This document shows positions 1-64,000 of a stretch of 64,000 nt of DNA, in pieces. How positions within the stretch are numbered: the first letter of the stretch is position 1; each line of letters begins with the position of its first letter. A model generated the notes under the pieces. The model made no database searches. It saw nothing but the letters and a program-made list of their open reading frames with translations, and was not told where the DNA came from. The position numbers and the translations under genes are program-made. This DNA comes from an uncultured Candidatus Saccharibacteria bacterium (GTDB lineage: Bacteria > Patescibacteriota > Saccharimonadia > Saccharimonadales > Saccharimonadaceae): assembly GCA_964538665.1 (NCBI GenBank), contig CAZIEB010000001.1:7031-71030 (forward strand), in the 5' to 3' direction.

Positions 1-1038
1 GACGATATTCCTACCGAGTCGCGTTTGCTGCGAGACCAAGTAACAGCCGACGACATTGCGGCGGTAGTCGCGCGGTGGACAGGCATTCCAGTGGATAGAC
101 TGACGCAGAGTGATACCGAAAAACTGAGTCACCTCGAAGATGATTTGCATATGCGCGTTATTGGGCAGCACCGTGCCGTCGATGCGGTTGCAAATGCTAT
201 CCGGCGTTCGCGGGCAGGTATCGGTGATCAGCATCGACCGATTGGGTCATTTCTGTTTCTCGGACCGACTGGCGTGGGTAAAACTGAGCTGGCCAAGAGT
301 CTTGCCGCCTCGCTGTTCGATGATGAGCGAGCAATTGTCCGTATAGATATGAGTGAGTACATGGAGCAACACGCAGTATCGCGATTGATTGGTGCGCCTC
401 CAGGATATGTTGGCTATGATCAGGGTGGTCAGCTCACTGAAGCCGTACGACGACGACCATATAGCATCGTGCTATTTGATGAGATCGAAAAAGCGCATCA
501 GGATGTCTTCAATGTGTTGCTGCAGGTGCTCGATGATGGGCGATTGACAGACGGTCAAGGCCGTACCGTCAATTTCTCAAATACCGTCATCATTATGACA
601 AGCAATATCGGCTCTCGTCATATTCAGGAGTGGGACGGTAAAAACTTTTTAGCCCTCGAGCAGACGCTCCACAAGGAGTTGTCATCACACCTGCGGCCGG
701 AGTTTATCAATCGAATCGACGATATAGTGGTATTTGATAGAATTCAGCCTGAAGACATGGCACAAATTGTCGAAGTGCAGCTGGCTCGGACGCTGGCACA
801 GCTCGAATCGAGTAGAGGTCTACGCGTCACTGTCAGTGATGCAGCCAAACAGTCGCTTGCCACGATGGGGTACGATCAGGCGTTTGGAGCCCGCCCACTC
901 AAAAGGATTATCCAAAAACATATTCTCGATGAACTTGCCAAGATGATTATTACCGGCAAGATTGGCGAAGATGCGACTGTGCACGTCGATGCAAAAAATG
1001 ACACATTTGTGATCCGTCCAGAAAGCTCAGCAGCCTAG
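1..1038 (+). CDS. clpB: ClpB-type AAA+ disaggregase, C-terminal part (5' end lies outside the window)
   Basis: Frame 1 is open from nt 1. The translation carries the second AAA+ module: Walker A GPTGVGKTELAK, Walker B IVLFDEIEKAH, GARPLKR and the C-terminal small domain. Confidence 0.9.
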   Translation, partial: DDIPTESRLLRDQVTADDIAAVVARWTGIPVDRLTQSDTEKLSHLEDDLHMRVIGQHRAVDAVANAIRRSRAGIGDQHRPIGSFLFLGPTGVGKTELAKSLAASLFDDERAIVRIDMSEYMEQHAVSRLIGAPPGYVGYDQGGQLTEAVRRRPYSIVLFDEIEKAHQDVFNVLLQVLDDGRLTDGQGRTVNFSNTVIIMTSNIGSRHIQEWDGKNFLALEQTLHKELSSHLRPEFINRIDDIVVFDRIQPEDMAQIVEVQLARTLAQLESSRGLRVTVSDAAKQSLATMGYDQAFGARPLKRIIQKHILDELAKMIITGKIGEDATVHVDAKNDTFVIRPESSAA

Positions 1039-1295
1039 CTGTGCGTTGAGCGGTGCGGGCATCCTGCCCAACAGCAGGGACGACGTTCGCCGCGCTCTAA
1101 CTTGTCCTTGGCGATATGGATTCGTCTTGCTCGAGTCTCAGGTTTTTTTGCAGATGTAATCCAGCATATAAACTCATTGCGCGCCAGTGGGGTAATGTCT
1201 TGCCATGCGTGACGCATTTTTGGCTGCGTCGCCAGAAGGCCACGGAAGTCTTGTGGGAGTGAATGAACAACGCCTGACTTGAGTGAATTTGTCAT
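1035..1295 (-). CDS. YdeI/OmpD-associated family protein
   Basis: Listed ORF 1035..1409 trimmed to the internal ATG at 1295 (MTNSLKSG...), which removes the overlap with the divergent TetR gene. The C-terminus AKKPETRARRI...RPCCWAGCPHR fits my memory of this family. Its stop shares a CTAG palindrome with the clpB stop. Confidence 0.6.
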   Translation of the reverse strand: MTNSLKSGVVHSLPQDFRGLLATQPKMRHAWQDITPLARNEFICWITSAKKPETRARRIHIAKDKLERGERRPCCWAGCPHRSTHS

Positions 1296-1343
1296 GCCAT
1301 CAGTATAAATCAAAAAAGTAGTTTCAATTAATAGAACGTCCGT

Positions 1344-1349
1344 TATAAT
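1344..1349 (+). promoter_or_regulatory. -10 box TATAAT, 7 nt upstream of the TetR ATG (leaderless-type)
   Basis: Consensus hexamer read directly. ATG at 1357 with no Shine-Dalgarno sequence between. Confidence 0.45.
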
Positions 1350-1356
1350 AATAGAC

Positions 1357-1956
1357 ATGGCAGCACGAATAGCGGGCAAAACAGCCACAAAGCAAAGAAT
1401 TGAGTTCACTGCTCGGTCACTATTTGCGAGGGTAGGCTATGAAGGATTTTCGATGCGACTACTCGCACACGAATGTGGCGTGTCGTTGTCGAGTTTGTAC
1501 CATTTCTTCAAAGACAAGGACGATATACTCAAGCATATCTACACTATGACCAATCGTCAGCTCGGGTTACAGCGAGGCGCGCTTGACGAAGGCGAGACTA
1601 TGTCAGATATGTTGTGGAAGCGAATTGAGTTTCAGTTCGAACATATCGAAGAAGTAGTGTTTGTACTAAAGTACTACCTGCATTTCCGCAGTTCGTTCGA
1701 AAAAAACAACGAAGGTCACCTGCCCCACAAGTCCGCTCTTCATATAGAAGAAGTACTTCGCCGAGGTATCCGAGACGGCAATATCGTCATCGCAGAAGAT
1801 GAAATCCTCCAGGAGGCAAAAATTGTCGCTCATGTGATCAACGGGTTTCTCCTAGAATATTTCCCTGATTCAACAGAGCCAAGCGAACGAACACAGCTGA
1901 TAGATAGCATGCACGGTTTTATACTGCGAGCACTCTACGCAAAAGGAGGTACCTGA
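1357..1956 (+). CDS. TetR/AcrR family transcriptional regulator
   Basis: N-terminal HTH region TKQRIEFTARSLFARVGYEGFSMRLLAHECGVSLSSLYHFF is typical of TetR_N. Confidence 0.8.
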   Translation: MAARIAGKTATKQRIEFTARSLFARVGYEGFSMRLLAHECGVSLSSLYHFFKDKDDILKHIYTMTNRQLGLQRGALDEGETMSDMLWKRIEFQFEHIEEVVFVLKYYLHFRSSFEKNNEGHLPHKSALHIEEVLRRGIRDGNIVIAEDEILQEAKIVAHVINGFLLEYFPDSTEPSERTQLIDSMHGFILRALYAKGGT

Positions 1957-2028
1957 TATTTAAGACATTATGGGCGCATTACTCACGATACAAGTAAGAA
2001 AATATAATGGTATAAGGCGCACACAATT

Positions 2029-2607
2029 ATGGAGAATAAAAACGTAATCATAGGAAGCATCGCGGTCGTCGTACTCGTCGTCGCAGGTGTACTCTTCTTT
2101 ATGAATCAAAACCAGACTGATATGACTGACGAATCAGCCAACACCCAACCGCAAACGACCGAAACGGTTGAAAACACCACGCCAGACATCGTCGAAACTG
2201 CGAGCAACACTGAAAGTCTTTCGACACTCGTCACTGCAGTACAAGCAGCTGATCTAGTCGAGACATTGCATGGTGAAGGGCCATTTACGGTTCTCGCACC
2301 GACCAGTGCAGCATTTGACGCTCTGCCTGAAGGCACGCTCAATGACTTGTTGCTACCAGAGAACAAAGACACACTTGCTGGCATCTTGACGTACCACGTG
2401 ATCTCAGGTGAAGTACTTTCTAGCGACCTCACTGACGGTCAAGTAGTCACGACTGTACAGGGCGAAGAGCTGACAGTATCACTCGCCGATGGTATGGTGA
2501 TGTTTACTGACGCCAAAGGCGGATCAGCAACGGTCACAACCGCAGATGTGCGCGCCGGCAACGGTGTGGTCCACATCATAGACACAGTACTTATGCCCGC
2601 AGCCTAA
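2029..2607 (+). CDS. Membrane-anchored fasciclin (FAS1) domain protein
   Basis: N-terminal TM helix, then LSTLVTAVQAADL...GPFTVLAPTSAAFDALPEGT...LTYHVISG...NGVVHIIDTVLMP, the FAS1 signature blocks. Confidence 0.85.
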   Translation: MENKNVIIGSIAVVVLVVAGVLFFMNQNQTDMTDESANTQPQTTETVENTTPDIVETASNTESLSTLVTAVQAADLVETLHGEGPFTVLAPTSAAFDALPEGTLNDLLLPENKDTLAGILTYHVISGEVLSSDLTDGQVVTTVQGEELTVSLADGMVMFTDAKGGSATVTTADVRAGNGVVHIIDTVLMPAA

Positions 2608-2639
2608 GTAATGTAGAACACCCAACACTAGTGCAAATC

Positions 2640-2660
2640 GGGAGCATATCGCTCCCGTTT
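2640..2660 (+). terminator. Weak stem-loop after the fasciclin gene
   Basis: gggagc-atatc-gctccc followed by gttt. The U-tract is short. Confidence 0.35.
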
Positions 2661-2685
2661 GCATAAAAGAGTATAGTGAGAATAG

Positions 2686-2961
2686 ATGAAACAGTTGTTG
2701 AAGGCAGTATTTCAAGACGATACTGGCCAATATGTGACAGGACAGCCGCCAAATATTCCCGTATATTTGATGCTCGCTGGCTTTGTAGGGTCGCGAGTGG
2801 TCACCCAAGGAGCCTGGCATGAGATATTTAGCTTTGTGCTGATCGGATCACTGTTTACATGGGCATATCTCGAGATAGCATACGGTGCGTCGCTATTTCG
2901 TCGGGTCTTAGGAGGCGTTGTCATGATAGGTGCGTGTGCATCTTTTGTAGGAGCTGTATGA
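2686..2961 (+). CDS. Small hypothetical membrane protein
   Basis: 91-codon ORF with about 3 hydrophobic segments. TATAGT (2672-2677) lies 8 nt upstream of the ATG. Confidence 0.45.
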   Translation: MKQLLKAVFQDDTGQYVTGQPPNIPVYLMLAGFVGSRVVTQGAWHEIFSFVLIGSLFTWAYLEIAYGASLFRRVLGGVVMIGACASFVGAV

Positions 2962-3005
2962 AATTGTTATTAGATGAATGGAGTTAAACAGGTATAATCA
3001 TGCGT

Positions 3006-3155
3006 ATGGTTGATACTATGCAAGTCCACGCAGTCAAGACAGCTGTCGATGACACATCGTCGTCAGCGGCAGGTGCAGGCTGGAAACGATTTCTCTGGCT
3101 CAACTATGTTGTTGGGTTTGTCGTGACGATTTCTCTCATCCTCTCAGGTATCTAG
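3006..3155 (+). CDS. Candidate 49-aa tail-anchored membrane peptide
   Basis: Not in the ORF track (under 60 aa). TATAAT 2993-2998 lies 7 nt upstream of ATG 3006. Product MVDTMQVHAV...WKRFLWLNYVVGFVVTISLILSGI has one C-terminal TM helix. Confidence 0.35.
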   Translation: MVDTMQVHAVKTAVDDTSSSAAGAGWKRFLWLNYVVGFVVTISLILSGI

Positions 3156-3170
3156 AGACAAATAATCAAA

Positions 3171-3197
3171 CTGGCACTCTTGACATGAGAGTGCCAG
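3171..3197 (+). promoter_or_regulatory. CIRCE-like inverted repeat (candidate HrcA operator)
   Basis: CTGGCACTC-N9-GAGTGCCAG compared with the CIRCE consensus TTAGCACTC-N9-GAGTGCTAA. Located just upstream of hsp20. Confidence 0.6.
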
Positions 3198-3209
3198 TTT
3201 TACTATAAT
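3180..3209 (+). promoter_or_regulatory. Sigma-70-type promoter of hsp20
   Basis: TTGACA (3180-3185, inside the CIRCE loop), 18-nt spacer, TATAAT (3204-3209). Confidence 0.55.
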
Positions 3210-3266
3210 GAACCTAGAAGCTTTTATGCTTCTCTCAGTACAACTAATTTGGAAAGGAGAACTATA

Positions 3267-3698
3267 ATGAGCCACCTAGTAAAATGGGACCCATTCTCAG
3301 AGCTCACCGCTCTGCAAAAACAATTTTTCGGCGACGACTGGATGTCGCCACTCAAAGGTGTCAATATACCGACGACGGATGTCTATACCAAGGATAATAA
3401 CCTTGTGGTCGAAGCTCATTTACCAAACTTTGAGCAAAAAGACATCAATGTCCATATTGATGAAGGATCATTAATTGTCAGTGCTGAACGCCATGAAAAA
3501 GACGAAGACAAGGGCAAGCAATACGTTGTGCGCGAAAGCTCGAGTAGTTTTTATCGTCGGATTTCATTGCCAAAACGAGCCGATGCCGACAAAATCAAAG
3601 CTTCGCTTGATGACGGGGTATTGCATGTCACTATTCCGCTGACGCCGCTGCCTGAGCCCAAGAAAATTTCTATAGACGCTAAGCCAGCCAAGAAATAA
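3267..3698 (+). CDS. Hsp20/alpha-crystallin small heat-shock protein
   Basis: ATG 3267 preceded by GGAAAGGAG. Alpha-crystallin core DVYTKDNNLVVEAHLPNF...FYRRISLP...ASLDDGVLHVTIP. Confidence 0.9.
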   Translation: MSHLVKWDPFSELTALQKQFFGDDWMSPLKGVNIPTTDVYTKDNNLVVEAHLPNFEQKDINVHIDEGSLIVSAERHEKDEDKGKQYVVRESSSSFYRRISLPKRADADKIKASLDDGVLHVTIPLTPLPEPKKISIDAKPAKK

Positions 3699-3724
3699 CC
3701 GCTACAGCACCAGGGTCGTTTCCT

Positions 3725-3733
3725 TGCTATACT
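3725..3733 (+). promoter_or_regulatory. Extended -10 TGcTATACT, 8 nt upstream of ATG 3742
   Basis: Read directly. No SD before the start codon. Confidence 0.45.
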
Positions 3734-3741
3734 AGTGCTAT

Positions 3742-5136
3742 ATGCCTGCATGGTCTGAAGCACTCGTATTCTTGCTCATAGTCTGGGTTTTTGCTCGAAT
3801 TATCAAACGCAATGTCGCACTGTTTCAACAATACTTTATCCCAAGCTCGATTATTGGAGGGCTGTTGTTACTGATAACGGGGCCGCAAATTTTTGGAATT
3901 GTCCCTGGCTCAAGTGCTGAGTTTTTGTCGCTCTTGCCGGCATTGCTAATCAATGTTGTCTTTGCTGGATTGTTCCTCGGTAAACCAACGCCAGGGCCAC
4001 GTCAGATTTGGCAGCAAGCCGGTCCGATGATAGCCTTTGGCGGTACGATAGCCTGGGGTATGTATGTACTTGGAATCTTGTTAACCATGCTACTACTGAC
4101 GCCATTATTCGGCGCGCCACCAATCTTTGGAGCTTTGCTCGAAGTTAGCTTTACCGGCGGCCATGGCACAGCAGCAGGACTTGCACCGATGTTTGCTGAG
4201 CTTGGCTGGCCCGAAGCAACCGATATTGCACTCGGACTTGCTACATTCAGTATCATCACAGCCGTCATTGTTGGTATCACAATCATCAATATATACAACC
4301 GTCGGGTAGGGCGAGCACTCGACCGTGCAACGATGGCAGTTCAGCAAAAACGGATGATCAAAAATGGATATAGTCTCGTCAGGGTATCAAGCCGGTTCGA
4401 AAAAAATCCACATGAGCTGACAATTGTTGCGATACTGTTTGCAGTTGCGATTGCGATCGGGTGGCTGATCTTACGATCACTAGTATGGCTTGAAAGCATC
4501 ATACTCGGCGATGTGACTGATATACGGTTCTTCGTGCATCTGCCGCTCTTTCCGCTCGCAATGTTTGGTGGCTTGATTGTGCAGATGGTACTTAGCCGCA
4601 CAAATCTGATTCGCCATGTCAGCCGGGTTACTGTGCAGACAATCGGTATTATAGCGCTTGATCTACTCATTATTACGGCGATTGGCACGATGTCACTCAA
4701 TGTTATCGGCAGTAACTTTGCGTCGTTTATTATTTTGGCGCTGAGCGGCGTGGCCTGGATACTTGCCAGCTTTTATTTTCTTGCGCCGCGGATTTTTCGT
4801 CGACACTGGTTTGTCTACGGCATCACGGATACGGGTCAGGCAATGGGCATGACTGCGACTGGACTGCTCCTCAATCGTCTCGCTGACCCGACCAACCGTA
4901 CCGGTGTTCGCGAAGCATTTGCGTACAAGCAACTCGCATTTGAGCCCTTCATGGGCGGTGGTATTGTGACTGCTATGGCGGCAATTGCAATTGTCGAAAT
5001 CGGTCAAATTCCGTCACTGATTATTGCATCGGTCTTTACATTATTTTGGTTATTTGTTGGATTATCGCTCGGGTCACGAGGTTTTCGACGGCTCAAGCGT
5101 GACCTCCGTATCGGTAGTTTTGCGATTCGCCTCTGA
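3742..5136 (+). CDS. gltS: Sodium/glutamate symporter (GltS/ESS family) homolog
   Basis: Polytopic 464-aa protein. FQQYFIPSSIIGGLL and SFTGGHGTAAG correspond to the E. coli GltS blocks KKYTIPEPVAGGLL and LSGGHGTGAA as I recall them. Confidence 0.7.
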   Translation: MPAWSEALVFLLIVWVFARIIKRNVALFQQYFIPSSIIGGLLLLITGPQIFGIVPGSSAEFLSLLPALLINVVFAGLFLGKPTPGPRQIWQQAGPMIAFGGTIAWGMYVLGILLTMLLLTPLFGAPPIFGALLEVSFTGGHGTAAGLAPMFAELGWPEATDIALGLATFSIITAVIVGITIINIYNRRVGRALDRATMAVQQKRMIKNGYSLVRVSSRFEKNPHELTIVAILFAVAIAIGWLILRSLVWLESIILGDVTDIRFFVHLPLFPLAMFGGLIVQMVLSRTNLIRHVSRVTVQTIGIIALDLLIITAIGTMSLNVIGSNFASFIILALSGVAWILASFYFLAPRIFRRHWFVYGITDTGQAMGMTATGLLLNRLADPTNRTGVREAFAYKQLAFEPFMGGGIVTAMAAIAIVEIGQIPSLIIASVFTLFWLFVGLSLGSRGFRRLKRDLRIGSFAIRL

Positions 5137-5158
5137 GTACTGATAGATTATGAGATAG

Positions 5159-5317
5159 CTTACAGTCATATTGATGCTGCCTTATCGAGCCACCACGCCA
5201 CTCGGTCGAGCGGGTCAGCCTGCCGAACTTGTGGGCACCTACGTGTTTTTGGTGAGCCAAGAATCCAGCTATATCACAGGAGAAGTCATTGCTATGGCTG
5301 GTGGTCGACTCACCTAA
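5159..5317 (+). pseudogene. Remnant of the 3' end of a short-chain dehydrogenase/reductase (SDR) gene
   Basis: Open frame without a start encodes ...[43 protein letters not shown], a classic SDR C-terminus. No Rossmann N-terminus lies upstream (gltS ends at 5136). Confidence 0.6.
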
Positions 5318-5331
5318 CGTATAATGAAGCT

Positions 5332-5799
5332 ATGAAAGAAATCGTAATTGCTGGTGGTTGTTTTTGGGGATTGCAAGAGCTGTTTAGGCATCAGGTAGGG
5401 GTGACGGATACCGTGGTTGGGTATACGGGCGGGCAAAATTCAAATCCGACATATGACTACCATCCTGGGCATGCAGAGGCGCTGAAAATTACCTATAATC
5501 CGGCAGAAACATCGGCAGATGCGCTGCTAGACTATTTGTTCCGTATTCATGACCCCACAACGATCAATCGTCAGGGCAACGATATAGGAGAGAGCTATCG
5601 CTCGACAGTTTTTGTTGACACTGATTCGGACAGAGTGATAGCTCAACAGGCAATAAATCGAGCTCAGCGCAACTGGTCGGCACCAATCGTCACGACGATT
5701 GAGCCTCTCGCCACTTTTTACGAAGCCGAGCCAGAACATCAAGATTATCTTCAAAAACATCCGGCAGGGTATACCTGTCATTACGAGCGAGATTTTTGA
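5332..5799 (+). CDS. msrA: Peptide-methionine (S)-S-oxide reductase
   Basis: GGCFWG active-site motif at the N-terminus and GYTGG, HAEA blocks. TATAAT 5320-5325 lies 6 nt upstream of the ATG. Confidence 0.9.
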   Translation: MKEIVIAGGCFWGLQELFRHQVGVTDTVVGYTGGQNSNPTYDYHPGHAEALKITYNPAETSADALLDYLFRIHDPTTINRQGNDIGESYRSTVFVDTDSDRVIAQQAINRAQRNWSAPIVTTIEPLATFYEAEPEHQDYLQKHPAGYTCHYERDF

Positions 5800-5906
5800 G
5801 AAGGATATTGTAAAATCATTATAACTGTGCTATAATAATAGATTGTGGTGCACGTCCGTGCGCCTGTACATGGCCGCAAGCCTCCGAATGGAAGACGTTA
5901 GACACA

Positions 5907-6377
5907 GTGACGATTTTGACACGTATCCTCGGATACAGGCAGGCGCAGATTTCTAGCTGCCTGACGGATGCCGAGCAGATCAACGACTTGCTCGAAGAGC
6001 CCGGTGCATACGGCCGACTCAACGAGCAGGAGCGAACCGATCTGATCCGCAAGGCTCGTTGGGCGGCAAACTGCCCACATCACGATGCACTGAGGTCGTG
6101 GACTATCGAGTTCCTCGAGAACCCCGAGATGTTCAGTGTCGACTCTCGGCTGCTGACGCCCCATGAGCGAGCAGCTGAGATTCGGGGCATCCCAAGTGGT
6201 GATGGCGGCAGAGAAGCCACCATCGCCAAGATGTCCCATCAGGAGTTTCACGCGCTCGTCTATGACGCCGTCAGGCTCGAGCAGATGGGCTTTGATCTGG
6301 GGTCTCACATCCGCACACTGCTCAACTTCGTTGAGTTCCTCGGGTGGTTCACCCGAGATCACGACTACGCGGCATAG
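5907..6377 (+). CDS. Hypothetical protein in a GC-rich island
   Basis: 156-codon ORF (GTG start) with G/C-ending codons unlike its neighbours. Followed by a GC-rich stem-loop. No family recognised. Confidence 0.5.
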   Translation: MTILTRILGYRQAQISSCLTDAEQINDLLEEPGAYGRLNEQERTDLIRKARWAANCPHHDALRSWTIEFLENPEMFSVDSRLLTPHERAAEIRGIPSGDGGREATIAKMSHQEFHALVYDAVRLEQMGFDLGSHIRTLLNFVEFLGWFTRDHDYAA

Positions 6378-6389
6378 CCGCACCACACT

Positions 6390-6436
6390 GCCCGCACTAG
6401 TGCTTGAGCCGAAGGCTCGCACCTACAAGTGCGGGC
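6390..6436 (+). terminator. GC-rich stem-loop after the island gene
   Basis: gcccgcact ... agtgcgggc with an inner gagcc-gaa-ggctc hairpin, followed by cttcaatttctc. Confidence 0.45.
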
Positions 6437-6478
6437 CTTCAATTTCTCAAATATTTCCAAATGGGGGTGTATATTAAG

Positions 6479-7426
6479 CTACAGATTTGTATATTCGTAC
6501 GCCAGAAATATCATGTAGCAGGCGAGGAGGGCCAGACCGTTTGCACGTGAGAGTGAGCGATTGTGACGAATCATTGCAAAGAACATACCTAGTGCAAATA
6601 TGATGATGAAAAACGTGATCACAAAACTTTTTTCGGTCACGACGTGGCCATCGTTGAATAACGAGAAGACACCAAAAAGCATTGTGTTTGTCGCGGCAGA
6701 GCCGAGGTAGTCGCCCAGCGCAATGTCCTGTGCCTTGTGTTTGAACGATCGCAGCGCCAATGATATTTCGGGGAGATTTGTCCCTACACCGAGTACGACG
6801 AGACTGATTACAAAGGTAGAGATATTCCAAAACTCAGAAAAGGCGATAGTTTGCTGCACTATATACTGGCTTGTCAGATACACGAGCCCGACGCCGAGTA
6901 CCAGTCGTAGCAGTACTCTGAGCATGTGAATATGTTGCCCGCTATGGATGATATGTTGCATGCGCGCAAAGATGTTTTCTTTTGTCCGAATGATGAAAAA
7001 CAGTACCGCATACAGAGCCACAAGTATTGTCGCCTCAGTATTGGTGACGACTTGGTCGAGCGTAAAGAATGCCGGTAGGGCGATGATGACGAGCGTGATG
7101 AGTAGCTTGCTATCGCTAAGGTGTTTTTTGACTTGAATCTTTTTGTTGATGACCGCGAGTAGTGGTATCACCAGCAAAAACATAACGATGATACCCCCCA
7201 GCAGATTGCCGACAAAAACTTCTGGGTAGCCTGCGCCTAGGGCGTTGATACCGACGGCCATCTCGGGTATTGATGTCATTAGTCCGAGGACGAAAAATGA
7301 AAAGGCAAATGCCGGTATACGTATCTTCTGGGCCAATATCTTGACTGCCGTGATAATCAAACCAGACCCGTACCAGAGCCCGACAAACGCAGCGATGTAG
7401 ACAAAAAATAATAGCAAATGATTCAT
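6479..7426 (-). CDS. Ca2+/cation antiporter (CaCA, YrbG-like sodium/calcium exchanger family)
   Basis: About 10 TM helices. Two alpha-repeat motifs, GLMTSIPEMAVG and GVGTNLPEISLA. Confidence 0.8.
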   Translation of the reverse strand: MNHLLLFFVYIAAFVGLWYGSGLIITAVKILAQKIRIPAFAFSFFVLGLMTSIPEMAVGINALGAGYPEVFVGNLLGGIIVMFLLVIPLLAVINKKIQVKKHLSDSKLLITLVIIALPAFFTLDQVVTNTEATILVALYAVLFFIIRTKENIFARMQHIIHSGQHIHMLRVLLRLVLGVGLVYLTSQYIVQQTIAFSEFWNISTFVISLVVLGVGTNLPEISLALRSFKHKAQDIALGDYLGSAATNTMLFGVFSLFNDGHVVTEKSFVITFFIIIFALGMFFAMIRHNRSLSRANGLALLACYMIFLAYEYTNL

Positions 7427-7543
7427 AATGTTTGTATTTTGATTACTACTAGTAGTATAGCAGAATATGATATCGGCTTTTTATATTTTCAGTTTGTTCG
7501 TCATGTTGGTTAATACGCATCGGTTGTGTTTGATGATGCAAAC

Positions 7544-7573
7544 TTGACCCCACCATCCCGCTCATGCTATAAC
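7544..7573 (+). promoter_or_regulatory. Promoter upstream of the LRR surface protein gene
   Basis: TTGACC (7544-7549), 18 nt, TATAAC (7568-7573), embedded in GCTCATGCTATAAC. The same GCTCATGCTA motif precedes three genes of the 26-31 kb cluster. Confidence 0.5.
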
Positions 7574-7712
7574 TACAGTAATCACTTTCGTCATAACCTA
7601 CTCTCCACCACGGGTATAGCTAAAAGGGCGAGTGAAACAAACATTACACAAAACACATTAGTGGAGAGACGTACATGACCAATCTTCGGGGGATTACTAC
7701 AAACTTACCGGT

Positions 7713-8711
7713 GTGCTACTACTGAGTTTATTGACGCTCACGATAGGTGTGCACAGCGATACCGCTCATGCAGCCACCCCACCAGACTCCTGCTTTGCAT
7801 TCAACGCCGGTACTGGCACCATCACTGACTACTACAATAACGAAGCTAACAACCCCGCCAACCCAGCGTGTACTAGAGACGTGGATATCCCGAGCACGAT
7901 CGGTGGCACGCCAGTCACAGTCATCGGTAACGCGGGCTATCCAGGTGCCTTTACAAGTAAAAACCTCACCAGCGTCACCATCCCGTCGAGTGTGACGAGT
8001 ATTGGCTTCGGTGCCTTCGCAGTCCAGAGTCAATGGGGTGGAGATCTCGACATTGGCACCAACGGTGCGCCCTATTTCTGGTCAAATGACCCAGCCGAAG
8101 TCCAAGCAGCCTACGACAGCATCTGGTATGTCCGCCTCTACACCGAAGACCCCACGAACCCAAACGGGCTGACTAACAGCATCATGGATGAAGATTGGTG
8201 GTGGGGTGACGACGCCAACGCTAACGGCCTCAACGACTCCCTGGGCGGTCACCTTATCAACCCCGCTAGCGTCGAGCTCCAATACTTCAATGCCAGCAAC
8301 ACGAGCCTACAAGCCTCCCAAACCTTCACCGGCCTGCTTAGCGGCAACCACTTGACTAACTACATGGTCACCCAAGGCCCAGTCGTGTCTATCCCTGCAG
8401 ATCCTGAGAACCCAACCCCGACCGAGCAAACAGCTATCAACGAAGCTCTCTCCGCCTACTACCGCATCGGTGACGAAGTCACCATTACTCCCCCTGCGAT
8501 TGATGGCTACATCACGCCAGAGGTGCAGACCTTTGTACTCGGTGCTGCCGACAATACGTTCAGTTACGTTTATACACTGCCTGCTGGTACATCAACTCCA
8601 TCGACAACTGGCGGCGGGTTGGCGGCGACTGGTGCGTCACTGTTTGTGTATGTCGCCGGTGCTGCGATGATGAGTATACTTGGCGCCGCCATGCTAGTAC
8701 TTAGACGATAA
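7713..8711 (+). CDS. Cell-surface protein with BspA-type leucine-rich repeats and an LAxTG sorting signal
   Basis: IPSTIGGTPVTVIGNAGYPGAFTSKNLTSVTIPSSVTSIGFGAFA resembles LRR_5/BspA repeats. The C-terminus has LAATG, a hydrophobic helix and RR. The start is uncertain (GTG 7713; see the finding on the uORF and frameshift). Confidence 0.6.
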   Translation: MLLLSLLTLTIGVHSDTAHAATPPDSCFAFNAGTGTITDYYNNEANNPANPACTRDVDIPSTIGGTPVTVIGNAGYPGAFTSKNLTSVTIPSSVTSIGFGAFAVQSQWGGDLDIGTNGAPYFWSNDPAEVQAAYDSIWYVRLYTEDPTNPNGLTNSIMDEDWWWGDDANANGLNDSLGGHLINPASVELQYFNASNTSLQASQTFTGLLSGNHLTNYMVTQGPVVSIPADPENPTPTEQTAINEALSAYYRIGDEVTITPPAIDGYITPEVQTFVLGAADNTFSYVYTLPAGTSTPSTTGGGLAATGASLFVYVAGAAMMSILGAAMLVLRR

Positions 8712-8986
8712 GACACATCAGGGTAAGTTTACCCAGTCGATACAGAGCATCAAGTTGCATAATTGATAACATCTTATAACTATTGCATAGTTAGAAATAT
8801 CTCATAAAAATGATATAATATATCACGAACCTTTACAATTTTACCTACTTGCTTAACGAGAACGGCATTGAGCGTATAACTACAGTTGTATCTTCCATGC
8901 CATTCTCTCGCATCTGCCTGAGATCGTTGATGCACACTCGGTGTATCGATGAGCCTATACGGCAACGTCATGAGAGGAGTAGCCGC

Positions 8987-9376
8987 ATGGCAACAGAAGA
9001 AGAGTTGTACAGTCTCCATACTCGTCAAAACGAAGTTTGGCGACGAATCAAGTCGGGGAGTTTGTCTATCGAAAATGCTCTTGAGGAAACTCAGGGCATT
9101 CTCGACAGGAAATACCCAAGCAAGGTCGCGCCTGTCACGTGGGAAGTTTCTCCCCAGGAGCAGCTTCTACGTATGTGGAATCTCAACGAAGCCCGGGGCT
9201 GGGGATTCACCTGGCGGGACTTTGCAGATCTTGAGTTCTTGTTAGCTACTATCCGGGAAGGGGAGCAGCCCTTGCTGTGCGTCTACCCGCCCAACGATGA
9301 GGGGCGGCACTCGGTCTCAGAGACGTTCGACGAATTCTGGGGGCTTGTGGCTATGGCAATCGACACAGCAGGCTAG
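8987..9376 (+). CDS. Hypothetical protein
   Basis: ATG 8987 preceded by GAGAGGAG. 129 aa, acidic and Trp-rich. Somewhat more GC-rich than the AT-rich upstream spacer. Confidence 0.45.
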   Translation: MATEEELYSLHTRQNEVWRRIKSGSLSIENALEETQGILDRKYPSKVAPVTWEVSPQEQLLRMWNLNEARGWGFTWRDFADLEFLLATIREGEQPLLCVYPPNDEGRHSVSETFDEFWGLVAMAIDTAG

Positions 9377-9941
9377 CGATGAATCAGCGCAATCGCAGTC
9401 GGCAACTGAGCAGCCTGCGGCACAAAATCAACCATCGGTATTTGATGCGCTACCGACAGGTGATACGTCATTTGTTGCGACCATGACCGGCCAGGCGGAG
9501 CGCGAGTTTGCGGCAGAACTACTCTATGACGGCAAAGGTAATTCTGCGTATACGGTTGACTATGGTGGCGGCGACGGCGAGATGACAATGTATCGTTTTG
9601 GGAGCGAACACATATCATGCTATGCCAACGGATGTTTCCGATTGCCTGATACTGACGGTGACGGCAATGCGAGCGAAGTGAAATATGACTGGAATACAGA
9701 TGAAGTAGCCGACTTTGCACGCTCGGCGCGATATGACGGTCGCGCTGATTGTGGTGGCGACACGTGCGACAAGTGGAATGTATCGACAGATGAGTTTAGT
9801 GGCTCGTTTTATCTCAATGATGCACGCCAAATCAAACGAGTCGAAGGCGCACAATCAGGAGTGAGCTGGCGGATGGATTATCGCTATGAACCAGTGACAA
9901 TCGAGCGACCGCAAAACGTGATTGATTCTCCACTGCTGTAG
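9297..9941 (+). CDS. Hypothetical Cys-rich exported-type protein, N-terminus uncertain or truncated
   Basis: The ORF overlaps the previous gene by 80 nt. The first ATG clear of the overlap is 9483. A low-complexity linker (SDESAQSQSATEQPAAQNQ) has no signal peptide before it. DTDGDGN and several Cys pairs are present. Confidence 0.4.
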   Translation: MRGGTRSQRRSTNSGGLWLWQSTQQASDESAQSQSATEQPAAQNQPSVFDALPTGDTSFVATMTGQAEREFAAELLYDGKGNSAYTVDYGGGDGEMTMYRFGSEHISCYANGCFRLPDTDGDGNASEVKYDWNTDEVADFARSARYDGRADCGGDTCDKWNVSTDEFSGSFYLNDARQIKRVEGAQSGVSWRMDYRYEPVTIERPQNVIDSPLL

Positions 9942-10008
9942 CCGCGCTATTCTACAAGTGTTGCAACTGGGCGTATAATAAAAGAGTAGCGCTAACCAAG
10001 GAGGATCT

Positions 10009-10407
10009 ATGCAAGGATTTCACGATAATATTGAGCAGTTAACAAAAGATAATTCTGCATTTCGAAAAGTACTGTACACGGGCAAAAATACGCAACTTGT
10101 GCTTATGAGCTTAAAACCCGGCGAAGAGATTGGAGCTGAGGTGCATGAAGAAAATGATCAGTTCTTCCGATTTGATGCAGGTGCGGGACGGGTCGTCATA
10201 GATGGCAATGAATACGAGGTTGCTGACGGTAGTGCTGTTATCGTACCGGCTGGCGCAAATCACAATGTCATCAATACTTCGGCAACAGAAGATTTGAAGC
10301 TGTATACACTATATTCACCGCCGCATCACAAAGATGGCATCTTGCGGCAAACCAAACAGGAAGCTGAAGCCAACGAAGAAGACTTCGATGGCGTGACGAC
10401 GGAATAA
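10009..10407 (+). CDS. Cupin-domain protein
   Basis: AAGGAGG RBS. GAEVHEENDQFFRF...G...VIVPAGANHNVINT gives the cupin motifs G(X)5HxH...E and PxGxxHxxxN. Confidence 0.8.
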   Translation: MQGFHDNIEQLTKDNSAFRKVLYTGKNTQLVLMSLKPGEEIGAEVHEENDQFFRFDAGAGRVVIDGNEYEVADGSAVIVPAGANHNVINTSATEDLKLYTLYSPPHHKDGILRQTKQEAEANEEDFDGVTTE

Positions 10408-10434
10408 TCATGGAACAGGCGCAGCAAAAAGGGG

Positions 10435-10545
10435 ATGATCGGAAAATGGGTCGCCCTGTCGCTGCTCGTGCTGCTTGGTATGGTGCTGACGGCACTGCTT
10501 GTCGGACAAATTGTAGGGTCACCGATGCTGGCGGCGCGGGTATAG
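10435..10545 (+). CDS. Candidate 36-aa single-TM peptide
   Basis: MIGKWVALSLLVLLGMVLTALLVGQIVGSPMLAARV, preceded by aaaaagggg. Below the ORF-track cut-off. Confidence 0.25.
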   Translation: MIGKWVALSLLVLLGMVLTALLVGQIVGSPMLAARV

Positions 10546-10557
10546 AATAGGTAGCAT

Positions 10558-11298
10558 ATGAGCGAGAACAAAACGAAACCAACGACCGTCAGTGTCGAGA
10601 GCTTTCTCGGTACACTTAGCCAGCAGCGAGCCGAAGAGGCTCGGGTATTGCTGCCAATCATGCAAGAAATTTCTGGTGATGAACCGAAAATGTGGGGTCC
10701 GAGTATTATTGGGTTTGGCTCGGTGCATTATACGTACGATACCGGTCGCGAAGGCGATATGCCTAGGCTAGGGTTTAGCCCTCGCAAAGCACAACTGACG
10801 ATATATTTCGAAGGATTTGATGCTTACGGCGAGCAGTTGGCTCGTCTCGGCCCGCACAGTCTCGGTGTATCGTGTCTGTACATCAAAAAACTAGAGCTCA
10901 TCAATCTGGATGTGCTACGAGACATGCTGGAACAATCATTTCGCCGTGCGCGAGACGCGACGCACGCGCCTACATCGGTCGATGAATATATTCGCTCGCT
11001 GCCTGTGGCGTCTCGCAATCAGTTTGATGAGCTACGAAAAGTAGTCAAAGGCGTCCTACCTCATGCTGAAGAAGTACTTAGCTATGGGATAATTGGTTAC
11101 AAAATTGACGAAAAACGGCCGAGAGTATTCATCAGTGGCTGGCGTGATCACGTTGCGATGTATCCAATTCCGAAAACTACGACTCTCAAAAATGCACTCA
11201 AGCCATACGTAAAAAGCAAGGGGACGCTATGGTTTGCACTGGGAGAGCCCCTGCCCCGAAACCTCATCAGGGAAGTGGTCACAGAATTGACTGCGTAA
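10558..11298 (+). CDS. Protein with two DUF1801 (YdhG-like) domains
   Basis: The N-terminal half has VESFL...EARVLLPIMQEISGDEPKMWGPSIIGFG. The C-terminal half has VDEYIRSLP...FDELRKVV...EVLSYGIIGYK. Both resemble DUF1801. Confidence 0.6.
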   Translation: MSENKTKPTTVSVESFLGTLSQQRAEEARVLLPIMQEISGDEPKMWGPSIIGFGSVHYTYDTGREGDMPRLGFSPRKAQLTIYFEGFDAYGEQLARLGPHSLGVSCLYIKKLELINLDVLRDMLEQSFRRARDATHAPTSVDEYIRSLPVASRNQFDELRKVVKGVLPHAEEVLSYGIIGYKIDEKRPRVFISGWRDHVAMYPIPKTTTLKNALKPYVKSKGTLWFALGEPLPRNLIREVVTELTA

Positions 11299-11301
11299 AC
11301 C

Positions 11302-11701
11302 TTATCCAAGCAAGGATTTCATCTTGCGCGCAATGAGTTTGGTCGCATAGACGGGGCTGAGTCGATATAGTTTGTACATTGTCTTGGTGTCTTTGCCGAC
11401 AAGTATATGTGGGGTATTGTGCTCGATACCACGTACAATCCTGACTGCAGCGTCATGTGCGCTAAGCAGCGAGAATGATTGCTGATCATGCTGCGCGAGT
11501 TCGGGTGGTGTGACGCCGGAGTTTGCGGTGGGTGAGGCGATCGGCATGGTCCGACACGCGAGATTTGAGCTCATCGAGCATGGGCTGCCTGAGGTCGATT
11601 GCAGCAACTATCGCGCCTCTCTCGAGTAGGACGCGGACAATTTCACTCCCGATACCACCGCCTGCTCCAGTAACAGCAAAGATTTTGTTTTGGATATGCA
11701 T
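11302..11701 (-). pseudogene. Frameshifted and internally deleted SDR gene
   Basis: ORF 11486..11701 gives the Rossmann start MHIQNKIFAVTGAGGGIGSEIVRVLLERGAIVAAIDL. ORF 11302..11607, in another frame, gives an SDR-type C-terminus (...HDAAVRIVRGIEHNTPHILVGKDTKTMYKLYRLSP). Only about 400 nt remain, against roughly 800 expected. Confidence 0.7.
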
Positions 11702-11840
11702 ACTCTAGAGTATAGCAACCGCAAAGTAAGCCACACAAGCACAGTGCTATTGACATAGGGTAAGACCTCTTGTCACCACCGAGCAAGTGTTGTATGCTAA
11801 TGCTTATAAACCTATTAACACAACAAAAGGAAATCAAGAA

Positions 11841-12344
11841 ATGAGAAATAAGCTTCTCGTCGCTGCAGTCGTCCTGGTGGGACTGGCTTCTGTCGCCTAC
11901 GCTGCATTTACGCAGACATTGACTATTAGCGGTACAGGAAACGCCACTGGAGAATGGGATGTCGCAATAACCGGAATAACTCGGACAGCTGCAACAGGTG
12001 CAACTGATGTTTCTGCTCCGACCTTTAACGGTACGTCAGCAACATTTGATGTAAATCTTGCATATCCAGGTGCGACGGCTACCTATGAAATTGAAGTGAC
12101 AAATGACGGCACTATACCCGCTGTTCTCGCAACGATTGATGGGCTTACCCAGGCGAATGCGGCAGCACCTACGTACATTGATTACACATTGACTGGTGTG
12201 ACAGCTGGCTCTACAACATTGGCTGCAAACGGTGGGACAAATACTGTGACGCTGGAGGTCGAATGGGACCTAGCTGATGCAACAAGTAACCCAGCAGCGA
12301 CGAAGACGGCAACAATTACGCTTGACTACGAGCAAGATACGTAG
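11841..12344 (+). CDS. TasA/camelysin-like exported protein with a SipW-type signal peptide
   Basis: ATG 11841 after aaaagga. The signal peptide ends ...LASVAYAAFTQ (compare TasA ...WAAFND). The beta-rich mature part has LAYPGATATYEIEVTNDGTIPAVL. Confidence 0.6.
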   Translation: MRNKLLVAAVVLVGLASVAYAAFTQTLTISGTGNATGEWDVAITGITRTAATGATDVSAPTFNGTSATFDVNLAYPGATATYEIEVTNDGTIPAVLATIDGLTQANAAAPTYIDYTLTGVTAGSTTLAANGGTNTVTLEVEWDLADATSNPAATKTATITLDYEQDT

Positions 12345-12376
12345 GCCATTCAATTAAAGGCTAGAATGGATACACA

Positions 12377-13186
12377 GTGCCTCGATATAGACGATATCCT
12401 TCACTGTTATACCAGTTAGTCGGGTTGATTATCGTACCCCTCGCCCTTGTCAGCGTGGGGTACGCTCTATTTGCTCAAGATCTATCAATTGCAACAACGA
12501 CGCGTAAGCCGTCATATACATCAAACCAGGGTATGATGGTATCCTATGGGCGCACGTTGACGTTCGTTAGTTCCAGTTGGCAATACAATTTAGCACCATT
12601 TACTGTTGCGAATAACGGACCGTTTCCTGTTACATCATGGACGGTGACATTTACCGTGCCTAGTACTACGACCAACATATCCTGTACCGGAGCTGTTTGT
12701 ACTAGAAGCGGTACGACAATGACAGTTACAAATACGACGACGAATGGGAACCTCGCGGTTGGAGCGTCAGTCACACCGACCGTTACTTTCCGACTCACGA
12801 CACAAACCCATTACCTCGATAACATCACGATCTCTGGTGTGCAAGATTTGTATCAGCAGTATAACGGTTTAGGTGTCACCTTCACGAGGGGTACGAGGAC
12901 ACGGTCGGGTCAGTGGTACCGCTGGCCATATACATTTACTGTCACAAATACGTCCGGCACCAATATGAGTTCATGGCGTATCGTGGGACTACCATGGACA
13001 ACTACTAATAACCGAGTTAATACCATGCAGACTACGGTGAATTACGTATCAAGCAACAACGGTCTTACGATTACGAGTAAAAATGCGCTTAACAACGGGT
13101 CGACATTTGTTTTTACGGGTAATTTAGAATCAAGAAATCAAAACTGGGTGCTATCAACACCGGTTGAGATAAAAGGAATTCAATGA
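12377..13186 (+). CDS. Second SipW-type exported protein with two CBM2-like beta-sandwich modules
   Basis: The N-terminus ...LVSVGYALFAQDLSI parallels the first substrate. Two modules have W..x..F/TVxN..G...sW...(T/N)..N..L..G.s pattern. ATGA overlap with the next gene. Confidence 0.5.
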   Translation: MPRYRRYPSLLYQLVGLIIVPLALVSVGYALFAQDLSIATTTRKPSYTSNQGMMVSYGRTLTFVSSSWQYNLAPFTVANNGPFPVTSWTVTFTVPSTTTNISCTGAVCTRSGTTMTVTNTTTNGNLAVGASVTPTVTFRLTTQTHYLDNITISGVQDLYQQYNGLGVTFTRGTRTRSGQWYRWPYTFTVTNTSGTNMSSWRIVGLPWTTTNNRVNTMQTTVNYVSSNNGLTITSKNALNNGSTFVFTGNLESRNQNWVLSTPVEIKGIQ

Positions 13187-14355
13187 AAATTTCCCGATTG
13201 TTTGCTGTCCCGACAAGTCATTGGCTGATTCTCGCAGCGCTAATGAGTATTCCGGCCACTGGCGTAGTCAGCACATATGTCGGTGGTATATCATCATCGC
13301 TTGTGATGTATTGGCTGCAACCGCTGATCGCACTATCAATTGCCGGATTGACAAGGGTGACTATTGGGCCGTCGCGTAATAGAGCTCGTCACTCGACCGA
13401 AAAAACGTATATGGTTGCCGCGGTCATTGCTTTATGGTTTGTGGTGTATTTCTTGTCCGGGCTAATTCTGACGTTTGTAAGGAATTCACTCGTGACTGGG
13501 TTTTGTCCGGTGGCGGCAAATGTCGCGGCGTTTGGTGTGTCGGCGCTTGCTGTCGAATATGTACGATACTTGCTGATGGGGTCTGTGAGTCGGCGGTTGA
13601 TTGTGCCGTTTGGCGTCGTGGTAGCCATTGCGTTTGCATTTGTCATTATGCCGATAAACCAACTGACGAGTGTTACATCAGCCGAAGTAGCCATCAAGGT
13701 CACCACGGCGACAGTCGTGCCGTCAATTGCAAGCAGTTTACTGCTCACCTACTTGGCGGTGGCAGCTGGGTTTGGCAGCATGTTGGTGTATCGACTCGGT
13801 GTTGTGGCAATTGGGCTATTGCCGCCAATAATTCCCAACTATGACTGGTACTTGATAGGAATTTCGTCGTTGATTCTCGTGGTAGCCGTCTATCTCGTGG
13901 TTGACTCGATGCTACAAGAGCAATCGACGCGGACGAACCGTCATTATCGTCTTGTGCAGCGCGCCTCCAACGCTATGTATGTGCTGGTGCTAATCGCAGT
14001 TGTGAGTTTTATGACGGGGGTATTTAGCTACAGGCCAATAGCAATTGTGTCTAACAGCATGCAGCCAGTCTATAGTCGTGGTGCAATGGTGGTGATACAA
14101 CGAGTCGACGAGTCGATGGACATCGAAGTTGGCGATATTGTACAATATCAATCAGAAGGAAAAACAATAACTCACAGGGTGGTGGCAGTTGACGCAGCGA
14201 GCGACGGAAGCGGTAATCGTGTCTACACGACAAAAGGCGACAACAGCCCGAGTCGTGACCCGATCATTAGTCGACAACAAATCGTCGGGGTGGTTCGAGC
14301 ACAAATACCGTATATTGGCTATCCGACCGTATGGCTCAGAGAGGCGGCTCTATAA
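13183..14355 (+). CDS. sipW: SipW-type (ER/archaeal-type S26) signal peptidase fused to a roughly 285-aa polytopic N-terminal domain
   Basis: The C-terminal roughly 105 aa are IVSNSMQPVYSRGAMVV...GDIVQY...ITHRVV...TTKGDNSPSRDP (Ser, His and GDN motifs). The N-terminal part has about 8 predicted TM helices in the same continuous ORF. Confidence 0.8.
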   Translation: MKISRLFAVPTSHWLILAALMSIPATGVVSTYVGGISSSLVMYWLQPLIALSIAGLTRVTIGPSRNRARHSTEKTYMVAAVIALWFVVYFLSGLILTFVRNSLVTGFCPVAANVAAFGVSALAVEYVRYLLMGSVSRRLIVPFGVVVAIAFAFVIMPINQLTSVTSAEVAIKVTTATVVPSIASSLLLTYLAVAAGFGSMLVYRLGVVAIGLLPPIIPNYDWYLIGISSLILVVAVYLVVDSMLQEQSTRTNRHYRLVQRASNAMYVLVLIAVVSFMTGVFSYRPIAIVSNSMQPVYSRGAMVVIQRVDESMDIEVGDIVQYQSEGKTITHRVVAVDAASDGSGNRVYTTKGDNSPSRDPIISRQQIVGVVRAQIPYIGYPTVWLREAAL

Positions 14356-15491
14356 TGGCGCTTGATATTACGCCGGGCGAATCAAAGAGACCACTCGGTG
14401 TCGTAGTGCTCGGTGTTGTTTTGATACTTGTTGGCGGGTATTTTCTGTATGACGCCGAGCGACAAAAATCGTCATTTGTCTACGTGCCGTCGGACTATGA
14501 ATATAGTGTACGTCAATCAGTAAATACAGATGTCAAATATCTTGATAACAGCTTTTTTCCGAATGGTCCTGGGACAAATAATGCTGCGTATGTCAAAGAT
14601 CTTACGGATACTGTTACGGCTGAGTTCTTCTATAACTTTGAGGCAAATGAAGATGCCTCACTTACCTATACCTATGATGTCAAAGCGCGAGTGCTCGGCA
14701 AGCACGCCGACCGCGGCGATGAGTCAAAATCAGTCAATGTCTGGTCGCAGGAATACCAGCTTGTCCAACCAGTGACTCGTACAGAGTCGACCCGTACCGT
14801 GACGATTGAGCCTCGCGTCGAGGTGCCATTTGCACAATATAAAGACACTATCGAGCAGTTTAAGACTGCACTGGCGGTCCCTATCAACAGCGAGATGGTG
14901 GTAGAGACAACCGTTCGTATGGAGGGGACAATTGGCGATATACCATTTGAAGACAAGCGCGTCATGAGTGTGACTGCTCCGCTCGATCAGCAGGCTTATA
15001 CGCTGGCTGTCAAGTACGACAAAGAAGATACAAAACCAGTTGTAGCCGAAGGAGAAAAAGATAACCGAGAGCATTGGCTTCGGTATACGACGATTGGCGC
15101 CGTGGCCGCAATGGTAATCGGTGTTGGGCTTGTCGGGTTTGGATTTAGGAAACAAATATTTAAGACGCCGTATCAACGAGAGCTAGAGCGGATATATCGA
15201 TACCATGATGGCATTATCATCAAAGCTCGCCAGCCTGCTGATATCGACGGTAAACGTATTGTCCCAGTACTTTCGTTTGATGATATGCTTAATCTTGAGG
15301 AAGAGCTCAAGTCACCTATTGTGGCGAGTCCTGCAGGGAGCGAGGCAACTCAGTTTATTATCATCCATGGTGACATCGCCTATTTGTATACCCTTGGCAA
15401 GCTAGTACTCGACGATCAGACATCCGCTGCGGTGCATGACATGTTTGTCGATGATATCGTCACTGCTCCTCGAAAAAAGTCTAAAAAATAA
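14355..15491 (+). CDS. Single-pass membrane protein, DUF5305-like
   Basis: TAATG overlap with the sipW-like gene. One TM near the N-terminus, a large beta-rich ectodomain, a second TM (AVAAMVIGVGLVGFGF) and a cytoplasmic tail. The layout matches my recollection of SipW-linked DUF5305 proteins. Confidence 0.45.
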   Translation: MALDITPGESKRPLGVVVLGVVLILVGGYFLYDAERQKSSFVYVPSDYEYSVRQSVNTDVKYLDNSFFPNGPGTNNAAYVKDLTDTVTAEFFYNFEANEDASLTYTYDVKARVLGKHADRGDESKSVNVWSQEYQLVQPVTRTESTRTVTIEPRVEVPFAQYKDTIEQFKTALAVPINSEMVVETTVRMEGTIGDIPFEDKRVMSVTAPLDQQAYTLAVKYDKEDTKPVVAEGEKDNREHWLRYTTIGAVAAMVIGVGLVGFGFRKQIFKTPYQRELERIYRYHDGIIIKARQPADIDGKRIVPVLSFDDMLNLEEELKSPIVASPAGSEATQFIIIHGDIAYLYTLGKLVLDDQTSAAVHDMFVDDIVTAPRKKSKK

Positions 15492-15509
15492 CAATTACTA
15501 CATACGAAT

Positions 15510-16055
15510 ATGGCATTACAAATCAAAAGACGACGCAGCACCTACGATGCACGAAGAAATATGATACATGTTGCGCGTCGTAAAAACCGTTGGAAACGGA
15601 CACTTATCAGTATCATCGTGGTGGTGCTGCTACTGCTGCTTGCAGGTGCTCTCTATACCTGGTATATGGGCAAGTATTCACCAGAGCCAGTAGCACAGCA
15701 AATCGAAGAACCGGTCGAGAGGCCAAAAACAGCCGATACGCCGGTCGACGAAACCGCAAAAGTAGGGGTTGCAGAGCAAATATTTACCCGTACAGTCACG
15801 CAGGGCGACAATGCATCGTTACAAATAAAAACAAATCGACTGGCGGCCTGTTCGATCACGGTAGAGTATGATAAGCGACTAAGCGAAGATACTGGGCTTG
15901 TCCCGAAAAAGGCTGATGAGTACGGCGTGGTATCGTGGGCATGGACTGTAGAGGTCGACCGTCCTGTGGGACGTTGGCCAGTGACTATCACTTGTGCTAA
16001 CGAAAAAAATTCAGCAGTACATATAGTGTATTTAAACATAGAGAAAAAGGAATAA
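15510..16055 (+). CDS. Membrane-anchored hypothetical protein
   Basis: Basic N-terminus, one TM (LISIIVVVLLLLLAGALY), and a roughly 110-aa beta-rich ectodomain with 2 Cys. Confidence 0.5.
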   Translation: MALQIKRRRSTYDARRNMIHVARRKNRWKRTLISIIVVVLLLLLAGALYTWYMGKYSPEPVAQQIEEPVERPKTADTPVDETAKVGVAEQIFTRTVTQGDNASLQIKTNRLAACSITVEYDKRLSEDTGLVPKKADEYGVVSWAWTVEVDRPVGRWPVTITCANEKNSAVHIVYLNIEKKE

Positions 16056-16056
16056 G

Positions 16057-16893
16057 CTAGTCAAGATTGGCTATATATGCTGACCATACGTTGTCATTTA
16101 TCTTTACGGGAGACTTAATCAGTATCATATTCCCAGATTTTTTTAGTATTACGGACTGTGGGCCGTCCGCGGAATTACTCACAAAAAAGACAGTTCCGTC
16201 ATTTGCTTCTGCTCGTGAAACAGCTCCAAATTCCTGTGCGATTTCCTTGATGTCTTCATCTGGGTTGTTCGTGAAACCACTTGGCAACGGTTGTTGACTC
16301 ACGGTAATCTTGACACTTCCTATAGTATCCACAAAAGCAAAAACAGGATTACGATCAGGCGGGCTAACCCTCGTCCATCCTCCGAGTGTTTCAATTGATT
16401 TTCCACTTGGGAGTAGTGTGGAAAATTCGGGAGTTTTGCCCCCTACATCTATCGCCTCCGTCGGCTGGTTGCCAGGCTGTTCATCTGATGATGATTCTTG
16501 ACGTGCATTTATACTGTATAGACCAACACCGACTGCTACTAGTGCAACGAGAAAGACGCTCACTATACGCTTCTTCGACAACATTCTTTTGAGTGTGTTT
16601 TTGGTTGATAAGGCAGGTTTGTGTGGTAGCTTAAGTTGTCGGCCTTTGGGCCACTTGGCTATTACTTTCGGCACATTAACAATGAGGTATTTCGTTGAGC
16701 GCAATACTGAGGTGAGTATCTTATGGACCGTTCCTCCTGCAAGTTCTCGAATCGGGGTCTTATCGTGAACATCTATGAGAGGTTCCTCAAGATTGGTCTC
16801 TGGCGTGAGTATTCCTTGTGATGAACCATAAGACCCCGTATTTTTATTTGGAGTGACAGGCGGATTTTTTAAATGGTTGCGGTATTTCATCAT
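16057..16893 (-). CDS. Hypothetical single-pass membrane protein (last gene of the giant-protein operon)
   Basis: ATGA overlap with the stop of the 2078-aa gene. Central TM IVSVFLVALVAVGVGLY and a C-terminal extracytoplasmic domain. Confidence 0.55.
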   Translation of the reverse strand: MMKYRNHLKNPPVTPNKNTGSYGSSQGILTPETNLEEPLIDVHDKTPIRELAGGTVHKILTSVLRSTKYLIVNVPKVIAKWPKGRQLKLPHKPALSTKNTLKRMLSKKRIVSVFLVALVAVGVGLYSINARQESSSDEQPGNQPTEAIDVGGKTPEFSTLLPSGKSIETLGGWTRVSPPDRNPVFAFVDTIGSVKITVSQQPLPSGFTNNPDEDIKEIAQEFGAVSRAEANDGTVFFVSNSADGPQSVILKKSGNMILIKSPVKINDNVWSAYIANLD

Positions 16894-19800
16894 TGTGAAT
16901 AATAAGGTGTATCAATAGGTTGCTGAAGCCCCCCTGTAAACGTACGTCCGTGCATAAGTCGTTTTGAAGGATCGCCGGTGAACTGAAGTGATAAGCTGTC
17001 TATGGTAGGTCCGCGAGTAACATCATCAGGATACCCATATGCCTGCGAACTATCAACCGATACGTAAAAGAAGAAATATCGTGCACAATTGGTATTTGTG
17101 CCGGCAGCGTTTTTCGGAGTATATACTCCAGGTACACCGAGTGATACATTGCCAAAGAAAGTTTCCTGCCCCCACGTCGTCATGGGGGGCGAAGTACAAT
17201 AGGTCGTTGGGTTGGTCATCGAACGATACCGTAACTGCCAGTTAGCGCCTACAGAATTGTCTATGCCGTTCATGAGCCAAGCGTTTGGATAGACATCAGT
17301 GTCTGTGTCCATCAGCATAGAATAGCGAGCAATTTGCGGCTGTGATATTAATGCGCTTTGTTGGATTTCATTTGCACCTGTATAGGTGACTATGGGTAGC
17401 GGTGGACGAATCGCAATTGTGAAACCAATACCGCTTTGACTGTTCGACATTGTGAAATTGCCTGGTGTTTCTGAAACAGTAGTTAATGTACGCCGCGCGG
17501 AACTTACGCTTGCGCCATTTGTTCCTGAGTCGACATTGGCATGAGTGCCATTTGAGTAATCTGTCGGGTAGCTACTTACCCCTGTGTACATGCTACCAGC
17601 CACGTAAGCGATCCATAAGCTGTCAGTTGCACCCCATGGAGCGGAAACCGTTGGCATTGCTCGTGTTGCGCTCGTGGAGCCAGTGCCAACCGCTACCTCA
17701 ATACCATCATCGATATCGCCATACCATTGATCTTTGGGTATTCGGTATACTTGCGCGGCGGCGCGTTGCGCATTCGATGTAGCGAAGTTGACAGTGGTCC
17801 CGTCACTCCCTGTCGCTACTTTGGCCCAGACTGAGCCGTAGCCGCCGTTGGTTGCACTATTCTGGCTAATCAGCTCGGTCCAGCCACCAGCACCGTCTGG
17901 ATCGGTGACGCTCGGATTACCATTACTATCGTAGCTAAACAGCATGAGCAGAAGGTCTCCTGCTACTGTCGTGCTCGGCATACTCACGTTGTGAGTAGTG
18001 CTATCACTGGTAAAACCAGTACCAGAATTAGTAGTCGTTATGGACGAAACGCTCGGCGTAGTTGTAGTAGAACAACCGCCTCCCACTATGTACGCTTTGC
18101 CGTCATAATACAAAGCGCCAGCACCATACCGATCACCAGCATATTTTTGGTTTGCTTCATACCAAGCTCCTATACCAGTCGGATTATTGCCGCTCGCGAT
18201 TGTTGTATTTGCACTTATAGGCGCTACAAATGTAGTTGGTGTGCAGGTAACGTTACTACTTCTTCCACCCACCAAATACATGTATCCGTTTGATCCGAAT
18301 GCCTCGGCAAAGGCAACAGGGCGAGGGAGGCTCGTTGAGTATGTCCAGCTACCAACTGAGCCATCGGTGCTGTTGATCTGGGCGTACTGGCTGTCCGAGT
18401 GATAGTACGTTCCGTCATAACCTCCAAATAAGTAGAGGTTGTTTCCGTAGGCAGTTACGGCCAATCCACTACGCCCAACGTTGATATTGGGGCTACTCGT
18501 TGTCCATGAAGATGAAATATTGCCACCACTGTTGAGTTGTGGACTCACGTATACATTCGAACATATACCTGAGCTACATGAACCAGCAGTTCCTTCGCCG
18601 CCGACGATATATAGTCGATTATTCCAGCTCGCTGCACCAAACTTTGATCGAGCGTTGGGCAATCCATTTGTTGCAGTAGCCCAACTGGACACATCGCCGG
18701 AGCCATTTGGCGTTGCATAATAAATTTCAGCACGTCGGTCATTGGCGTTATCGCTATGACCGCCGACGTAATACAATGACCCTCCTGCACTTAATAATTT
18801 ACCCCATGCCCGATCAGCGGGTAGCCCAGCTGATGTGTTTGACCAGCTTCCTATATTGCCATTCACGTCGATTTGCGCATAAGATACAGTGTTTACTGCG
18901 TTGGTACAATCTCGTGTACTGACACAACCGCCAGCGACGTATATGCGACCATTGTGTACGACATTGCCGGCCCCAATGCGGTTTGGGTTTGTGGTATAAC
19001 TATTTGCTGCCCCGCTGTACTCTGCAGGTGCTCCACTGACGTTGTTATAGATTTGGAATGTTTGTATTGTATCTGTTCTTGTTGTACAACCGCCAGGACT
19101 ATCACCAATTGTGCATCCGCCAATTACATATGCGAATGAATTTGATACCGTGACGGTCAGTCCCCATCGTTGATTGATTTTGACATCCGACATCGTAAAT
19201 CCTTCTGATACACTACCAAGACTACCGTCACTCACATTAACTTTAATGAATTCAATATCTGCTACCACTCCTGACCCGCCAGCTTCAAAGCCTCCAGCTA
19301 CGTATATATAACCGTTGTACCCGAACGCAGCAGTACGGCGTCGCCCAACCTGCATTTGGTTTGGTGATTCTATCCATCCCGAGCCGCTTACTGCTACAAC
19401 GTTGTTATTGTTATCAAATTTAGCGTAGCGAACAGTTTTCATATCAACGAGGCCAGGAGCAACACCCCCGATGAGATATATATAATTTGCATAGACAGTT
19501 CCGCTCATAATACCTATACCGGTACCGGTCGCACCCGGCACCGTACCAACCTGTTGTTGATTGGAAGTCGAGCAGCTGCTCACAGCGCCATCAAGGGCAA
19601 TATTGCACTTAAATACATTTTGCGTATATGCGGTGCAACCAGCAGAACTCGAGGATGTGCATCCTCCGAAAATATAGAGATTCCCTGGCGTAGAGTCGAT
19701 TGCAGCGGGATTTGCCCGCGCGTAGGCATATGAGTATGAAACATTCGTGGCGCCAATGCCTGTTAACGATTGGGATGTCCAGCCACTTGCACTACCGTCA

Positions 19801-22800
19801 CTATACAGATCGGCGCGGATGATAGAATTAGTGTTCGAAGATCCACTTAATCCGCCGACTAGGTAGACCTGTCCTCGAAATGTAACTGGGCTGGCTGCAG
19901 CAAGACCAGTAGGGAGTACATTTGAGTTAAAGCACCAAGCACCTCCCTGGTATGAGCCCCCCGGGCACGTTGTCGGGCGAATAATTGAACCATCGGTGTC
20001 AATCGCGGAGTATACTACGTCATTACTCGTTGAGCTGCAGGAATTGTTGGTACAGCCTCCGACGATATAAAGATGTCCATTATATATGAAGCTACTAGTC
20101 AGCATATTTCCAACATAAGTTGTTCCTGGTAGATTGCATTGCTCAGGGTCAGATCCCCAACATGGGGTTGATGAATTATTAGCATACGTTTCACCTACGG
20201 TACTGGCATCTCCGTCGCGGTTGATTTTACCGTATCTAATAGCGTCCAGAGTTGCTTCTCCACAATCGCCAGTAGACCCGTTTTGTGACACGCATCCACC
20301 TACTCTATATAGGTGTCCGCGCCAAGATATCAGATTACCCCCGAGCCGTTCATCGAGTGCTGTACCGACAGTATTCCACGTATCCAGGCTGCCATCTGCA
20401 TTTATACTTGCCAGCTGGATGCTACTATGTACCCCTGTACAATATCCGCTTCCATTAACCGCGCTACAGCCGCTACTGATATATAAATAAGCTCCCCATA
20501 CTGCCGCCATAGTACCGCCGCCGGTAAACCTACCAGAAGGCAGAGGGGTAGTCGATATCCAGTTGTTGAGAGATCCATCTGCATTGATTTTGTTGTAATA
20601 GCTAGCAGTTTGCGGTGCTCCGCCGACGCTGTTCGAACCTCCCAGCACATATATTCGATCGTTGTAGATTGCTGCACCGTGTCCATATACATTTGATGGC
20701 AGGGCAGTAGATGATGCCCAAGAACCAAGTGTACCGGTTGGACGAATATCTGCTATTTGAACTGAAGAAACTGGCCCAGACGAAGACCGACCACCTATTA
20801 GGTAGAGCCTATTATTGTATGCTGTTGCGGTAAAATCCGATCGGACTGATGTGAGGTTACTATCTTGATACCAATAAACCCAAGTATTTGGGTCGGTGTT
20901 TGTTGGGTGCCAGAGACGGGGTTCACCGTTTGCGCCGATTTTGGCGATGTAAACTGTGCTTTGCAACGTACCGCTCGCATTTGCGCCACCGATTGCATAC
21001 AAATAGCCGTTGTACGCAACGAGGGAGAAATTAGAACGCTCGGACGGAAGTGCATAATCGCTCGACGAGCACCATCCCGCACACGTTCCTGAGCCAGGAT
21101 TCGCACTTTGTACAGCACCAGTTGTCGTGTTAAATTCTGCCCAACTGACATTTTTCGTGATTTCGGTGCCTGATCCATAAGAAATAAAAATTGCTCCATT
21201 TGCGCCAAAAGAGCCACCTTGGCCACTTGCACCACCTCCACCACCATCACCAGCTCCACTTCGTATCGGGTCGGAGGCATTTCCTGGACTAGTGCCACTT
21301 CCCGCACTATTAGTGACGCTAGAGAGGCCTCCTGCAGTGTAGCTTGATCCACCACCACCACCACCACCTGATGAGTTGGTCGTACTAGATGTCGCACCTC
21401 CACCTCCACCACCGTAGTAGCCGGCTCCACCACCACCACCAGCCGCTCGTGTGGCGTTGACGTTTCCAAGGCCGCCATTTCCTCCGCCTATCAATCCGCC
21501 AAAACCACCACCACCATCTGCACCGGACGAGGCACTTCGACCATCGGCACCCAGACCACCCGTTAATGATGATCCTGACGTACCGGAGTTGTTACCACCT
21601 TGTCCACCACTACCGCCACTGGACTGGGTGCCAGGCCCACCACCGTCACCGTTGTTATTGTATTCAGTATCACCAATAACACCTGTCGTGCCACCACCAG
21701 CTCCACCATCTGCACCAGTTCGGGCAGAGCGTGCACCACCTCCTCCTCCACCACCAGCAGCAATTACAAGGGGCGTACTGCCTCGATAAATACTTGAAAT
21801 TCCACCACCACCACCACCACTACCTGTAGTTGTAGTATTATTTCCACCACCTCCACCACCACCGACATAGATGTCTAATGGTTCACCCGGAGTTACTGGG
21901 ATAACCGCTGTGACATAACCTCCACCTCCACCGTTTCCGCCTGATGCGCCTGATCCACCACCACCTCCACCTCCTCCGGGTCCCCAAACCTTTACGGTGA
22001 TGCTGGTGACACCTGCGGGAACAACAAACGTCTCTGCTCCCTGGGTGTTAAATGCTTGCCCTTGAAACGATCGTCCACCAGCTGAGTAGATATATCCTCC
22101 GGCTGCGGCAACCCCGTTTGCAGACGTTGCTACTGGTAGCGATTGTGTATTCTCCCACTGGTCAAAACGTGCACCGGTGGTAGGTGCTTTTTGGATAAGT
22201 TTTTCATCAACATTGAAGTCAATATTGGTTTCATTGTTCCCGGCCATGAACTCACGCGCACTGGTAACATAAATACTTGGGTCAATCGATAGAGGGAATG
22301 ACGCTTTGCTCAGCCCCGTTGTCACTATCGATAGTTTATTACCGTTCAACTCAAATTTTGAGCGGGCGTACTCTGATTCTTGGCCATTAGACTCAACGAC
22401 TATCGGGCTTGGTATCTTGAACATGAGATCTGTTTTTTGAGCATTCTGACGCATTTTTTCCAGAAGTTTGGCATCTTCATCTGAAGATGCGACAATATTA
22501 CTACTTGTAACGGTGTTGCCATATATTCCTATCCCGCCATCTTTTTCTAACCGAGCTTCTAGTGTATTTCCAATATCTAATACATAGGTAAATGTGGCGG
22601 TGTCTGATTTTGAACTATTCAACAGAATATCTTCTTTTATGCCCGTACTCTGGATTGTATATACCGCCCATCCATCAGAGTCTTTTAGTGGATATACTAT
22701 ACGATTTTCATCCTTTCGCCCGATAAGGTACGCATCAGATGCTTTTAAGGTTAGGTCTACGTTATATACTTTGTCGGATAAGGTAAAACCATCACTAAGC

Positions 22801-23126
22801 TTTGTATTAAACGAGGCTTTAATACCTTGTTGCATTCCATTGACGTCATCAGGAGATTCGTAAGCAAAGGTTTTTGCCTGTTCGTCATATTTGAGTTTAT
22901 TAGCAACCGTTTGGTTAGTTGCAGGTATTAGTGAGGCCGCATTGCCCAGGTCATAAGGTGCTGGCTTGATTAATGGAGTTAAAAAATAGGCTAGATCAGC
23001 AATAATAAGTATCAGTACCAGTAATATACTGTTGATTCTTCGTAAGCGAGTACTAAAAAAAGTGGCACGAGCTGAACTGAGTATACTTTTAATAGTCGGC
23101 AAAACGCGTCGAAAGAAATCTCTCAT
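16890..23126 (-). CDS. Giant (2078 aa) membrane-anchored surface protein: glycine-rich domain, about 17 Kelch-like blades and C-terminal beta-rich domains
   Basis: Uninterrupted 6.2-kb ORF. N-terminal TM ILLVLILIIADLAYFL. Gly-rich block begins FVVPAGVTSITVKVWGPGGGGGGGG. Repeated motifs of the type YNGYLYAIGG, YNNRLYLIGG, YNDRIYVLGG, WNNRLYIVGG and so on. Confidence 0.85.
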   Translation of the reverse strand: MRDFFRRVLPTIKSILSSARATFFSTRLRRINSILLVLILIIADLAYFLTPLIKPAPYDLGNAASLIPATNQTVANKLKYDEQAKTFAYESPDDVNGMQQGIKASFNTKLSDGFTLSDKVYNVDLTLKASDAYLIGRKDENRIVYPLKDSDGWAVYTIQSTGIKEDILLNSSKSDTATFTYVLDIGNTLEARLEKDGGIGIYGNTVTSSNIVASSDEDAKLLEKMRQNAQKTDLMFKIPSPIVVESNGQESEYARSKFELNGNKLSIVTTGLSKASFPLSIDPSIYVTSAREFMAGNNETNIDFNVDEKLIQKAPTTGARFDQWENTQSLPVATSANGVAAAGGYIYSAGGRSFQGQAFNTQGAETFVVPAGVTSITVKVWGPGGGGGGGGSGASGGNGGGGGYVTAVIPVTPGEPLDIYVGGGGGGGNNTTTTGSGGGGGGISSIYRGSTPLVIAAGGGGGGGARSARTGADGGAGGGTTGVIGDTEYNNNGDGGGPGTQSSGGSGGQGGNNSGTSGSSLTGGLGADGRSASSGADGGGGFGGLIGGGNGGLGNVNATRAAGGGGGAGYYGGGGGGATSSTTNSSGGGGGGGSSYTAGGLSSVTNSAGSGTSPGNASDPIRSGAGDGGGGGASGQGGSFGANGAIFISYGSGTEITKNVSWAEFNTTTGAVQSANPGSGTCAGWCSSSDYALPSERSNFSLVAYNGYLYAIGGANASGTLQSTVYIAKIGANGEPRLWHPTNTDPNTWVYWYQDSNLTSVRSDFTATAYNNRLYLIGGRSSSGPVSSVQIADIRPTGTLGSWASSTALPSNVYGHGAAIYNDRIYVLGGSNSVGGAPQTASYYNKINADGSLNNWISTTPLPSGRFTGGGTMAAVWGAYLYISSGCSAVNGSGYCTGVHSSIQLASINADGSLDTWNTVGTALDERLGGNLISWRGHLYRVGGCVSQNGSTGDCGEATLDAIRYGKINRDGDASTVGETYANNSSTPCWGSDPEQCNLPGTTYVGNMLTSSFIYNGHLYIVGGCTNNSCSSTSNDVVYSAIDTDGSIIRPTTCPGGSYQGGAWCFNSNVLPTGLAAASPVTFRGQVYLVGGLSGSSNTNSIIRADLYSDGSASGWTSQSLTGIGATNVSYSYAYARANPAAIDSTPGNLYIFGGCTSSSSAGCTAYTQNVFKCNIALDGAVSSCSTSNQQQVGTVPGATGTGIGIMSGTVYANYIYLIGGVAPGLVDMKTVRYAKFDNNNNVVAVSGSGWIESPNQMQVGRRRTAAFGYNGYIYVAGGFEAGGSGVVADIEFIKVNVSDGSLGSVSEGFTMSDVKINQRWGLTVTVSNSFAYVIGGCTIGDSPGGCTTRTDTIQTFQIYNNVSGAPAEYSGAANSYTTNPNRIGAGNVVHNGRIYVAGGCVSTRDCTNAVNTVSYAQIDVNGNIGSWSNTSAGLPADRAWGKLLSAGGSLYYVGGHSDNANDRRAEIYYATPNGSGDVSSWATATNGLPNARSKFGAASWNNRLYIVGGEGTAGSCSSGICSNVYVSPQLNSGGNISSSWTTSSPNINVGRSGLAVTAYGNNLYLFGGYDGTYYHSDSQYAQINSTDGSVGSWTYSTSLPRPVAFAEAFGSNGYMYLVGGRSSNVTCTPTTFVAPISANTTIASGNNPTGIGAWYEANQKYAGDRYGAGALYYDGKAYIVGGGCSTTTTPSVSSITTTNSGTGFTSDSTTHNVSMPSTTVAGDLLLMLFSYDSNGNPSVTDPDGAGGWTELISQNSATNGGYGSVWAKVATGSDGTTVNFATSNAQRAAAQVYRIPKDQWYGDIDDGIEVAVGTGSTSATRAMPTVSAPWGATDSLWIAYVAGSMYTGVSSYPTDYSNGTHANVDSGTNGASVSSARRTLTTVSETPGNFTMSNSQSGIGFTIAIRPPLPIVTYTGANEIQQSALISQPQIARYSMLMDTDTDVYPNAWLMNGIDNSVGANWQLRYRSMTNPTTYCTSPPMTTWGQETFFGNVSLGVPGVYTPKNAAGTNTNCARYFFFYVSVDSSQAYGYPDDVTRGPTIDSLSLQFTGDPSKRLMHGRTFTGGLQQPIDTPYYSQ
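18200..21050 (-). repeat. Array of about 17 Kelch-like beta-propeller blades (coding; approximate bounds)
   Basis: Recurrent (Y/W/F)-x-(G/N)-x-(L/I/V)-Y-(L/I/V/A)-(I/V/F)-G-G every 50-60 residues, often followed by ...DGS...W. Confidence 0.7.
21150..22010 (-). repeat. Glycine-rich low-complexity coding region with (CCA)n/(GGT)n microsatellites (approximate bounds)
   Basis: The plus strand shows runs such as ccaccaccaccaccaccacc at 21349-21368 and 21802-21820. The translation is poly-Gly interspersed with S/N/T/A. Confidence 0.8.
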
Positions 23127-23135
23127 GCTTTCATT

Positions 23136-26100
23136 TTACCTGTTACTGAAGATAAAGTTCAAGTTACCTATATATGCGTTCGAGTTTTGGCTTGCAGTAA
23201 CATTAATTCGAAACACAATACTGTTGCCTGGAGCAAAGCCACAGGTTGAAGGATCAGCCGTTCCGGTGGCTAAACCTGTTTGCCACGACGCCACGGCACC
23301 TGAAGATACCTGTACGAGCGGACCGCAGGTTGTTAGGCCTGAGGCTTGATCATTTTTATACACCTGGTATTCCACGGTTGAGTTAGCACTGTCTGTCAGC
23401 CCCATAATGGAAGTGGTACCTGATTCGAAGGTCTTAAAGGTTGCTGGTAATTGATAGGTAACATACACGCTATATGTTTGAGCGCTTGGTTGAGGGGATG
23501 ACCAACGATAAAAATTGTAGGTTTCATTTGTACCGCATACGTCAGGTTGGCCAGATGTGCCGTCATTTATATTTAACGTATCTGAACAAAGATCCGAGAC
23601 CATTGTTCCTATACCGGTGCCATGTAGCACCGCGTTTGTAAATTCTGGTGCAATAGTTACGACGGTATTTGGACTTGAGCCACAGGCTCCCCAACCATCT
23701 GCCTCATAGCACTGTAACTTACCAAGCGTCGTATCATAATACATCGAGCCTAATAGTGCATCGTTGTTTATAGCAATCGGAGCAGATGCTGCTTTGTCTA
23801 GTGTGAGCAGTGTAGTAGGGCCACCATTCTCTCCACCCCCGATTTGTACGTTCGGAGCGGTGTTGGTGGTTAAGGTCATCGTGAATGCATCGACATTGAA
23901 CGTACGGGCTGCCGAAGCTTCTCCAACAAAATATACATGGGGATTAGTTGCAACCGTGGCATCTGTTTGTATAAAACAAGTTACTTTCGTCCACTGAGAT
24001 GTTGATATTGATCTGGTGTTGTAGTCGACGCAGTCAATATAGTTGCCTCCCGCCGTCGTACTGCCATCTCGAGAATAGCGGATCTTAAAGTCATTGAATG
24101 TGCCTGATGCTACCTTAGCGTAGGCGGTGATACGATACAGCGTGCTAGGCAGCGGGTTCAAAGATAGTTTATTACGAATACCAGCGTTTGCCGCACCTGC
24201 AGAAATTGAAACTCTGGCGCTATCACTTGCATCTTCACCATCGGTAGTACTACGAGTGACAGAGCCTGTCCCTAACCCTGCGTAGAGCCAGTTGGTTGCG
24301 AAGTTATCACCATCTAAGACGCTACCGTCCGTCGCGTAATTAAAATCTGCGGCTATCGTAATACTGAGATTATCAATAAAGAATGTACGAGCTGTGCCTG
24401 CAGACGCTTGTCGTATCATCAATGAGTTATTTGCAGTAATTCCACCTGAAGGTGCTGTGAATGAACAATTTATCTTTGTCCATATGCTCGTTATAGCTGC
24501 CTTAGCAGTTGCGCATTGGGCATTTGCACTTGTTCCGTCAGCTGAATAGTAGACTTCCATATCGGTAAACGTGCCTGATGCCAAACGAGTCGTGAATGAC
24601 ACATTGTACATCATGTTAGGGGATAACTGCGCTTTTAAGCGGTTCGCTACGCCACTATTGATAGAAGTAGATGTAGCAACCGATACCGATCCTTGACCTG
24701 TTGCGATAAAGTTACCAGGGGTCGTGTATCGAGTTACCGATGCACCTGATAAAGCCGACCATGTATTAGCTGGGAACGTGGTTGATGAAGTCCCCGCCGT
24801 TTCTGCGCCGCCGTTTGAAACATACTCCGTAACATTACTATTGACAGAGAGCAAGCCGGCTGCGGAGGAGCTTTGTACGCTCAATAAAGTCCCGTTAACC
24901 GGATCGATAGAACTGTCACGGATAGTCAGACCGTTGGTTGCAGAGGTTTTACTAACGACTAATTCGGCCCCACCAGCACTCTGCAACGTGTTGTCGTAGG
25001 CCGCTTGTAATGTCGTAGAGCTAGAAGCGCCTGATACGGTCCATGCCGATCCATTCCAGACCATCGTGGCGCTACTGTTTTTGCGCATCGCAACAAGATT
25101 TCCTTGTCCACCGCCATTGATTGACAGCTGGAAGTCCTTCGTGGCGTTTGATGCAGTGATATAGACAATTCGTCCTGCTGTAGTGATAGTCGGGTTTGGC
25201 ATAAACGCTGTTTGACCATCATTGGTAAAGCCTACAATTACTGAACCGTTGTTGTTGACCGAGCTTTGTTGAATAGTACAGTTGCTTGTAGTTGTGGTCT
25301 CGGCGCCCCCCGGGAAACAACTCGCATCATTACCAATGGTCTGATAGGCAGCAGTTCCCAATATGACAAGTCCGTTTGATACATTACCTGAGCCTCCAGA
25401 AAGTGTTAGATTACCACCATATTGAGCGCTACCCCCTGCGTTACCACCTTGTACGCTCACATTACCGCCGTTGCCGGTACCATTGCCTGATGCGCCTTGA
25501 ATACTAAGGGCACTACCTTGAGTGTCTGCGCTCGTTTGCGAGGCAGCTTGTAGCGTTGTAGGACTGCTAGCAACTCCGAGCGTTATTTGTGTGGCGCTGA
25601 GGACTAATGAAGCGCTCCCACTTGAGTTGCCTATTGTAACGCCGGTTGCATTTGTTAATCCTATACTAAGGTTTGCACCAGTAGCCGTGTCAATAACTGG
25701 TGTGAGCAAGCCGCTATCAACTCGTGCAGTGCCGCCAATCCAAAAGTTCGCCGCGGTTTGGACGCTTGCGTTTTGATTTTGGATGAAGTCTCCAGCTGTT
25801 TTTCCGCCTAGTTGTAGCGCATTCATCGCGTAAGGCACAGCAGACAATCGTTTCATCGGGACCATTTCACCATCGCCGCCACAGCTACTAAACGGCGTAC
25901 AGCTGACATTGGTATTCCCGATATTCATGCTGAGCCAAAGGGTGTCTTGGTTCCAGTCAATACTGCTGCCAAATGCAGTGACCGAACCAAGTTCGACGGA
26001 CATAAATCCATTGCGCACTAACACGCCCTGAGAGGCGGAATTTATATGATCTTCGGTCCATAGGAGGGTGCCGCCTGGGTTGCCAACGGCGGTACCGGTG

Positions 26101-26315
26101 CCATCTTGGTATATCTTAAATTGGACATTGTAATAACCGTCTGGAACAGTAGCACCAGACGCAGTAAATAGCCGCCCTTGAAAATTGATCGTTTGATTTA
26201 TTCCAGGAGCAGCAGATGATGTCGTAGACCATACGCCACTTAGAGCAACACTACTCATAACGAGCAGTACTACGATAGCAGAGAATAGACGCCGTGGTGA
26301 CACGCCCGAGAACAT
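23136..26315 (-). CDS. Secreted 1059-aa surface protein: tail-fibre-like N-terminal module, Gly/Ser/Thr-rich beta region and two CBM4/9-like jelly-roll modules
   Basis: Signal peptide ...VALSGVWSTTSSAAPG. INFQGRLFTASGATVPDGYYNVQFKIYQDG...LLWTE...NGFMSVELG resembles the N-termini of tail-fibre-domain proteins. Two roughly 150-aa modules end FFIDNLSITIA and FNVDAFTMTL. Confidence 0.75.
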   Translation of the reverse strand: MFSGVSPRRLFSAIVVLLVMSSVALSGVWSTTSSAAPGINQTINFQGRLFTASGATVPDGYYNVQFKIYQDGTGTAVGNPGGTLLWTEDHINSASQGVLVRNGFMSVELGSVTAFGSSIDWNQDTLWLSMNIGNTNVSCTPFSSCGGDGEMVPMKRLSAVPYAMNALQLGGKTAGDFIQNQNASVQTAANFWIGGTARVDSGLLTPVIDTATGANLSIGLTNATGVTIGNSSGSASLVLSATQITLGVASSPTTLQAASQTSADTQGSALSIQGASGNGTGNGGNVSVQGGNAGGSAQYGGNLTLSGGSGNVSNGLVILGTAAYQTIGNDASCFPGGAETTTTSNCTIQQSSVNNNGSVIVGFTNDGQTAFMPNPTITTAGRIVYITASNATKDFQLSINGGGQGNLVAMRKNSSATMVWNGSAWTVSGASSSTTLQAAYDNTLQSAGGAELVVSKTSATNGLTIRDSSIDPVNGTLLSVQSSSAAGLLSVNSNVTEYVSNGGAETAGTSSTTFPANTWSALSGASVTRYTTPGNFIATGQGSVSVATSTSINSGVANRLKAQLSPNMMYNVSFTTRLASGTFTDMEVYYSADGTSANAQCATAKAAITSIWTKINCSFTAPSGGITANNSLMIRQASAGTARTFFIDNLSITIAADFNYATDGSVLDGDNFATNWLYAGLGTGSVTRSTTDGEDASDSARVSISAGAANAGIRNKLSLNPLPSTLYRITAYAKVASGTFNDFKIRYSRDGSTTAGGNYIDCVDYNTRSISTSQWTKVTCFIQTDATVATNPHVYFVGEASAARTFNVDAFTMTLTTNTAPNVQIGGGENGGPTTLLTLDKAASAPIAINNDALLGSMYYDTTLGKLQCYEADGWGACGSSPNTVVTIAPEFTNAVLHGTGIGTMVSDLCSDTLNINDGTSGQPDVCGTNETYNFYRWSSPQPSAQTYSVYVTYQLPATFKTFESGTTSIMGLTDSANSTVEYQVYKNDQASGLTTCGPLVQVSSGAVASWQTGLATGTADPSTCGFAPGNSIVFRINVTASQNSNAYIGNLNFIFSNR

Positions 26316-26485
26316 GGTGGAACAAGCCCCTTTTTTGTATTTGTATATGTTTTAACACTCAAAAAATATGAGTGATATGTGCATAAGGTACATGTGGTGG
26401 GGTGTTAGATAAACGCTTTTTTTGTTTTGTCTCTCGTTATCTACGGGTAATAATACTCGTTCTTTTGTAAAAAAGCAAGAGCTTT

Positions 26486-27445
26486 TTAGGTGACGAGTTG
26501 CCCGCGAACTCGGAGTATGTGTTTTTCGCGTTTTTCACCAAGCCAAAAACTTATCACCGCTGTGATAATCGCCGCATAGAGTGGCCATATGACGAGTAGG
26601 ATATGTCGCTGTGTCGTGGTGCTCTCAGCGACCGCAGCATCTGGTTGGCCATTGACGATGGCTGCGACCGTCATGAACGCGACTCGTCCATCAGCATCAC
26701 TCGCTTGGATAGTTATCTGGTATATGCCAGGTTTTTTATACGTGTGCGGTACCGAAAATCCAATATTATCACCGCGTGAGACGACAGAGTTTTCTGAGTC
26801 TCCCCACTGTACATTGACGGCATACGGTGGACGGCCGCCGATGAGATCAATCCGTAGAAGCATTTCTTGATCAGGAAACATGCCTCGATATACTGCGTCG
26901 GTATTGATAAGGAGTTGTGCTGCGCCGAAATCAAACGATGCGATAGGCCCGGCTTGCGTTGGAAGTGCGTCATAAAAGACGGTGACGATGTTTGAGTCTG
27001 GGCCTGGTTGATTGAGCGCATCATAGACGCGCGCGATGAGCCTATTCTCGCCGATAAGTAAGTCTATCTGCACTGAGTATGTACCGGTGCTACTACACGG
27101 AGTCGAGCCGGCAAAAATGTCATTTTTGAATATTTCAACTAGAGTATTTGGTGGACACGTACCCGTGACCTCTATCGGGGTTTCGATAAATCGCTGCCCA
27201 GTCGTCGGCGTGACGATAGTTGCGCCCGTCGTCGGTGGTTTTCCCGGCACAACTCCGGTGAGACCGACAGAGCCTGATTCTGGCCCATCGTATGGCGTCG
27301 CCGCACGGGTGACAGAATTGATAGTAAACATGACTAATACCACACCTATAACTGTAAGGATGATGCCTAGCATCCGGTAGGGTATCTGCTTTTGAGGTGT
27401 GTGTGTGTTTGTATGGCGTGGATGCAACGATTTGCGAGCCATCAT
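26486..27445 (-). CDS. Membrane protein with Ig-like and PKD-like domains
   Basis: N-terminal TM, then an Ig-like region. PKD-like PYAVNVQWGDSENS...HTYKKPGIYQITIQASDADG, then a C-terminal TM. Confidence 0.6.
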   Translation of the reverse strand: MMARKSLHPRHTNTHTPQKQIPYRMLGIILTVIGVVLVMFTINSVTRAATPYDGPESGSVGLTGVVPGKPPTTGATIVTPTTGQRFIETPIEVTGTCPPNTLVEIFKNDIFAGSTPCSSTGTYSVQIDLLIGENRLIARVYDALNQPGPDSNIVTVFYDALPTQAGPIASFDFGAAQLLINTDAVYRGMFPDQEMLLRIDLIGGRPPYAVNVQWGDSENSVVSRGDNIGFSVPHTYKKPGIYQITIQASDADGRVAFMTVAAIVNGQPDAAVAESTTTQRHILLVIWPLYAAIITAVISFWLGEKREKHILRVRGQLVT

Positions 27446-27451
27446 GCCATC

Positions 27452-27460
27452 AGTATAGCA
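27452..27460 (-). promoter_or_regulatory. Extended -10 (TGcTATACT within GCTCATGCTATACT), 6 nt upstream of ATG 27445
   Basis: Reverse complement of agtatagca, read directly. Confidence 0.45.
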
Positions 27461-27473
27461 TGAGCGTTACGGA

Positions 27474-28472
27474 TTAGCGACGACGCCGGCCACGGCTCTG
27501 GCTGAGCAAGCGATCATTGTATCGCTTGATAGCAATTCTCAGGATAAAGAAGAGTGCGACGAGGCCGAGGAGTATGCCGGCAATTAGCTTATACGGGATG
27601 ACCCAAAAACTTAGCTGTGAGGTCATTGTTTGACGGTTTTCGGCTGAGCCATAGGTAATTTCGAGATCGGCTGTGTAGCGACCAAATAACATTCGATTGC
27701 CAATTACGGTTTCATCGAGAGGTTGCTCGAATTTACGTGTGCTTCCAGGAAGAACATTACGGTTTTCGAGGTTGACATTGAGATTGGCTATCTTTTGGCC
27801 AAACATGTCTTTGATGCTGATTTGACCTCGTGGCTGTTCGTGTACATTACCCTCATTCTTGAGTCGCTCATAGAACATGATTGGAGCTGATTCGAATACC
27901 CACGAGCGGTTCTGGTCTTTTTCGACATAGAATTCCTCCACACTCATTGCTTCTTTGGCGTCTCCGTTGACCCTCAAAAGTACCAAAGTACCAAGACTTG
28001 CAGAGAGCGAAACACCAGTGCCGGATAGCTCAGGCGCTTCGGCAGTAAAGCGAATTACGCCGAAGTAACCGCCCGGTGCAGCGTTCGCCGGGATAGCGAT
28101 ATTAACAGTCAATTCTTCAATCTGACGAGGTTCTAGGGTGATTTCAGGTAGTGGCGAAATCCAGCTTTTGATAGAGTAGGGACTCTCTTCACCTTCCTCA
28201 ACCAAGATCTTAGGCGTGCCATCTTCTCCGGCAGCGACAAAGTCATTGATTTCATTTCGGACCAACAATCGCACCGGACTAATGTCACGTAGGCTAATTC
28301 GAGCTTCTACAGTCTCTCCAGGATTACCGCGTATGTCGAGTACTGGCGGTGCAATTTCAAGTGCTTGTCCGTTTCCTTGCTGAGGAGCTGATTGGCTCTG
28401 TGCAGAGACTGCAACGCTAGCGAGAGCCAGGAGTGCGATGCTACTAATCAAAATTCCGAGTATCTGCTTCAT
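27474..28472 (-). CDS. DUF916/DUF3324-like two-domain cell-surface protein with a C-terminal TM anchor
   Basis: Signal peptide, then two Ig-like-sized beta domains (…PGETVEARISLRD…; …IPANAAPGGYFGVIRF…), a C-terminal TM and an RGRRRR tail. The architecture resembles CscA-type proteins of WxL loci. It sits 3 nt downstream of the preceding paralog. Confidence 0.45.
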   Translation of the reverse strand: MKQILGILISSIALLALASVAVSAQSQSAPQQGNGQALEIAPPVLDIRGNPGETVEARISLRDISPVRLLVRNEINDFVAAGEDGTPKILVEEGEESPYSIKSWISPLPEITLEPRQIEELTVNIAIPANAAPGGYFGVIRFTAEAPELSGTGVSLSASLGTLVLLRVNGDAKEAMSVEEFYVEKDQNRSWVFESAPIMFYERLKNEGNVHEQPRGQISIKDMFGQKIANLNVNLENRNVLPGSTRKFEQPLDETVIGNRMLFGRYTADLEITYGSAENRQTMTSQLSFWVIPYKLIAGILLGLVALFFILRIAIKRYNDRLLSQSRGRRRR

Positions 28473-28475
28473 ATG

Positions 28476-29606
28476 CTAAAACAAGGCGGTACAGATGTAC
28501 GTTAGCGTGGTGGTATACGTACCAGGGGGCTGAACACCAGACACATTGACGATATATGAGGCGGTATAAATCTGTGAGTTAGTAGGTCCAGGGCTTGTGC
28601 CAACAGTACCAAGTGCGCCACCGGAGCTGGCGCTGTTGGCGACGGTCTCACCACTAACAAATTTGAACTGATCAACGGTCTGATAGCCTGTATTGGCTTG
28701 TGCTTTGAGGTCGGTACCATTTGACGCGGGCGACACCTCGGCACCAAAGGCCGGCGTTGAAGTCGCAACAGTGTTTGCACGAAGATTCATGCCGAACTCG
28801 CTTGTTCCGGGCGAGCCAGCGGCTTGTGTGGCCTTTGCGGGTATAGTGTTGCTTCCACTAGTCAGTGCGGGCCCGTTGACCGAAATTGTATAGCCTCTCT
28901 CAGCATTGGTGCTCGCAGCCATCTGAGATGTGGCAACGGCAGTATCTGTTGGCGAGAATAGTCGGTCGAACTCTATCGCTCCGGGCGTACTACTCGTACA
29001 GTTTGCGGCAACGGTCTCTCCTGTACAAAATATCAATGATTCTGGCATAACTCCACTGAGCACAATTTGCTCAGCGGTGCTAGCGGCGACGGTACCGTTG
29101 TCTACTGCACCTGTTGCACCATCTGTGCCTGTATAGGTGGTAATACGTACATAAAATGACTCATTGACAGTAGTTGGGTTTGTGACACCGAGTAGTTGGT
29201 AGGACAGTGCTGCTCCTGCTGTCACGCTGGCAGCGGTACGAGTGATGTACGGAGATCCGTTTGTGGTGTTGTTGAGCGTAAATCCAGTTGCACCAGACTG
29301 TGTACCCATAGTCGCGCTCGTTGTGACGAGGCCAGTCGGTGTCGTACATGTGCCTCCAGCTTCAGTACAGTATTCAAACCGTATCGATCCGATATTGCCG
29401 TTACCGACATTTGGGACAGTAAATTCATAGAAGTGGTTGACGTTACCACCGGCGAGTGAGCCGCCGTCGCCGCCCGCACCCTGCTGTAGCGTCAGTGAAC
29501 GAAGTGTTATTTGAGCAGCGGTCGCATTTCGCGACAGCATCAATGGGCTTGCTACCATCAAGAATAGCAGCAAAGCTGATAGGAACACCCTTCCACTTCG
29601 TCTCAT
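28476..29606 (-). CDS. Secreted beta-rich two-domain surface protein, paralog A2 (WxL-like C-terminal domain with Y in place of W)
   Basis: Signal peptide ...SRNATAAQ. Highly similar to 29861..31009. C-terminal domain motifs RGYTISVNGPALTSGSNTI and GTYTTTLTYICTALF. Confidence 0.7.
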   Translation of the reverse strand: MRRSGRVFLSALLLFLMVASPLMLSRNATAAQITLRSLTLQQGAGGDGGSLAGGNVNHFYEFTVPNVGNGNIGSIRFEYCTEAGGTCTTPTGLVTTSATMGTQSGATGFTLNNTTNGSPYITRTAASVTAGAALSYQLLGVTNPTTVNESFYVRITTYTGTDGATGAVDNGTVAASTAEQIVLSGVMPESLIFCTGETVAANCTSSTPGAIEFDRLFSPTDTAVATSQMAASTNAERGYTISVNGPALTSGSNTIPAKATQAAGSPGTSEFGMNLRANTVATSTPAFGAEVSPASNGTDLKAQANTGYQTVDQFKFVSGETVANSASSGGALGTVGTSPGPTNSQIYTASYIVNVSGVQPPGTYTTTLTYICTALF

Positions 29607-29613
29607 ACCTGTG

Positions 29614-29643
29614 ATTGTAGCATGAGCTTTTTAGGGGCGTCAA
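29614..29643 (-). promoter_or_regulatory. Promoter of paralog A2 (leaderless-type)
   Basis: Minus strand: TTGACG, 18 nt, TACAAT (within GCTCATGCTACAAT), then 7 nt to ATG 29606. Confidence 0.55.
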
Positions 29644-29860
29644 CAAATAATCCTCGCAGAAAGTACCATTTGCGCGATCAGTGAGTGTATCTGCGGTAAT
29701 TGATATAGCTTTAGAAGTCTAGTGTGATGCGGTCATGCTCAACTAAAAAGTCCTCCTCTCGGGTGTGTAGTATGGTTCGCAACACCGCCAGATACTGTCA
29801 GTGAAGACAGTATGTATGGCAGGTGTGTGGTGGATAACTTTCTATACATAGTAGAGTGAA

Positions 29861-31009
29861 TCAGAATGTTGCGGTACAGATGTATGTCAGTGTCGAGGTG
29901 TAGGTACCGGCAGGTTGGCTACCTGGGACATTTGCGATGTAGGCGACAGTAAATATCTGTGCGTCACTTGGACCGGCTGCGGTATTATCACTCGCGGCTA
30001 CAGTGTCACCCGACGTAAACTTATATTGCTCAGGTGTATCATAGCCAGTTGATGCCTGTCCGCGGTAGTTTGTGCCGTTCGGCGCAGGTGCTACTTCAAG
30101 GCCTACTGTAGGAGTAGTGATGTTTGCTTTGAGGTTGAGACCAAACTGTGCGGTACCAGGAACTGATATGCCGGCGGTATTCATACCAGCGATAGTGTTA
30201 GATCCTGAGGTGAGGGTTGGTCCGTTGACCGTGATGGCATAGCCCGCCCCCGCGTTGGTACTTGCAGCCATTTGGGATTGTGATATCGCAGTTGCCGTTG
30301 GCGAAAACAGCTGGTTGAAAGCGATAGTACCATCAGTTGCCGTCGAACAGTCAGGGACAGTACTTGTCGCGATATCGAGGCCAATTGTTTCGCCTGTGCA
30401 GAAGACGAGCGATTCGGGCATGACTCCGCTAAGGATGATAGGTTCGGCAGTGCTTGCGGCTACCGTACCGTTATCTTGAGGAATACCAGTGGCGGTTGTG
30501 TTTGCGTAGGTTAATATACGTACGAAGAAAGTCTTATTGGTATCGGGAACAGTTGGGCCATAGACTGGGTTGGTGATGCCGAGCAATTGATACGAGACCG
30601 CGCCTGATGCTGCGGCAGCCGTGCGAGTAAGATAAGGAGCACCGTTTGTTGTGGCATTGAGAGTAAAACCAGTTGCACCAGATTGAGTTCCCATTGTGGC
30701 GCTGGTCGTTACAAGTCCTGTTGGAGTAACACACGTCCCTAACCCGACGTCAGCTGCTGTTTCACAGTATTCAAACTTTATTGAACCGACTGTATTCGCG
30801 GGTAGGGTAAAGTTGAATAGGTGGTTAACGACGCCTCCAGGCTCTGATCCGCCGTCAGTGGCACCTGCTTGAAGAGTCAGGCTACGATTCGTAATTTGCG
30901 CGGCCGAGACCGGTGTATTCAGGAAAAATGGGCTAGCCGCCACTAATAATGCAAGCGCAACAAGCGACAAGCGCGAAACGATACGGTGAAATGTTTGTGG
31001 TGTTTTCAT
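29861..31009 (-). CDS. Secreted beta-rich two-domain surface protein, paralog A1
   Basis: Signal peptide ...NTPVSAAQ. Shares a 24-aa identical block TPTGLVTTSATMGTQSGATGFTLN with A2. The C-terminus is GTYTSTLTYICTATF. Confidence 0.7.
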   Translation of the reverse strand: MKTPQTFHRIVSRLSLVALALLVAASPFFLNTPVSAAQITNRSLTLQAGATDGGSEPGGVVNHLFNFTLPANTVGSIKFEYCETAADVGLGTCVTPTGLVTTSATMGTQSGATGFTLNATTNGAPYLTRTAAAASGAVSYQLLGITNPVYGPTVPDTNKTFFVRILTYANTTATGIPQDNGTVAASTAEPIILSGVMPESLVFCTGETIGLDIATSTVPDCSTATDGTIAFNQLFSPTATAISQSQMAASTNAGAGYAITVNGPTLTSGSNTIAGMNTAGISVPGTAQFGLNLKANITTPTVGLEVAPAPNGTNYRGQASTGYDTPEQYKFTSGDTVAASDNTAAGPSDAQIFTVAYIANVPGSQPAGTYTSTLTYICTATF

Positions 31010-31047
31010 GTGGTGGTTGTGTTTATTTTTTGAGGTGCTTTAGCCAC

Positions 31048-31077
31048 ACTGTAGCATGAGCATTTTGGCCATGTCAA
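31048..31077 (-). promoter_or_regulatory. Promoter of paralog A1
   Basis: Minus strand: TTGACA, 18 nt, TACAGT (within GCTCATGCTACAGT). The leader is about 30 nt with no SD. Confidence 0.55.
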
Positions 31078-31115
31078 CAATAATATGTATGAAAACTGTG
31101 GATAAGTCGTACTAT

Positions 31116-31847
31116 TCAGTATGTACCGGTCACGATAAGTGTTTGGTTGCTGCTGTATATCCCTCCCGGGGTGAGCTGTGCAACGTTAGCTATGTAGCTG
31201 ATAGTGTAGGTCGTCTGTCCAGAATTTTTATCGGCATAAGCGATAGTCTCACCGCTGACGTAGCGAAATTCGTTTGGTGTAGCATAGTTTGGTGCAATCA
31301 AGCCAAAGCCAAAATCACCGTTATTGAGATTTGAACCGAAAGATACCGGGACAGTATTTGCCACGAGGTTGATACCAAACTGTTCGACGCCAACTTGCGG
31401 TGTGGTGGTCGCGGACATTGCATCAATTGTCGAATTACTATTTGTGAGCGATGACCCTACCAGTTGGACTACATAGCCATATGTCGTGTAGTTTGAAACA
31501 CGAAACGATGCGGTCGCGGTAAGGGTGCTTGTTGGGCTAAAGGTTCCGAAATTTGCTGCACTCGTCAAGACCTCGAATGATAGGGCTGGATCAGGTGACG
31601 TATTGGTACCTGAATCAAGTTGGAAGTTTGCGCTCTGGGAGTTTCCGATTGCGATGTCACCTGTCGCGCCACGTGCCTCAAAATTTGAAGAGCTAGACTG
31701 CAGCATCCCACCAGTGCCTATGACCCCTTCATCAAACCGGTAATTGGGTGACTGTAATGACTGCGCAAACAGAGGAATAGGGAAGAATAATGCCCCGATG
31801 ACAGCTATTACACTCAAAACAATGACAAAACTCCGTGCCATAAGCAT
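31116..31847 (-). CDS. Shorter paralog (C-terminal domain type) of the A1/A2 surface proteins
   Basis: Signal peptide ...PIPLFAQS. YGYVVQLVGSSLTNSNSTI, EQFGINLVANT and the C-terminus GGIYSSNQTLIVTGTY parallel A1/A2. The start could be ATG 31847, ATG 31841 or TTG 31877. Confidence 0.6.
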   Translation of the reverse strand: MLMARSFVIVLSVIAVIGALFFPIPLFAQSLQSPNYRFDEGVIGTGGMLQSSSSNFEARGATGDIAIGNSQSANFQLDSGTNTSPDPALSFEVLTSAANFGTFSPTSTLTATASFRVSNYTTYGYVVQLVGSSLTNSNSTIDAMSATTTPQVGVEQFGINLVANTVPVSFGSNLNNGDFGFGLIAPNYATPNEFRYVSGETIAYADKNSGQTTYTISYIANVAQLTPGGIYSSNQTLIVTGTY

Positions 31848-31933
31848 TATTGTCACGTGTTGGCCGTCATTTTGCAAGTTGCGGTATCAGTACATAAGCG
31901 GTATAGTTACTATGGATACAATAAGACAAACAT

Positions 31934-32938
31934 ATGGATAGCACACAAAGTTCGGGGCCAAAACCCGAAGAACTCAAACCAGTAGAGGCGCCGGCGTCAC
32001 AGTCGGCTGCGCCGTCAATGAAGTCTGGCTATAAGTCTCGTCGAATTGCCTATCGTCCGACAAAACGAGCGACGTTTATCGGTATTGCGGTGATAATCGG
32101 TCTATTGGTCGCGCTCAGTGTTGGATTGTTCTTCCTCGTCAGGGGGCAGGGTGGTTTGCAGTCAGCGTTGTTTGGGGATCAAGTAGTGATAGACCCGGGG
32201 AGTCTCGAGTCACTAGGCGTGAGCCGCAATCAAGTCAGTACTCAAGGCGCTGAACTAATCATTGGGCCAAGTACTCGTTTCAATGGAAAAGTACAGTTGG
32301 GCGGTGACGTCAGCGTGGCGGGACAACTCCAGCTCAACAACGCACTGTCGGCCAGCTCGGCCAATCTCGGCAACGTCCAGGCTGCAAATGTATCGCTGGG
32401 GCAATTTACTGCCAGCGGCAATGGTACGGTCGGGACACTAAATGCTCGTCAGGACCTCAATGTTGCTGGTACGACTCGATTGCAGGGACCGGTTGCGATT
32501 GGTCAGCTGTTGACGGTAAACAACAACTTAAACGTTGCGGGCAACGTTGCGGTCGGTGGCACGCTCAGTGTGCGGAATTTTCAGGCCAGTAGCTTGACGT
32601 CTGATACGACATTGACAATAGGTGGTCACGTGATTACTCGAGGCGCTGCACCGGGTGTAAGCGCTGGTGGTGCAGTTGGTAGCAATGGGACCGTATCGAT
32701 CAGCGGCAATGATGCATCGGGTACGGTTGCGGTAAACACAGGCACTGGTGCGGGCAATGGTATCGTGGCGCAGGTGTCATTCACGCGTGCGTACTCATCA
32801 ACTCCACATGTTGTGATTACGCCTGTTGGCATTGGCGTAAAGTTTTTTGTCAATCGTAGCCCCAGCGGTTTTTCGATTGGGGTCAGTGAAGGTATGCCGC
32901 CAGGCGGGTTTGCCTTTGACTACATCGTCATGCAGTAG
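31934..32938 (+). CDS. Membrane-anchored protein with a beta-helix-like repeat region and an H-type-lectin-like C-terminus
   Basis: Cytoplasmic basic N-terminus and one TM. Repeats of the type G(D/N)V(S/A)V(A/G)G.L.V. The C-terminus is VAQVSFTRAYSSTPHVVITPVG...NRSPSGFSIGV...FDYIVMQ. Confidence 0.5.
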   Translation: MDSTQSSGPKPEELKPVEAPASQSAAPSMKSGYKSRRIAYRPTKRATFIGIAVIIGLLVALSVGLFFLVRGQGGLQSALFGDQVVIDPGSLESLGVSRNQVSTQGAELIIGPSTRFNGKVQLGGDVSVAGQLQLNNALSASSANLGNVQAANVSLGQFTASGNGTVGTLNARQDLNVAGTTRLQGPVAIGQLLTVNNNLNVAGNVAVGGTLSVRNFQASSLTSDTTLTIGGHVITRGAAPGVSAGGAVGSNGTVSISGNDASGTVAVNTGTGAGNGIVAQVSFTRAYSSTPHVVITPVGIGVKFFVNRSPSGFSIGVSEGMPPGGFAFDYIVMQ

Positions 32939-35490
<2,552 letters not shown>

Positions 35491-35491
<1 letters not shown>

Positions 35492-36993
35492 TATTTCTTC
35501 TCCTTGGCATCAGTCTTTGCGTCGTCTTGGGCGGGTGGCGGTGATGTTTTATCAGCTTCTTTACGGACAGCCGCAAGCGGCGCTGCAGCAAATTGCGACA
35601 GTAGTTCAGCTTCGATTGCATCATAATCTGATTCTTGCGTAACGCGGCCAGCAGCCTCGCGAACGGCTTTTTTGAGACCGACAACGTCTATAGGCCGATC
35701 ATCCTGACTCGACATAATCGTCTCGAGCATGAGCTGCTGCTCAACGAGTGAATGGAGTTCTTCGGGTGGTTGCTGCAGGGCCATGTAGAGATGCTTGCCG
35801 CGGGCTAGATCGAGTCGAGCTTCTTTGCTGAGCTGGCTGGAAAAGTGAGAGAATTCTTCGGCTTGGTGGTATTTTGCGAGTGATTTGAAAAGAGCAGTCG
35901 ATAGTTGCTTTTGACGTTTGTTTTGGGCTTGACCACCGACGCGTGACACCGACAAACCGGCGTTGACGGCTGGACGAACACCTTTGCGGAAAAAACCAAG
36001 ATCGAAGATGATCTGCCCGTCTGTAATCGACATGATGTTGGTCGAAAGATATGCCGTAATATCGTCGTTTGGCGTTAGGACGACCGGGAGGCTTGTCAGT
36101 GTCTTGTCATTCGAGAGTAGTCGCCCAGCTCGCTCTAATAGGCTTGAATGGGTGTAGAAAATATCACCAGGGTAGCTATCTCGGCCTGGGTCTACTTCCT
36201 GAAGCAGTGATAATTGTCGATAGGCTTCAGCGTGTGAGCTGAGATCGTCATAAATGATAATGACATCTCGGCCGCTGTACCATAGGTTTTCCGCCATGGC
36301 GCAGGCTGCATAGGGCGCAAGGTAGCTCTGCGTCAGTGAATCGAAGATGTTGGCAAAGACAACGATAGTGCTTTTCATCGCGCCTGATGATTTGAGGCCG
36401 GCAAGCAATCGTTCGACATCAACTTTACGTTTGCCGATAAGTACGTATACGACGAGTCGGTCTGTCTCTTGTTGGTTTGCGCTTAGCTGAGACAAAAATG
36501 TACTTTTTCCTGATTTGCTATCACCAAGAATTGCGATACGTTGCCCAAGGACTATCGGGAAGAAACTATCGACTGCAGTCACGCCGCTTTCGAGCTGCTG
36601 GTCGAGCACTTTTCTGTCCATAATGCCCGGTGCGGCTGAAAAAATGCCAGATGACTGTGCGGTTTGGACAGGCCCGGCGCCATCAAGCGGTGTCCCCATT
36701 GGGCTAATCACGCGTCCGACAAGTTCGGGACCGACCGGTACTTGGAGCATGTCGTGCTGCACCACGGCGAGCGTGCCGATTGGCAAAATTTCAGAGTCGA
36801 TATTGTACAGAATGACTTTGTCGCCGTAGGTCTCACGTACGATACCTCGTTGGCCATCTTCGAACAACACTTGCGCTCCGATTTTTACGCCATGGAGGCC
36901 TTTGACCTCAACAATAAATCGATTGACCGCAACGACTTGGCCTGTCAGATTGTCAGACTCAACCAACGACTGGAACTGTGCGGTATCAAACAC
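35491..36993 (-). CDS. atpA: F1 ATPase alpha subunit (divergent) with a Lys/Ala/Pro-rich C-terminal tail
   Basis: GDSKSGKST P-loop, IIIYDDLSSHAEAYRQLSLL and PGDIFYTHSSLLERAG. Preferred start is GTG 36993 (GGAGG 9 nt upstream, overlapping the atpH stop). The track start is TTG 37011. Confidence 0.85.
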
Positions 36994-37474
36994 GACGAAG
37001 TACCTCCGCAAACTCGTAGCGGTTTGTCAGCAGTGCACGTCGAAACGACCAGTCGTATACATGACTACCGTAGCGTATGACCATGCCGCCAAGCAGTGTT
37101 GCGTTGAAGCGAAAATCTATCAATGTTGCATCGTGTAGCTCTTTTCGGCACCATTTTGCAATTGTTTGTTGCAGTTGGCGTGAGGGCGGGGCGGCGAGCG
37201 TGACGGTCATAGTCGGGGAAGTCTGCCTGAGACTCCGGACATCTTGGAGCAGTTGATCAAGGATTTGGAAACTCAAACGGTTGTTCTCGGCGACCTGCTG
37301 CAATAGAGAAATTGCCGTTTGGCTGAGGCCGGGCATCATCGTGCCTTTTGACAAATGAAGCTCTTGTTTGATCGCATTATGACGAAACCAGTCACCGTAG
37401 GACATCAGCTCCATTTCGAGCTCAGCAATATCGCGCGGAGAGATGATTGTTGCTGGCAGTACGAGTTTAGCCAT
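36986..37474 (-). CDS. atpH: ATPase delta (OSCP) subunit
   Basis: Start ATG 37474 overlaps the atpF stop (ATGGCTAA). The C-terminal LIDFRFNATLLGGMVIRYGSHVYDWSFRRAL matches the delta pattern ...GG..v..g....D.S....L. Confidence 0.7.
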   Translation of the reverse strand: MAKLVLPATIISPRDIAELEMELMSYGDWFRHNAIKQELHLSKGTMMPGLSQTAISLLQQVAENNRLSFQILDQLLQDVRSLRQTSPTMTVTLAAPPSRQLQQTIAKWCRKELHDATLIDFRFNATLLGGMVIRYGSHVYDWSFRRALLTNRYEFAEVLRRV

Positions 37475-38222
37475 TGCCCTGTACCTCGCGCTTGAGTTCT
37501 TCTTTGTGTGTTTCGAGTAGTTCAAGTAGGTATGGTGTTTGTGCACCTAAATCAACATTTGAACCGAGCGCCTCAACGAGAAACGACCCCATCGCATCAC
37601 CGAGTTTGACATCGATTTGGTGCAGTAAAAGCTCACGTTCTTTGGCAATTTCTTCATCCAGCCGGACGTCGAGTGCTTGCTCGCGCTCGGCGATTTTTTG
37701 TGTGAACAGCTCTTGCCGTTGGGTAAGGGTTGTTTGGATTGACTCTAGTGATTTTGACAGAGATGCTTCAAGTCTAGATTGATGCTCGGCGAGTCGTTCG
37801 TTGAGCTCGTCGCGACGAAGCTGCAATTCGTTATCGAGTGACGTTTGACGTGCAGTAATGTGCGAATGACTGCTTGCAGCCTCTGCCTCAATTCGCTTGC
37901 GTATGAGCTCAATATTTCTACGAAATACTATCATTTCGTTCTCGAGAATTTCAGTACCGGCCTCAGCAAGATATCGATTGAGGTTTTTGGCCGTCGTGTT
38001 CATTTCATTTGACATTGCAGCGCTCGACGAATCAAGAGCTTGCAACAGGTGGTCTTTCGCCGCGATAGACAATTCTTGGCGGAGTTCATCGCTCAGGATG
38101 CTGTTTTGGTGTGTGGGTGATTTGTGTCCATGCTCACGTATGTGGCGGGCGGCGATAGAGACAACCACACCGAGCAAGAATACATTTGCCAAGAGGAGAA
38201 GTTGGAGTATATCTGGTCCCAT
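37467..38222 (-). CDS. atpF: ATPase peripheral-stalk subunit b, unusually long (251 aa)
   Basis: Single N-terminal TM (LQLLLLANVFLLGVVVSIAA), then about 210 aa of charged coiled-coil. Located directly upstream of atpH. Confidence 0.65.
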   Translation of the reverse strand: MGPDILQLLLLANVFLLGVVVSIAARHIREHGHKSPTHQNSILSDELRQELSIAAKDHLLQALDSSSAAMSNEMNTTAKNLNRYLAEAGTEILENEMIVFRRNIELIRKRIEAEAASSHSHITARQTSLDNELQLRRDELNERLAEHQSRLEASLSKSLESIQTTLTQRQELFTQKIAEREQALDVRLDEEIAKERELLLHQIDVKLGDAMGSFLVEALGSNVDLGAQTPYLLELLETHKEELKREVQGNG

Positions 38223-38223
38223 C

Positions 38224-39045
38224 TTATAACCTCGTCAATACAAAATAAATTATGACCAGACTCACCGCCAGTATTGCGATTACAAGCGCCGACATCTGCA
38301 CAAGTCCACGATAAATTGCTGACTGACTCATAGGATTTCGACCGACAGATATGATGCTGTGACGAATCATCGAGTAGATAATACTGACGACAACGATGAG
38401 CGTGATGATAAATATCGCGGCACTGATGAGTATAGGCAACGTGCTGACTTCTCTGCCGGCAAAGGCATTCGCAACGTTTTGGATGGCAGCCGGCACGATT
38501 GTTTTTTCAGGCTCCTGGAAGAAGTAGGCGACACCTACAAGGAGCGGTACTTGGCCGAGCTGGACTTCCTTTTCCTGGCCATCGCGGTCTTTGACAGTTT
38601 GGGATTGGATGCGATCGAGTTCGCCCTGTGCGATACCGATGACTCGTACATTTGACGTTGCCTTCATACCGACACCGGGTATCGGAGATGCGGTGATGTG
38701 GTCGCCGCGCTTGATCTCACCGTTGATATCTGACGCCATTACCGGTACTGTGCCCGACGTTGCGACTTGGACTTCTTTCTCGCCACCGTTAGAAATAGAG
38801 AGGAGTGAGCTATCTCCGGTCACGACAACCCCAAATATAGACTCGATATTTTGTGAGTTTGCGACTTCAACCGTATCTGCCGTATCTTTTTTGAGACTGA
38901 CAATTGAGCCTATTGAGGGTTTATCTGTTTCGTAGGTATACCCTTCGGTGAGAGGGCTGAGTGCAAGCATGGTTGGAGCAATGACAAGCCCCCCTAGGAC
39001 GCTCGCTACAACCAAAATATGCCGTTTGTTCCATGCCCACATCAC
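38224..39045 (-). CDS. First gene of the atp operon: TM, beta-rich ectodomain and a C-terminal c-subunit-like helical hairpin lacking the ion-binding carboxylate
   Basis: 1-nt gap to atpF. GTG 39045 or ATG 39042. C-terminal ...SIIYSMIRHSIISVGRNPMSQSAIYRGLVQMSALVIAILAVSLVIIYFVL has a G-R-N-P loop between two TM helices. Confidence 0.6.
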   Translation of the reverse strand: MMWAWNKRHILVVASVLGGLVIAPTMLALSPLTEGYTYETDKPSIGSIVSLKKDTADTVEVANSQNIESIFGVVVTGDSSLLSISNGGEKEVQVATSGTVPVMASDINGEIKRGDHITASPIPGVGMKATSNVRVIGIAQGELDRIQSQTVKDRDGQEKEVQLGQVPLLVGVAYFFQEPEKTIVPAAIQNVANAFAGREVSTLPILISAAIFIITLIVVVSIIYSMIRHSIISVGRNPMSQSAIYRGLVQMSALVIAILAVSLVIIYFVLTRL

Positions 39046-39055
39046 GATTACGTTT

Positions 39056-39061
39056 ATTATA
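39056..39061 (-). promoter_or_regulatory. -10 box TATAAT for the atp operon
   Basis: Reverse complement of attata. It lies 10 nt upstream of GTG 39045 and 13 nt upstream of ATG 39042. Confidence 0.4.
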
Positions 39062-39122
39062 ACAGAGGCACGTGGTGGCGGCTATCACAATATACGAAGG
39101 CGAGCTAGAGAGGGGCACTCTC

Positions 39123-39353
39123 TTATGCGCGTCGAAGCGTCGGACGGTTTGCATAGGCGCCCAAATGCACACTTGAGGTCACAGCGACTGATGAAATGAG
39201 TATCGTCTGTATGTGTTCAAGCAGCACAGGAGTAGGACCTAGCACAGGGTGATCAAGTGCAAATCCTCCAAGAAGACTGACCACAAAGCTTGCAGCATAC
39301 AGTGATACGCCAATATAGCTGACTAAGATAGTTTGTTTTACGAATGTCCACAT
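39123..39353 (-). CDS. Small two-TM protein, possibly AtpZ/AtpI-like
   Basis: 76 aa. LLGGFALDHPVLGPTPVLL resembles the G..LD..LGT.P loop of ATPase_gene1-type proteins. This is a weak call. A hairpin agagag-gggca-ctctct overlaps its stop. Confidence 0.3.
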   Translation of the reverse strand: MWTFVKQTILVSYIGVSLYAASFVVSLLGGFALDHPVLGPTPVLLEHIQTILISSVAVTSSVHLGAYANRPTLRRA

Positions 39354-39375
39354 TTTTGTACCCTCCTTTTTACGA

Positions 39376-39633
39376 TTATGTACTTATACGAACAGTTCTA
39401 TACATCCACAAGAAAATTACTGATCCCAGTACGGCGATAGCGAGACTTTGAACGTCTATGCCGGCCATATTATTGCCGTGGCCAAACGCACTCACGATAT
39501 AGCCACCCATAATCGCACCAATGATGCCGATGACGATGTGGGGTAGTGCGCCTTGACGAATCGGGACGTTATCGAGTATCATCGCAATCCAACCCACAAG
39601 GGCTCCGAAGATGATCCAGACGATTGTACTCAT
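39376..39633 (-). CDS. GlsB/YeaQ/YmgE family (transglycosylase-associated) membrane protein
   Basis: 85 aa. IIFGALVGWIA...IIGAIMGGYI... is the typical glycine-zipper three-TM pattern. Confidence 0.75.
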   Translation of the reverse strand: MSTIVWIIFGALVGWIAMILDNVPIRQGALPHIVIGIIGAIMGGYIVSAFGHGNNMAGIDVQSLAIAVLGSVIFLWMYRTVRIST

Positions 39634-39779
39634 TATTTCTCCTTCTACGTGGTGTTACGTGGTGGTGAGTACTATGGTAGCGGTATCCCGTGCGTACAGA
39701 TATGGTGCACCACACATTGCAAATGTGACCTAGATTACATTTGACTCTTAACTTCTTTGGTAAAATTGACATTGTTGTT

Positions 39780-41561
39780 ATGAAAAAAACATTTCGAGAG
39801 CTTCTGGATGAAGGTTCACGCTTCATAAAAGTACCGATGATTGTCGGTGCATTGGTGATTGCAGCTGGCGTACTAGCAACATACGCGTTTGCTGACTTCT
39901 TGGCGACCAGAGCAGCTGATGATTTCCAGCAGTCTACCGAAGAACAAATCACAATTTTTGCGGGAAACATCGAAGCTCGGACGACCGAGTTTGAGCAAAT
40001 TCTTTTGCTACTTGCTGCGTATAGGAGGTCGATGCCTGAGGTGTCACAAGCGAGTTGGTCGGGTTTTATCGATGAGAGCCAAGTCATCGCCCGGCATCCT
40101 TTTATACTCGGGATTGGGTATGTTGATGCAGTGCCGCCGGACCAACTGCAGCAATACATCCAGAATCGTCAAGAAACACGACCGGGATTTCAAATTACCC
40201 CTGAAGGCCAACGTGACTTTTATACCGCAATTCGCTACTTAGAGCCGGCCAATGAGGTCAATGAACGAGCAATTGGGTTTGATATGTTTTCTGAGAGCAC
40301 TCGTCGACAAGCCATGGCAAAAGCTCGAGATGAAGCAAAGGCAAGCATGACAACTCCAGTTGAACTTGTTCAAGACGAGGGTGACGCCAATCAACAAGGG
40401 GTATTGGTGTATTATCCAATCTACGCGGCACCAACATCACCAGAGTCTATACCAGAGCGGCGTGAACAATTGCGTGGGTTCACCTATATCGTGTTTCGGC
40501 CGAGTGATCTCATTCGGTATATAGAGCAGACAGAAGGGAGTGATCAGCTGAGGTCGTCTTCTTTTGTCGTAAGCGATACGTCGACGGGTAAGATTATGGC
40601 AAATCAAGTCTATACGCCTGCGGCGCGTGAGACTCAGTACGATGCGGCGCGCCAATCAACGATTATCGACAAGCAGTGGAGTGTTGCACTGTCGTTGTAT
40701 CAGCCGGCGCTGCAACGATTTACAGCGCCTGGGGTCACCTTTTTGCTCGGTATTGCAACGAGTTTTGCGATAGGTGGAAGTGTCGCCTATCTCATGACGC
40801 GGCGGCTTATACGCCTCGATGCACAGCATCAAACAGAGCTACAGCGCACCAAGGATGAGTTACTCGCACTGACATCTCATCAGTTGCGGACTCCAGCAAG
40901 TGGCGTCAAACAATATATCGGGATGCTGCTCCAAGGCTTTGTGGGACAGCTCTCACCGGAGCAGGAAATCATTGCCAAAAAAGCCTTTGCGGCGAATGAA
41001 CGTCAACTCGAAACCATCAACCAGCTCCTCCATGTTGCCAAAGCTGATGCAGACCAGTTGGTGCTCCAAAAAGAGGTGCTAGACCTCACGCTTCTCACTG
41101 AGCAAGTGATTGATAGCATGCATAATGATGTCGAAGACCATCAAGCCGAAATCATTGTCAAAGCCCCAAAGAAAAAACCGGTATTGGTACATGCCGATGA
41201 GCGATATCTGCGGATGGTACTCGAAAATCTCTTGTCAAACGCGCTCAAGTATTCTGAAAAAGGTACTCCAATTACTGTCACTGTATGCGCCCGTAAAGAA
41301 GTTGCACTGCTATCTGTCCGTGATCGTGGAGTCGGTATCGAGGAAGCTGATATCGAAAGGTTATTCAAAAAGTTTTCACGTATTCCAAACGAGTTTTCAA
41401 AAACTGTTGGGGGTTCTGGGCTCGGGTTATTTTTGGCCCAACAAATTATGGTTGCGCATGGCGGAGATATTGAAGTCGACTCAAAACCGGGTCGAGGTAG
41501 TATATTTACCCTCACTCTTCCGACTGCGCCCACATCATTAGTAAACAAGGAGAAAGCATGA
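39780..41561 (+). CDS. Sensor histidine kinase with an extracytoplasmic CHASE domain
   Basis: CHASE-like block GIGYVDAV...YTAIRYLEPANEVNERAIGFDMFSE..RRQAMAKARDE...GVLVYYPIY between two TMs. H-box LTSHQLRTP. N/G boxes LLSNALKYS and GGSGLGLFLA. An alternative TTG start lies at 39741. Confidence 0.85.
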   Translation: MKKTFRELLDEGSRFIKVPMIVGALVIAAGVLATYAFADFLATRAADDFQQSTEEQITIFAGNIEARTTEFEQILLLLAAYRRSMPEVSQASWSGFIDESQVIARHPFILGIGYVDAVPPDQLQQYIQNRQETRPGFQITPEGQRDFYTAIRYLEPANEVNERAIGFDMFSESTRRQAMAKARDEAKASMTTPVELVQDEGDANQQGVLVYYPIYAAPTSPESIPERREQLRGFTYIVFRPSDLIRYIEQTEGSDQLRSSSFVVSDTSTGKIMANQVYTPAARETQYDAARQSTIIDKQWSVALSLYQPALQRFTAPGVTFLLGIATSFAIGGSVAYLMTRRLIRLDAQHQTELQRTKDELLALTSHQLRTPASGVKQYIGMLLQGFVGQLSPEQEIIAKKAFAANERQLETINQLLHVAKADADQLVLQKEVLDLTLLTEQVIDSMHNDVEDHQAEIIVKAPKKKPVLVHADERYLRMVLENLLSNALKYSEKGTPITVTVCARKEVALLSVRDRGVGIEEADIERLFKKFSRIPNEFSKTVGGSGLGLFLAQQIMVAHGGDIEVDSKPGRGSIFTLTLPTAPTSLVNKEKA

Positions 41562-41920
41562 AGAAAAAAGTATTAATTATAGAAGACGATCAAGCGCTCA
41601 ACGATGCGTTTGAGCTCGTATTATCAAAAGACTATGAGGTGGATACTGCCTACGACGGCAAAGAAGCCCTCGAGCTGACCGATAAAAAAACGTATGACGT
41701 GATTTTGCTTGATTTATTGATGCCAATTATGGACGGCAAAGCTTTCCTGCGGGCGTTTGACAACAAGCATGAGACACCAATCATTGTGTTTAGCAATCTT
41801 GATGCAAAGAGTGATATCGAAGAAGTATCTCAGTTAGGGGCGACTCGCTATATGCTCAAAAGCTGGGCATCGCCAAAGGAATTATTGCGGCTCGTCGAAG
41901 ATACGCTCAGCGGAGCGTGA
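41558..41920 (+). CDS. Stand-alone response-regulator receiver (CheY-like)
   Basis: ATGA overlap with the kinase gene. VLIIEDD...DVILLDLLMPIMDG...FSNL...K. No output domain. Confidence 0.85.
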   Translation: MKKKVLIIEDDQALNDAFELVLSKDYEVDTAYDGKEALELTDKKTYDVILLDLLMPIMDGKAFLRAFDNKHETPIIVFSNLDAKSDIEEVSQLGATRYMLKSWASPKELLRLVEDTLSGA

Positions 41921-42536
41921 TTTCTGGAGCTTGGTCATCACTAATAATTGCGTTGAGTCTTGGCACATGGACAATATAGAATTTTTCTTTTACGAGGATT
42001 ACACCTTCATCTTTGAGTTTGCCGATTTCGATGCTCATTGTCTCGCGGCTTGCGCTACATAGTCTGGCGATATCCTGTTGGGTTAGCTTGATGGCAATTT
42101 TTACCCTCGCAGCATCGATACCTTTTTCTCCGTATCGCAGCGCGAGATACCGCAGTGTCGTTGCCAGTTTTGCTCGAGCGCTCGTTTGGGTCAGTGAGCT
42201 GATATGGAGCAAAGCTGCAACATACCGCGAGGCAAATCGCTGAAGTTCTTCGGGCCCTGTCTGTGCAAGAAATTCACGAAAATCACCACTGTTCATGACG
42301 TCGACCTCAGTCTCTGCCGCTGTTTCGTAGTAAAACAGCGTGACGGGTGCAATATCGAAAGATGATGCGACAGGGAAGAGATCATCCGGTCCAAAATACG
42401 CGACGGTTGCTTCTTCGCCGTTGTCATGGATGATATACGCACGCACTAGGCCTTTTTTGACACGATAGGTCTGCAGGGCTGCCTCGCCTTGATAAAATAT
42501 AATCTGTTTTGGTCGCAGTGTACGTTGCATGATCAT
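41907..42536 (-). CDS. Crp/Fnr family transcriptional regulator
   Basis: cNMP-binding beta-roll (IIFYQGEAA...YRVKKGLVRAY) and a C-terminal HTH (LTQQDIARLCSASRETMSIEIGKLKDEGVI). TATACT lies 6 nt upstream of the ATG. Confidence 0.8.
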   Translation of the reverse strand: MIMQRTLRPKQIIFYQGEAALQTYRVKKGLVRAYIIHDNGEEATVAYFGPDDLFPVASSFDIAPVTLFYYETAAETEVDVMNSGDFREFLAQTGPEELQRFASRYVAALLHISSLTQTSARAKLATTLRYLALRYGEKGIDAARVKIAIKLTQQDIARLCSASRETMSIEIGKLKDEGVILVKEKFYIVHVPRLNAIISDDQAPEITLR

Positions 42537-42548
42537 AGCGGTAGTATA

Positions 42549-42986
42549 TCAGTTTGAGACGAGCTTCGGTACCATGGCTATCTGCGGAAATTCAGTCTCG
42601 AGCCATCTCGTCAAATCCTCGATACTGTCATAGCGAGTGGCGGCATCAGCCATAGACGGTAAATAGGTGCCTGATACGGTCGATCGAGTTGCTACTATGA
42701 CGTGTATACTCTTGGCGATGCAATACCCCACCTCCATCAGCATGCCCTCGCTTCTTTCCGGGCTATCTTGTAAGACCAGCAGTACATCGACGGTGTCGAT
42801 GAGTCGAAGGGCCTGAGCCATCATATCTATAGGGGGAGCGGTAGTTCCTAGCGTGTTGTGTTCGTCAAAAAATGTACAGATAACTTGATGGCCCTTTTTC
42901 TTGAGGGTGGACACAATAGGGTCAAGCAGTTGCGATAACTTTCTTGGATCTTCACCAGTGTGGCGGTAGGACAAAAAACACTTCAT
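42549..42986 (-). CDS. Nucleoside 2-deoxyribosyltransferase-like fold protein
   Basis: MKCFLSY... then SEGMLMEVGYCIAKSIHVIV resembles the D/S-x-G-t-x-x-E-l-G-y-A motif of this superfamily. Confidence 0.4.
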   Translation of the reverse strand: MKCFLSYRHTGEDPRKLSQLLDPIVSTLKKKGHQVICTFFDEHNTLGTTAPPIDMMAQALRLIDTVDVLLVLQDSPERSEGMLMEVGYCIAKSIHVIVATRSTVSGTYLPSMADAATRYDSIEDLTRWLETEFPQIAMVPKLVSN

Positions 42987-43028
42987 CAGTGGTAGTATAC
43001 GCTAGTTGCAAGGAGATTACGAAAAACT

Positions 43029-43037
43029 TGCTAGAAT
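43029..43037 (+). promoter_or_regulatory. Extended -10 TGcTAGAAT, 6 nt upstream of the PBP1A ATG
   Basis: Read directly. A divergent partner TATACT (42994-42999, minus strand) lies 7 nt upstream of ATG 42986. Confidence 0.45.
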
Positions 43038-43043
43038 AGATGT

Positions 43044-45410
43044 ATGAGAAAAGGCAAATATACGAAACATACGAGTAGCCCATTTCGACGAGTACAGCGT
43101 CGGTGGCGTTGGTTTTGGCGACTTAGCCTCAAGCAAAAGCTTGCGCTGATAGGGATACCTGTCCTAGTACTACTGCTTGTCATACCGCTCGTGACGTATG
43201 CACTGCTTGCAAGAGATATTTCTGACCCAGAGCGTTTGATGAACCGTAACAATACGGGCGTAGAACTGCTGGATATCAACGGAGAGGCGTTTTATAGCAG
43301 CGGCACAAGCAAGGCGCTGACTCGTCTCAAGCTCGATGAGATATCGCAAGTGACACGTGACGCGTTGGTTTCGAGTGAGGATAAGGATTTCTACAAACAT
43401 TCAGGCGTATCACTCAGGGGGCTTGTCGCTGCACTTTATGCAAATGTCGCAAACCGCGACGCGACTGCCTATGGTGGTTCGACATTGACGCAGCAGTTGG
43501 TCAAAAACACCTTGCTGACCAGTAACAAGACGTTTTTCCGTAAATACCAAGAAGTTGCCATGGCAATAGCGGTCGATCGTCAATACAGCAAAGACGAGAT
43601 ATTGGATCTGTATATAAATTCTGTATATTTTGGTGAAGGTGCGTTCGGTATCGATGAGGCAGCTCGGACCTACTTCGGCAAAGCTGCCATAGATTTGACA
43701 CTTGCCGAGGGCTCGATGCTCATCGGCATACTTCCCGCTCCGAGCGCGTACTCACCGATTAATGGCGATCCGGAAAAAGCTAATGCTCAGCAAGAGCGTG
43801 TCTTACGACGCATGGTCGAAGACGGCAAAATCACGGCTGCGGAGCGCGACGCCGCACTGGCCCAGGAGTTAGTGTATGCGCCGCAAGAAGTAGAAACTAT
43901 CTCTAAAGCACCGCATTTTGTTGAGATGGTCATTGCAGACCTTGAAAAGCGTTACGGAGAAGAGACGGTCAAACGATCTGGATATCGCGTCAAGACGACG
44001 CTCAATATCCAATGGCAAGAGCAGGCAGAAACAATCGTACGTGACCGTACGGCTATCAACGCTGCAAGCGGTGGGCGTAATGCCGCACTTGTTGCAATTG
44101 ATCCCAAAAATGGAGAGATACGAGCACTCGTCGGGAGCGCCGACTACACGAATGAGGAGTGGGGCAAGTTTAACGTTGCAATCAATCCTCGCCAGCCCGG
44201 CTCAAGTTTTAAACCGATATATTTTGCAGAGGCGCTCAACCAACGTCTTATTACACCTTCAACTATCATCAAGGACGAAGCCACAGATTTTAATGGCTAC
44301 AAGCCAAATAACTTTGACTTTCGTTTCCGCGGTGATATCACGGTCCGAAACGCGCTTGCGCAGTCACTCAACATACCGGCCGTCAAAGTCATGCAGCAGC
44401 TCGGCACTGAAGCTGCGATAGATACAGCGCAGCGTATGGGCATCACGACAATCTCAAAAGATAGAGATTATGGGTTGAGCCTGGCGCTGGGAGCTGCCGA
44501 GGCCACACCACTTGCCATGACAAACGCCTATGCCGCATTTGCCAATGGCGGCCAACAATATGAGCCGACAACGATTCAGCAAATTGAAAATAAGTATGGT
44601 GAAATCATGTACAGAAGTAACTTTTCTTCAAAACGTGTCCAGACAGAGCAATCGTCGTATTTGATATCACACATTTTGTCTGATAATGCTGCCAGGGCAC
44701 CGACGTTTGGATCGAGCCTCAATATCGCAGGTCGTCAAGTTGCGGTCAAGACCGGTAGTACCGACAACAATCACGATGCGTGGACGATTGGGTATACCCC
44801 GAGCCTCGCTGTCGGTGTATGGGTAGGTAATAACGAAAACCAACCTATGTCAGTGGGAGGTTCTGGCTTGGCTGGTCCTATCTGGGGCCAATCACTCACT
44901 GCATTTTTGAGTGACACAGATGCCGAGGAGTTTCCTCGACCGAACGGCATCGTTGAAATAGCGGTCTGCCGCAGCAATGGACTCCGCGCAACGGGTACGG
45001 CGTCGAATACGTACAATGAGGTATTTTTGAGTGGCACGCTTCCGACCGGTAGTTGTAGTGGTGGTCCGACTACTGAACAGAATGATGATGAGGCGGACAG
45101 TGGTGAACAGTCTACTCGAGATAGCGACAATGACGGCGTACCAGACTCCCGCGACTTATGTCCTAACACGCCGCGGAATACCCCTGTGACAGCAAACGGA
45201 TGCCCTCGCCCCGAGCAGGAGCCGGAGCCTGAAGTTGAGGATGAAGAGACGGTCGCCGATACTGACGGCGATGGTGTCGCGGATGAAGATGATACCTGCC
45301 CAGGAACACCGCCCAATACGGACGTTGGCCCCAACGGCTGTCCTCTCCCTGATAACCCATCGCCAGGTCCGGACCCGGTCACTTCAGTTGAACGATATCG
45401 TTATACATAG
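43044..45410 (+). CDS. Class A penicillin-binding protein (GT51 glycosyltransferase plus transpeptidase) with a C-terminal extension of TSP3-like Asp-rich repeats
   Basis: EDKDFYKHSGV, GGSTLTQQLVKN and RKYQE (GT51). SSFKP, SLN and KTGST (transpeptidase SxxK/SxN/KTG). The tail has two D-x-D-x-D-G-V-x-D...C-P-x-T-P-x-N-T...N-G-C-P repeats. Confidence 0.9.
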   Translation: MRKGKYTKHTSSPFRRVQRRWRWFWRLSLKQKLALIGIPVLVLLLVIPLVTYALLARDISDPERLMNRNNTGVELLDINGEAFYSSGTSKALTRLKLDEISQVTRDALVSSEDKDFYKHSGVSLRGLVAALYANVANRDATAYGGSTLTQQLVKNTLLTSNKTFFRKYQEVAMAIAVDRQYSKDEILDLYINSVYFGEGAFGIDEAARTYFGKAAIDLTLAEGSMLIGILPAPSAYSPINGDPEKANAQQERVLRRMVEDGKITAAERDAALAQELVYAPQEVETISKAPHFVEMVIADLEKRYGEETVKRSGYRVKTTLNIQWQEQAETIVRDRTAINAASGGRNAALVAIDPKNGEIRALVGSADYTNEEWGKFNVAINPRQPGSSFKPIYFAEALNQRLITPSTIIKDEATDFNGYKPNNFDFRFRGDITVRNALAQSLNIPAVKVMQQLGTEAAIDTAQRMGITTISKDRDYGLSLALGAAEATPLAMTNAYAAFANGGQQYEPTTIQQIENKYGEIMYRSNFSSKRVQTEQSSYLISHILSDNAARAPTFGSSLNIAGRQVAVKTGSTDNNHDAWTIGYTPSLAVGVWVGNNENQPMSVGGSGLAGPIWGQSLTAFLSDTDAEEFPRPNGIVEIAVCRSNGLRATGTASNTYNEVFLSGTLPTGSCSGGPTTEQNDDEADSGEQSTRDSDNDGVPDSRDLCPNTPRNTPVTANGCPRPEQEPEPEVEDEETVADTDGDGVADEDDTCPGTPPNTDVGPNGCPLPDNPSPGPDPVTSVERYRYT

Positions 45411-45683
45411 ATAACAGATGAGTCGCACTAAAACGCTACAGGTGGTGTATTTATTACCCTATGCACACTACCTGCGGGGGTATATGATAAAGGTATTAAC
45501 AACTAAACCACTGTGACGAGCGGAAGTACGTGCAATTCGTACGCTGTGCCGCAACGGTAATGATGACCCTATGAGGGTAGATAGTCATCTAAGCCCGATA
45601 CGTTTGTCGCGCGTGAAGTGTTCCCGAGCAGGAAGTGTAGCTAGTTGATCTAGTGACTTTTTGTTGCGGCGATAAGGATAATC

Positions 45684-47051
45684 GTGTCGCATCAACTACC
45701 TGATGCCCGTACCGCAGTAGAAACCAACATGCAGTACGGGTATGAAAAATTCGAAGCTAATCGTCGATTCCAGGAACGAACCGATATTGCAGAACGTATA
45801 GGTTACCCGATACGTACGCTCATCCCGTATGAGCTATATGACGGTGGTCTATATGCCCGAACTGATACGGAGTATGTCAGATTTTCCGAGCGAACATATC
45901 GTGCCATGCGCGAGGCGCCGTATCTATTTACGGGTGACCAGGCATTTGAAGTGACTCGTCGCCAGCACGAACACGAGGAAGCGTTGCAGGTCGAGGCATT
46001 TGCTCGGGGTGAGCTCGATGGCAACGTCTTTGTCAAAGTCTCCAAAGTACCTGATGCAATTGTTGCAGACGAGACATCAATCAAGGGCTACAAACGTGAC
46101 ACGCTCCGCACCTTTGTGCGTGTGTACTCTCGGGACGGTGATGGTGATTTGGAGTGTCGACTGTTTAGCCTGGACTATAACGACCAAGATGGTCTACGGG
46201 CGGTTGAAGGCATCTTAGGGATGGATCTTACATCACGAAGCTCAGAAGATATCCTTGCCGATCATATGCTTTTCCAGACAGATGGGGTTCCTTCAGAATT
46301 TTCCGAAAAATTAATTGACGATATCACCCATGGCTATGATGATGCAATTTTTGCAAGGACAGGCGAAGTACGACATGCGGGGTCATTGTTTGACAATTCG
46401 GTAGATGCCCAACGTGCGGTCGACCAGCAAACATATTTCATGATAAAGCACTACAAGGCTATCGACGCCATTGTCGGCATGGCGCTCAATCCTTCTGCCA
46501 AAAATGATTTACTTGGAAAAGAACGCGAACGTACCGCAGCTGCAATTGCGCTGGTGTTGGGAGGGAGGCGCATCGAGTCAATCAGTGAGCTTGATATTTC
46601 TGCAGAGGTTGCAACTGGAAAATATGACGGTGACTGTGCGTTACCTACAGAAAACGCTATGGAACAGGGTCAGACGGGCGAAAAAGAAATGACTTGCCCG
46701 TATTGTGGATTCAAGACAGTTGGCGACCCCTGTGCCGCAGTACTCGAGTGTAATGAATGTGAGGCGCTGGTCATCAACAGCGTTCTAATCTCAAAGGGTA
46801 TAGGGAGAGCTGCGGTACTAAAGCGAAAAAGCTTACAGGCCGAGACCCAGCGTTCGCGTAGTGAATCGACCAACCAAACAATTGAGTCATCTCGCAAAAT
46901 CACTAAAGAAATGCTAGTAAAACAAGCATATGGGCGAAGCGCAGTACTGAGGACTGTCAGTCGGGTTGGTGGAGCTGATTTTGTGATCTTAGATAATCGC
47001 GGTGACGTCCTTGAAAATGACTCAAGAAAGATTCGGAATTTGCTGAAATAA
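45684..47051 (+). CDS. Hypothetical 455-aa cytoplasmic protein with a CxxC...CxxC zinc ribbon
   Basis: Long ORF (GTG start). CPYCG...(12 aa)...CNEC near residue 340. No family recognised. Confidence 0.5.
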   Translation: MSHQLPDARTAVETNMQYGYEKFEANRRFQERTDIAERIGYPIRTLIPYELYDGGLYARTDTEYVRFSERTYRAMREAPYLFTGDQAFEVTRRQHEHEEALQVEAFARGELDGNVFVKVSKVPDAIVADETSIKGYKRDTLRTFVRVYSRDGDGDLECRLFSLDYNDQDGLRAVEGILGMDLTSRSSEDILADHMLFQTDGVPSEFSEKLIDDITHGYDDAIFARTGEVRHAGSLFDNSVDAQRAVDQQTYFMIKHYKAIDAIVGMALNPSAKNDLLGKERERTAAAIALVLGGRRIESISELDISAEVATGKYDGDCALPTENAMEQGQTGEKEMTCPYCGFKTVGDPCAAVLECNECEALVINSVLISKGIGRAAVLKRKSLQAETQRSRSESTNQTIESSRKITKEMLVKQAYGRSAVLRTVSRVGGADFVILDNRGDVLENDSRKIRNLLK

Positions 47052-47077
47052 CAGCGTATGACGCAGTGTTATTCGAA

Positions 47078-47608
47078 TTACGAGATGACTCGTGCGACAA
47101 GCAATCCCGCAAAAGATCCTACCGCTATCATGATTGAGCCACCCACGACGAGCTCCATGCCATCTCTGAGCCAATGGTTGCCTAGTACAGCGCCTCTCAC
47201 CGCACCAGCGACAAATAAGATCGCAATACAGATGGCAACCATGACAAACAAGGCAAGAGGGAGCGAACTGAACATAAGAAGCGGTAGGACAGATAAAGCG
47301 CCTACGATACCGTACAGGCAAAATTCAGTCAAAGCAGGCATCAAGTAATGCCGCACGGGGCTTCGTTTTTCGCGCCCGTCGAGCTCGTCCAAATAATGCT
47401 CATAACTGTATCGAATTGTGGCGGTATTGACAGCGTTTACCAAAATGCCGATTAGTGCTGACGCAATCAAAATAGTACTGTCATCTGTGGTGAAGCTTAG
47501 TCCTATGACAAGTCCTGTAAATATCGAAAAGCCACCCTCGAGTCCGTCGACGAAGCCGAGGTATTTCTTGTGTGCTGTTTCGATTCTGGGGTAGTGCAGT
47601 TTTATCAT
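47078..47608 (-). CDS. VIT1/CCC1-family (iron/manganese transporter-like) membrane protein
   Basis: GFVDGLEGGFSIFTGLV at the N-terminus, then 3 C-terminal TMs with Gly-rich ends, as in the VIT family. Confidence 0.65.
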   Translation of the reverse strand: MIKLHYPRIETAHKKYLGFVDGLEGGFSIFTGLVIGLSFTTDDSTILIASALIGILVNAVNTATIRYSYEHYLDELDGREKRSPVRHYLMPALTEFCLYGIVGALSVLPLLMFSSLPLALFVMVAICIAILFVAGAVRGAVLGNHWLRDGMELVVGGSIMIAVGSFAGLLVARVIS

Positions 47609-47614
47609 AAGCGC

Positions 47615-47621
47615 TATACTA
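47615..47621. promoter_or_regulatory. Overlapping divergent -10 boxes in a 20-bp intergenic region
   Basis: Plus strand TATACT 47615-47620, 8 nt to ATG 47629. Minus strand TAGTAT (47616-47621), 7 nt to ATG 47608. Confidence 0.45.
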
Positions 47622-47628
47622 CAAAGCG

Positions 47629-48558
47629 ATGACTACATATTACTACAAAAACATTCGATCCAAGAAATTATCGATACTCAATGAATATCGTGCGGGGTCG
47701 TGGGTATGTGTCGAATCGCCGACTTCCGAAGAGATTACAGCGCTTACTAATCGGTTCCAACTCGACGCCGGTCACATGAATGATATTCTTGACGACGATG
47801 AGATGCCGCGACTTGAGCGCGAGGGTGATGTCACCTATATATTTGTGCGGTATGCCTACACCGATGAAAACATGGATATCACCACGGCGCCACTACTTTT
47901 TGTCATTAGCAAAGAACTATTTATCACGGTTGCTTCACAAAAGCTCCCTCGGCTGCAGCGGTTTACTTCAGGCAAGATAGAGTTTTCGACGACCCAGCGG
48001 ACAAAATTGCTCCTTCTTATCATGGCGCAAATCGTCGATCAATATGAATCATTTATCAATAGCATTTCGCGCCAAATCAAACTCATTCGTACGCGGCTCA
48101 AGGCTGAAGAAGTCGGCAACGAAGACTTTATTGATTTTGTACTGATCGAAGACGAGCTCAATGAGTTCTTGTCGGCGATGCTCCCGACTACTGCGATATT
48201 ACGACGGCTCATGCTCGGACGCCATATTCCGCTTTTTGCCGACGATGAGGATTTGGTAGAGGATCTCCTCCTCAACAACGAACAATCGATTGAGGGTTGT
48301 CGTAGCAATGTCAAAAGTATCGTCAACATACGTGAAGCCTACGCGACAATTACGAGCAACAACCTAAACCGAACCATGAAGACACTTACTGCCGCCACGA
48401 TGCTGATTGCCTTGCCAAACGTATTCTTCGGAATGTATGGCATGAATGTTGATCTTCCATTCCAAAACCAATGGTGGGCATATACGTTTATATTGTCGGT
48501 GACGTTTATCGCAACACTTGCCGTAGTAATACTTGCTCGACGACGTAGAATTTTCTAG
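47629..48558 (+). CDS. corA: CorA-family magnesium/cobalt transporter
   Basis: Cytoplasmic N-domain, two C-terminal TMs and the YGMNV (GMN) signature. Confidence 0.85.
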   Translation: MTTYYYKNIRSKKLSILNEYRAGSWVCVESPTSEEITALTNRFQLDAGHMNDILDDDEMPRLEREGDVTYIFVRYAYTDENMDITTAPLLFVISKELFITVASQKLPRLQRFTSGKIEFSTTQRTKLLLLIMAQIVDQYESFINSISRQIKLIRTRLKAEEVGNEDFIDFVLIEDELNEFLSAMLPTTAILRRLMLGRHIPLFADDEDLVEDLLLNNEQSIEGCRSNVKSIVNIREAYATITSNNLNRTMKTLTAATMLIALPNVFFGMYGMNVDLPFQNQWWAYTFILSVTFIATLAVVILARRRRIF

Positions 48559-48587
48559 TTGACATATCGGTGCGACCTGCGTATGAT
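48559..48587 (+). promoter_or_regulatory. Strong sigma-70-type promoter
   Basis: TTGACA (48559-48564), 17 nt, TATGAT (48582-48587). Confidence 0.55.
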
Positions 48588-48637
48588 AGCGTTTATGGTT
48601 TCACGCTTTGTGTGAGCAAAAACAAAAAGGAGATACT

Positions 48638-48730
48638 GTGTTAATCGAAGTTACCAAACAGCCGTCTCGCGCGGTGCGCGTCAATGTCGTGGTGATCAAA
48701 CCTGACTGGCAACAGTTTATTCTCAATTAG
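48638..48730 (+). CDS. Candidate 30-aa ORF behind the orphan promoter
   Basis: AAGGAG (48627-48632) lies 5 nt before GTG 48638. MLIEVTKQPSRAVRVNVVVIKPDWQQFILN. It could instead be a non-coding transcript. Confidence 0.25.
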   Translation: MLIEVTKQPSRAVRVNVVVIKPDWQQFILN

Positions 48731-48746
48731 AGTATTGAACGAGAGA

Positions 48747-49445
48747 TTACTGGGACGATGCAGAACCGTTGGCTTCAGCGATAGCATCATCGAGCAGGGC
48801 TCGGAATTCTTGACCCTGCTGCTGGATGAGATCGGTTACGACGTTCTCGGCAACTTTTTCACCATTGAGGTACAACGAGGGTGTTGACGTTACGTTGACC
48901 TTGAGTCCAATTGTCCGATCAAAGTTTATTTTGTCGGCGACAGCTTTGCTCGTCAAATCAGCATTAAACTTTTCGATATCAAGATTGAGATCGCGGGCAA
49001 ACTGTTCGAATCGTTCCTGGCGCTGCTCAGCAGAGAAATCACGCCAGATATCTTGCGATGCATAAATTGTGTCGTGCATTTCCCAAAACTTGCCTTGTTG
49101 ACCGGCAGATTCTGCTGCTGCAGCTGCCGCAAACGCGTGTGGGTGAGATGCTATCAGCGGAAAGTGACGATAGACAAACGCAATCGAATCCTTGTATTCT
49201 TCTTTGATGGTTTTCAAATTTTGGAAGGCGCCCCCACAGCCTGGGCACTGAAAATCTGCGTATTCAAACACCACGACTTCAGAGTCTGGGTTCCCAAAAA
49301 CTCTGTCGTTTATTTCCCGATCCGTCGTAATCGCAAAGGCATCCACCTCGCTCACGTCAACTTTGTTGTTCTGAGATACAAATACCAATCCACCAATTAA
49401 TGCGACGCAAAGTACGCCAAAAATTATCCAACGAGTTCTGTCCAT
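48747..49445 (-). CDS. DsbA-family thiol:disulfide oxidoreductase, membrane-anchored
   Basis: N-terminal TM. Thioredoxin-fold CPGC active site (FEYADFQCPGCGG). AAAGGAGG RBS. Confidence 0.8.
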   Translation of the reverse strand: MDRTRWIIFGVLCVALIGGLVFVSQNNKVDVSEVDAFAITTDREINDRVFGNPDSEVVVFEYADFQCPGCGGAFQNLKTIKEEYKDSIAFVYRHFPLIASHPHAFAAAAAAESAGQQGKFWEMHDTIYASQDIWRDFSAEQRQERFEQFARDLNLDIEKFNADLTSKAVADKINFDRTIGLKVNVTSTPSLYLNGEKVAENVVTDLIQQQGQEFRALLDDAIAEANGSASSQ

Positions 49446-49515
49446 ACACCTCCTTTGTGCTACTTATAGTATACACTGTGGGGACGTTTTTTTCAGGCTG
49501 TAGTAGTATGGAGAT

Positions 49516-50334
49516 ATGTGGTGGATACTTCTAGCGATTGTCGTGCTTAAGCTCATTGGGCTGGTGGCTGTCGTAGTACCAGTTGGGCAACGACGTCTAC
49601 GCGCTATTTTTTTGCTGTTACAGCTAGTATTCTCGATGCTACTGGCTACGCTGACCATATGGAAGCTGGGTTTCGTGTACGGTCCAATTATGGCGGTTAT
49701 CCTTATCCTTATCTGCCTCGTGATAGCACGTGTGCACCTAGTTCAGCAGAGCATGCAGCGATTGTTTAATCGTTATCATACGTGGTTTCAGGGGTGGGTA
49801 GCGCATCAGTCTATGTTTGATAGTATCGCCGATCGACAATCCCTCAGCGATCATATTGGTCCATCGAGCTACGATACCTTACGCGACATAGTGGATACCG
49901 CGCAATATTTAACACATGAAGAAAAAAGCCTAATGCAATCGGCAATCGGAGTGCATCGGCGAACAATTGCCCAGTATGCTCGTCCGATACATGATAGTAC
50001 GACGTTATCTACGGCCGACACCGTCGGTCCGCTGCTGCTCGATGAGCTTCACAAGTCGCCGTCTCGCTCGTATATCGTGCTTGATGCGAACAACCAGCCT
50101 GTTGGTGACGTCAGCTTTGCCCAGCTCATGAAGCGTCACACCAAATCAGCCGACATATTGTCATTTGCCAACCAACCCGTGCTCGAGCTCCCAGCTTCGA
50201 CACACCTACTAGATGGGGTCGAGACTATGCTCCATGAGCAACGCATGATAGCACTCGTTGCAGGGACTAATGGTGAGCAGATAGTCACTCTGGACGACCT
50301 CATAGCTTCTCTCTTGGGTAAAAAGCCAACCTAG
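49516..50334 (+). CDS. Membrane protein with a C-terminal CBS-pair-like domain
   Basis: 3 N-terminal TMs. The C-terminal ...YIVLDANNQPVGDVSFAQLM... and ...MIALVAGTNGEQIVTLDDLIASLLG resemble CBS motifs. Confidence 0.45.
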   Translation: MWWILLAIVVLKLIGLVAVVVPVGQRRLRAIFLLLQLVFSMLLATLTIWKLGFVYGPIMAVILILICLVIARVHLVQQSMQRLFNRYHTWFQGWVAHQSMFDSIADRQSLSDHIGPSSYDTLRDIVDTAQYLTHEEKSLMQSAIGVHRRTIAQYARPIHDSTTLSTADTVGPLLLDELHKSPSRSYIVLDANNQPVGDVSFAQLMKRHTKSADILSFANQPVLELPASTHLLDGVETMLHEQRMIALVAGTNGEQIVTLDDLIASLLGKKPT

Positions 50335-50457
50335 GCTATACTTGGGTTAATTATGGTAGTAGTACGTGATACAAATTTGTGGACTGGCATAAAGCCGGCG
50401 TACTTTATGTGCCACCAGTCCGCATAGCCAATACATTATCTAACAAGCAGGATATAT

Positions 50458-51774
50458 ATGGAACGAATTCTTACAACCGATATTGCATTACACACGGGCT
50501 CTTCTGTCACCGTGCAAGGCTGGCTTCACAAAAAACGTTTACTTGGTGGTCTAAATTTTATTTCACTTCGAGATCGAGGTGGTATCGCGCAAGCGCTTGT
50601 TGACAATAAAGACGAAATCGAAAAACTTCGGGGTCTCCAGATAGGTACGGTGCTAAGTATGACCGGCAATGTAGTTGCCGATGAACGTGCGCCGGGTGGT
50701 GCAGAGCTCCATGATGTTGTTATAACGATAATGACGCCAGTTGAGCATGAATCTCCGATTGAAATTGACAAACCTCTCAGTCACAAACCCGAAAACCTTG
50801 ATACTCTCTTTGACCATCGTGTGATTGGTCTCCGCAATCTGCAGGAGCGTTCAATTTTTGAAATCCAGTCAACAATATGCAAATCTATGCGCAATTATTT
50901 TTATGCACAGGGCATGACCGAAATGCACACGCCGAAGTTGCTTGCAGAGGCAACCGAAGGTGGGGCCGAAGTATTTACACTAGATTATTTTGGTAAGACA
51001 GCTACACTCGCGCAAAGCCCTCAGTTTTACAAGCAAATGATGGTAGGTGTGTTCGAGCGGGTATTTGAGATTGCGCCTGTATATCGGGCAGAGCTCAGCG
51101 CAACTACGCGCCATATGTCAGAGTATACTTCTGTTGACGGGGAGATGGGCTTCATAAAACTAGGTGAACTCACGGAATTTTTGGGTGAGTTGCTGCGTGT
51201 CGTCGTAGATGACGTGTGGGCAAAACACGAAACTGAGCTCAAGCGTTGGAATGCGTCAAAGCCAGTGTTACCAAAAAACATCCCTATCCTTTCTATGGCT
51301 GAGATTCATGAACTTTATAGTAAGGCGACCGGGACTGAAACCATTGGAGAAAAAGATTTACGGCCCGACGAAGAAAAGTGGATATGTGAATATGCAAAAA
51401 AACAATTGGGTTCTGAAGCGGTGTTTGTGAGTGAATGGCCAGCCAGCGAGATGAAATTTTATCATAAGGCAAACGACGAAAACCCCGAGATTGCTGATAG
51501 AGTAGATTTCTTGTTCCGAGGTGTCGAAATAACGACCGGCAGCATGCGCGAGCATCGCTATGATGTTGTTATTGAGCAGCTGAAGAGGTTTATCGGTGAT
51601 GATGCACCGAATGATCCAGGCTTCGAACCTTTCCTGAGTGCAATGCGGTATGGAATGCCACCTCACGGTGGTTTCGGGTTAGGCTTAGAGCGGCTAACTC
51701 AAAAAATTGTTGGTCTCAACAACATCAAAGAAGCGACATTGTTCCCACGAGATATCAACCGCCTCACACCATAA
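50458..51774 (+). CDS. aspS: Aspartate--tRNA ligase, archaeal/eukaryal-type (class IIb, 438 aa)
   Basis: OB-fold N-terminus VTVQGWLHKKRLLGGLNFISLRDRGG. Class II motifs FEIAPVYRAE and GGFGLGLERL. No GAD insertion. Confidence 0.9.
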   Translation: MERILTTDIALHTGSSVTVQGWLHKKRLLGGLNFISLRDRGGIAQALVDNKDEIEKLRGLQIGTVLSMTGNVVADERAPGGAELHDVVITIMTPVEHESPIEIDKPLSHKPENLDTLFDHRVIGLRNLQERSIFEIQSTICKSMRNYFYAQGMTEMHTPKLLAEATEGGAEVFTLDYFGKTATLAQSPQFYKQMMVGVFERVFEIAPVYRAELSATTRHMSEYTSVDGEMGFIKLGELTEFLGELLRVVVDDVWAKHETELKRWNASKPVLPKNIPILSMAEIHELYSKATGTETIGEKDLRPDEEKWICEYAKKQLGSEAVFVSEWPASEMKFYHKANDENPEIADRVDFLFRGVEITTGSMREHRYDVVIEQLKRFIGDDAPNDPGFEPFLSAMRYGMPPHGGFGLGLERLTQKIVGLNNIKEATLFPRDINRLTP

Positions 51775-52595
51775 TGCCTCTTAATCACAAAGACATCGAA
51801 GCGTTTCGTTCGATTGTGTGGGAGTTTTATCATCACAACAGCAGATCTATGCCGTGGCGTGACAAACATGGTTTTTATGACGTACTCGTCAGCGAGATGA
51901 TGCTCCAACAGACGCAGGTGCCTCGGGTTATCCCAAAATTTCAGCAGTTTATGGACTCTTTTCCTACTATCGAGCAGCTCGCGAAAAGCCAGATTGCTGA
52001 CGTGCTGCAGGTATGGCAGGGACTTGGCTACAATCGCCGCGCAAAATATCTGCTCGAGGCGGCAAAGCGAGTCGTCGAGGAGGGTATCCCATCAACGCAT
52101 GCAGAGCTCGAAAGCTTGCCTGGTATTGGCCGTAGCACAGCGAGCGCGATAGAAGTCTATGTTTATGATCGTCCCGTCGTGTTTGTCGAAACCAACATTC
52201 GGACGGTATTTTTTCATCATTTTTTTGAAAAATCTCTTCCACTAACGAAAATTACCGACACGCAGGTTGTAGATTTGGTAGCTCGTACGTTGCCGTCAGC
52301 TCACTACCGAGAATGGTATTGGGCGTTGATGGATTATGGCACCTATCTCAAATCTCAAGGCCACGGTCGTATTTCTAATAGCGCCCATTATCGTGCGCAG
52401 ACCAAATTTGAAGGCTCTGTACGCCAGATGAGGGGATATATAATTCGACGACTGACGCATGGGCCGCTACAGCTATCGGACTTTGCTACGACGGACACGC
52501 GTTTTGCACCTGCGCTTGAAGGTTTGCTCAAAGATCGTATGGTAGAGCAGCGCGACGACGTGATTGGTTTGACAGGCCACCAGCAGGAGTCATAA
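51774..52595 (+). CDS. MutY/EndoIII-superfamily HhH-GPD DNA glycosylase, cysteine-free
   Basis: VSEMMLQQTQV (MutY-type catalytic Glu context), GLGYNRRAKYL and LPGIGRSTASAI (HhH). The translated protein contains no Cys. TAATG overlap with aspS. Confidence 0.7.
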   Translation: MPLNHKDIEAFRSIVWEFYHHNSRSMPWRDKHGFYDVLVSEMMLQQTQVPRVIPKFQQFMDSFPTIEQLAKSQIADVLQVWQGLGYNRRAKYLLEAAKRVVEEGIPSTHAELESLPGIGRSTASAIEVYVYDRPVVFVETNIRTVFFHHFFEKSLPLTKITDTQVVDLVARTLPSAHYREWYWALMDYGTYLKSQGHGRISNSAHYRAQTKFEGSVRQMRGYIIRRLTHGPLQLSDFATTDTRFAPALEGLLKDRMVEQRDDVIGLTGHQQES

Positions 52596-52602
52596 TAAAT
52601 AC

Positions 52603-53130
52603 ATGCTTCGTATCGTTACAATGTTATTTTTAGCTGCAGTCGTTTCGTTCGCTCCATTGGGCGCTTCGGCGATTGATCCCGAAAACATGACACCCGAAGA
52701 CTACACATTGGTCGAGAGAAACTGCAAAGCGGCCCAGGGTTCGATGCAACGAATCAAATACGTTGATCCTATCTACCGCGTCAATCGTGGCGTTGCCTAC
52801 AGCACTATCTCGAAATTGATGACGGCTCTGACAAATCGCGCTGCCTTCAACGCCTTTCAACTGCCGCAGCTGTCACAGGAAACAACTGCCGTCCAAGACC
52901 TCCGGAGTCAGTTTGCAAATGACTACACTGACTATGAAATAGCTTTGAGTGACGCAATCTCATACAATTGTCTCTCAAATCCGCAGGAATTTTACCGAAA
53001 AGTAGTTGATGTGCGGACAAAGCGTTCGATAGTCGCGCTTAGGGTCCGAGAAATTGAGCGTCGGCTCGACGCATTTTCAGCGGCAACTGTGGAATTATCG
53101 AAACTAATATCATTGCAGGTAGAGCAGTGA
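52603..53130 (+). CDS. Secreted hypothetical helical protein
   Basis: Signal peptide ...APLGASA. 175 aa with 2 Cys. ATGA-type overlap with the next gene. Confidence 0.5.
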   Translation: MLRIVTMLFLAAVVSFAPLGASAIDPENMTPEDYTLVERNCKAAQGSMQRIKYVDPIYRVNRGVAYSTISKLMTALTNRAAFNAFQLPQLSQETTAVQDLRSQFANDYTDYEIALSDAISYNCLSNPQEFYRKVVDVRTKRSIVALRVREIERRLDAFSAATVELSKLISLQVEQ

Positions 53131-53507
53131 AACGTTTTCTTAGAGCGGTTCGAGCGTTCATACGACAACACCAATTTGCGACGGCAATTGCAGTCGTCAT
53201 TGCAATCACGGGAGTGATGACCTCAATCAGTATGTACCTCTACATACAGAGTGGTGCGTCCGGGCTAGACCTTAGCCGCCCAGGGTTTACCATCACGAGA
53301 GACGACTTGCAGCGTGACGGCAATCCAACTTTTCCCGCGACCGGTTCATTGACCCAAGAAGACATGGAGACATTTACCAAGCTTTACGAAGAGCAACGAA
53401 AGTATCTCCAGTCACTTGGTTCGTTCGATGACGATGTGTTGTCGGATGAAGCACTCGGCTTTCAGACTGACGCTGCAGTAGTTGATCCGACTGTCGAAGC
53501 AGAATAG
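53127..53507 (+). CDS. Single-pass membrane hypothetical protein
   Basis: Basic N-terminus, TM ATAIAVVIAITGVMTSISMYLYI and an acidic C-terminal domain. Confidence 0.5.
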   Translation: MKRFLRAVRAFIRQHQFATAIAVVIAITGVMTSISMYLYIQSGASGLDLSRPGFTITRDDLQRDGNPTFPATGSLTQEDMETFTKLYEEQRKYLQSLGSFDDDVLSDEALGFQTDAAVVDPTVEAE

Positions 53508-53508
53508 A

Positions 53509-54363
53509 TTATTTTTTCGCTGGTGTTGGCCAGGCGCCAGGCGAAAATTGTGCCAATTTGATATGAGATTTACGAAACTCACGCAGGAGTCGGCGGCGTA
53601 GTTCTCCAGTCGCACTCCATTGGGCGGATGGCGCTGTCTTGCCGACAATTGTTACTTCCATTGCCGTGTCGGTGAAGTTGCCGATGTTAAGAAAATGCGG
53701 TGCTTCGAGCAACTTATCTTTCCAGGCTTCATCTTCGTAGAGCTGCTGCCCGACCTGATTGATAGTTTCTGATAATTTGTCGATGTCTGTCTCAGGAAGA
53801 ACTGACAACGTAAAATTGATTTTGGAAAAGCCCATCGTTTTGTTGATGACATGGACGATTGAACCGTTGGGGATGTAGTGTACATTGCCGTTGACGTCGC
53901 GGACAACTGTGGAGCGTATGCCGACCTGTTCGACAGTACCACCCGCGCCCTCTAGGTCGACCACGTCGCCGACACGGTATTGGTTTTCGGCAATGATAAA
54001 TATTCCAGACAAAAAATCTTTGATAAGTGATTGAGCACCAAACCCAACTGCGATACCGACAATACCCGCACTTGCAAACAATGGCCCCAAGTCTACCTGC
54101 GGCAGGAGCTCTCTGATAATCATGACAGTGGCAACGATTATGACAAACCATTTCCATATCACACTCACCAGGCTTATGAGAGTATCTTGGCGTTTGGCAA
54201 TATCTTTGTCGCTAATATCGGCATGGTGAGCTGAGCGATGCACGGCATTTCGTATTAACCTCGTGATAATCATCCCGCCGAAGTGGCGCGCAAGCCATGC
54301 GAGTACCACGACAGTGATTACTGTCCATAAATGCGCATCGATATAGTTGAGTACAGCGTTCAT
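53509..54363 (-). CDS. mscS: Small-conductance mechanosensitive channel (MscS family)
   Basis: 3 TMs and the beta-domain block FIIAENQYRVGDVVDLEGAGGTVEQVGIRSTVVRDVNGNVHYIPNG. Start placed at ATG 54363, 7 nt downstream of TGcTATACT (54371-54379). Confidence 0.85.
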   Translation of the reverse strand: MNAVLNYIDAHLWTVITVVVLAWLARHFGGMIITRLIRNAVHRSAHHADISDKDIAKRQDTLISLVSVIWKWFVIIVATVMIIRELLPQVDLGPLFASAGIVGIAVGFGAQSLIKDFLSGIFIIAENQYRVGDVVDLEGAGGTVEQVGIRSTVVRDVNGNVHYIPNGSIVHVINKTMGFSKINFTLSVLPETDIDKLSETINQVGQQLYEDEAWKDKLLEAPHFLNIGNFTDTAMEVTIVGKTAPSAQWSATGELRRRLLREFRKSHIKLAQFSPGAWPTPAKK

Positions 54364-54418
54364 CTCTAGTAGTATAGCAGGGTGCAAATAATTACACATC
54401 TCGATACTGCTAATCTCG

Positions 54419-54937
54419 TTGAGATACTCCGTGCAGGGGGGGGTCGCTGTGCTTCGGACTGATACGCTCTATGGGATTGTCGCGAGTGCCGACAATGCTG
54501 AGGCGGTGGAGCGGGTATATCGCATCAAAGGCCGCGACCCACACAAGTCGTGTATTGTACTACTGGACACACCCTCATCGAGTTATGGTCATAGCCAAGA
54601 ATTATCATTCGATATTGCGAAGTATGCTGACCGACCGACGAGTTTTTTGATAGCCGCCGAGGATGCTCCGCGACACCTACTCCGTGAAAATAGCGACATT
54701 GCGTATCGCGTGCCTCAAGTTCCAGCGTTGCTATCTCTGCTCAGCAAAACTGGCCCATTGATTGCGCCGAGTGCAAATCCTGAGTCGCTGCCGCCAGCTC
54801 GTACCGTCCAGCAGGCTATTGATTACTTTGGAGACCAAGTCGATATCTATGTAGATGGCGGTGAAGTGCCAGAGAGTACTCCTCCGTCCTGGGTTATGCG
54901 CGTCCGCAAAGACGGTTCAATTGAGCGACTGCGATGA
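54419..54937 (+). CDS. tsaC: L-threonylcarbamoyladenylate synthase (YrdC/TsaC domain only)
   Basis: GGVAVLRTDTLYGIVA, YRIKGRDPHKSCIVLL and LIAPSANPES blocks. TTG start. Contains a G8 run at 54436-54443. Confidence 0.8.
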   Translation: MRYSVQGGVAVLRTDTLYGIVASADNAEAVERVYRIKGRDPHKSCIVLLDTPSSSYGHSQELSFDIAKYADRPTSFLIAAEDAPRHLLRENSDIAYRVPQVPALLSLLSKTGPLIAPSANPESLPPARTVQQAIDYFGDQVDIYVDGGEVPESTPPSWVMRVRKDGSIERLR

Positions 54938-55587
54938 GTGTCGATCCAAACGATTTCATTATTGCTCGCAAACGCAAAAAATACCGATTTGCGTTGTTTG
55001 AAAATGCCGAGAATTGCTTTGAGCTCGAACAGTGGTCTTATTGGTCTGATGATCGTCCGCTCACGGTAGAGCTCGGAGCCGGCACGGCACTGTTTGCGGT
55101 TGAGCTTGCCTCGAAACATCCTAAACGCCGATTTATTGCAATTGATGTCAAAGCCGACCGACTGCAAAAAGGTGCCTTACTTGCTATTGAGCGCGGGCTC
55201 GATAATATTCGATTTGTCCGTGCCCGTGCTGACCAGCTGCTTGATGTGGTCGAGTCAGGCTCGGTCGATGAGATTTGGCTGACGTTTTCTGATCCGTTTC
55301 CAAGAGACCGTGACGCCAAGCGACGGCTGACATCGGACCGTTTTTTGCCGCTGTACGAGCAAGCACTTCTTCCTCATGGCGTGTTCCGACAAAAAACCGA
55401 TGACCACAATCTATTTGACTGGTCGCTTGAGCAACTTGTTGCCGGAGGATGGAATATCACGGAGCTCAGCTACGACCTACATGAGAGCACTTTGGCTGAT
55501 GACTACAAAATCATGACGACCTACGAGCTTAAATGGCAAGCCGAAGGCCTCAAGACGTATTATTTGTCAGCTAATCGTTCCTGCTAA
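54934..55587 (+). CDS. trmB: tRNA (guanine46-N7)-methyltransferase
   Basis: VELGAGTALFAVELA (SAM motif I), IAIDVK and IWLTFSDPFP...KRRL. Confidence 0.85.
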   Translation: MSVDPNDFIIARKRKKYRFALFENAENCFELEQWSYWSDDRPLTVELGAGTALFAVELASKHPKRRFIAIDVKADRLQKGALLAIERGLDNIRFVRARADQLLDVVESGSVDEIWLTFSDPFPRDRDAKRRLTSDRFLPLYEQALLPHGVFRQKTDDHNLFDWSLEQLVAGGWNITELSYDLHESTLADDYKIMTTYELKWQAEGLKTYYLSANRSC

Positions 55588-55589
55588 CG

Positions 55590-56846
55590 CTAAGCGAGTT
55601 TTTGTCGTACCCAACTATCGATCGATCCAGCGCCCATGGTGAGGACGAGGTAATCCTGAGACCGCAAATCCTCGATGCTATTCTTGAGTTGATCATTCAT
55701 CTCTACTTCATGCACTTGTTTGCTAAGCTGTGCTGTGAGCTGATGCGGCGTGAGTACTTCGAGATTTGGGTCTTCACGGCTCAGATACGTCGGTAGCCAG
55801 TAGATTACATCGGCATTTTTAAACACCTCGTCGGTATATTCGTGCAGTATCTCGTGCTGACGGACGTTTTGGTGAGGCTGATACACGAGAGCGACTTTGT
55901 CAGACACTTCTTTGGCCATCTGGAGCGTTGCGGCAATTTCGGTCGGGTGGTGGCCGTAGTCACTGTAGAGATTGTCTGCGAGCTTTTCAAAGCGTCTCGA
56001 TGTACCAGGGAAGCTATTAATCGCATCAACGATGCGCGACTCATCTATATCAGGGAACAGGCGCTGGAGTGCTCTCTGTACCAAAAATGCATTGTGCCGT
56101 ATATGGTCACCAGGCAGAGAAATATGGCTCAGGTCCATGAGATCGTCGTAGGCTTCGATGTTTGCGACTGGGTCTGTCTGCAAATAACGTAAATCTTTCT
56201 CCCACATGAGGCTTTGGGACGATTGTTGTAGGAATTGCACAAACGCATCACGGTAATCCTTTTCTGTAGGATATGTATCAACATGGTCATAATCAAGTGC
56301 CGTGATAATGCTTAAAGCCGGTTCAAAATGCAAAAAATTGCGATCATACTCGTCACATTCGTAGACAAAATGCTTGGAAGCGGTATCAAACAAACCGCTT
56401 GGCCCCCAACTCACTGTTGTGCCAATTGAATAGCTAAGCGGTATGCCGAGCCGACGAAGCGCATACATAAATTGTCCAGTTGTGGTGGTTTTGCCATGTG
56501 TTCCGGCAATTGCAATGAGCTGCAGATTGTGTCGAGACAAAAATTCGGCCAAAAATTCATCGCGCTTGCTATGGCGTATGCCTTGCTCGCGTGCATAGAC
56601 GAGTTCCGGATGATTGTCGGGCAGCGCGGAAGTGTAGACAAACCACTCAATTGGCGCAGACTCATGTGCGTGTGCAATCTGACTTCCGTCTTGGCCTATG
56701 ACGACGTCAATGCCGCGTTGCTCTAGCTGAGCTGTGATTGGCGATTTGGCCATATCAGACCCGATGACATCGTACCCGGCATCATGTGCTATTTCCGCCA
56801 ATGGTCCGATACCAACCCCACCTATTCCCGAAAAATAGATTCTCAT
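55590..56846 (-). CDS. murC: UDP-N-acetylmuramate--L-alanine ligase
   Basis: IYFSGIGGVGIGPLA (N-terminal Rossmann), IAGTHGKTTTTG (P-loop) and ECDEYDRNF. Start set at the second ATG (56846), 7 nt after TATACT (56854-56859). Confidence 0.85.
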   Translation of the reverse strand: MRIYFSGIGGVGIGPLAEIAHDAGYDVIGSDMAKSPITAQLEQRGIDVVIGQDGSQIAHAHESAPIEWFVYTSALPDNHPELVYAREQGIRHSKRDEFLAEFLSRHNLQLIAIAGTHGKTTTTGQFMYALRRLGIPLSYSIGTTVSWGPSGLFDTASKHFVYECDEYDRNFLHFEPALSIITALDYDHVDTYPTEKDYRDAFVQFLQQSSQSLMWEKDLRYLQTDPVANIEAYDDLMDLSHISLPGDHIRHNAFLVQRALQRLFPDIDESRIVDAINSFPGTSRRFEKLADNLYSDYGHHPTEIAATLQMAKEVSDKVALVYQPHQNVRQHEILHEYTDEVFKNADVIYWLPTYLSREDPNLEVLTPHQLTAQLSKQVHEVEMNDQLKNSIEDLRSQDYLVLTMGAGSIDSWVRQKLA

Positions 56847-56912
56847 AAGCATAAGTATAGCCTACTACGCCTATATGGGGTACAATAGATACAAACGTGG
56901 GCAAACACTAAC

Positions 56913-58148
56913 ATGCTAAAAAGATTCATTTACTATATGTTCGAGCGCCGTCATTATTGGCGGCATGTCAGCTTTTCAGAAGTTGCCGAGCTCTATGCAA
57001 GTCGGACTATGCGAATATTCGCACTATCGATGGTGGTAGTATTTGTCGGTATCTATCTCTATAAAAACGGCTACAGTTTGTCATTTATTATGCTGTATTT
57101 TAGTGCATATTTCGTACTGCGGGCAGCTCTAGCGGTGCCGTTTTCGTTTTTGATAGCGCGTTTTGGGCCTAAACATATGATACTCGCGAGCAATCTACTG
57201 TATGTGCCGGCGCTTATATCTCTCGCGCTGCTACACGAATTCGGTATCTGGGCGCTGGTTGGGACGGCAGTGTTCCAGGCGCTTTCAGTGACGCTCTACG
57301 ATATTGCGTACTTGGTTGATTTTTCCAAGGTCAAACACGATGATCACGCCGGCAAAGAAATCGGCTATATGCATCTACTGGAGCACGTCGCCAAGGCGAT
57401 CAGTCCGGTCGTCGGTGGGTTTATCGCCTATTGGGTGAGTCCAGAAGCCACGTTGGTATTTGCTGCGACAGTCTTTGCGCTGTCGGCTATACCACTGTTT
57501 TTTACACCCGAACCAGTGCGTACACATCAAAAAATTACGTACTATGGTCTCCCGTGGCGTAAAGTTTCTCGGACAGTTGTATCCCAAGCAGCTGTTGGGG
57601 TCGACACTATTGCGAGTGGTTTGCTCTGGTCAATGTTTGTGGCAATCGCAGTATTTGGTACAGCGACAGATGTCGTATATGCCCAGCTCGGCGTGCTTTC
57701 CTCGATTTCAGTGATTGCTGGAGTGGTTGCTGCGAGGATATTTGGTGCAGTCGTCGACAGGCGACGTGGAAATGAGCTGCTCACGACCGGCGTTGTTGCA
57801 AAAGCACTGACGCACCTAGGCCGGGCTGCGGTCGCGACACCTTTTGGGGCGGTGATGATAAATGTCTTCAATGAAATCACGAGTACAGCCTATCTGCTGC
57901 CATATACCAAAGGGATGTTTAGCCAGGCCGATGATCTGCCGGGCTATCGAATTGTCTATATGACACTTATGTCGGTCTCGGGTGCGCTCGGTGCAGCGCT
58001 ACTATGTGCGAGCGTGGCGCTTCTCGCGGGGATGCTCGATGAGACAGTGTCGCTACAAGCGGGCTTTGTCCTGTCTGCCATACTCACGCTCGCGATACTT
58101 GCACACGGATTTCGAAGGTACCTAAAGCCACGATTCTTTTTCCAATGA
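56913..58148 (+). CDS. MFS-type polytopic membrane transporter (substrate unknown)
   Basis: 411 aa with about 12 hydrophobic segments in a 6+6 layout. Confidence 0.55.
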   Translation: MLKRFIYYMFERRHYWRHVSFSEVAELYASRTMRIFALSMVVVFVGIYLYKNGYSLSFIMLYFSAYFVLRAALAVPFSFLIARFGPKHMILASNLLYVPALISLALLHEFGIWALVGTAVFQALSVTLYDIAYLVDFSKVKHDDHAGKEIGYMHLLEHVAKAISPVVGGFIAYWVSPEATLVFAATVFALSAIPLFFTPEPVRTHQKITYYGLPWRKVSRTVVSQAAVGVDTIASGLLWSMFVAIAVFGTATDVVYAQLGVLSSISVIAGVVAARIFGAVVDRRRGNELLTTGVVAKALTHLGRAAVATPFGAVMINVFNEITSTAYLLPYTKGMFSQADDLPGYRIVYMTLMSVSGALGAALLCASVALLAGMLDETVSLQAGFVLSAILTLAILAHGFRRYLKPRFFFQ

Positions 58149-58176
58149 TTTATACTGGTACTAACAAGGTGGGACA

Positions 58177-58818
58177 ATGAACAAGAAGACACTTCGTATC
58201 GCGCTGGCTCGACTCCGAATCATCCGGACTTGGCAGCTCGTGGTGATGCTTATCATTGGGCTGGTGCTGAGCGTGTCGTTTTTGCGTATCAATAGTCTAG
58301 GTATGGATGCACGCCGCGATGAGGTCTATGAGGCCGACAAAACAGGCAACGCCGAAGAAATCCGTGCTGCGCTGCTCGAACTACAGCAATTTGTCTCATC
58401 ACACATGAATACATCACTCGGCGATGGTTTATATCTCGAGGAGTCGTACAACCGCGACCGTGAATCAGTGCTCAATACTGCGGCAATTGCCCAAAATCCA
58501 AATTCAGCTGTCTACCAGCAGGCAAGTATCGAATGTCGCAATCGGTTCCAGGGTGGTGTCGCGTCATTTCGCAATGATTATGTGGCTTGCGTGTCTGAGC
58601 GTGTGCGGGCCCTCAGCCCCTCAGATGACCCCGAAGCAGGTCTCAATTTACCCAAGGCCGAACAATACCATTACAATTTTGCATCACCTATTTGGTCACC
58701 CGATCTTGCTGGATTTGCGGTACTGTTTTGTATCATTATTTCCTCTGTTATAGCGATGAGAATTGTTGCGGCTCTTGTACTCAAGGTTATCTTGTCGCAG
58801 CGCTTCAAAAGCATCTGA
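58177..58818 (+). CDS. Hypothetical membrane protein (N- and C-terminal TM, Cys-containing ectodomain)
   Basis: 213-aa ORF. TMs at about residues 20-40 and 180-205. Confidence 0.5.
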   Translation: MNKKTLRIALARLRIIRTWQLVVMLIIGLVLSVSFLRINSLGMDARRDEVYEADKTGNAEEIRAALLELQQFVSSHMNTSLGDGLYLEESYNRDRESVLNTAAIAQNPNSAVYQQASIECRNRFQGGVASFRNDYVACVSERVRALSPSDDPEAGLNLPKAEQYHYNFASPIWSPDLAGFAVLFCIIISSVIAMRIVAALVLKVILSQRFKSI

Positions 58819-58887
58819 GTAGTTGACATCGGGGGTCAACAGGGGTATCGTAGACTTCGTAAGAGTTTAAAGGAGGAATAACTGTCT

Positions 58888-59100
58888 ATGGCAGCGTACA
58901 AACACACCAACTCAAAAGGGGTAACCTACTTTTTGCACAAAAAAGATGTCACACTTCGTGGTGGCAAAGAGCAGACCATCTACTTTTTCGCAAAAGCTGA
59001 AGGCGGCAAAGGCACACCATGTGACTTGCCAGAAGGATACGAAGTAACCGAAAACCCACGAAACGGATTCTTGACTATTCGCAAAATTCGCAAAGACTAA
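58888..59100 (+). CDS. Small basic hypothetical protein (70 aa)
   Basis: AAAGGAGG RBS. Followed by a clear intrinsic terminator. Confidence 0.55.
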   Translation: MAAYKHTNSKGVTYFLHKKDVTLRGGKEQTIYFFAKAEGGKGTPCDLPEGYEVTENPRNGFLTIRKIRKD

Positions 59101-59114
59101 TTTCTTTGTTGTCA

Positions 59115-59150
59115 AAATCGCACCGCTATTACAGTGGTGCGATTTGATTT
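59115..59150 (+). terminator. Rho-independent terminator
   Basis: aaatcgcacc-(11 nt)-ggtgcgattt followed by a T-rich tail. Confidence 0.7.
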
Positions 59151-59242
59151 ATTTGCCATAAGTAGCATAGCAGTGCTACCATACGTACAAACAAACAGGT
59201 GCCAAAACTCTACCCGCCTACACCAGGGCGGGTTTTGGTTAC

Positions 59243-59272
59243 TTGACAAATAGAATACGTTTATGCTATAAT
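59243..59272 (+). promoter_or_regulatory. Strong promoter
   Basis: TTGACA (59243-59248), 18 nt, TGcTATAAT (59264-59272). Confidence 0.6.
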
Positions 59273-59380
59273 AGTAAAATGGATAGATGAGAAATCTTAG
59301 GAGTACGAAATCCGTTTCCGGAAGAGCCTAAAAAACACGATGGCCCTGAGTATACTCCTGCAGAAATAGCGGATACAATT

Positions 59381-59593
59381 ATGGTGCATTATCTCGAGCG
59401 CCAGAAGAGAGACGGCATAGGATATGTTGCGGTTAGTCTGTTTACGCGTGGCATACTGACCGTGGACGAGCCAAGTATTGGCTTAAATGAAATAGAAAGA
59501 AGAAAGGCCGTGGATACCGCACCAAAGGTATCGGTCGATCCTCCCGAAAGAGATGATGATTGGCGTGAACTGCAATTTAAAGATTCACGATAA
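59381..59593 (+). CDS. Hypothetical protein, start uncertain
   Basis: The frame is open from 59291, with AGGAG at 59298-59302, but the first ATG is at 59381. Confidence 0.35.
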   Translation: MVHYLERQKRDGIGYVAVSLFTRGILTVDEPSIGLNEIERRKAVDTAPKVSVDPPERDDDWRELQFKDSR

Positions 59594-59661
59594 CGTGAGC
59601 CAGCTCACGTTATTTTTTTGCCCCGGTGCTATACTGACTCCATAAGTAAAGGAGAGCAAAT

Positions 59662-60057
59662 ATGGCAAAAGAAGTACGAGAAACCAGAGAGGTCCACACG
59701 ACCGAAACCCCGGTAGATGATACGCACACGCAGCGTCAAGTTGTCCATGAAGATACCGCACCAGGCAGTATCGTAGCAAAGCGAGTGGTATGGTACATCA
59801 TCGGTTTTATCATCGTTCTTATCGCGCTCAGAGTTGTCTTGCTACTCCTTGGTGCAAATCAAGGAAGCGCGTTCGTAGACTTCATCTACGGGTTTGCAGG
59901 CATCTTTGTGTTGCCATTTGAGGGTATATTTGGCACACCGGTATATGGCCGAAGTATGCTGGACACCGCAGGGCTGGTCGCTATTGCAGTGTACTCGTTG
60001 ATAGGGTGGGGTCTTGCAAGGCTTTTTACACTAAATAGTAATCATCCTGAAGCATAA
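59662..60057 (+). CDS. YggT-like membrane protein
   Basis: AAAGGAG RBS. RVVLLLLGANQGSAFVDFIYGFAGIFVLPFEGIF and a second TM resemble the YggT family. Confidence 0.45.
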   Translation: MAKEVRETREVHTTETPVDDTHTQRQVVHEDTAPGSIVAKRVVWYIIGFIIVLIALRVVLLLLGANQGSAFVDFIYGFAGIFVLPFEGIFGTPVYGRSMLDTAGLVAIAVYSLIGWGLARLFTLNSNHPEA

Positions 60058-60072
60058 CATTGCACATACAGA

Positions 60073-60104
60073 AAAAATCGACGTAGTATGCGGTCGATTT
60101 TTTC
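60073..60104 (+). terminator. Rho-independent terminator
   Basis: aaaaatcgac-(10 nt)-gtcgattttt plus a T-tract. Confidence 0.7.
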
Positions 60105-60140
60105 GTGTAATAGCAGAAAATCCTATACAATTTTAGTAGT

Positions 60141-62327
60141 ATGAATCAAAAAAAGACCAACCCAAGAGTGTCTCATTTTGCCAAGCAGCGTTTGCCGGGT
60201 ATGTCTCGTACGCTCCTCGACCAGATACGTCAGTCGACCACCAGACAGCTCGAAAGCGCCCGCAAAATCGGCTTGCCGGTCGCATCAAACCCACTCTACA
60301 TCAAGTGGCTCCGTGAAGAATCCATGCTTGAGAGCGCCAATCGCCTGTCGAGACGGTATTCGGGTACTGGATTTATGTGGCGAAAACCATATGCGAAACC
60401 TCGTCCACGTAGTGCAGCCACGAGTGCGCCTGTCTGGTACACTGCCTATCCGTTGTCTACCATCACAAAGCCAAGACAAAGTCTGCTCCAAAACCTCGGT
60501 GATGAAGAATTGTGGGAGACGTTCGAACATATTGGCATTCGAGCGATCCACACAGGACCGATGAAGATAGCCGGAGGTATACGCGGCTGGAAACCGACGG
60601 CCAGCATCGATGGCTACTTCGACCGTGTCAGTACAAAGATTGACAATGCGTTTGGTACTGAGGCTCAGTACAAGGCTATGTCCGAGACGGCTATTAGACA
60701 CAACGGTATCGTCATCGATGATATTGTCCCTGGTCACACTGGCAAAGGTCCGGATTTTCGCCTAGCGGAGATGAAGCAGGGTGATTATCCAGGTATTTAT
60801 CACATGATTGAGATAGAGAAAAAGGATTGGGGGCTACTACCCGATGTTGCAGATGGTGCCGATGCCGCAAATCTGTCGCTCGAGCAAGAGGGCGCGCTCA
60901 AGCAGCACGGCTATATTATCGGGCGACTGCAGCGAGTGATTTTTTATGAAAAGGGCGTCAAGGAGACAAACTGGAGTGCGACTCGACCGGTGCGTGGCGT
61001 CGATGGGATTGAGCGCCGCTGGGTGTATTTGCATTATTTTAAGTCTGGTCAACCATCGCTCAACTGGCTCGATCCGAGTTTTGCGGCGATGAAGCTCGTT
61101 GTTGGCGATGCGATTCATTCGCTCGGGGAACTAGGTTCAGGGGGGTTGCGACTCGATGCAAACGGTTTTTTGGGCGTCGAAGTCGGCGAGCCAGATGCAC
61201 CCGCCTGGTCTGAGGGCCATCCTATATCAGCAGCGGCCAATCAATTCATTTCGAGTATGATACGCAAGCTAGGTGGTTTTTCATTCCAAGAACTCAATCT
61301 GTCTATCGACGATATCAAAATGACGAGCGAGCTTGGGGCTGATCTATCGTATGATTTTATCAATCGACCGGCATATCATCACGCGGTTGCGACAGGCGAC
61401 ACAGAATTTTTGCGGCTGATGCTGAGAGAATCACTCAAGATTGGCATCGATCCAGCTGCCTTGGTGCATGCGCTCCAAAACCACGATGAGTTGACGCACG
61501 AGCTTGTGCATTTTTGGACGGTGCATGCCAATGATACCTATACCTACCACGATAAAGATATGACCGGTATGCAGCTGCGCGATACTGTCATCAGGGAGCT
61601 TCGGGCTGCTGCGCTCGACAATGTCGCGTACAACATGACATCGTATGGCGATACGGGTATCTCCTCGACGACCGCGTCGATTATTGCCGCGGGGCTCGGC
61701 TATAGCGATATTACAAATCTCAGTCGAGAGCAGGTAGATACGATACGCCAGGCACACCTACTGCTCGTCAAGTTCAATGCGTGGCAACCAGGGGTATTGG
61801 CATTATCTGGATGGGACTTGGTAGGAGCATTGACACTCGACAGGCAGGAGGTGAGTGAGCTGATACGAGAGGGTGATACTCGTTGGATAAATCGCGGAGC
61901 CTATGACCTGATGGGTGTAAACCCCGACGCGTCGCAGGCCATGAGTGGCCTCAAAAAAGCGCCGAATCTCTACGGTAGTTTACCCGAGCAGCTCAAGGAT
62001 GAAAATTCATTTGCGTCACAGCTAAAATCTCTGCTCGAAACACGAGACAATAGTGGGGTAGCTGTAAGTCGTCAAATCGACATTCCATCAGTTGATCATC
62101 CAAGTATTCTTGTGATGGTGCACGAAACCGAACTTCAACACCTATGTGTGAGCGTCTGTAACTTCTCGCCAGACACGGTGAGCACGACGGTCATCTCTGA
62201 TTATTTTGTGCCAGGGACAAAGATACAAAATATCGAAACCGACCAACCATACGGCGAAGTCAGCGCGCATCAATCATTTGAGGTCTCACTCGATGGGTTT
62301 GGGGCATTGTTGCTGCACATAGCGTGA
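60141..62327 (+). CDS. GH13 alpha-amylase-family glucanotransferase/synthase (trehalose-synthase or maltooligosyl-trehalose-synthase-like)
   Basis: GH13 regions: [12 protein letters not shown] (region I-like), [12 protein letters not shown] (region II with the catalytic Asp) and NHDELTHE (region IV-like). Confidence 0.7.
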
Positions 62328-62419
62328 GTGGTCGCAATCAGTAGAGTTCTCAGCCTGCAATCTGTTACAATAGTGTGCGTACAAATCGGCACAAATGATT
62401 GTATGGTTATTTCTGGCCT

Positions 62420-62495
62420 GGGGCTGTAGCTCAGTGGTTAGAGCAGCGGGCTCATAACCTGTTGGTCGAAGGTTCAATCCCTTCCAGCCCCACCA
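62420..62495 (+). tRNA. tRNA with anticodon CAT (elongator Met, or Ile2 if lysidine-modified), CCA encoded
   Basis: Cloverleaf folded by hand: acceptor GGGGCTG/CAGCCCC, D arm GCTC-AGTGGTTA-GAGC, anticodon arm GCGGG-CTCATAA-CCTGT, T arm GAAGG-TTCAATC-CCTTC. The paired 1:72 base pair argues against an initiator. Confidence 0.9.
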
Positions 62496-62584
62496 GTAAT
62501 AACTATAGAATGACTGTTGATGTGTCCTGAAGGCCGGATGTGTCGTATCCTCTGGTAGCTGGTATACTTTATAGGATAATCATT

Positions 62585-62989
62585 ATGGATACTTCGCATA
62601 TCTACCATCAGCTGAAACGACACGCCACACTCAACAATATTGTGTTGGTGGCTGCAGGTATTGTGGTGATTGCAAGTATTTGGAACACCATGGCGACGTT
62701 GCAAAAAAACTTCATTCTCCAGCAGCGGGTCAATACACTTGAGCAAGAAATCGCCGTGACACAGCTAGAAGTCGATACACTGCGATTGCAGCGCCAATAC
62801 CTCGAGAGCGAAGAGTACCAAGAGCTCGTTGCTCGTGCAAAACTAGGCAAAGCCGACCCGGGGGAGAGCGTTATCAATCTACCGCCGATACCGAGCACGC
62901 CAGAAGAGGTTACCGGTACCCAGCCTCGTCAACAGAATGATCGATCCAACTTCGATAAGTGGATGGATTTCTTTTTTGGTAGACGCTAA
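62585..62989 (+). CDS. ftsB: FtsB/DivIC-family septum formation initiator
   Basis: One TM, a coiled coil, then YLESEEYQELVARAKLGKADPGESVI, the family's C-terminal signature. Start taken at ATG 62585. Confidence 0.65.
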   Translation: MDTSHIYHQLKRHATLNNIVLVAAGIVVIASIWNTMATLQKNFILQQRVNTLEQEIAVTQLEVDTLRLQRQYLESEEYQELVARAKLGKADPGESVINLPPIPSTPEEVTGTQPRQQNDRSNFDKWMDFFFGRR

Positions 62990-63045
62990 GCACTTGTGCT
63001 TGCCAAAAATTCATATGCTGTTTACTAGATAGTACCTTTTGGTGC

Positions 63046-63567
63046 GTGTCGAGCTATTGTGACACTTCCGTCATGACAGCTCATCCGCGCACCGAGAGGA
63101 ATGCACATGACAACTGGGCGAATCATCGCCGGTACTCCACGAGACCGGGCCGTTTCCAGTTCCCAGGATCTGTGCCGGCAGTCCATCAAAGAGTCATCTT
63201 GGCCTCATGGTTTGATGCTCTCGTCGGCGCATACGAGAATCGCTTCGCGCTTGAGCCAGATGCCGACGTCTTCACGGCAAAGCCTCTGTTCGTTTGGGAT
63301 GACGACAGCTCAGATGGTGTCGGCGTCCTCGTCGTCAGGCCTCAGTCGCTAGATTATGTTAGAAGCTTCAGCAGGCCTCGACGCACCGACAAGGAGATCG
63401 CCAACGGCAAGCTCAAGAAGCTCTTCGCAGACGTCCTGCACGAGATGCTCGAGGAGTACAGCCTCGAGCTCGTCTGGTGGGTAGACCACAAGACTCATTG
63501 TGGCTACAGCAGAGGGCTGCCTTGCCGAGACTGCAAGAGATATCTCGCGTTCATGCCACGCGACTGA
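63046..63567 (+). CDS. Hypothetical protein in a GC-rich segment
   Basis: 173-codon ORF with G/C-ending codons (ctc gag gag tac agc ctc gag ctc gtc...). No family recognised. A terminator follows. Confidence 0.5.
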   Translation: MSSYCDTSVMTAHPRTERNAHDNWANHRRYSTRPGRFQFPGSVPAVHQRVILASWFDALVGAYENRFALEPDADVFTAKPLFVWDDDSSDGVGVLVVRPQSLDYVRSFSRPRRTDKEIANGKLKKLFADVLHEMLEEYSLELVWWVDHKTHCGYSRGLPCRDCKRYLAFMPRD

Positions 63568-63591
63568 CCAGTCATGTACGCGAGCCCTCGC

Positions 63592-63636
63592 CGAAGTAGA
63601 GCCCAGCTCTTTCGGCCGGACTCTACTTCGTTTTAG
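63592..63636 (+). terminator. Stem-loop terminator
   Basis: cgaagtagag-(19 nt)-ctctacttcg followed by tttt. Confidence 0.6.
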
Positions 63637-63664
63637 GCCTATCGGTCACAGGTTCAATTATCAC

Positions 63665-63715
63665 CCTACCAAGATAATACCTCCACATTTACTGTGAGGG
63701 TATTATCTTGGTAGG
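63665..63715. repeat. Long inverted repeat (17 bp perfect, extendable to about 22 bp)
   Basis: cctaccaagataatacc ... ggtattatcttggtagg, with extra caca/tgtg pairing and a 5-nt loop. Confidence 0.8.
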
Positions 63716-63789
63716 CATTCATAGATGAGTTAGAAAAAGAAGTAGTTGATTTTGATTTCATTGAATATGAAACAAAAACTCTCCTGTCT

Positions 63790-64000
63790 TTATTTACTTA
63801 ATGTATAGAGTGTATATCGTGACTCAATATTCACTTTTAGCTTGCTCAACACAGGATTAGATATATCAACAAGCTTCGACTCTATTTGCACATCATTAAG
63901 AATAGATGCTAGATATGTCTTGATTCTATCTGCTTCTTCATCAGTTAAAACTGCGAAGCGAACCGTGTTATTAATATCTTCAGTCACAGAACCAAGAAAA
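63790..64000 (-). CDS. 3' part of a hypothetical gene in AT-rich DNA (may extend beyond the window)
   Basis: The frame stays open to nt 64000. The composition is markedly AT-rich compared with the adjacent GC-rich gene. Confidence 0.35.
   Translation of the reverse strand, partial: FLGSVTEDINNTVRFAVLTDEEADRIKTYLASILNDVQIESKLVDISNPVLSKLKVNIESRYTLYTLSK

Follow-up and report, generated by a model that had tools for sequence, protein, structure and literature searches.

The window, meaning the whole stretch of 64,000 nucleotides that was analysed, carries an operon of seven coupled minus-strand genes running from position 39045 down to 32939, which is laid out like an F-type ATPase operon (Table 1). 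The open reading frames lie where a first-pass annotation, made from the sequence, had placed them, and the canonical order from b to epsilon that it described is borne out by family matches for five subunits: delta, alpha, gamma, beta and epsilon each hit their own Pfam and NCBIfam families, all of them below the NCBIfam equivalog cut-offs. A single gene, here called X273, had been described as filling the slot of subunits a and c at 1 nt from the stalk gene, and in every locus that we read X273 is found there. In the window the stop codon of X273 and the b-like stalk gene are separated by 1 nt and the remaining genes of the operon abut or overlap, while across orthologous operons the gene junctions measure mostly between -11 and +7 nt. 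The order X273, b-like, delta, alpha, gamma, beta, epsilon is kept in every locus long enough to judge among 82 related loci; X273 is the first gene of the operon in 82 of 82 and is directly followed by the b-like gene in 80, and the genes upstream of the operon are variable and mostly divergent. The operon also appears to have a promoter of its own, as had been read from a TATAAT at 39061-39056. This hexamer is part of the extended -10 element TGTTATAAT, and the motif TGnTA[TC]A[AC]T precedes X273 in 72 of 81 related loci, where about 0.03 occurrences per equivalent stretch would be expected by chance. The spacing between the -10 element and the start codon implies that the operon mRNA would be leaderless or nearly so.

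Table 1. Features of the X273 operon and its surroundings in the window (bits are given with the cut-off of the model where there is one)
Feature	Position	Strand	Basis
Extended -10 promoter element TGTTATAAT	39056..39064	-	read from sequence; 10 nt upstream of GTG start
X273	38224..39045	-	no Pfam or NCBIfam match; AF2 model, homologue conservation
b-like peripheral-stalk candidate	37467..38222	-	position and architecture only
Delta (OSCP)	36986..37546	-	PF00213 2.7e-10; TIGR01145 40 bits, cut-off 57.5
F1-like alpha	35491..37011	-	PF00006 8.5e-65; NCBIfam atpA 395 bits, cut-off 484
F1-like gamma	34622..35491	-	PF00231 8.4e-28; TIGR01146 77 bits, cut-off 194
F1-like beta	33199..34707	-	PF00006 3.2e-64; TIGR01039 448 bits, cut-off 463
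Short epsilon, 87 aa	32939..33202	-	PF02823 7.9e-13; NCBIfam 37.5 bits, cut-off 67
Convergent gene, membrane-anchored beta-helix protein	31934..32938	+	weak Bactofilin match 1.3e-4, below threshold
Pam pilus operon	26486..31877	-	NCBIfam matches
PamT	31116-31877	-	NF058579 272.7 bits, cut-off 240
Two Pam pilins	29861-31009 and 28476-29606	-	NF058581 151 and 133 bits, cut-off 55
332-aa protein within Pam operon	27474-28472	-	
PamR	26486-27445	-	NF058578 347 bits, cut-off 300
CHASE-domain histidine kinase and response regulator, divergent from operon	39741..41920	+	CHASE, HisKA, HATPase_c domains

The P-loop GDSKSGKS and the Arg-finger segment RPAVN of alpha, as well as the P-loop GGAGVGKT and the segment GVGERxREG with the catalytic Glu of beta, are conserved in about 75 orthologues, among which almost every column of these catalytic motifs is at least 90% conserved. 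With the catalytic motifs of alpha and beta all kept, the F1 head is predicted to be active. The best PDB matches of beta are F1 beta subunits (380-395 bits), and its identity to full-length representatives of 50%-identity clusters outside the family does not exceed 49%; the protein ends in a low-complexity C-terminal tail. Epsilon consists of the N-terminal beta-sandwich only and has no C-terminal helical domain (median length among orthologues 87.5 aa). Compared with the orthologues, the longest ORFs of delta and beta probably begin about 24-26 codons too early: the true start of delta, whose orthologues measure about 162 aa, probably lies about 24 codons downstream, and that of beta is probably near 34629. 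The gene that had been named atpF does have the slot and the architecture of a stalk subunit, with a single TM helix at its N-terminus, a long coiled coil and, conserved at its C-terminus, the motif F-L..L....VDLGAQ..YL...LE.HK, but the name itself finds no backing, as neither Pfam nor NCBIfam gave an ATP-synt_B match. A search of the PDB with the profile of this b-like protein returned apolipoproteins and the chloroplast b' subunit only at E 0.07, with no meaningful match to b, and its length ranges from 122 to 346 aa when cut-off ORFs are counted.

In comparison with the canonical atpIBEFHAGDC operon, the X273 operon shares the downstream order b, delta, alpha, gamma, beta, epsilon, whereas it has no a subunit nearby, its epsilon is without C-terminal helices and its F1 subunits all stay under the equivalog cut-offs. 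In the same phylum, the canonical operon of Southlakia does include a and c, and its Pfam scores are far stronger, gamma reaching 3.5e-82. A divergent second F-type operon beside the canonical one is likewise found in the N-ATPase (alternate F1Fo; PMC2881411), and the NCBIfam alt_F1F0 models give the beta of the window its second-best score, though at 412 bits this remains far below the cut-off of 752, and all other alt_F1F0 scores are far under theirs as well. The N-ATPase differs, however, in having retained a, b and a c that binds ions, and in having AtpQ and AtpR besides (PMC2881411).

Relatives of X273 were collected in 1559 protein clusters and 359 GTDB species, and the operon is conserved across hundreds of Saccharimonadia species. 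Translation of X273 probably starts at the ATG at 39042, which gives a protein of 272 aa. An AlphaFold2 model built on an alignment of 115 sequences reached a mean pLDDT of 87.9 and shows a beta-rich ectodomain and two long C-terminal helices; an alignment of the 32 close homologues alone had given a pLDDT of 65, which was too weak. X273 begins with a signal peptide, with an AxA motif directly before a conserved T-x-I-S-E/Q-G-Y. The beta-rich ectodomain that follows measures about 170 aa and leads through a short helix to the C-terminal hairpin, whose two TM helices span residues 202-234 and 239-272 in the model (block-mean pLDDT 73-97). The N-terminal TM segment, beta-rich ectodomain and two-helix hairpin described in the first-pass annotation are thereby recovered, the N-terminal segment being a signal peptide. 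With the signal peptide and ectodomain preceding it, the hairpin is predicted to have both termini outside and its Arg-rich loop in the cytoplasm. A Foldseek search with the model found that the fold of the ectodomain resembles those of phage capsid-decoration and preneck-appendage proteins, and neither X273 nor its hairpin or ectodomain taken separately matched any family in Pfam or NCBIfam, including the AtpI/AtpZ family ATPase_gene1 in Pfam.

The three peculiarities that had been read from the hairpin of the window protein, namely a c-like G-R-N-P loop, a helix 2 devoid of the membrane carboxylate and a helix 1 devoid of GxGxGxG, turned out to be properties of the family. R-N-P occurs in each of the 203 family members, 25-45 aa from the C-terminus, and aligns with the RQP of c subunits, and G-R-N-P as a whole is invariant. 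Within the membrane, neither helix carries an Asp or Glu in any of the 203 sequences, and the GxGxGxG packing motif of helix 1 is absent from the family, which has a Ser-rich face instead. The sole Asp/Glu of helix 2 is placed at its cytoplasmic end, 9 residues past the loop Pro, in 157 of 203 sequences (the window has Gly), and beyond this +9 position none of the 203 has one.

The likeness to subunit c that had been proposed for X273 is seen in profile comparisons with a sister clade, but not with the window family itself. The hairpin profile of the window family gave no PDB match at E <= 10, and against a c-subunit alignment it obtained an hhalign probability of 2.3%. Through a representative of a beta protein cluster we reached a distant sister operon of the X273 type in the Parcubacteria group, hereafter the type-II clade (six operon loci), whose X family is related to the X273 family with an hhalign probability of 98.5% (E 2.6e-15). 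When the type-II hairpin profile was searched against the whole PDB, the top five matches were F-type c subunits (E 0.014-0.11), aligned over the full hairpin and in register, with the c-ring Glu opposite Leu; against the c-subunit alignment the hhalign probability was 70% (E 4e-5). In the reverse search, a c-subunit HMM picked only the six type-II X proteins among the ORFs of loci L083-L094 (E 0.003-0.28). These proteins have no Pfam match, and their helix 1 retains only GGGSF..G; a MAFFT alignment joining both hairpin clades put gaps within the helices and was not used. Homologues lying mostly away from atp genes had been named as something that would count against the proposal, and in the 82 loci and the six type-II loci they are never away from them. 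With subunit c (Pfam ATP-synt_C), X273 shares the gene slot directly ahead of the stalk gene, a pair of helices measuring about 33 aa each that have their ends outside and the loop in the cytoplasm, and the R-(Q/N)-P loop, whereas the membrane carboxylate is replaced by Leu or Ile, the Saccharimonadia family has no GxGxGxG, and there is no Pfam match. The profile backing for this resemblance comes solely via the sister clade and is of moderate strength, and from it we infer that the X273 hairpin descends from subunit c.

An unfiltered search with a c-subunit HMM gave no match in the window or in the 82 related loci with 10 kb of flanks. As had been stated before, the window also has no a-subunit-like ORF: its five multi-TM ORFs match other families (sodium/glutamate symporter, MFS, Na/Ca exchanger, VIT and, weakly, signal peptidase S26) and none matches ATP-synt_A. 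Subunit a is likewise not annotated in the gene tables of loci L001 and L002 or of the six type-II operon loci. Since the hairpin has no ion-binding residue and no a subunit accompanies it, the X273 machine would be expected to pump nothing.

KO counts for complete related genomes indicate how such an operon may fit into the cell. In S. aalborgensis, GWC2_44_17 and M. amalyticus, atpA, atpD and atpG are counted twice and atpB, atpE and atpF once, whereas TM7x and RAAC3 have one of each atp gene; in CAILAD01, a, b and c are absent from 15 of 15 genomes, yet five of them have alpha and gamma, beta being present in four of the five (PMC12592800 Table S5). Because three related genomes have two alpha/beta/gamma sets and one a/b/c set, the X273 operon is most likely a second F1-like ATPase, that is, judged by the KO counts of other genomes, a paralogous machine beside the canonical F1Fo, and the genome would be expected to encode, at another place, a canonical F1Fo that has an a, b and c of its own. 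The first-pass annotation had implied a lineage whose only ATP synthase lacks a proton path, which is probably wrong given the two alpha/beta/gamma sets in three complete Saccharimonadales genomes; of the two alternatives it offered, an F1/stalk module with an unconventional membrane partner is the better supported. We also considered a degenerate relic and rejected it, since in hundreds of species the synteny is strongly conserved, as are the catalytic motifs and the R-N-P loop.

Second F1-like machines with surface functions are known from mycoplasmas, in which the Type 2 F1-like X0 ATPase (G1-ATPase) serves gliding of M. mobile and Type 3 is required for MIB-MIP antibody cleavage (PMC3369863, PMC12994834). 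Like the X273 operon, these ATPases are encoded by a seven-gene cluster additional to the canonical F1Fo of a genome-reduced, host-dependent bacterium, a status of second set that for the X273 operon is probable from the KO counts of other genomes. Shared as well are subunits like alpha, beta, gamma and epsilon whose catalytic motifs are intact, the lack of a and c, a genetic link to cell-surface effectors and a proposed ATP-derived force across the membrane, and the mycoplasma partner proteins share the topology of X273, with a signal peptide, an ectodomain and two C-terminal TM helices. The X273 operon differs in having no 12-TM protein and no small cytoplasmic subunit and in keeping delta and the b-like stalk, neither of which the mycoplasma X0 ATPases have; moreover, X273 is about 30 kDa against 85-127 kDa for the mycoplasma partner proteins, its hairpin appears traceable to subunit c, and it belongs to another phylum with another candidate effector, the Pam pili. 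Neither X273 nor the b-like protein matched any NCBIfam model, and alpha and beta stayed under the cut-offs of the NCBIfam mycoplasma models for MSC_0618/0619 and MMOB1660/1670 (378/570, 263/520, 338/850 and 314/600 bits, score/cut-off).

The window likewise carries PamT, Pam pilins and PamR of the Pam pilus system directly downstream of the ATPase operon, a conserved neighbourhood that the first-pass annotation overlooked: PamT and Pam pilins are found downstream of the X273 operon in 52 of 53 species-level GTDB loci. In Saccharimonadia a convergent gene stands between the two operons. It encodes the beta-helix protein, follows epsilon directly in 53 of 53 GTDB loci with enough sequence, and could correspond to what the Pam preprint calls a 'tail fibre-like protein' (bioRxiv 10.64898/2026.03.03.709456). 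According to that preprint, whose neighbourhood analysis was centred on PamA and independent of ours, ATP synthase genes co-localise with pam across CPR lineages; the authors read the ATP synthase components as linking the pili to ATP production, and they model growth and assembly of the pilus without dedicated trans-envelope machinery. The absence of a and c, the second paralogous set and the c-like X273 fusion are not reported in the text of the preprint that was available to us (bioRxiv 10.64898/2026.03.03.709456). PamB occurs in 344 genomes versus 359 for X273. Ca. Mycosynbacter amalyticus, the Pam host organism, has been brought into culture, and cryo-ET images of it already exist. In the type-II clade there are no Pam genes within 7-8 kb of the operon, the neighbours being a two-component system, a TPR protein, FtsW and LigA.

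Among the other neighbours, the CHASE kinase and its response regulator may regulate the X273 operon. A kinase/regulator pair also flanks the type-II operons, in one of which (L087) it lies inside the operon, and genes similar to the pair of the window are found in only 16-18 of 82 Saccharimonadia loci. Two further genes singled out in the first-pass annotation were not retained as parts of the system. The 76-aa two-TM protein, described there as weakly AtpZ-like and considered as an equivalent of c or AtpZ, matched no family, AtpZ/AtpI included, and is present in only 4 of 82 loci, and the YeaQ-like gene, although genuine (Transgly_assoc 2.8e-10), is not conserved, occurring in 16 of 82 loci with variable orientation.

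Our preferred reading, which we hold with modest confidence, is that this operon provides CPR bacteria with a second rotary ATPase of F1-like kind and does not encode the ATP synthase of the cell; its probable role is that of a surface motor. In such a machine the X273 hairpins would oligomerise into a c-ring-like rotor, and the R-N-P loops of this ring would dock the foot formed by gamma and epsilon, the ring and the contact both being conjecture. ATP hydrolysis would then turn or strain the ring while the stalk of the b-like protein and delta would hold alpha3beta3. Without an a subunit or an ion-binding residue no ions would be moved, and the work would be delivered outside the membrane via the crown of X273 ectodomains, for which the likeliest recipient in Saccharimonadia would be the Pam pilus apparatus, be it in assembly, anchoring, tension or rotation. 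In its fullest form, this would be a CPR F-type ATPase turned into a rotary surface motor, in which gamma and epsilon spin a carboxylate-less ring with no ion flow and so turn, extrude or tension an extracellular filament, in Saccharimonadia the Pam pilus; we regard this full form as speculative and doubtful.

Several observations speak against the preferred reading. A stator of b-like protein and delta with no a subunit to hold it against the ring would be mechanically odd, and a b-like length of 122-346 aa fits a rigid stalk poorly. The link to the pilus is not universal, as the type-II clade has no Pam genes nearby. Furthermore, the sister-clade evidence for subunit c is moderate (E about 0.01; probability 70%), with a helix 1 that lacks GxGxGxG; the hairpin profile of the window family has no similarity to subunit c; and the growth model of the Pam authors does without dedicated machinery (bioRxiv 10.64898/2026.03.03.709456).

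A different account of the head and the membrane part was also weighed, in which a real F1-like head works without any ring of X273, the TM helices anchor it or transmit a conformational change, and the c-like loop is convergent. Anchoring and conformational transmission across the membrane have been proposed for the mycoplasma proteins MMCAP2_0577 and MMOB1650 (PMC3369863, PMC12994834). X273 has the topology of the mycoplasma partner proteins, c homology is not detectable in the window family, helix 1 is without the glycine packing motif, and a decoration-protein-like ectodomain fits a ring of 8-15 copies poorly. Phage decoration proteins usually act as trimers. Such a non-rotary transducer is nevertheless rather unlikely in our estimation, for the sister-clade hairpin matches c subunits over its whole length, in register and in both search directions, gamma and epsilon, which form the rotor shaft, are retained and conserved, and the invariant R-N-P is the loop motif of c rings. 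It is through this R-(Q/N)-P motif that c rings dock gamma and epsilon.

We give still less credence to a split canonical ATP synthase, in which the genes described here would be the sole F1/stalk genes, atpB and atpE would lie elsewhere, and X273 would be an accessory protein acting in assembly or regulation in the manner of AtpI. Split atp operons are known in other bacteria, and the retained delta and b-like stalk are what a true F1Fo would have. Yet the F1 subunits are much more divergent than canonical Saccharibacteria ones, and X273 bears a c-like hairpin, shows translational coupling with the stalk gene at each locus and matches no Pfam family, ATPase_gene1 included; the complete related genomes, with two alpha/beta/gamma sets per one a/b/c set, and CAILAD01, with no a/b/c in 15 of 15 genomes but alpha and gamma in five and beta in four of these, also argue against it (PMC12592800 Table S5). 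Finally, the proximity of the Pam genes could be incidental or merely regulatory, a 'coupling to metabolism' in the terms of the Pam preprint, with the ATPase serving an envelope function unrelated to pili. Consistent with this are the type-II operon that has no Pam genes within 7-8 kb, the convergent gene that parts the two operons in Saccharimonadia and the assembly without dedicated machinery that the authors propose there (bioRxiv 10.64898/2026.03.03.709456). We nonetheless consider a chance or regulatory proximity improbable, given an adjacency in 52 of 53 species-level loci despite a highly variable upstream side, the similar species counts of PamB (344) and X273 (359), and the independent PamA-centred analysis, in which ATPase genes form part of the core of the conserved neighbourhood (bioRxiv 10.64898/2026.03.03.709456).

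A literature search returned no paper that joins an 'F1-like' ATPase with Patescibacteria, Saccharibacteria, CPR or TM7. The preferred reading of a second, F1-like rotary ATPase bears on the energy puzzle of the CPR, in which F-type genes are kept without respiratory chains, since at least some of these genes would encode a machine without a proton path; pathway-completeness tables in which the 'F-type ATPase' score is taken from alpha, beta and gamma would then mislead. The X273 operon is also a candidate energy source or platform for the Pam pilus, which is currently modelled without either (bioRxiv 10.64898/2026.03.03.709456). It would be the second independent re-use of an F1 head for a surface task in reduced, host-dependent bacteria, after the mycoplasmas, and, with the stalk kept and a rotor that may be traced to subunit c, it would amount to a natural experiment on a changed output of a rotary ATPase. 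Were the fullest form of the reading, the rotary surface motor, to be true, many CPR 'ATP synthases' in genomes without respiratory chains would not be ion-translocating.

The minus strand from 39045 down to 32939 holds seven ORFs, X273 (the 273-aa product standing where the a and c genes usually are), a 251-aa protein, delta, alpha, gamma, beta and epsilon; a 1-nt gap separates X273 from the gene that follows, and the remaining genes abut or overlap. Pfam and NCBIfam recognised delta, alpha, gamma, beta and epsilon, all five scoring under the NCBIfam equivalog cut-off (bits/cut-off: alpha 395/484, beta 448/463, gamma 77/194, delta 40/57.5, epsilon 37.5/67). A c-subunit HMM run with filters off found no c subunit in the window, and none of its five multi-TM ORFs matched ATP-synt_A, their matches being to transporter families or, weakly, to signal peptidase S26. 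The first-pass annotation was therefore correct in describing an operon that lacks a and c in the window. Sequence conservation suggests an active F1 head: among about 75 orthologues, almost every column of the beta P-loop, of the catalytic GVGERxREG segment and of the alpha Arg-finger segment is at least 90% conserved. The 251-aa protein had been labelled atpF; its architecture supports this, but family recognition does not, and a profile search of PDB returned apolipoproteins and, at E 0.07, chloroplast b'. Across loci this b-like protein ranges from 122 to 346 aa, cut-off ORFs included, which is more variation than a fixed-reach stalk would be expected to show. In the b-like alignment A4 (L034, a related locus, 10863-11900, and other genes) the coiled coil is highly variable in length, with internal repeats in some species.

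Features of the window discussed in the text
Feature	Position (nt)	Strand	Remarks
Two giant predicted surface proteins	16890-26315	(-)	2078 aa, many Kelch repeats; 1059 aa, CBM_4_9 carbohydrate-binding domain
Pam pilus operon, complete-looking	26486-31877	(-)	PamT, two Pam pilins, 332-aa protein, PamR
PamT	within 26486-31877	(-)	NCBIfam 272.7 bits, cut-off 240
Two Pam pilins	within 26486-31877	(-)	NCBIfam 151 and 133 bits, cut-off 55
332-aa protein	within 26486-31877	(-)	weak WxLIP_PGBD match
PamR	within 26486-31877	(-)	NCBIfam 347 bits, cut-off 300
Beta-helix protein, membrane-anchored	31934-32938	(+), convergent	in 53/53 loci with enough sequence; weak Bactofilin match
Epsilon		(-)	87 aa; recognised by Pfam and NCBIfam, below NCBIfam equivalog cut-off
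b-like		(-)	251 aa; one N-terminal TM helix and long coiled coil; no Pfam/NCBIfam match
X273	38224-39045	(-)	273 aa; GTG start; no Pfam/NCBIfam family match
Extended -10 TGTTATAAT	39064-39056	(-)	10 nt upstream of X273 GTG start
CHASE-domain histidine kinase and response regulator	39741-41920	(+)	just upstream of the operon

A search of the protein collection gave 1559 relatives of X273 at E <= 1e-3, all unnamed, and a scan of one genome per GTDB species located relatives in 359 species; the 80 loci listed from that scan all belong to Saccharibacteria/Saccharimonadales, unclassified Patescibacteria or MAGs named plainly 'bacterium'. In 82/82 loci the genes after X273 are, as far as each contig reaches, b-like, delta, alpha, gamma, beta and epsilon, with junctions mostly of -11 to +7 nt. 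The genes 5' of X273 are variable and mostly divergent, and an extended -10 motif, TGnTA[TC]A[AC]T, lies directly upstream of it in 72/81 loci against 0.03 expected; X273 thus comes first after the promoter in an operon of seven genes. In the window clade the distance of only 10 nt between the -10 element and the start codon suggests leaderless translation. In loci L003-L082, a T-rich tract followed by TGCTATACT recurs 5' of X273 and resembles an extended -10 promoter of general use in Saccharimonadia. Two genes once proposed as neighbours of the system were rejected as operon members: the 76-aa 'AtpZ-like' protein, a label that found no support, occurs in 4/82 loci, and the YeaQ-like protein in 16/82.

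The regions of X273 were defined from an alignment of 115 homologues, which was also fed to AlphaFold2. At the N-terminus a hydrophobic segment, probably a cleaved signal peptide, ends in AxA and is followed by a conserved T-x-I-S-E/Q-G-Y; the middle region is a conserved ectodomain, and the C-terminal stretch (...SMIRsSIISVGRNPMSQSAiYRdLiQ.SaLV...) is nearly invariant. In the model (pLDDT 87.9), residues 32-175 form a beta-rich domain; a short helix follows, and then two long ones at 202-234 and 239-272. In Foldseek searches with this model, the PDB folds matched by the ectodomain were phage capsid decoration/cement proteins (Borrelia phage BB1, E 4e-5; also phi29 gp8.5, T1, TW1 and P21 SHP), and the viral models matched were 'preneck appendage' and tail proteins (E 3e-9); marginal Pfam matches of two homologues to Phage_cement and XM1_gp53 agree with this placement. 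The R-N-P loop is present in 203/203 family sequences, and none of them has an acidic residue in the membrane part of either hairpin helix, which bears out the earlier description of a hairpin without the membrane carboxylate. The sole acidic residue past the loop is at +9, at the cytoplasmic end of the helix, and is Gly in the window.

Taken alone, the window-family hairpin had no Pfam match and its profile no PDB match at E <= 10; against a validated c-subunit alignment hhalign gave a probability of 2.3%, with 28 aligned columns that place RNP on RQP. Following the closest non-family beta subunits led to the type-II clade, a distant sister form in the Parcubacteria group, whose beta is 43% identical to that of the window and of which one member is named for 'Parcubacteria group bacterium CG2_30_36_18'. 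At six loci its operon comprises X (~250 aa), b-like, delta, alpha, gamma, beta and a short epsilon, without a or c, and type-II X is homologous to X273 across 215 columns (hhalign 98.5%, E 2.6e-15). When a profile of the six type-II hairpins was searched against 177,635 distinct PDB sequences, the best five matches were F-type c subunits (E 0.014-0.11), aligned in register over the full hairpin with the c-ring Glu opposite Leu. By hhalign the match to c (70%, E 4e-5) is as strong as that to the X273 hairpins (66%, 5.8e-5), and in the reverse search, which covered every ORF of loci L083-L094, the c-subunit HMM matched only the six type-II X proteins (E 0.003-0.28). The profile comparison with subunit c gave nothing for the window family alone but a moderate match via its sister clade. 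This is moderate evidence, not proof, that the X273-type hairpin descends from subunit c with loss of the ion-binding residue. One type-II beta (P0444, locus L087) is labelled 'Candidatus Humimicrobiaceae' by NCBI and its close relatives Parcubacteria group, which points either to misbinning or to a wider distribution. At L085 (5567-7513) a 648-aa beta-like subunit, 45% identical to the window beta, adjoins glucose-6-phosphate dehydrogenase, away from the usual alpha/gamma genes; just downstream (7613-7828) tblastn found an unannotated epsilon-like stretch.

The X273 operon is probably not the cell's ATP synthase. Southlakia epibionticum, of the same phylum, has canonical atpZ, atpB, atpE, atpF, atpH, atpA etc. 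with a single alpha/beta pair (PMC10633639 supplements), and it matches the Pfam models much more strongly than the window does (gamma, 3.5e-82 versus 8.4e-28). In KO counts for complete Saccharimonadales genomes (PMC12592800 Table S5), atpB, atpE and atpF are present once each in S. aalborgensis, GWC2_44_17, M. amalyticus, TM7x and RAAC3, and atpA, atpD and atpG twice each in the first three and once each in the last two. M. amalyticus thus has two F1 sets and, according to the preprint on Pam, a pilus system of CPR bacteria (bioRxiv 10.64898/2026.03.03.709456), 'ATP synthase components' beside its pam operon; since the Pam-adjacent set was of the X273 type at every locus of this analysis, read most simply, the X273 operon is probably the second, paralogous F1 set. 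In the order CAILAD01, atpB, atpE and atpF occur in 0/15 genomes and alpha with gamma in five, of which four also have beta and three epsilon (PMC12592800 Table S5), a pattern which its authors left without comment and which may reflect lineages that retained the F1-like machine alone. Both the two-set counts and this pattern contradict a split canonical synthase with a and c encoded elsewhere, an explanation that we regard as very unlikely.

Gene content downstream of epsilon is conserved across loci. The beta-helix gene lies between the ATPase operon and pam, and its product may be the 'tail fibre-like protein' of the Pam preprint; the 332-aa protein may be a PamC/D-type chaperone, and Pam assignments were made with NCBIfam models that date from 2026. 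A description of the Pam system appeared in June of that year: donor-strand-exchange pili of Ca. M. amalyticus, with a cryo-EM structure. In its accessible text, the same preprint reads the ATPase proximity as coupling to ATP production, concludes that specialised trans-envelope machinery is not needed and reports PamB in 344 CPR genomes, close to the 359 species with X273 here; we found in that text no mention of the lack of a/c, a second set or a c-like fusion at the operon head. PamT and the pilins lie downstream of the ATPase operon in 52/53 loci, and this adjacency, beside so variable an upstream side, weakens the view that proximity to Pam is incidental, which seems rather improbable. 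No Pam genes were found within 7-8 kb of the type-II operons, a weak point of the model proposed below; their flanks hold a response regulator and histidine kinase, a TPR protein and, at several loci, FtsW, LigA and type IV pilin genes. A kinase and regulator adjoin the X-type operon in both clades (the window; loci L086, L087, L092, L093 and L094), and L087 carries the pair inside the operon itself, between alpha and gamma. The giant surface proteins extend the minus-strand gene run beyond pam; neither is conserved in other loci.

In sum, the operon has a conserved, intact F1 head, a shaft made of gamma and the short epsilon, and candidates for a stalk; it lacks an a subunit, encodes a membrane hairpin that has no ion site and bears a secreted domain, and is linked to a pilus operon. 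We propose that X273 hairpins would assemble into an oligomer resembling a c-ring, with gamma-epsilon docked on the invariant R-N-P loops, and that ATP hydrolysis would turn or strain this ring against the b-like/delta stalk. The ring would pump nothing; work would emerge outside the cell via the crown of X273 ectodomains, its recipient in Saccharimonadia being most likely the Pam apparatus. Two weak points of this rotor model are the odd arrangement of a stator without an a subunit to act against and the 122-346 aa range of the b-like protein; the alternative of a non-rotary transducer with a convergent loop appears unlikely beside the type-II match to subunit c.

By analogy, the nearest precedent for the proposed X273 rotor is the mycoplasma F1-like X0 ATPases, which power gliding or are needed by the MIB-MIP system (PMC3369863, PMC12994834). 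Both are F1-like ATPases whose membrane sector is not Fo, whereas the X273 operon belongs to another phylum, keeps delta and a b-like stalk, has no 12-TM subunit and has a membrane subunit that appears derived from subunit c. We found no description in the literature of the nature of the X273-type machine, although the kind of system is already known from mycoplasmas and the proximity of ATPase and pam genes from the preprint.
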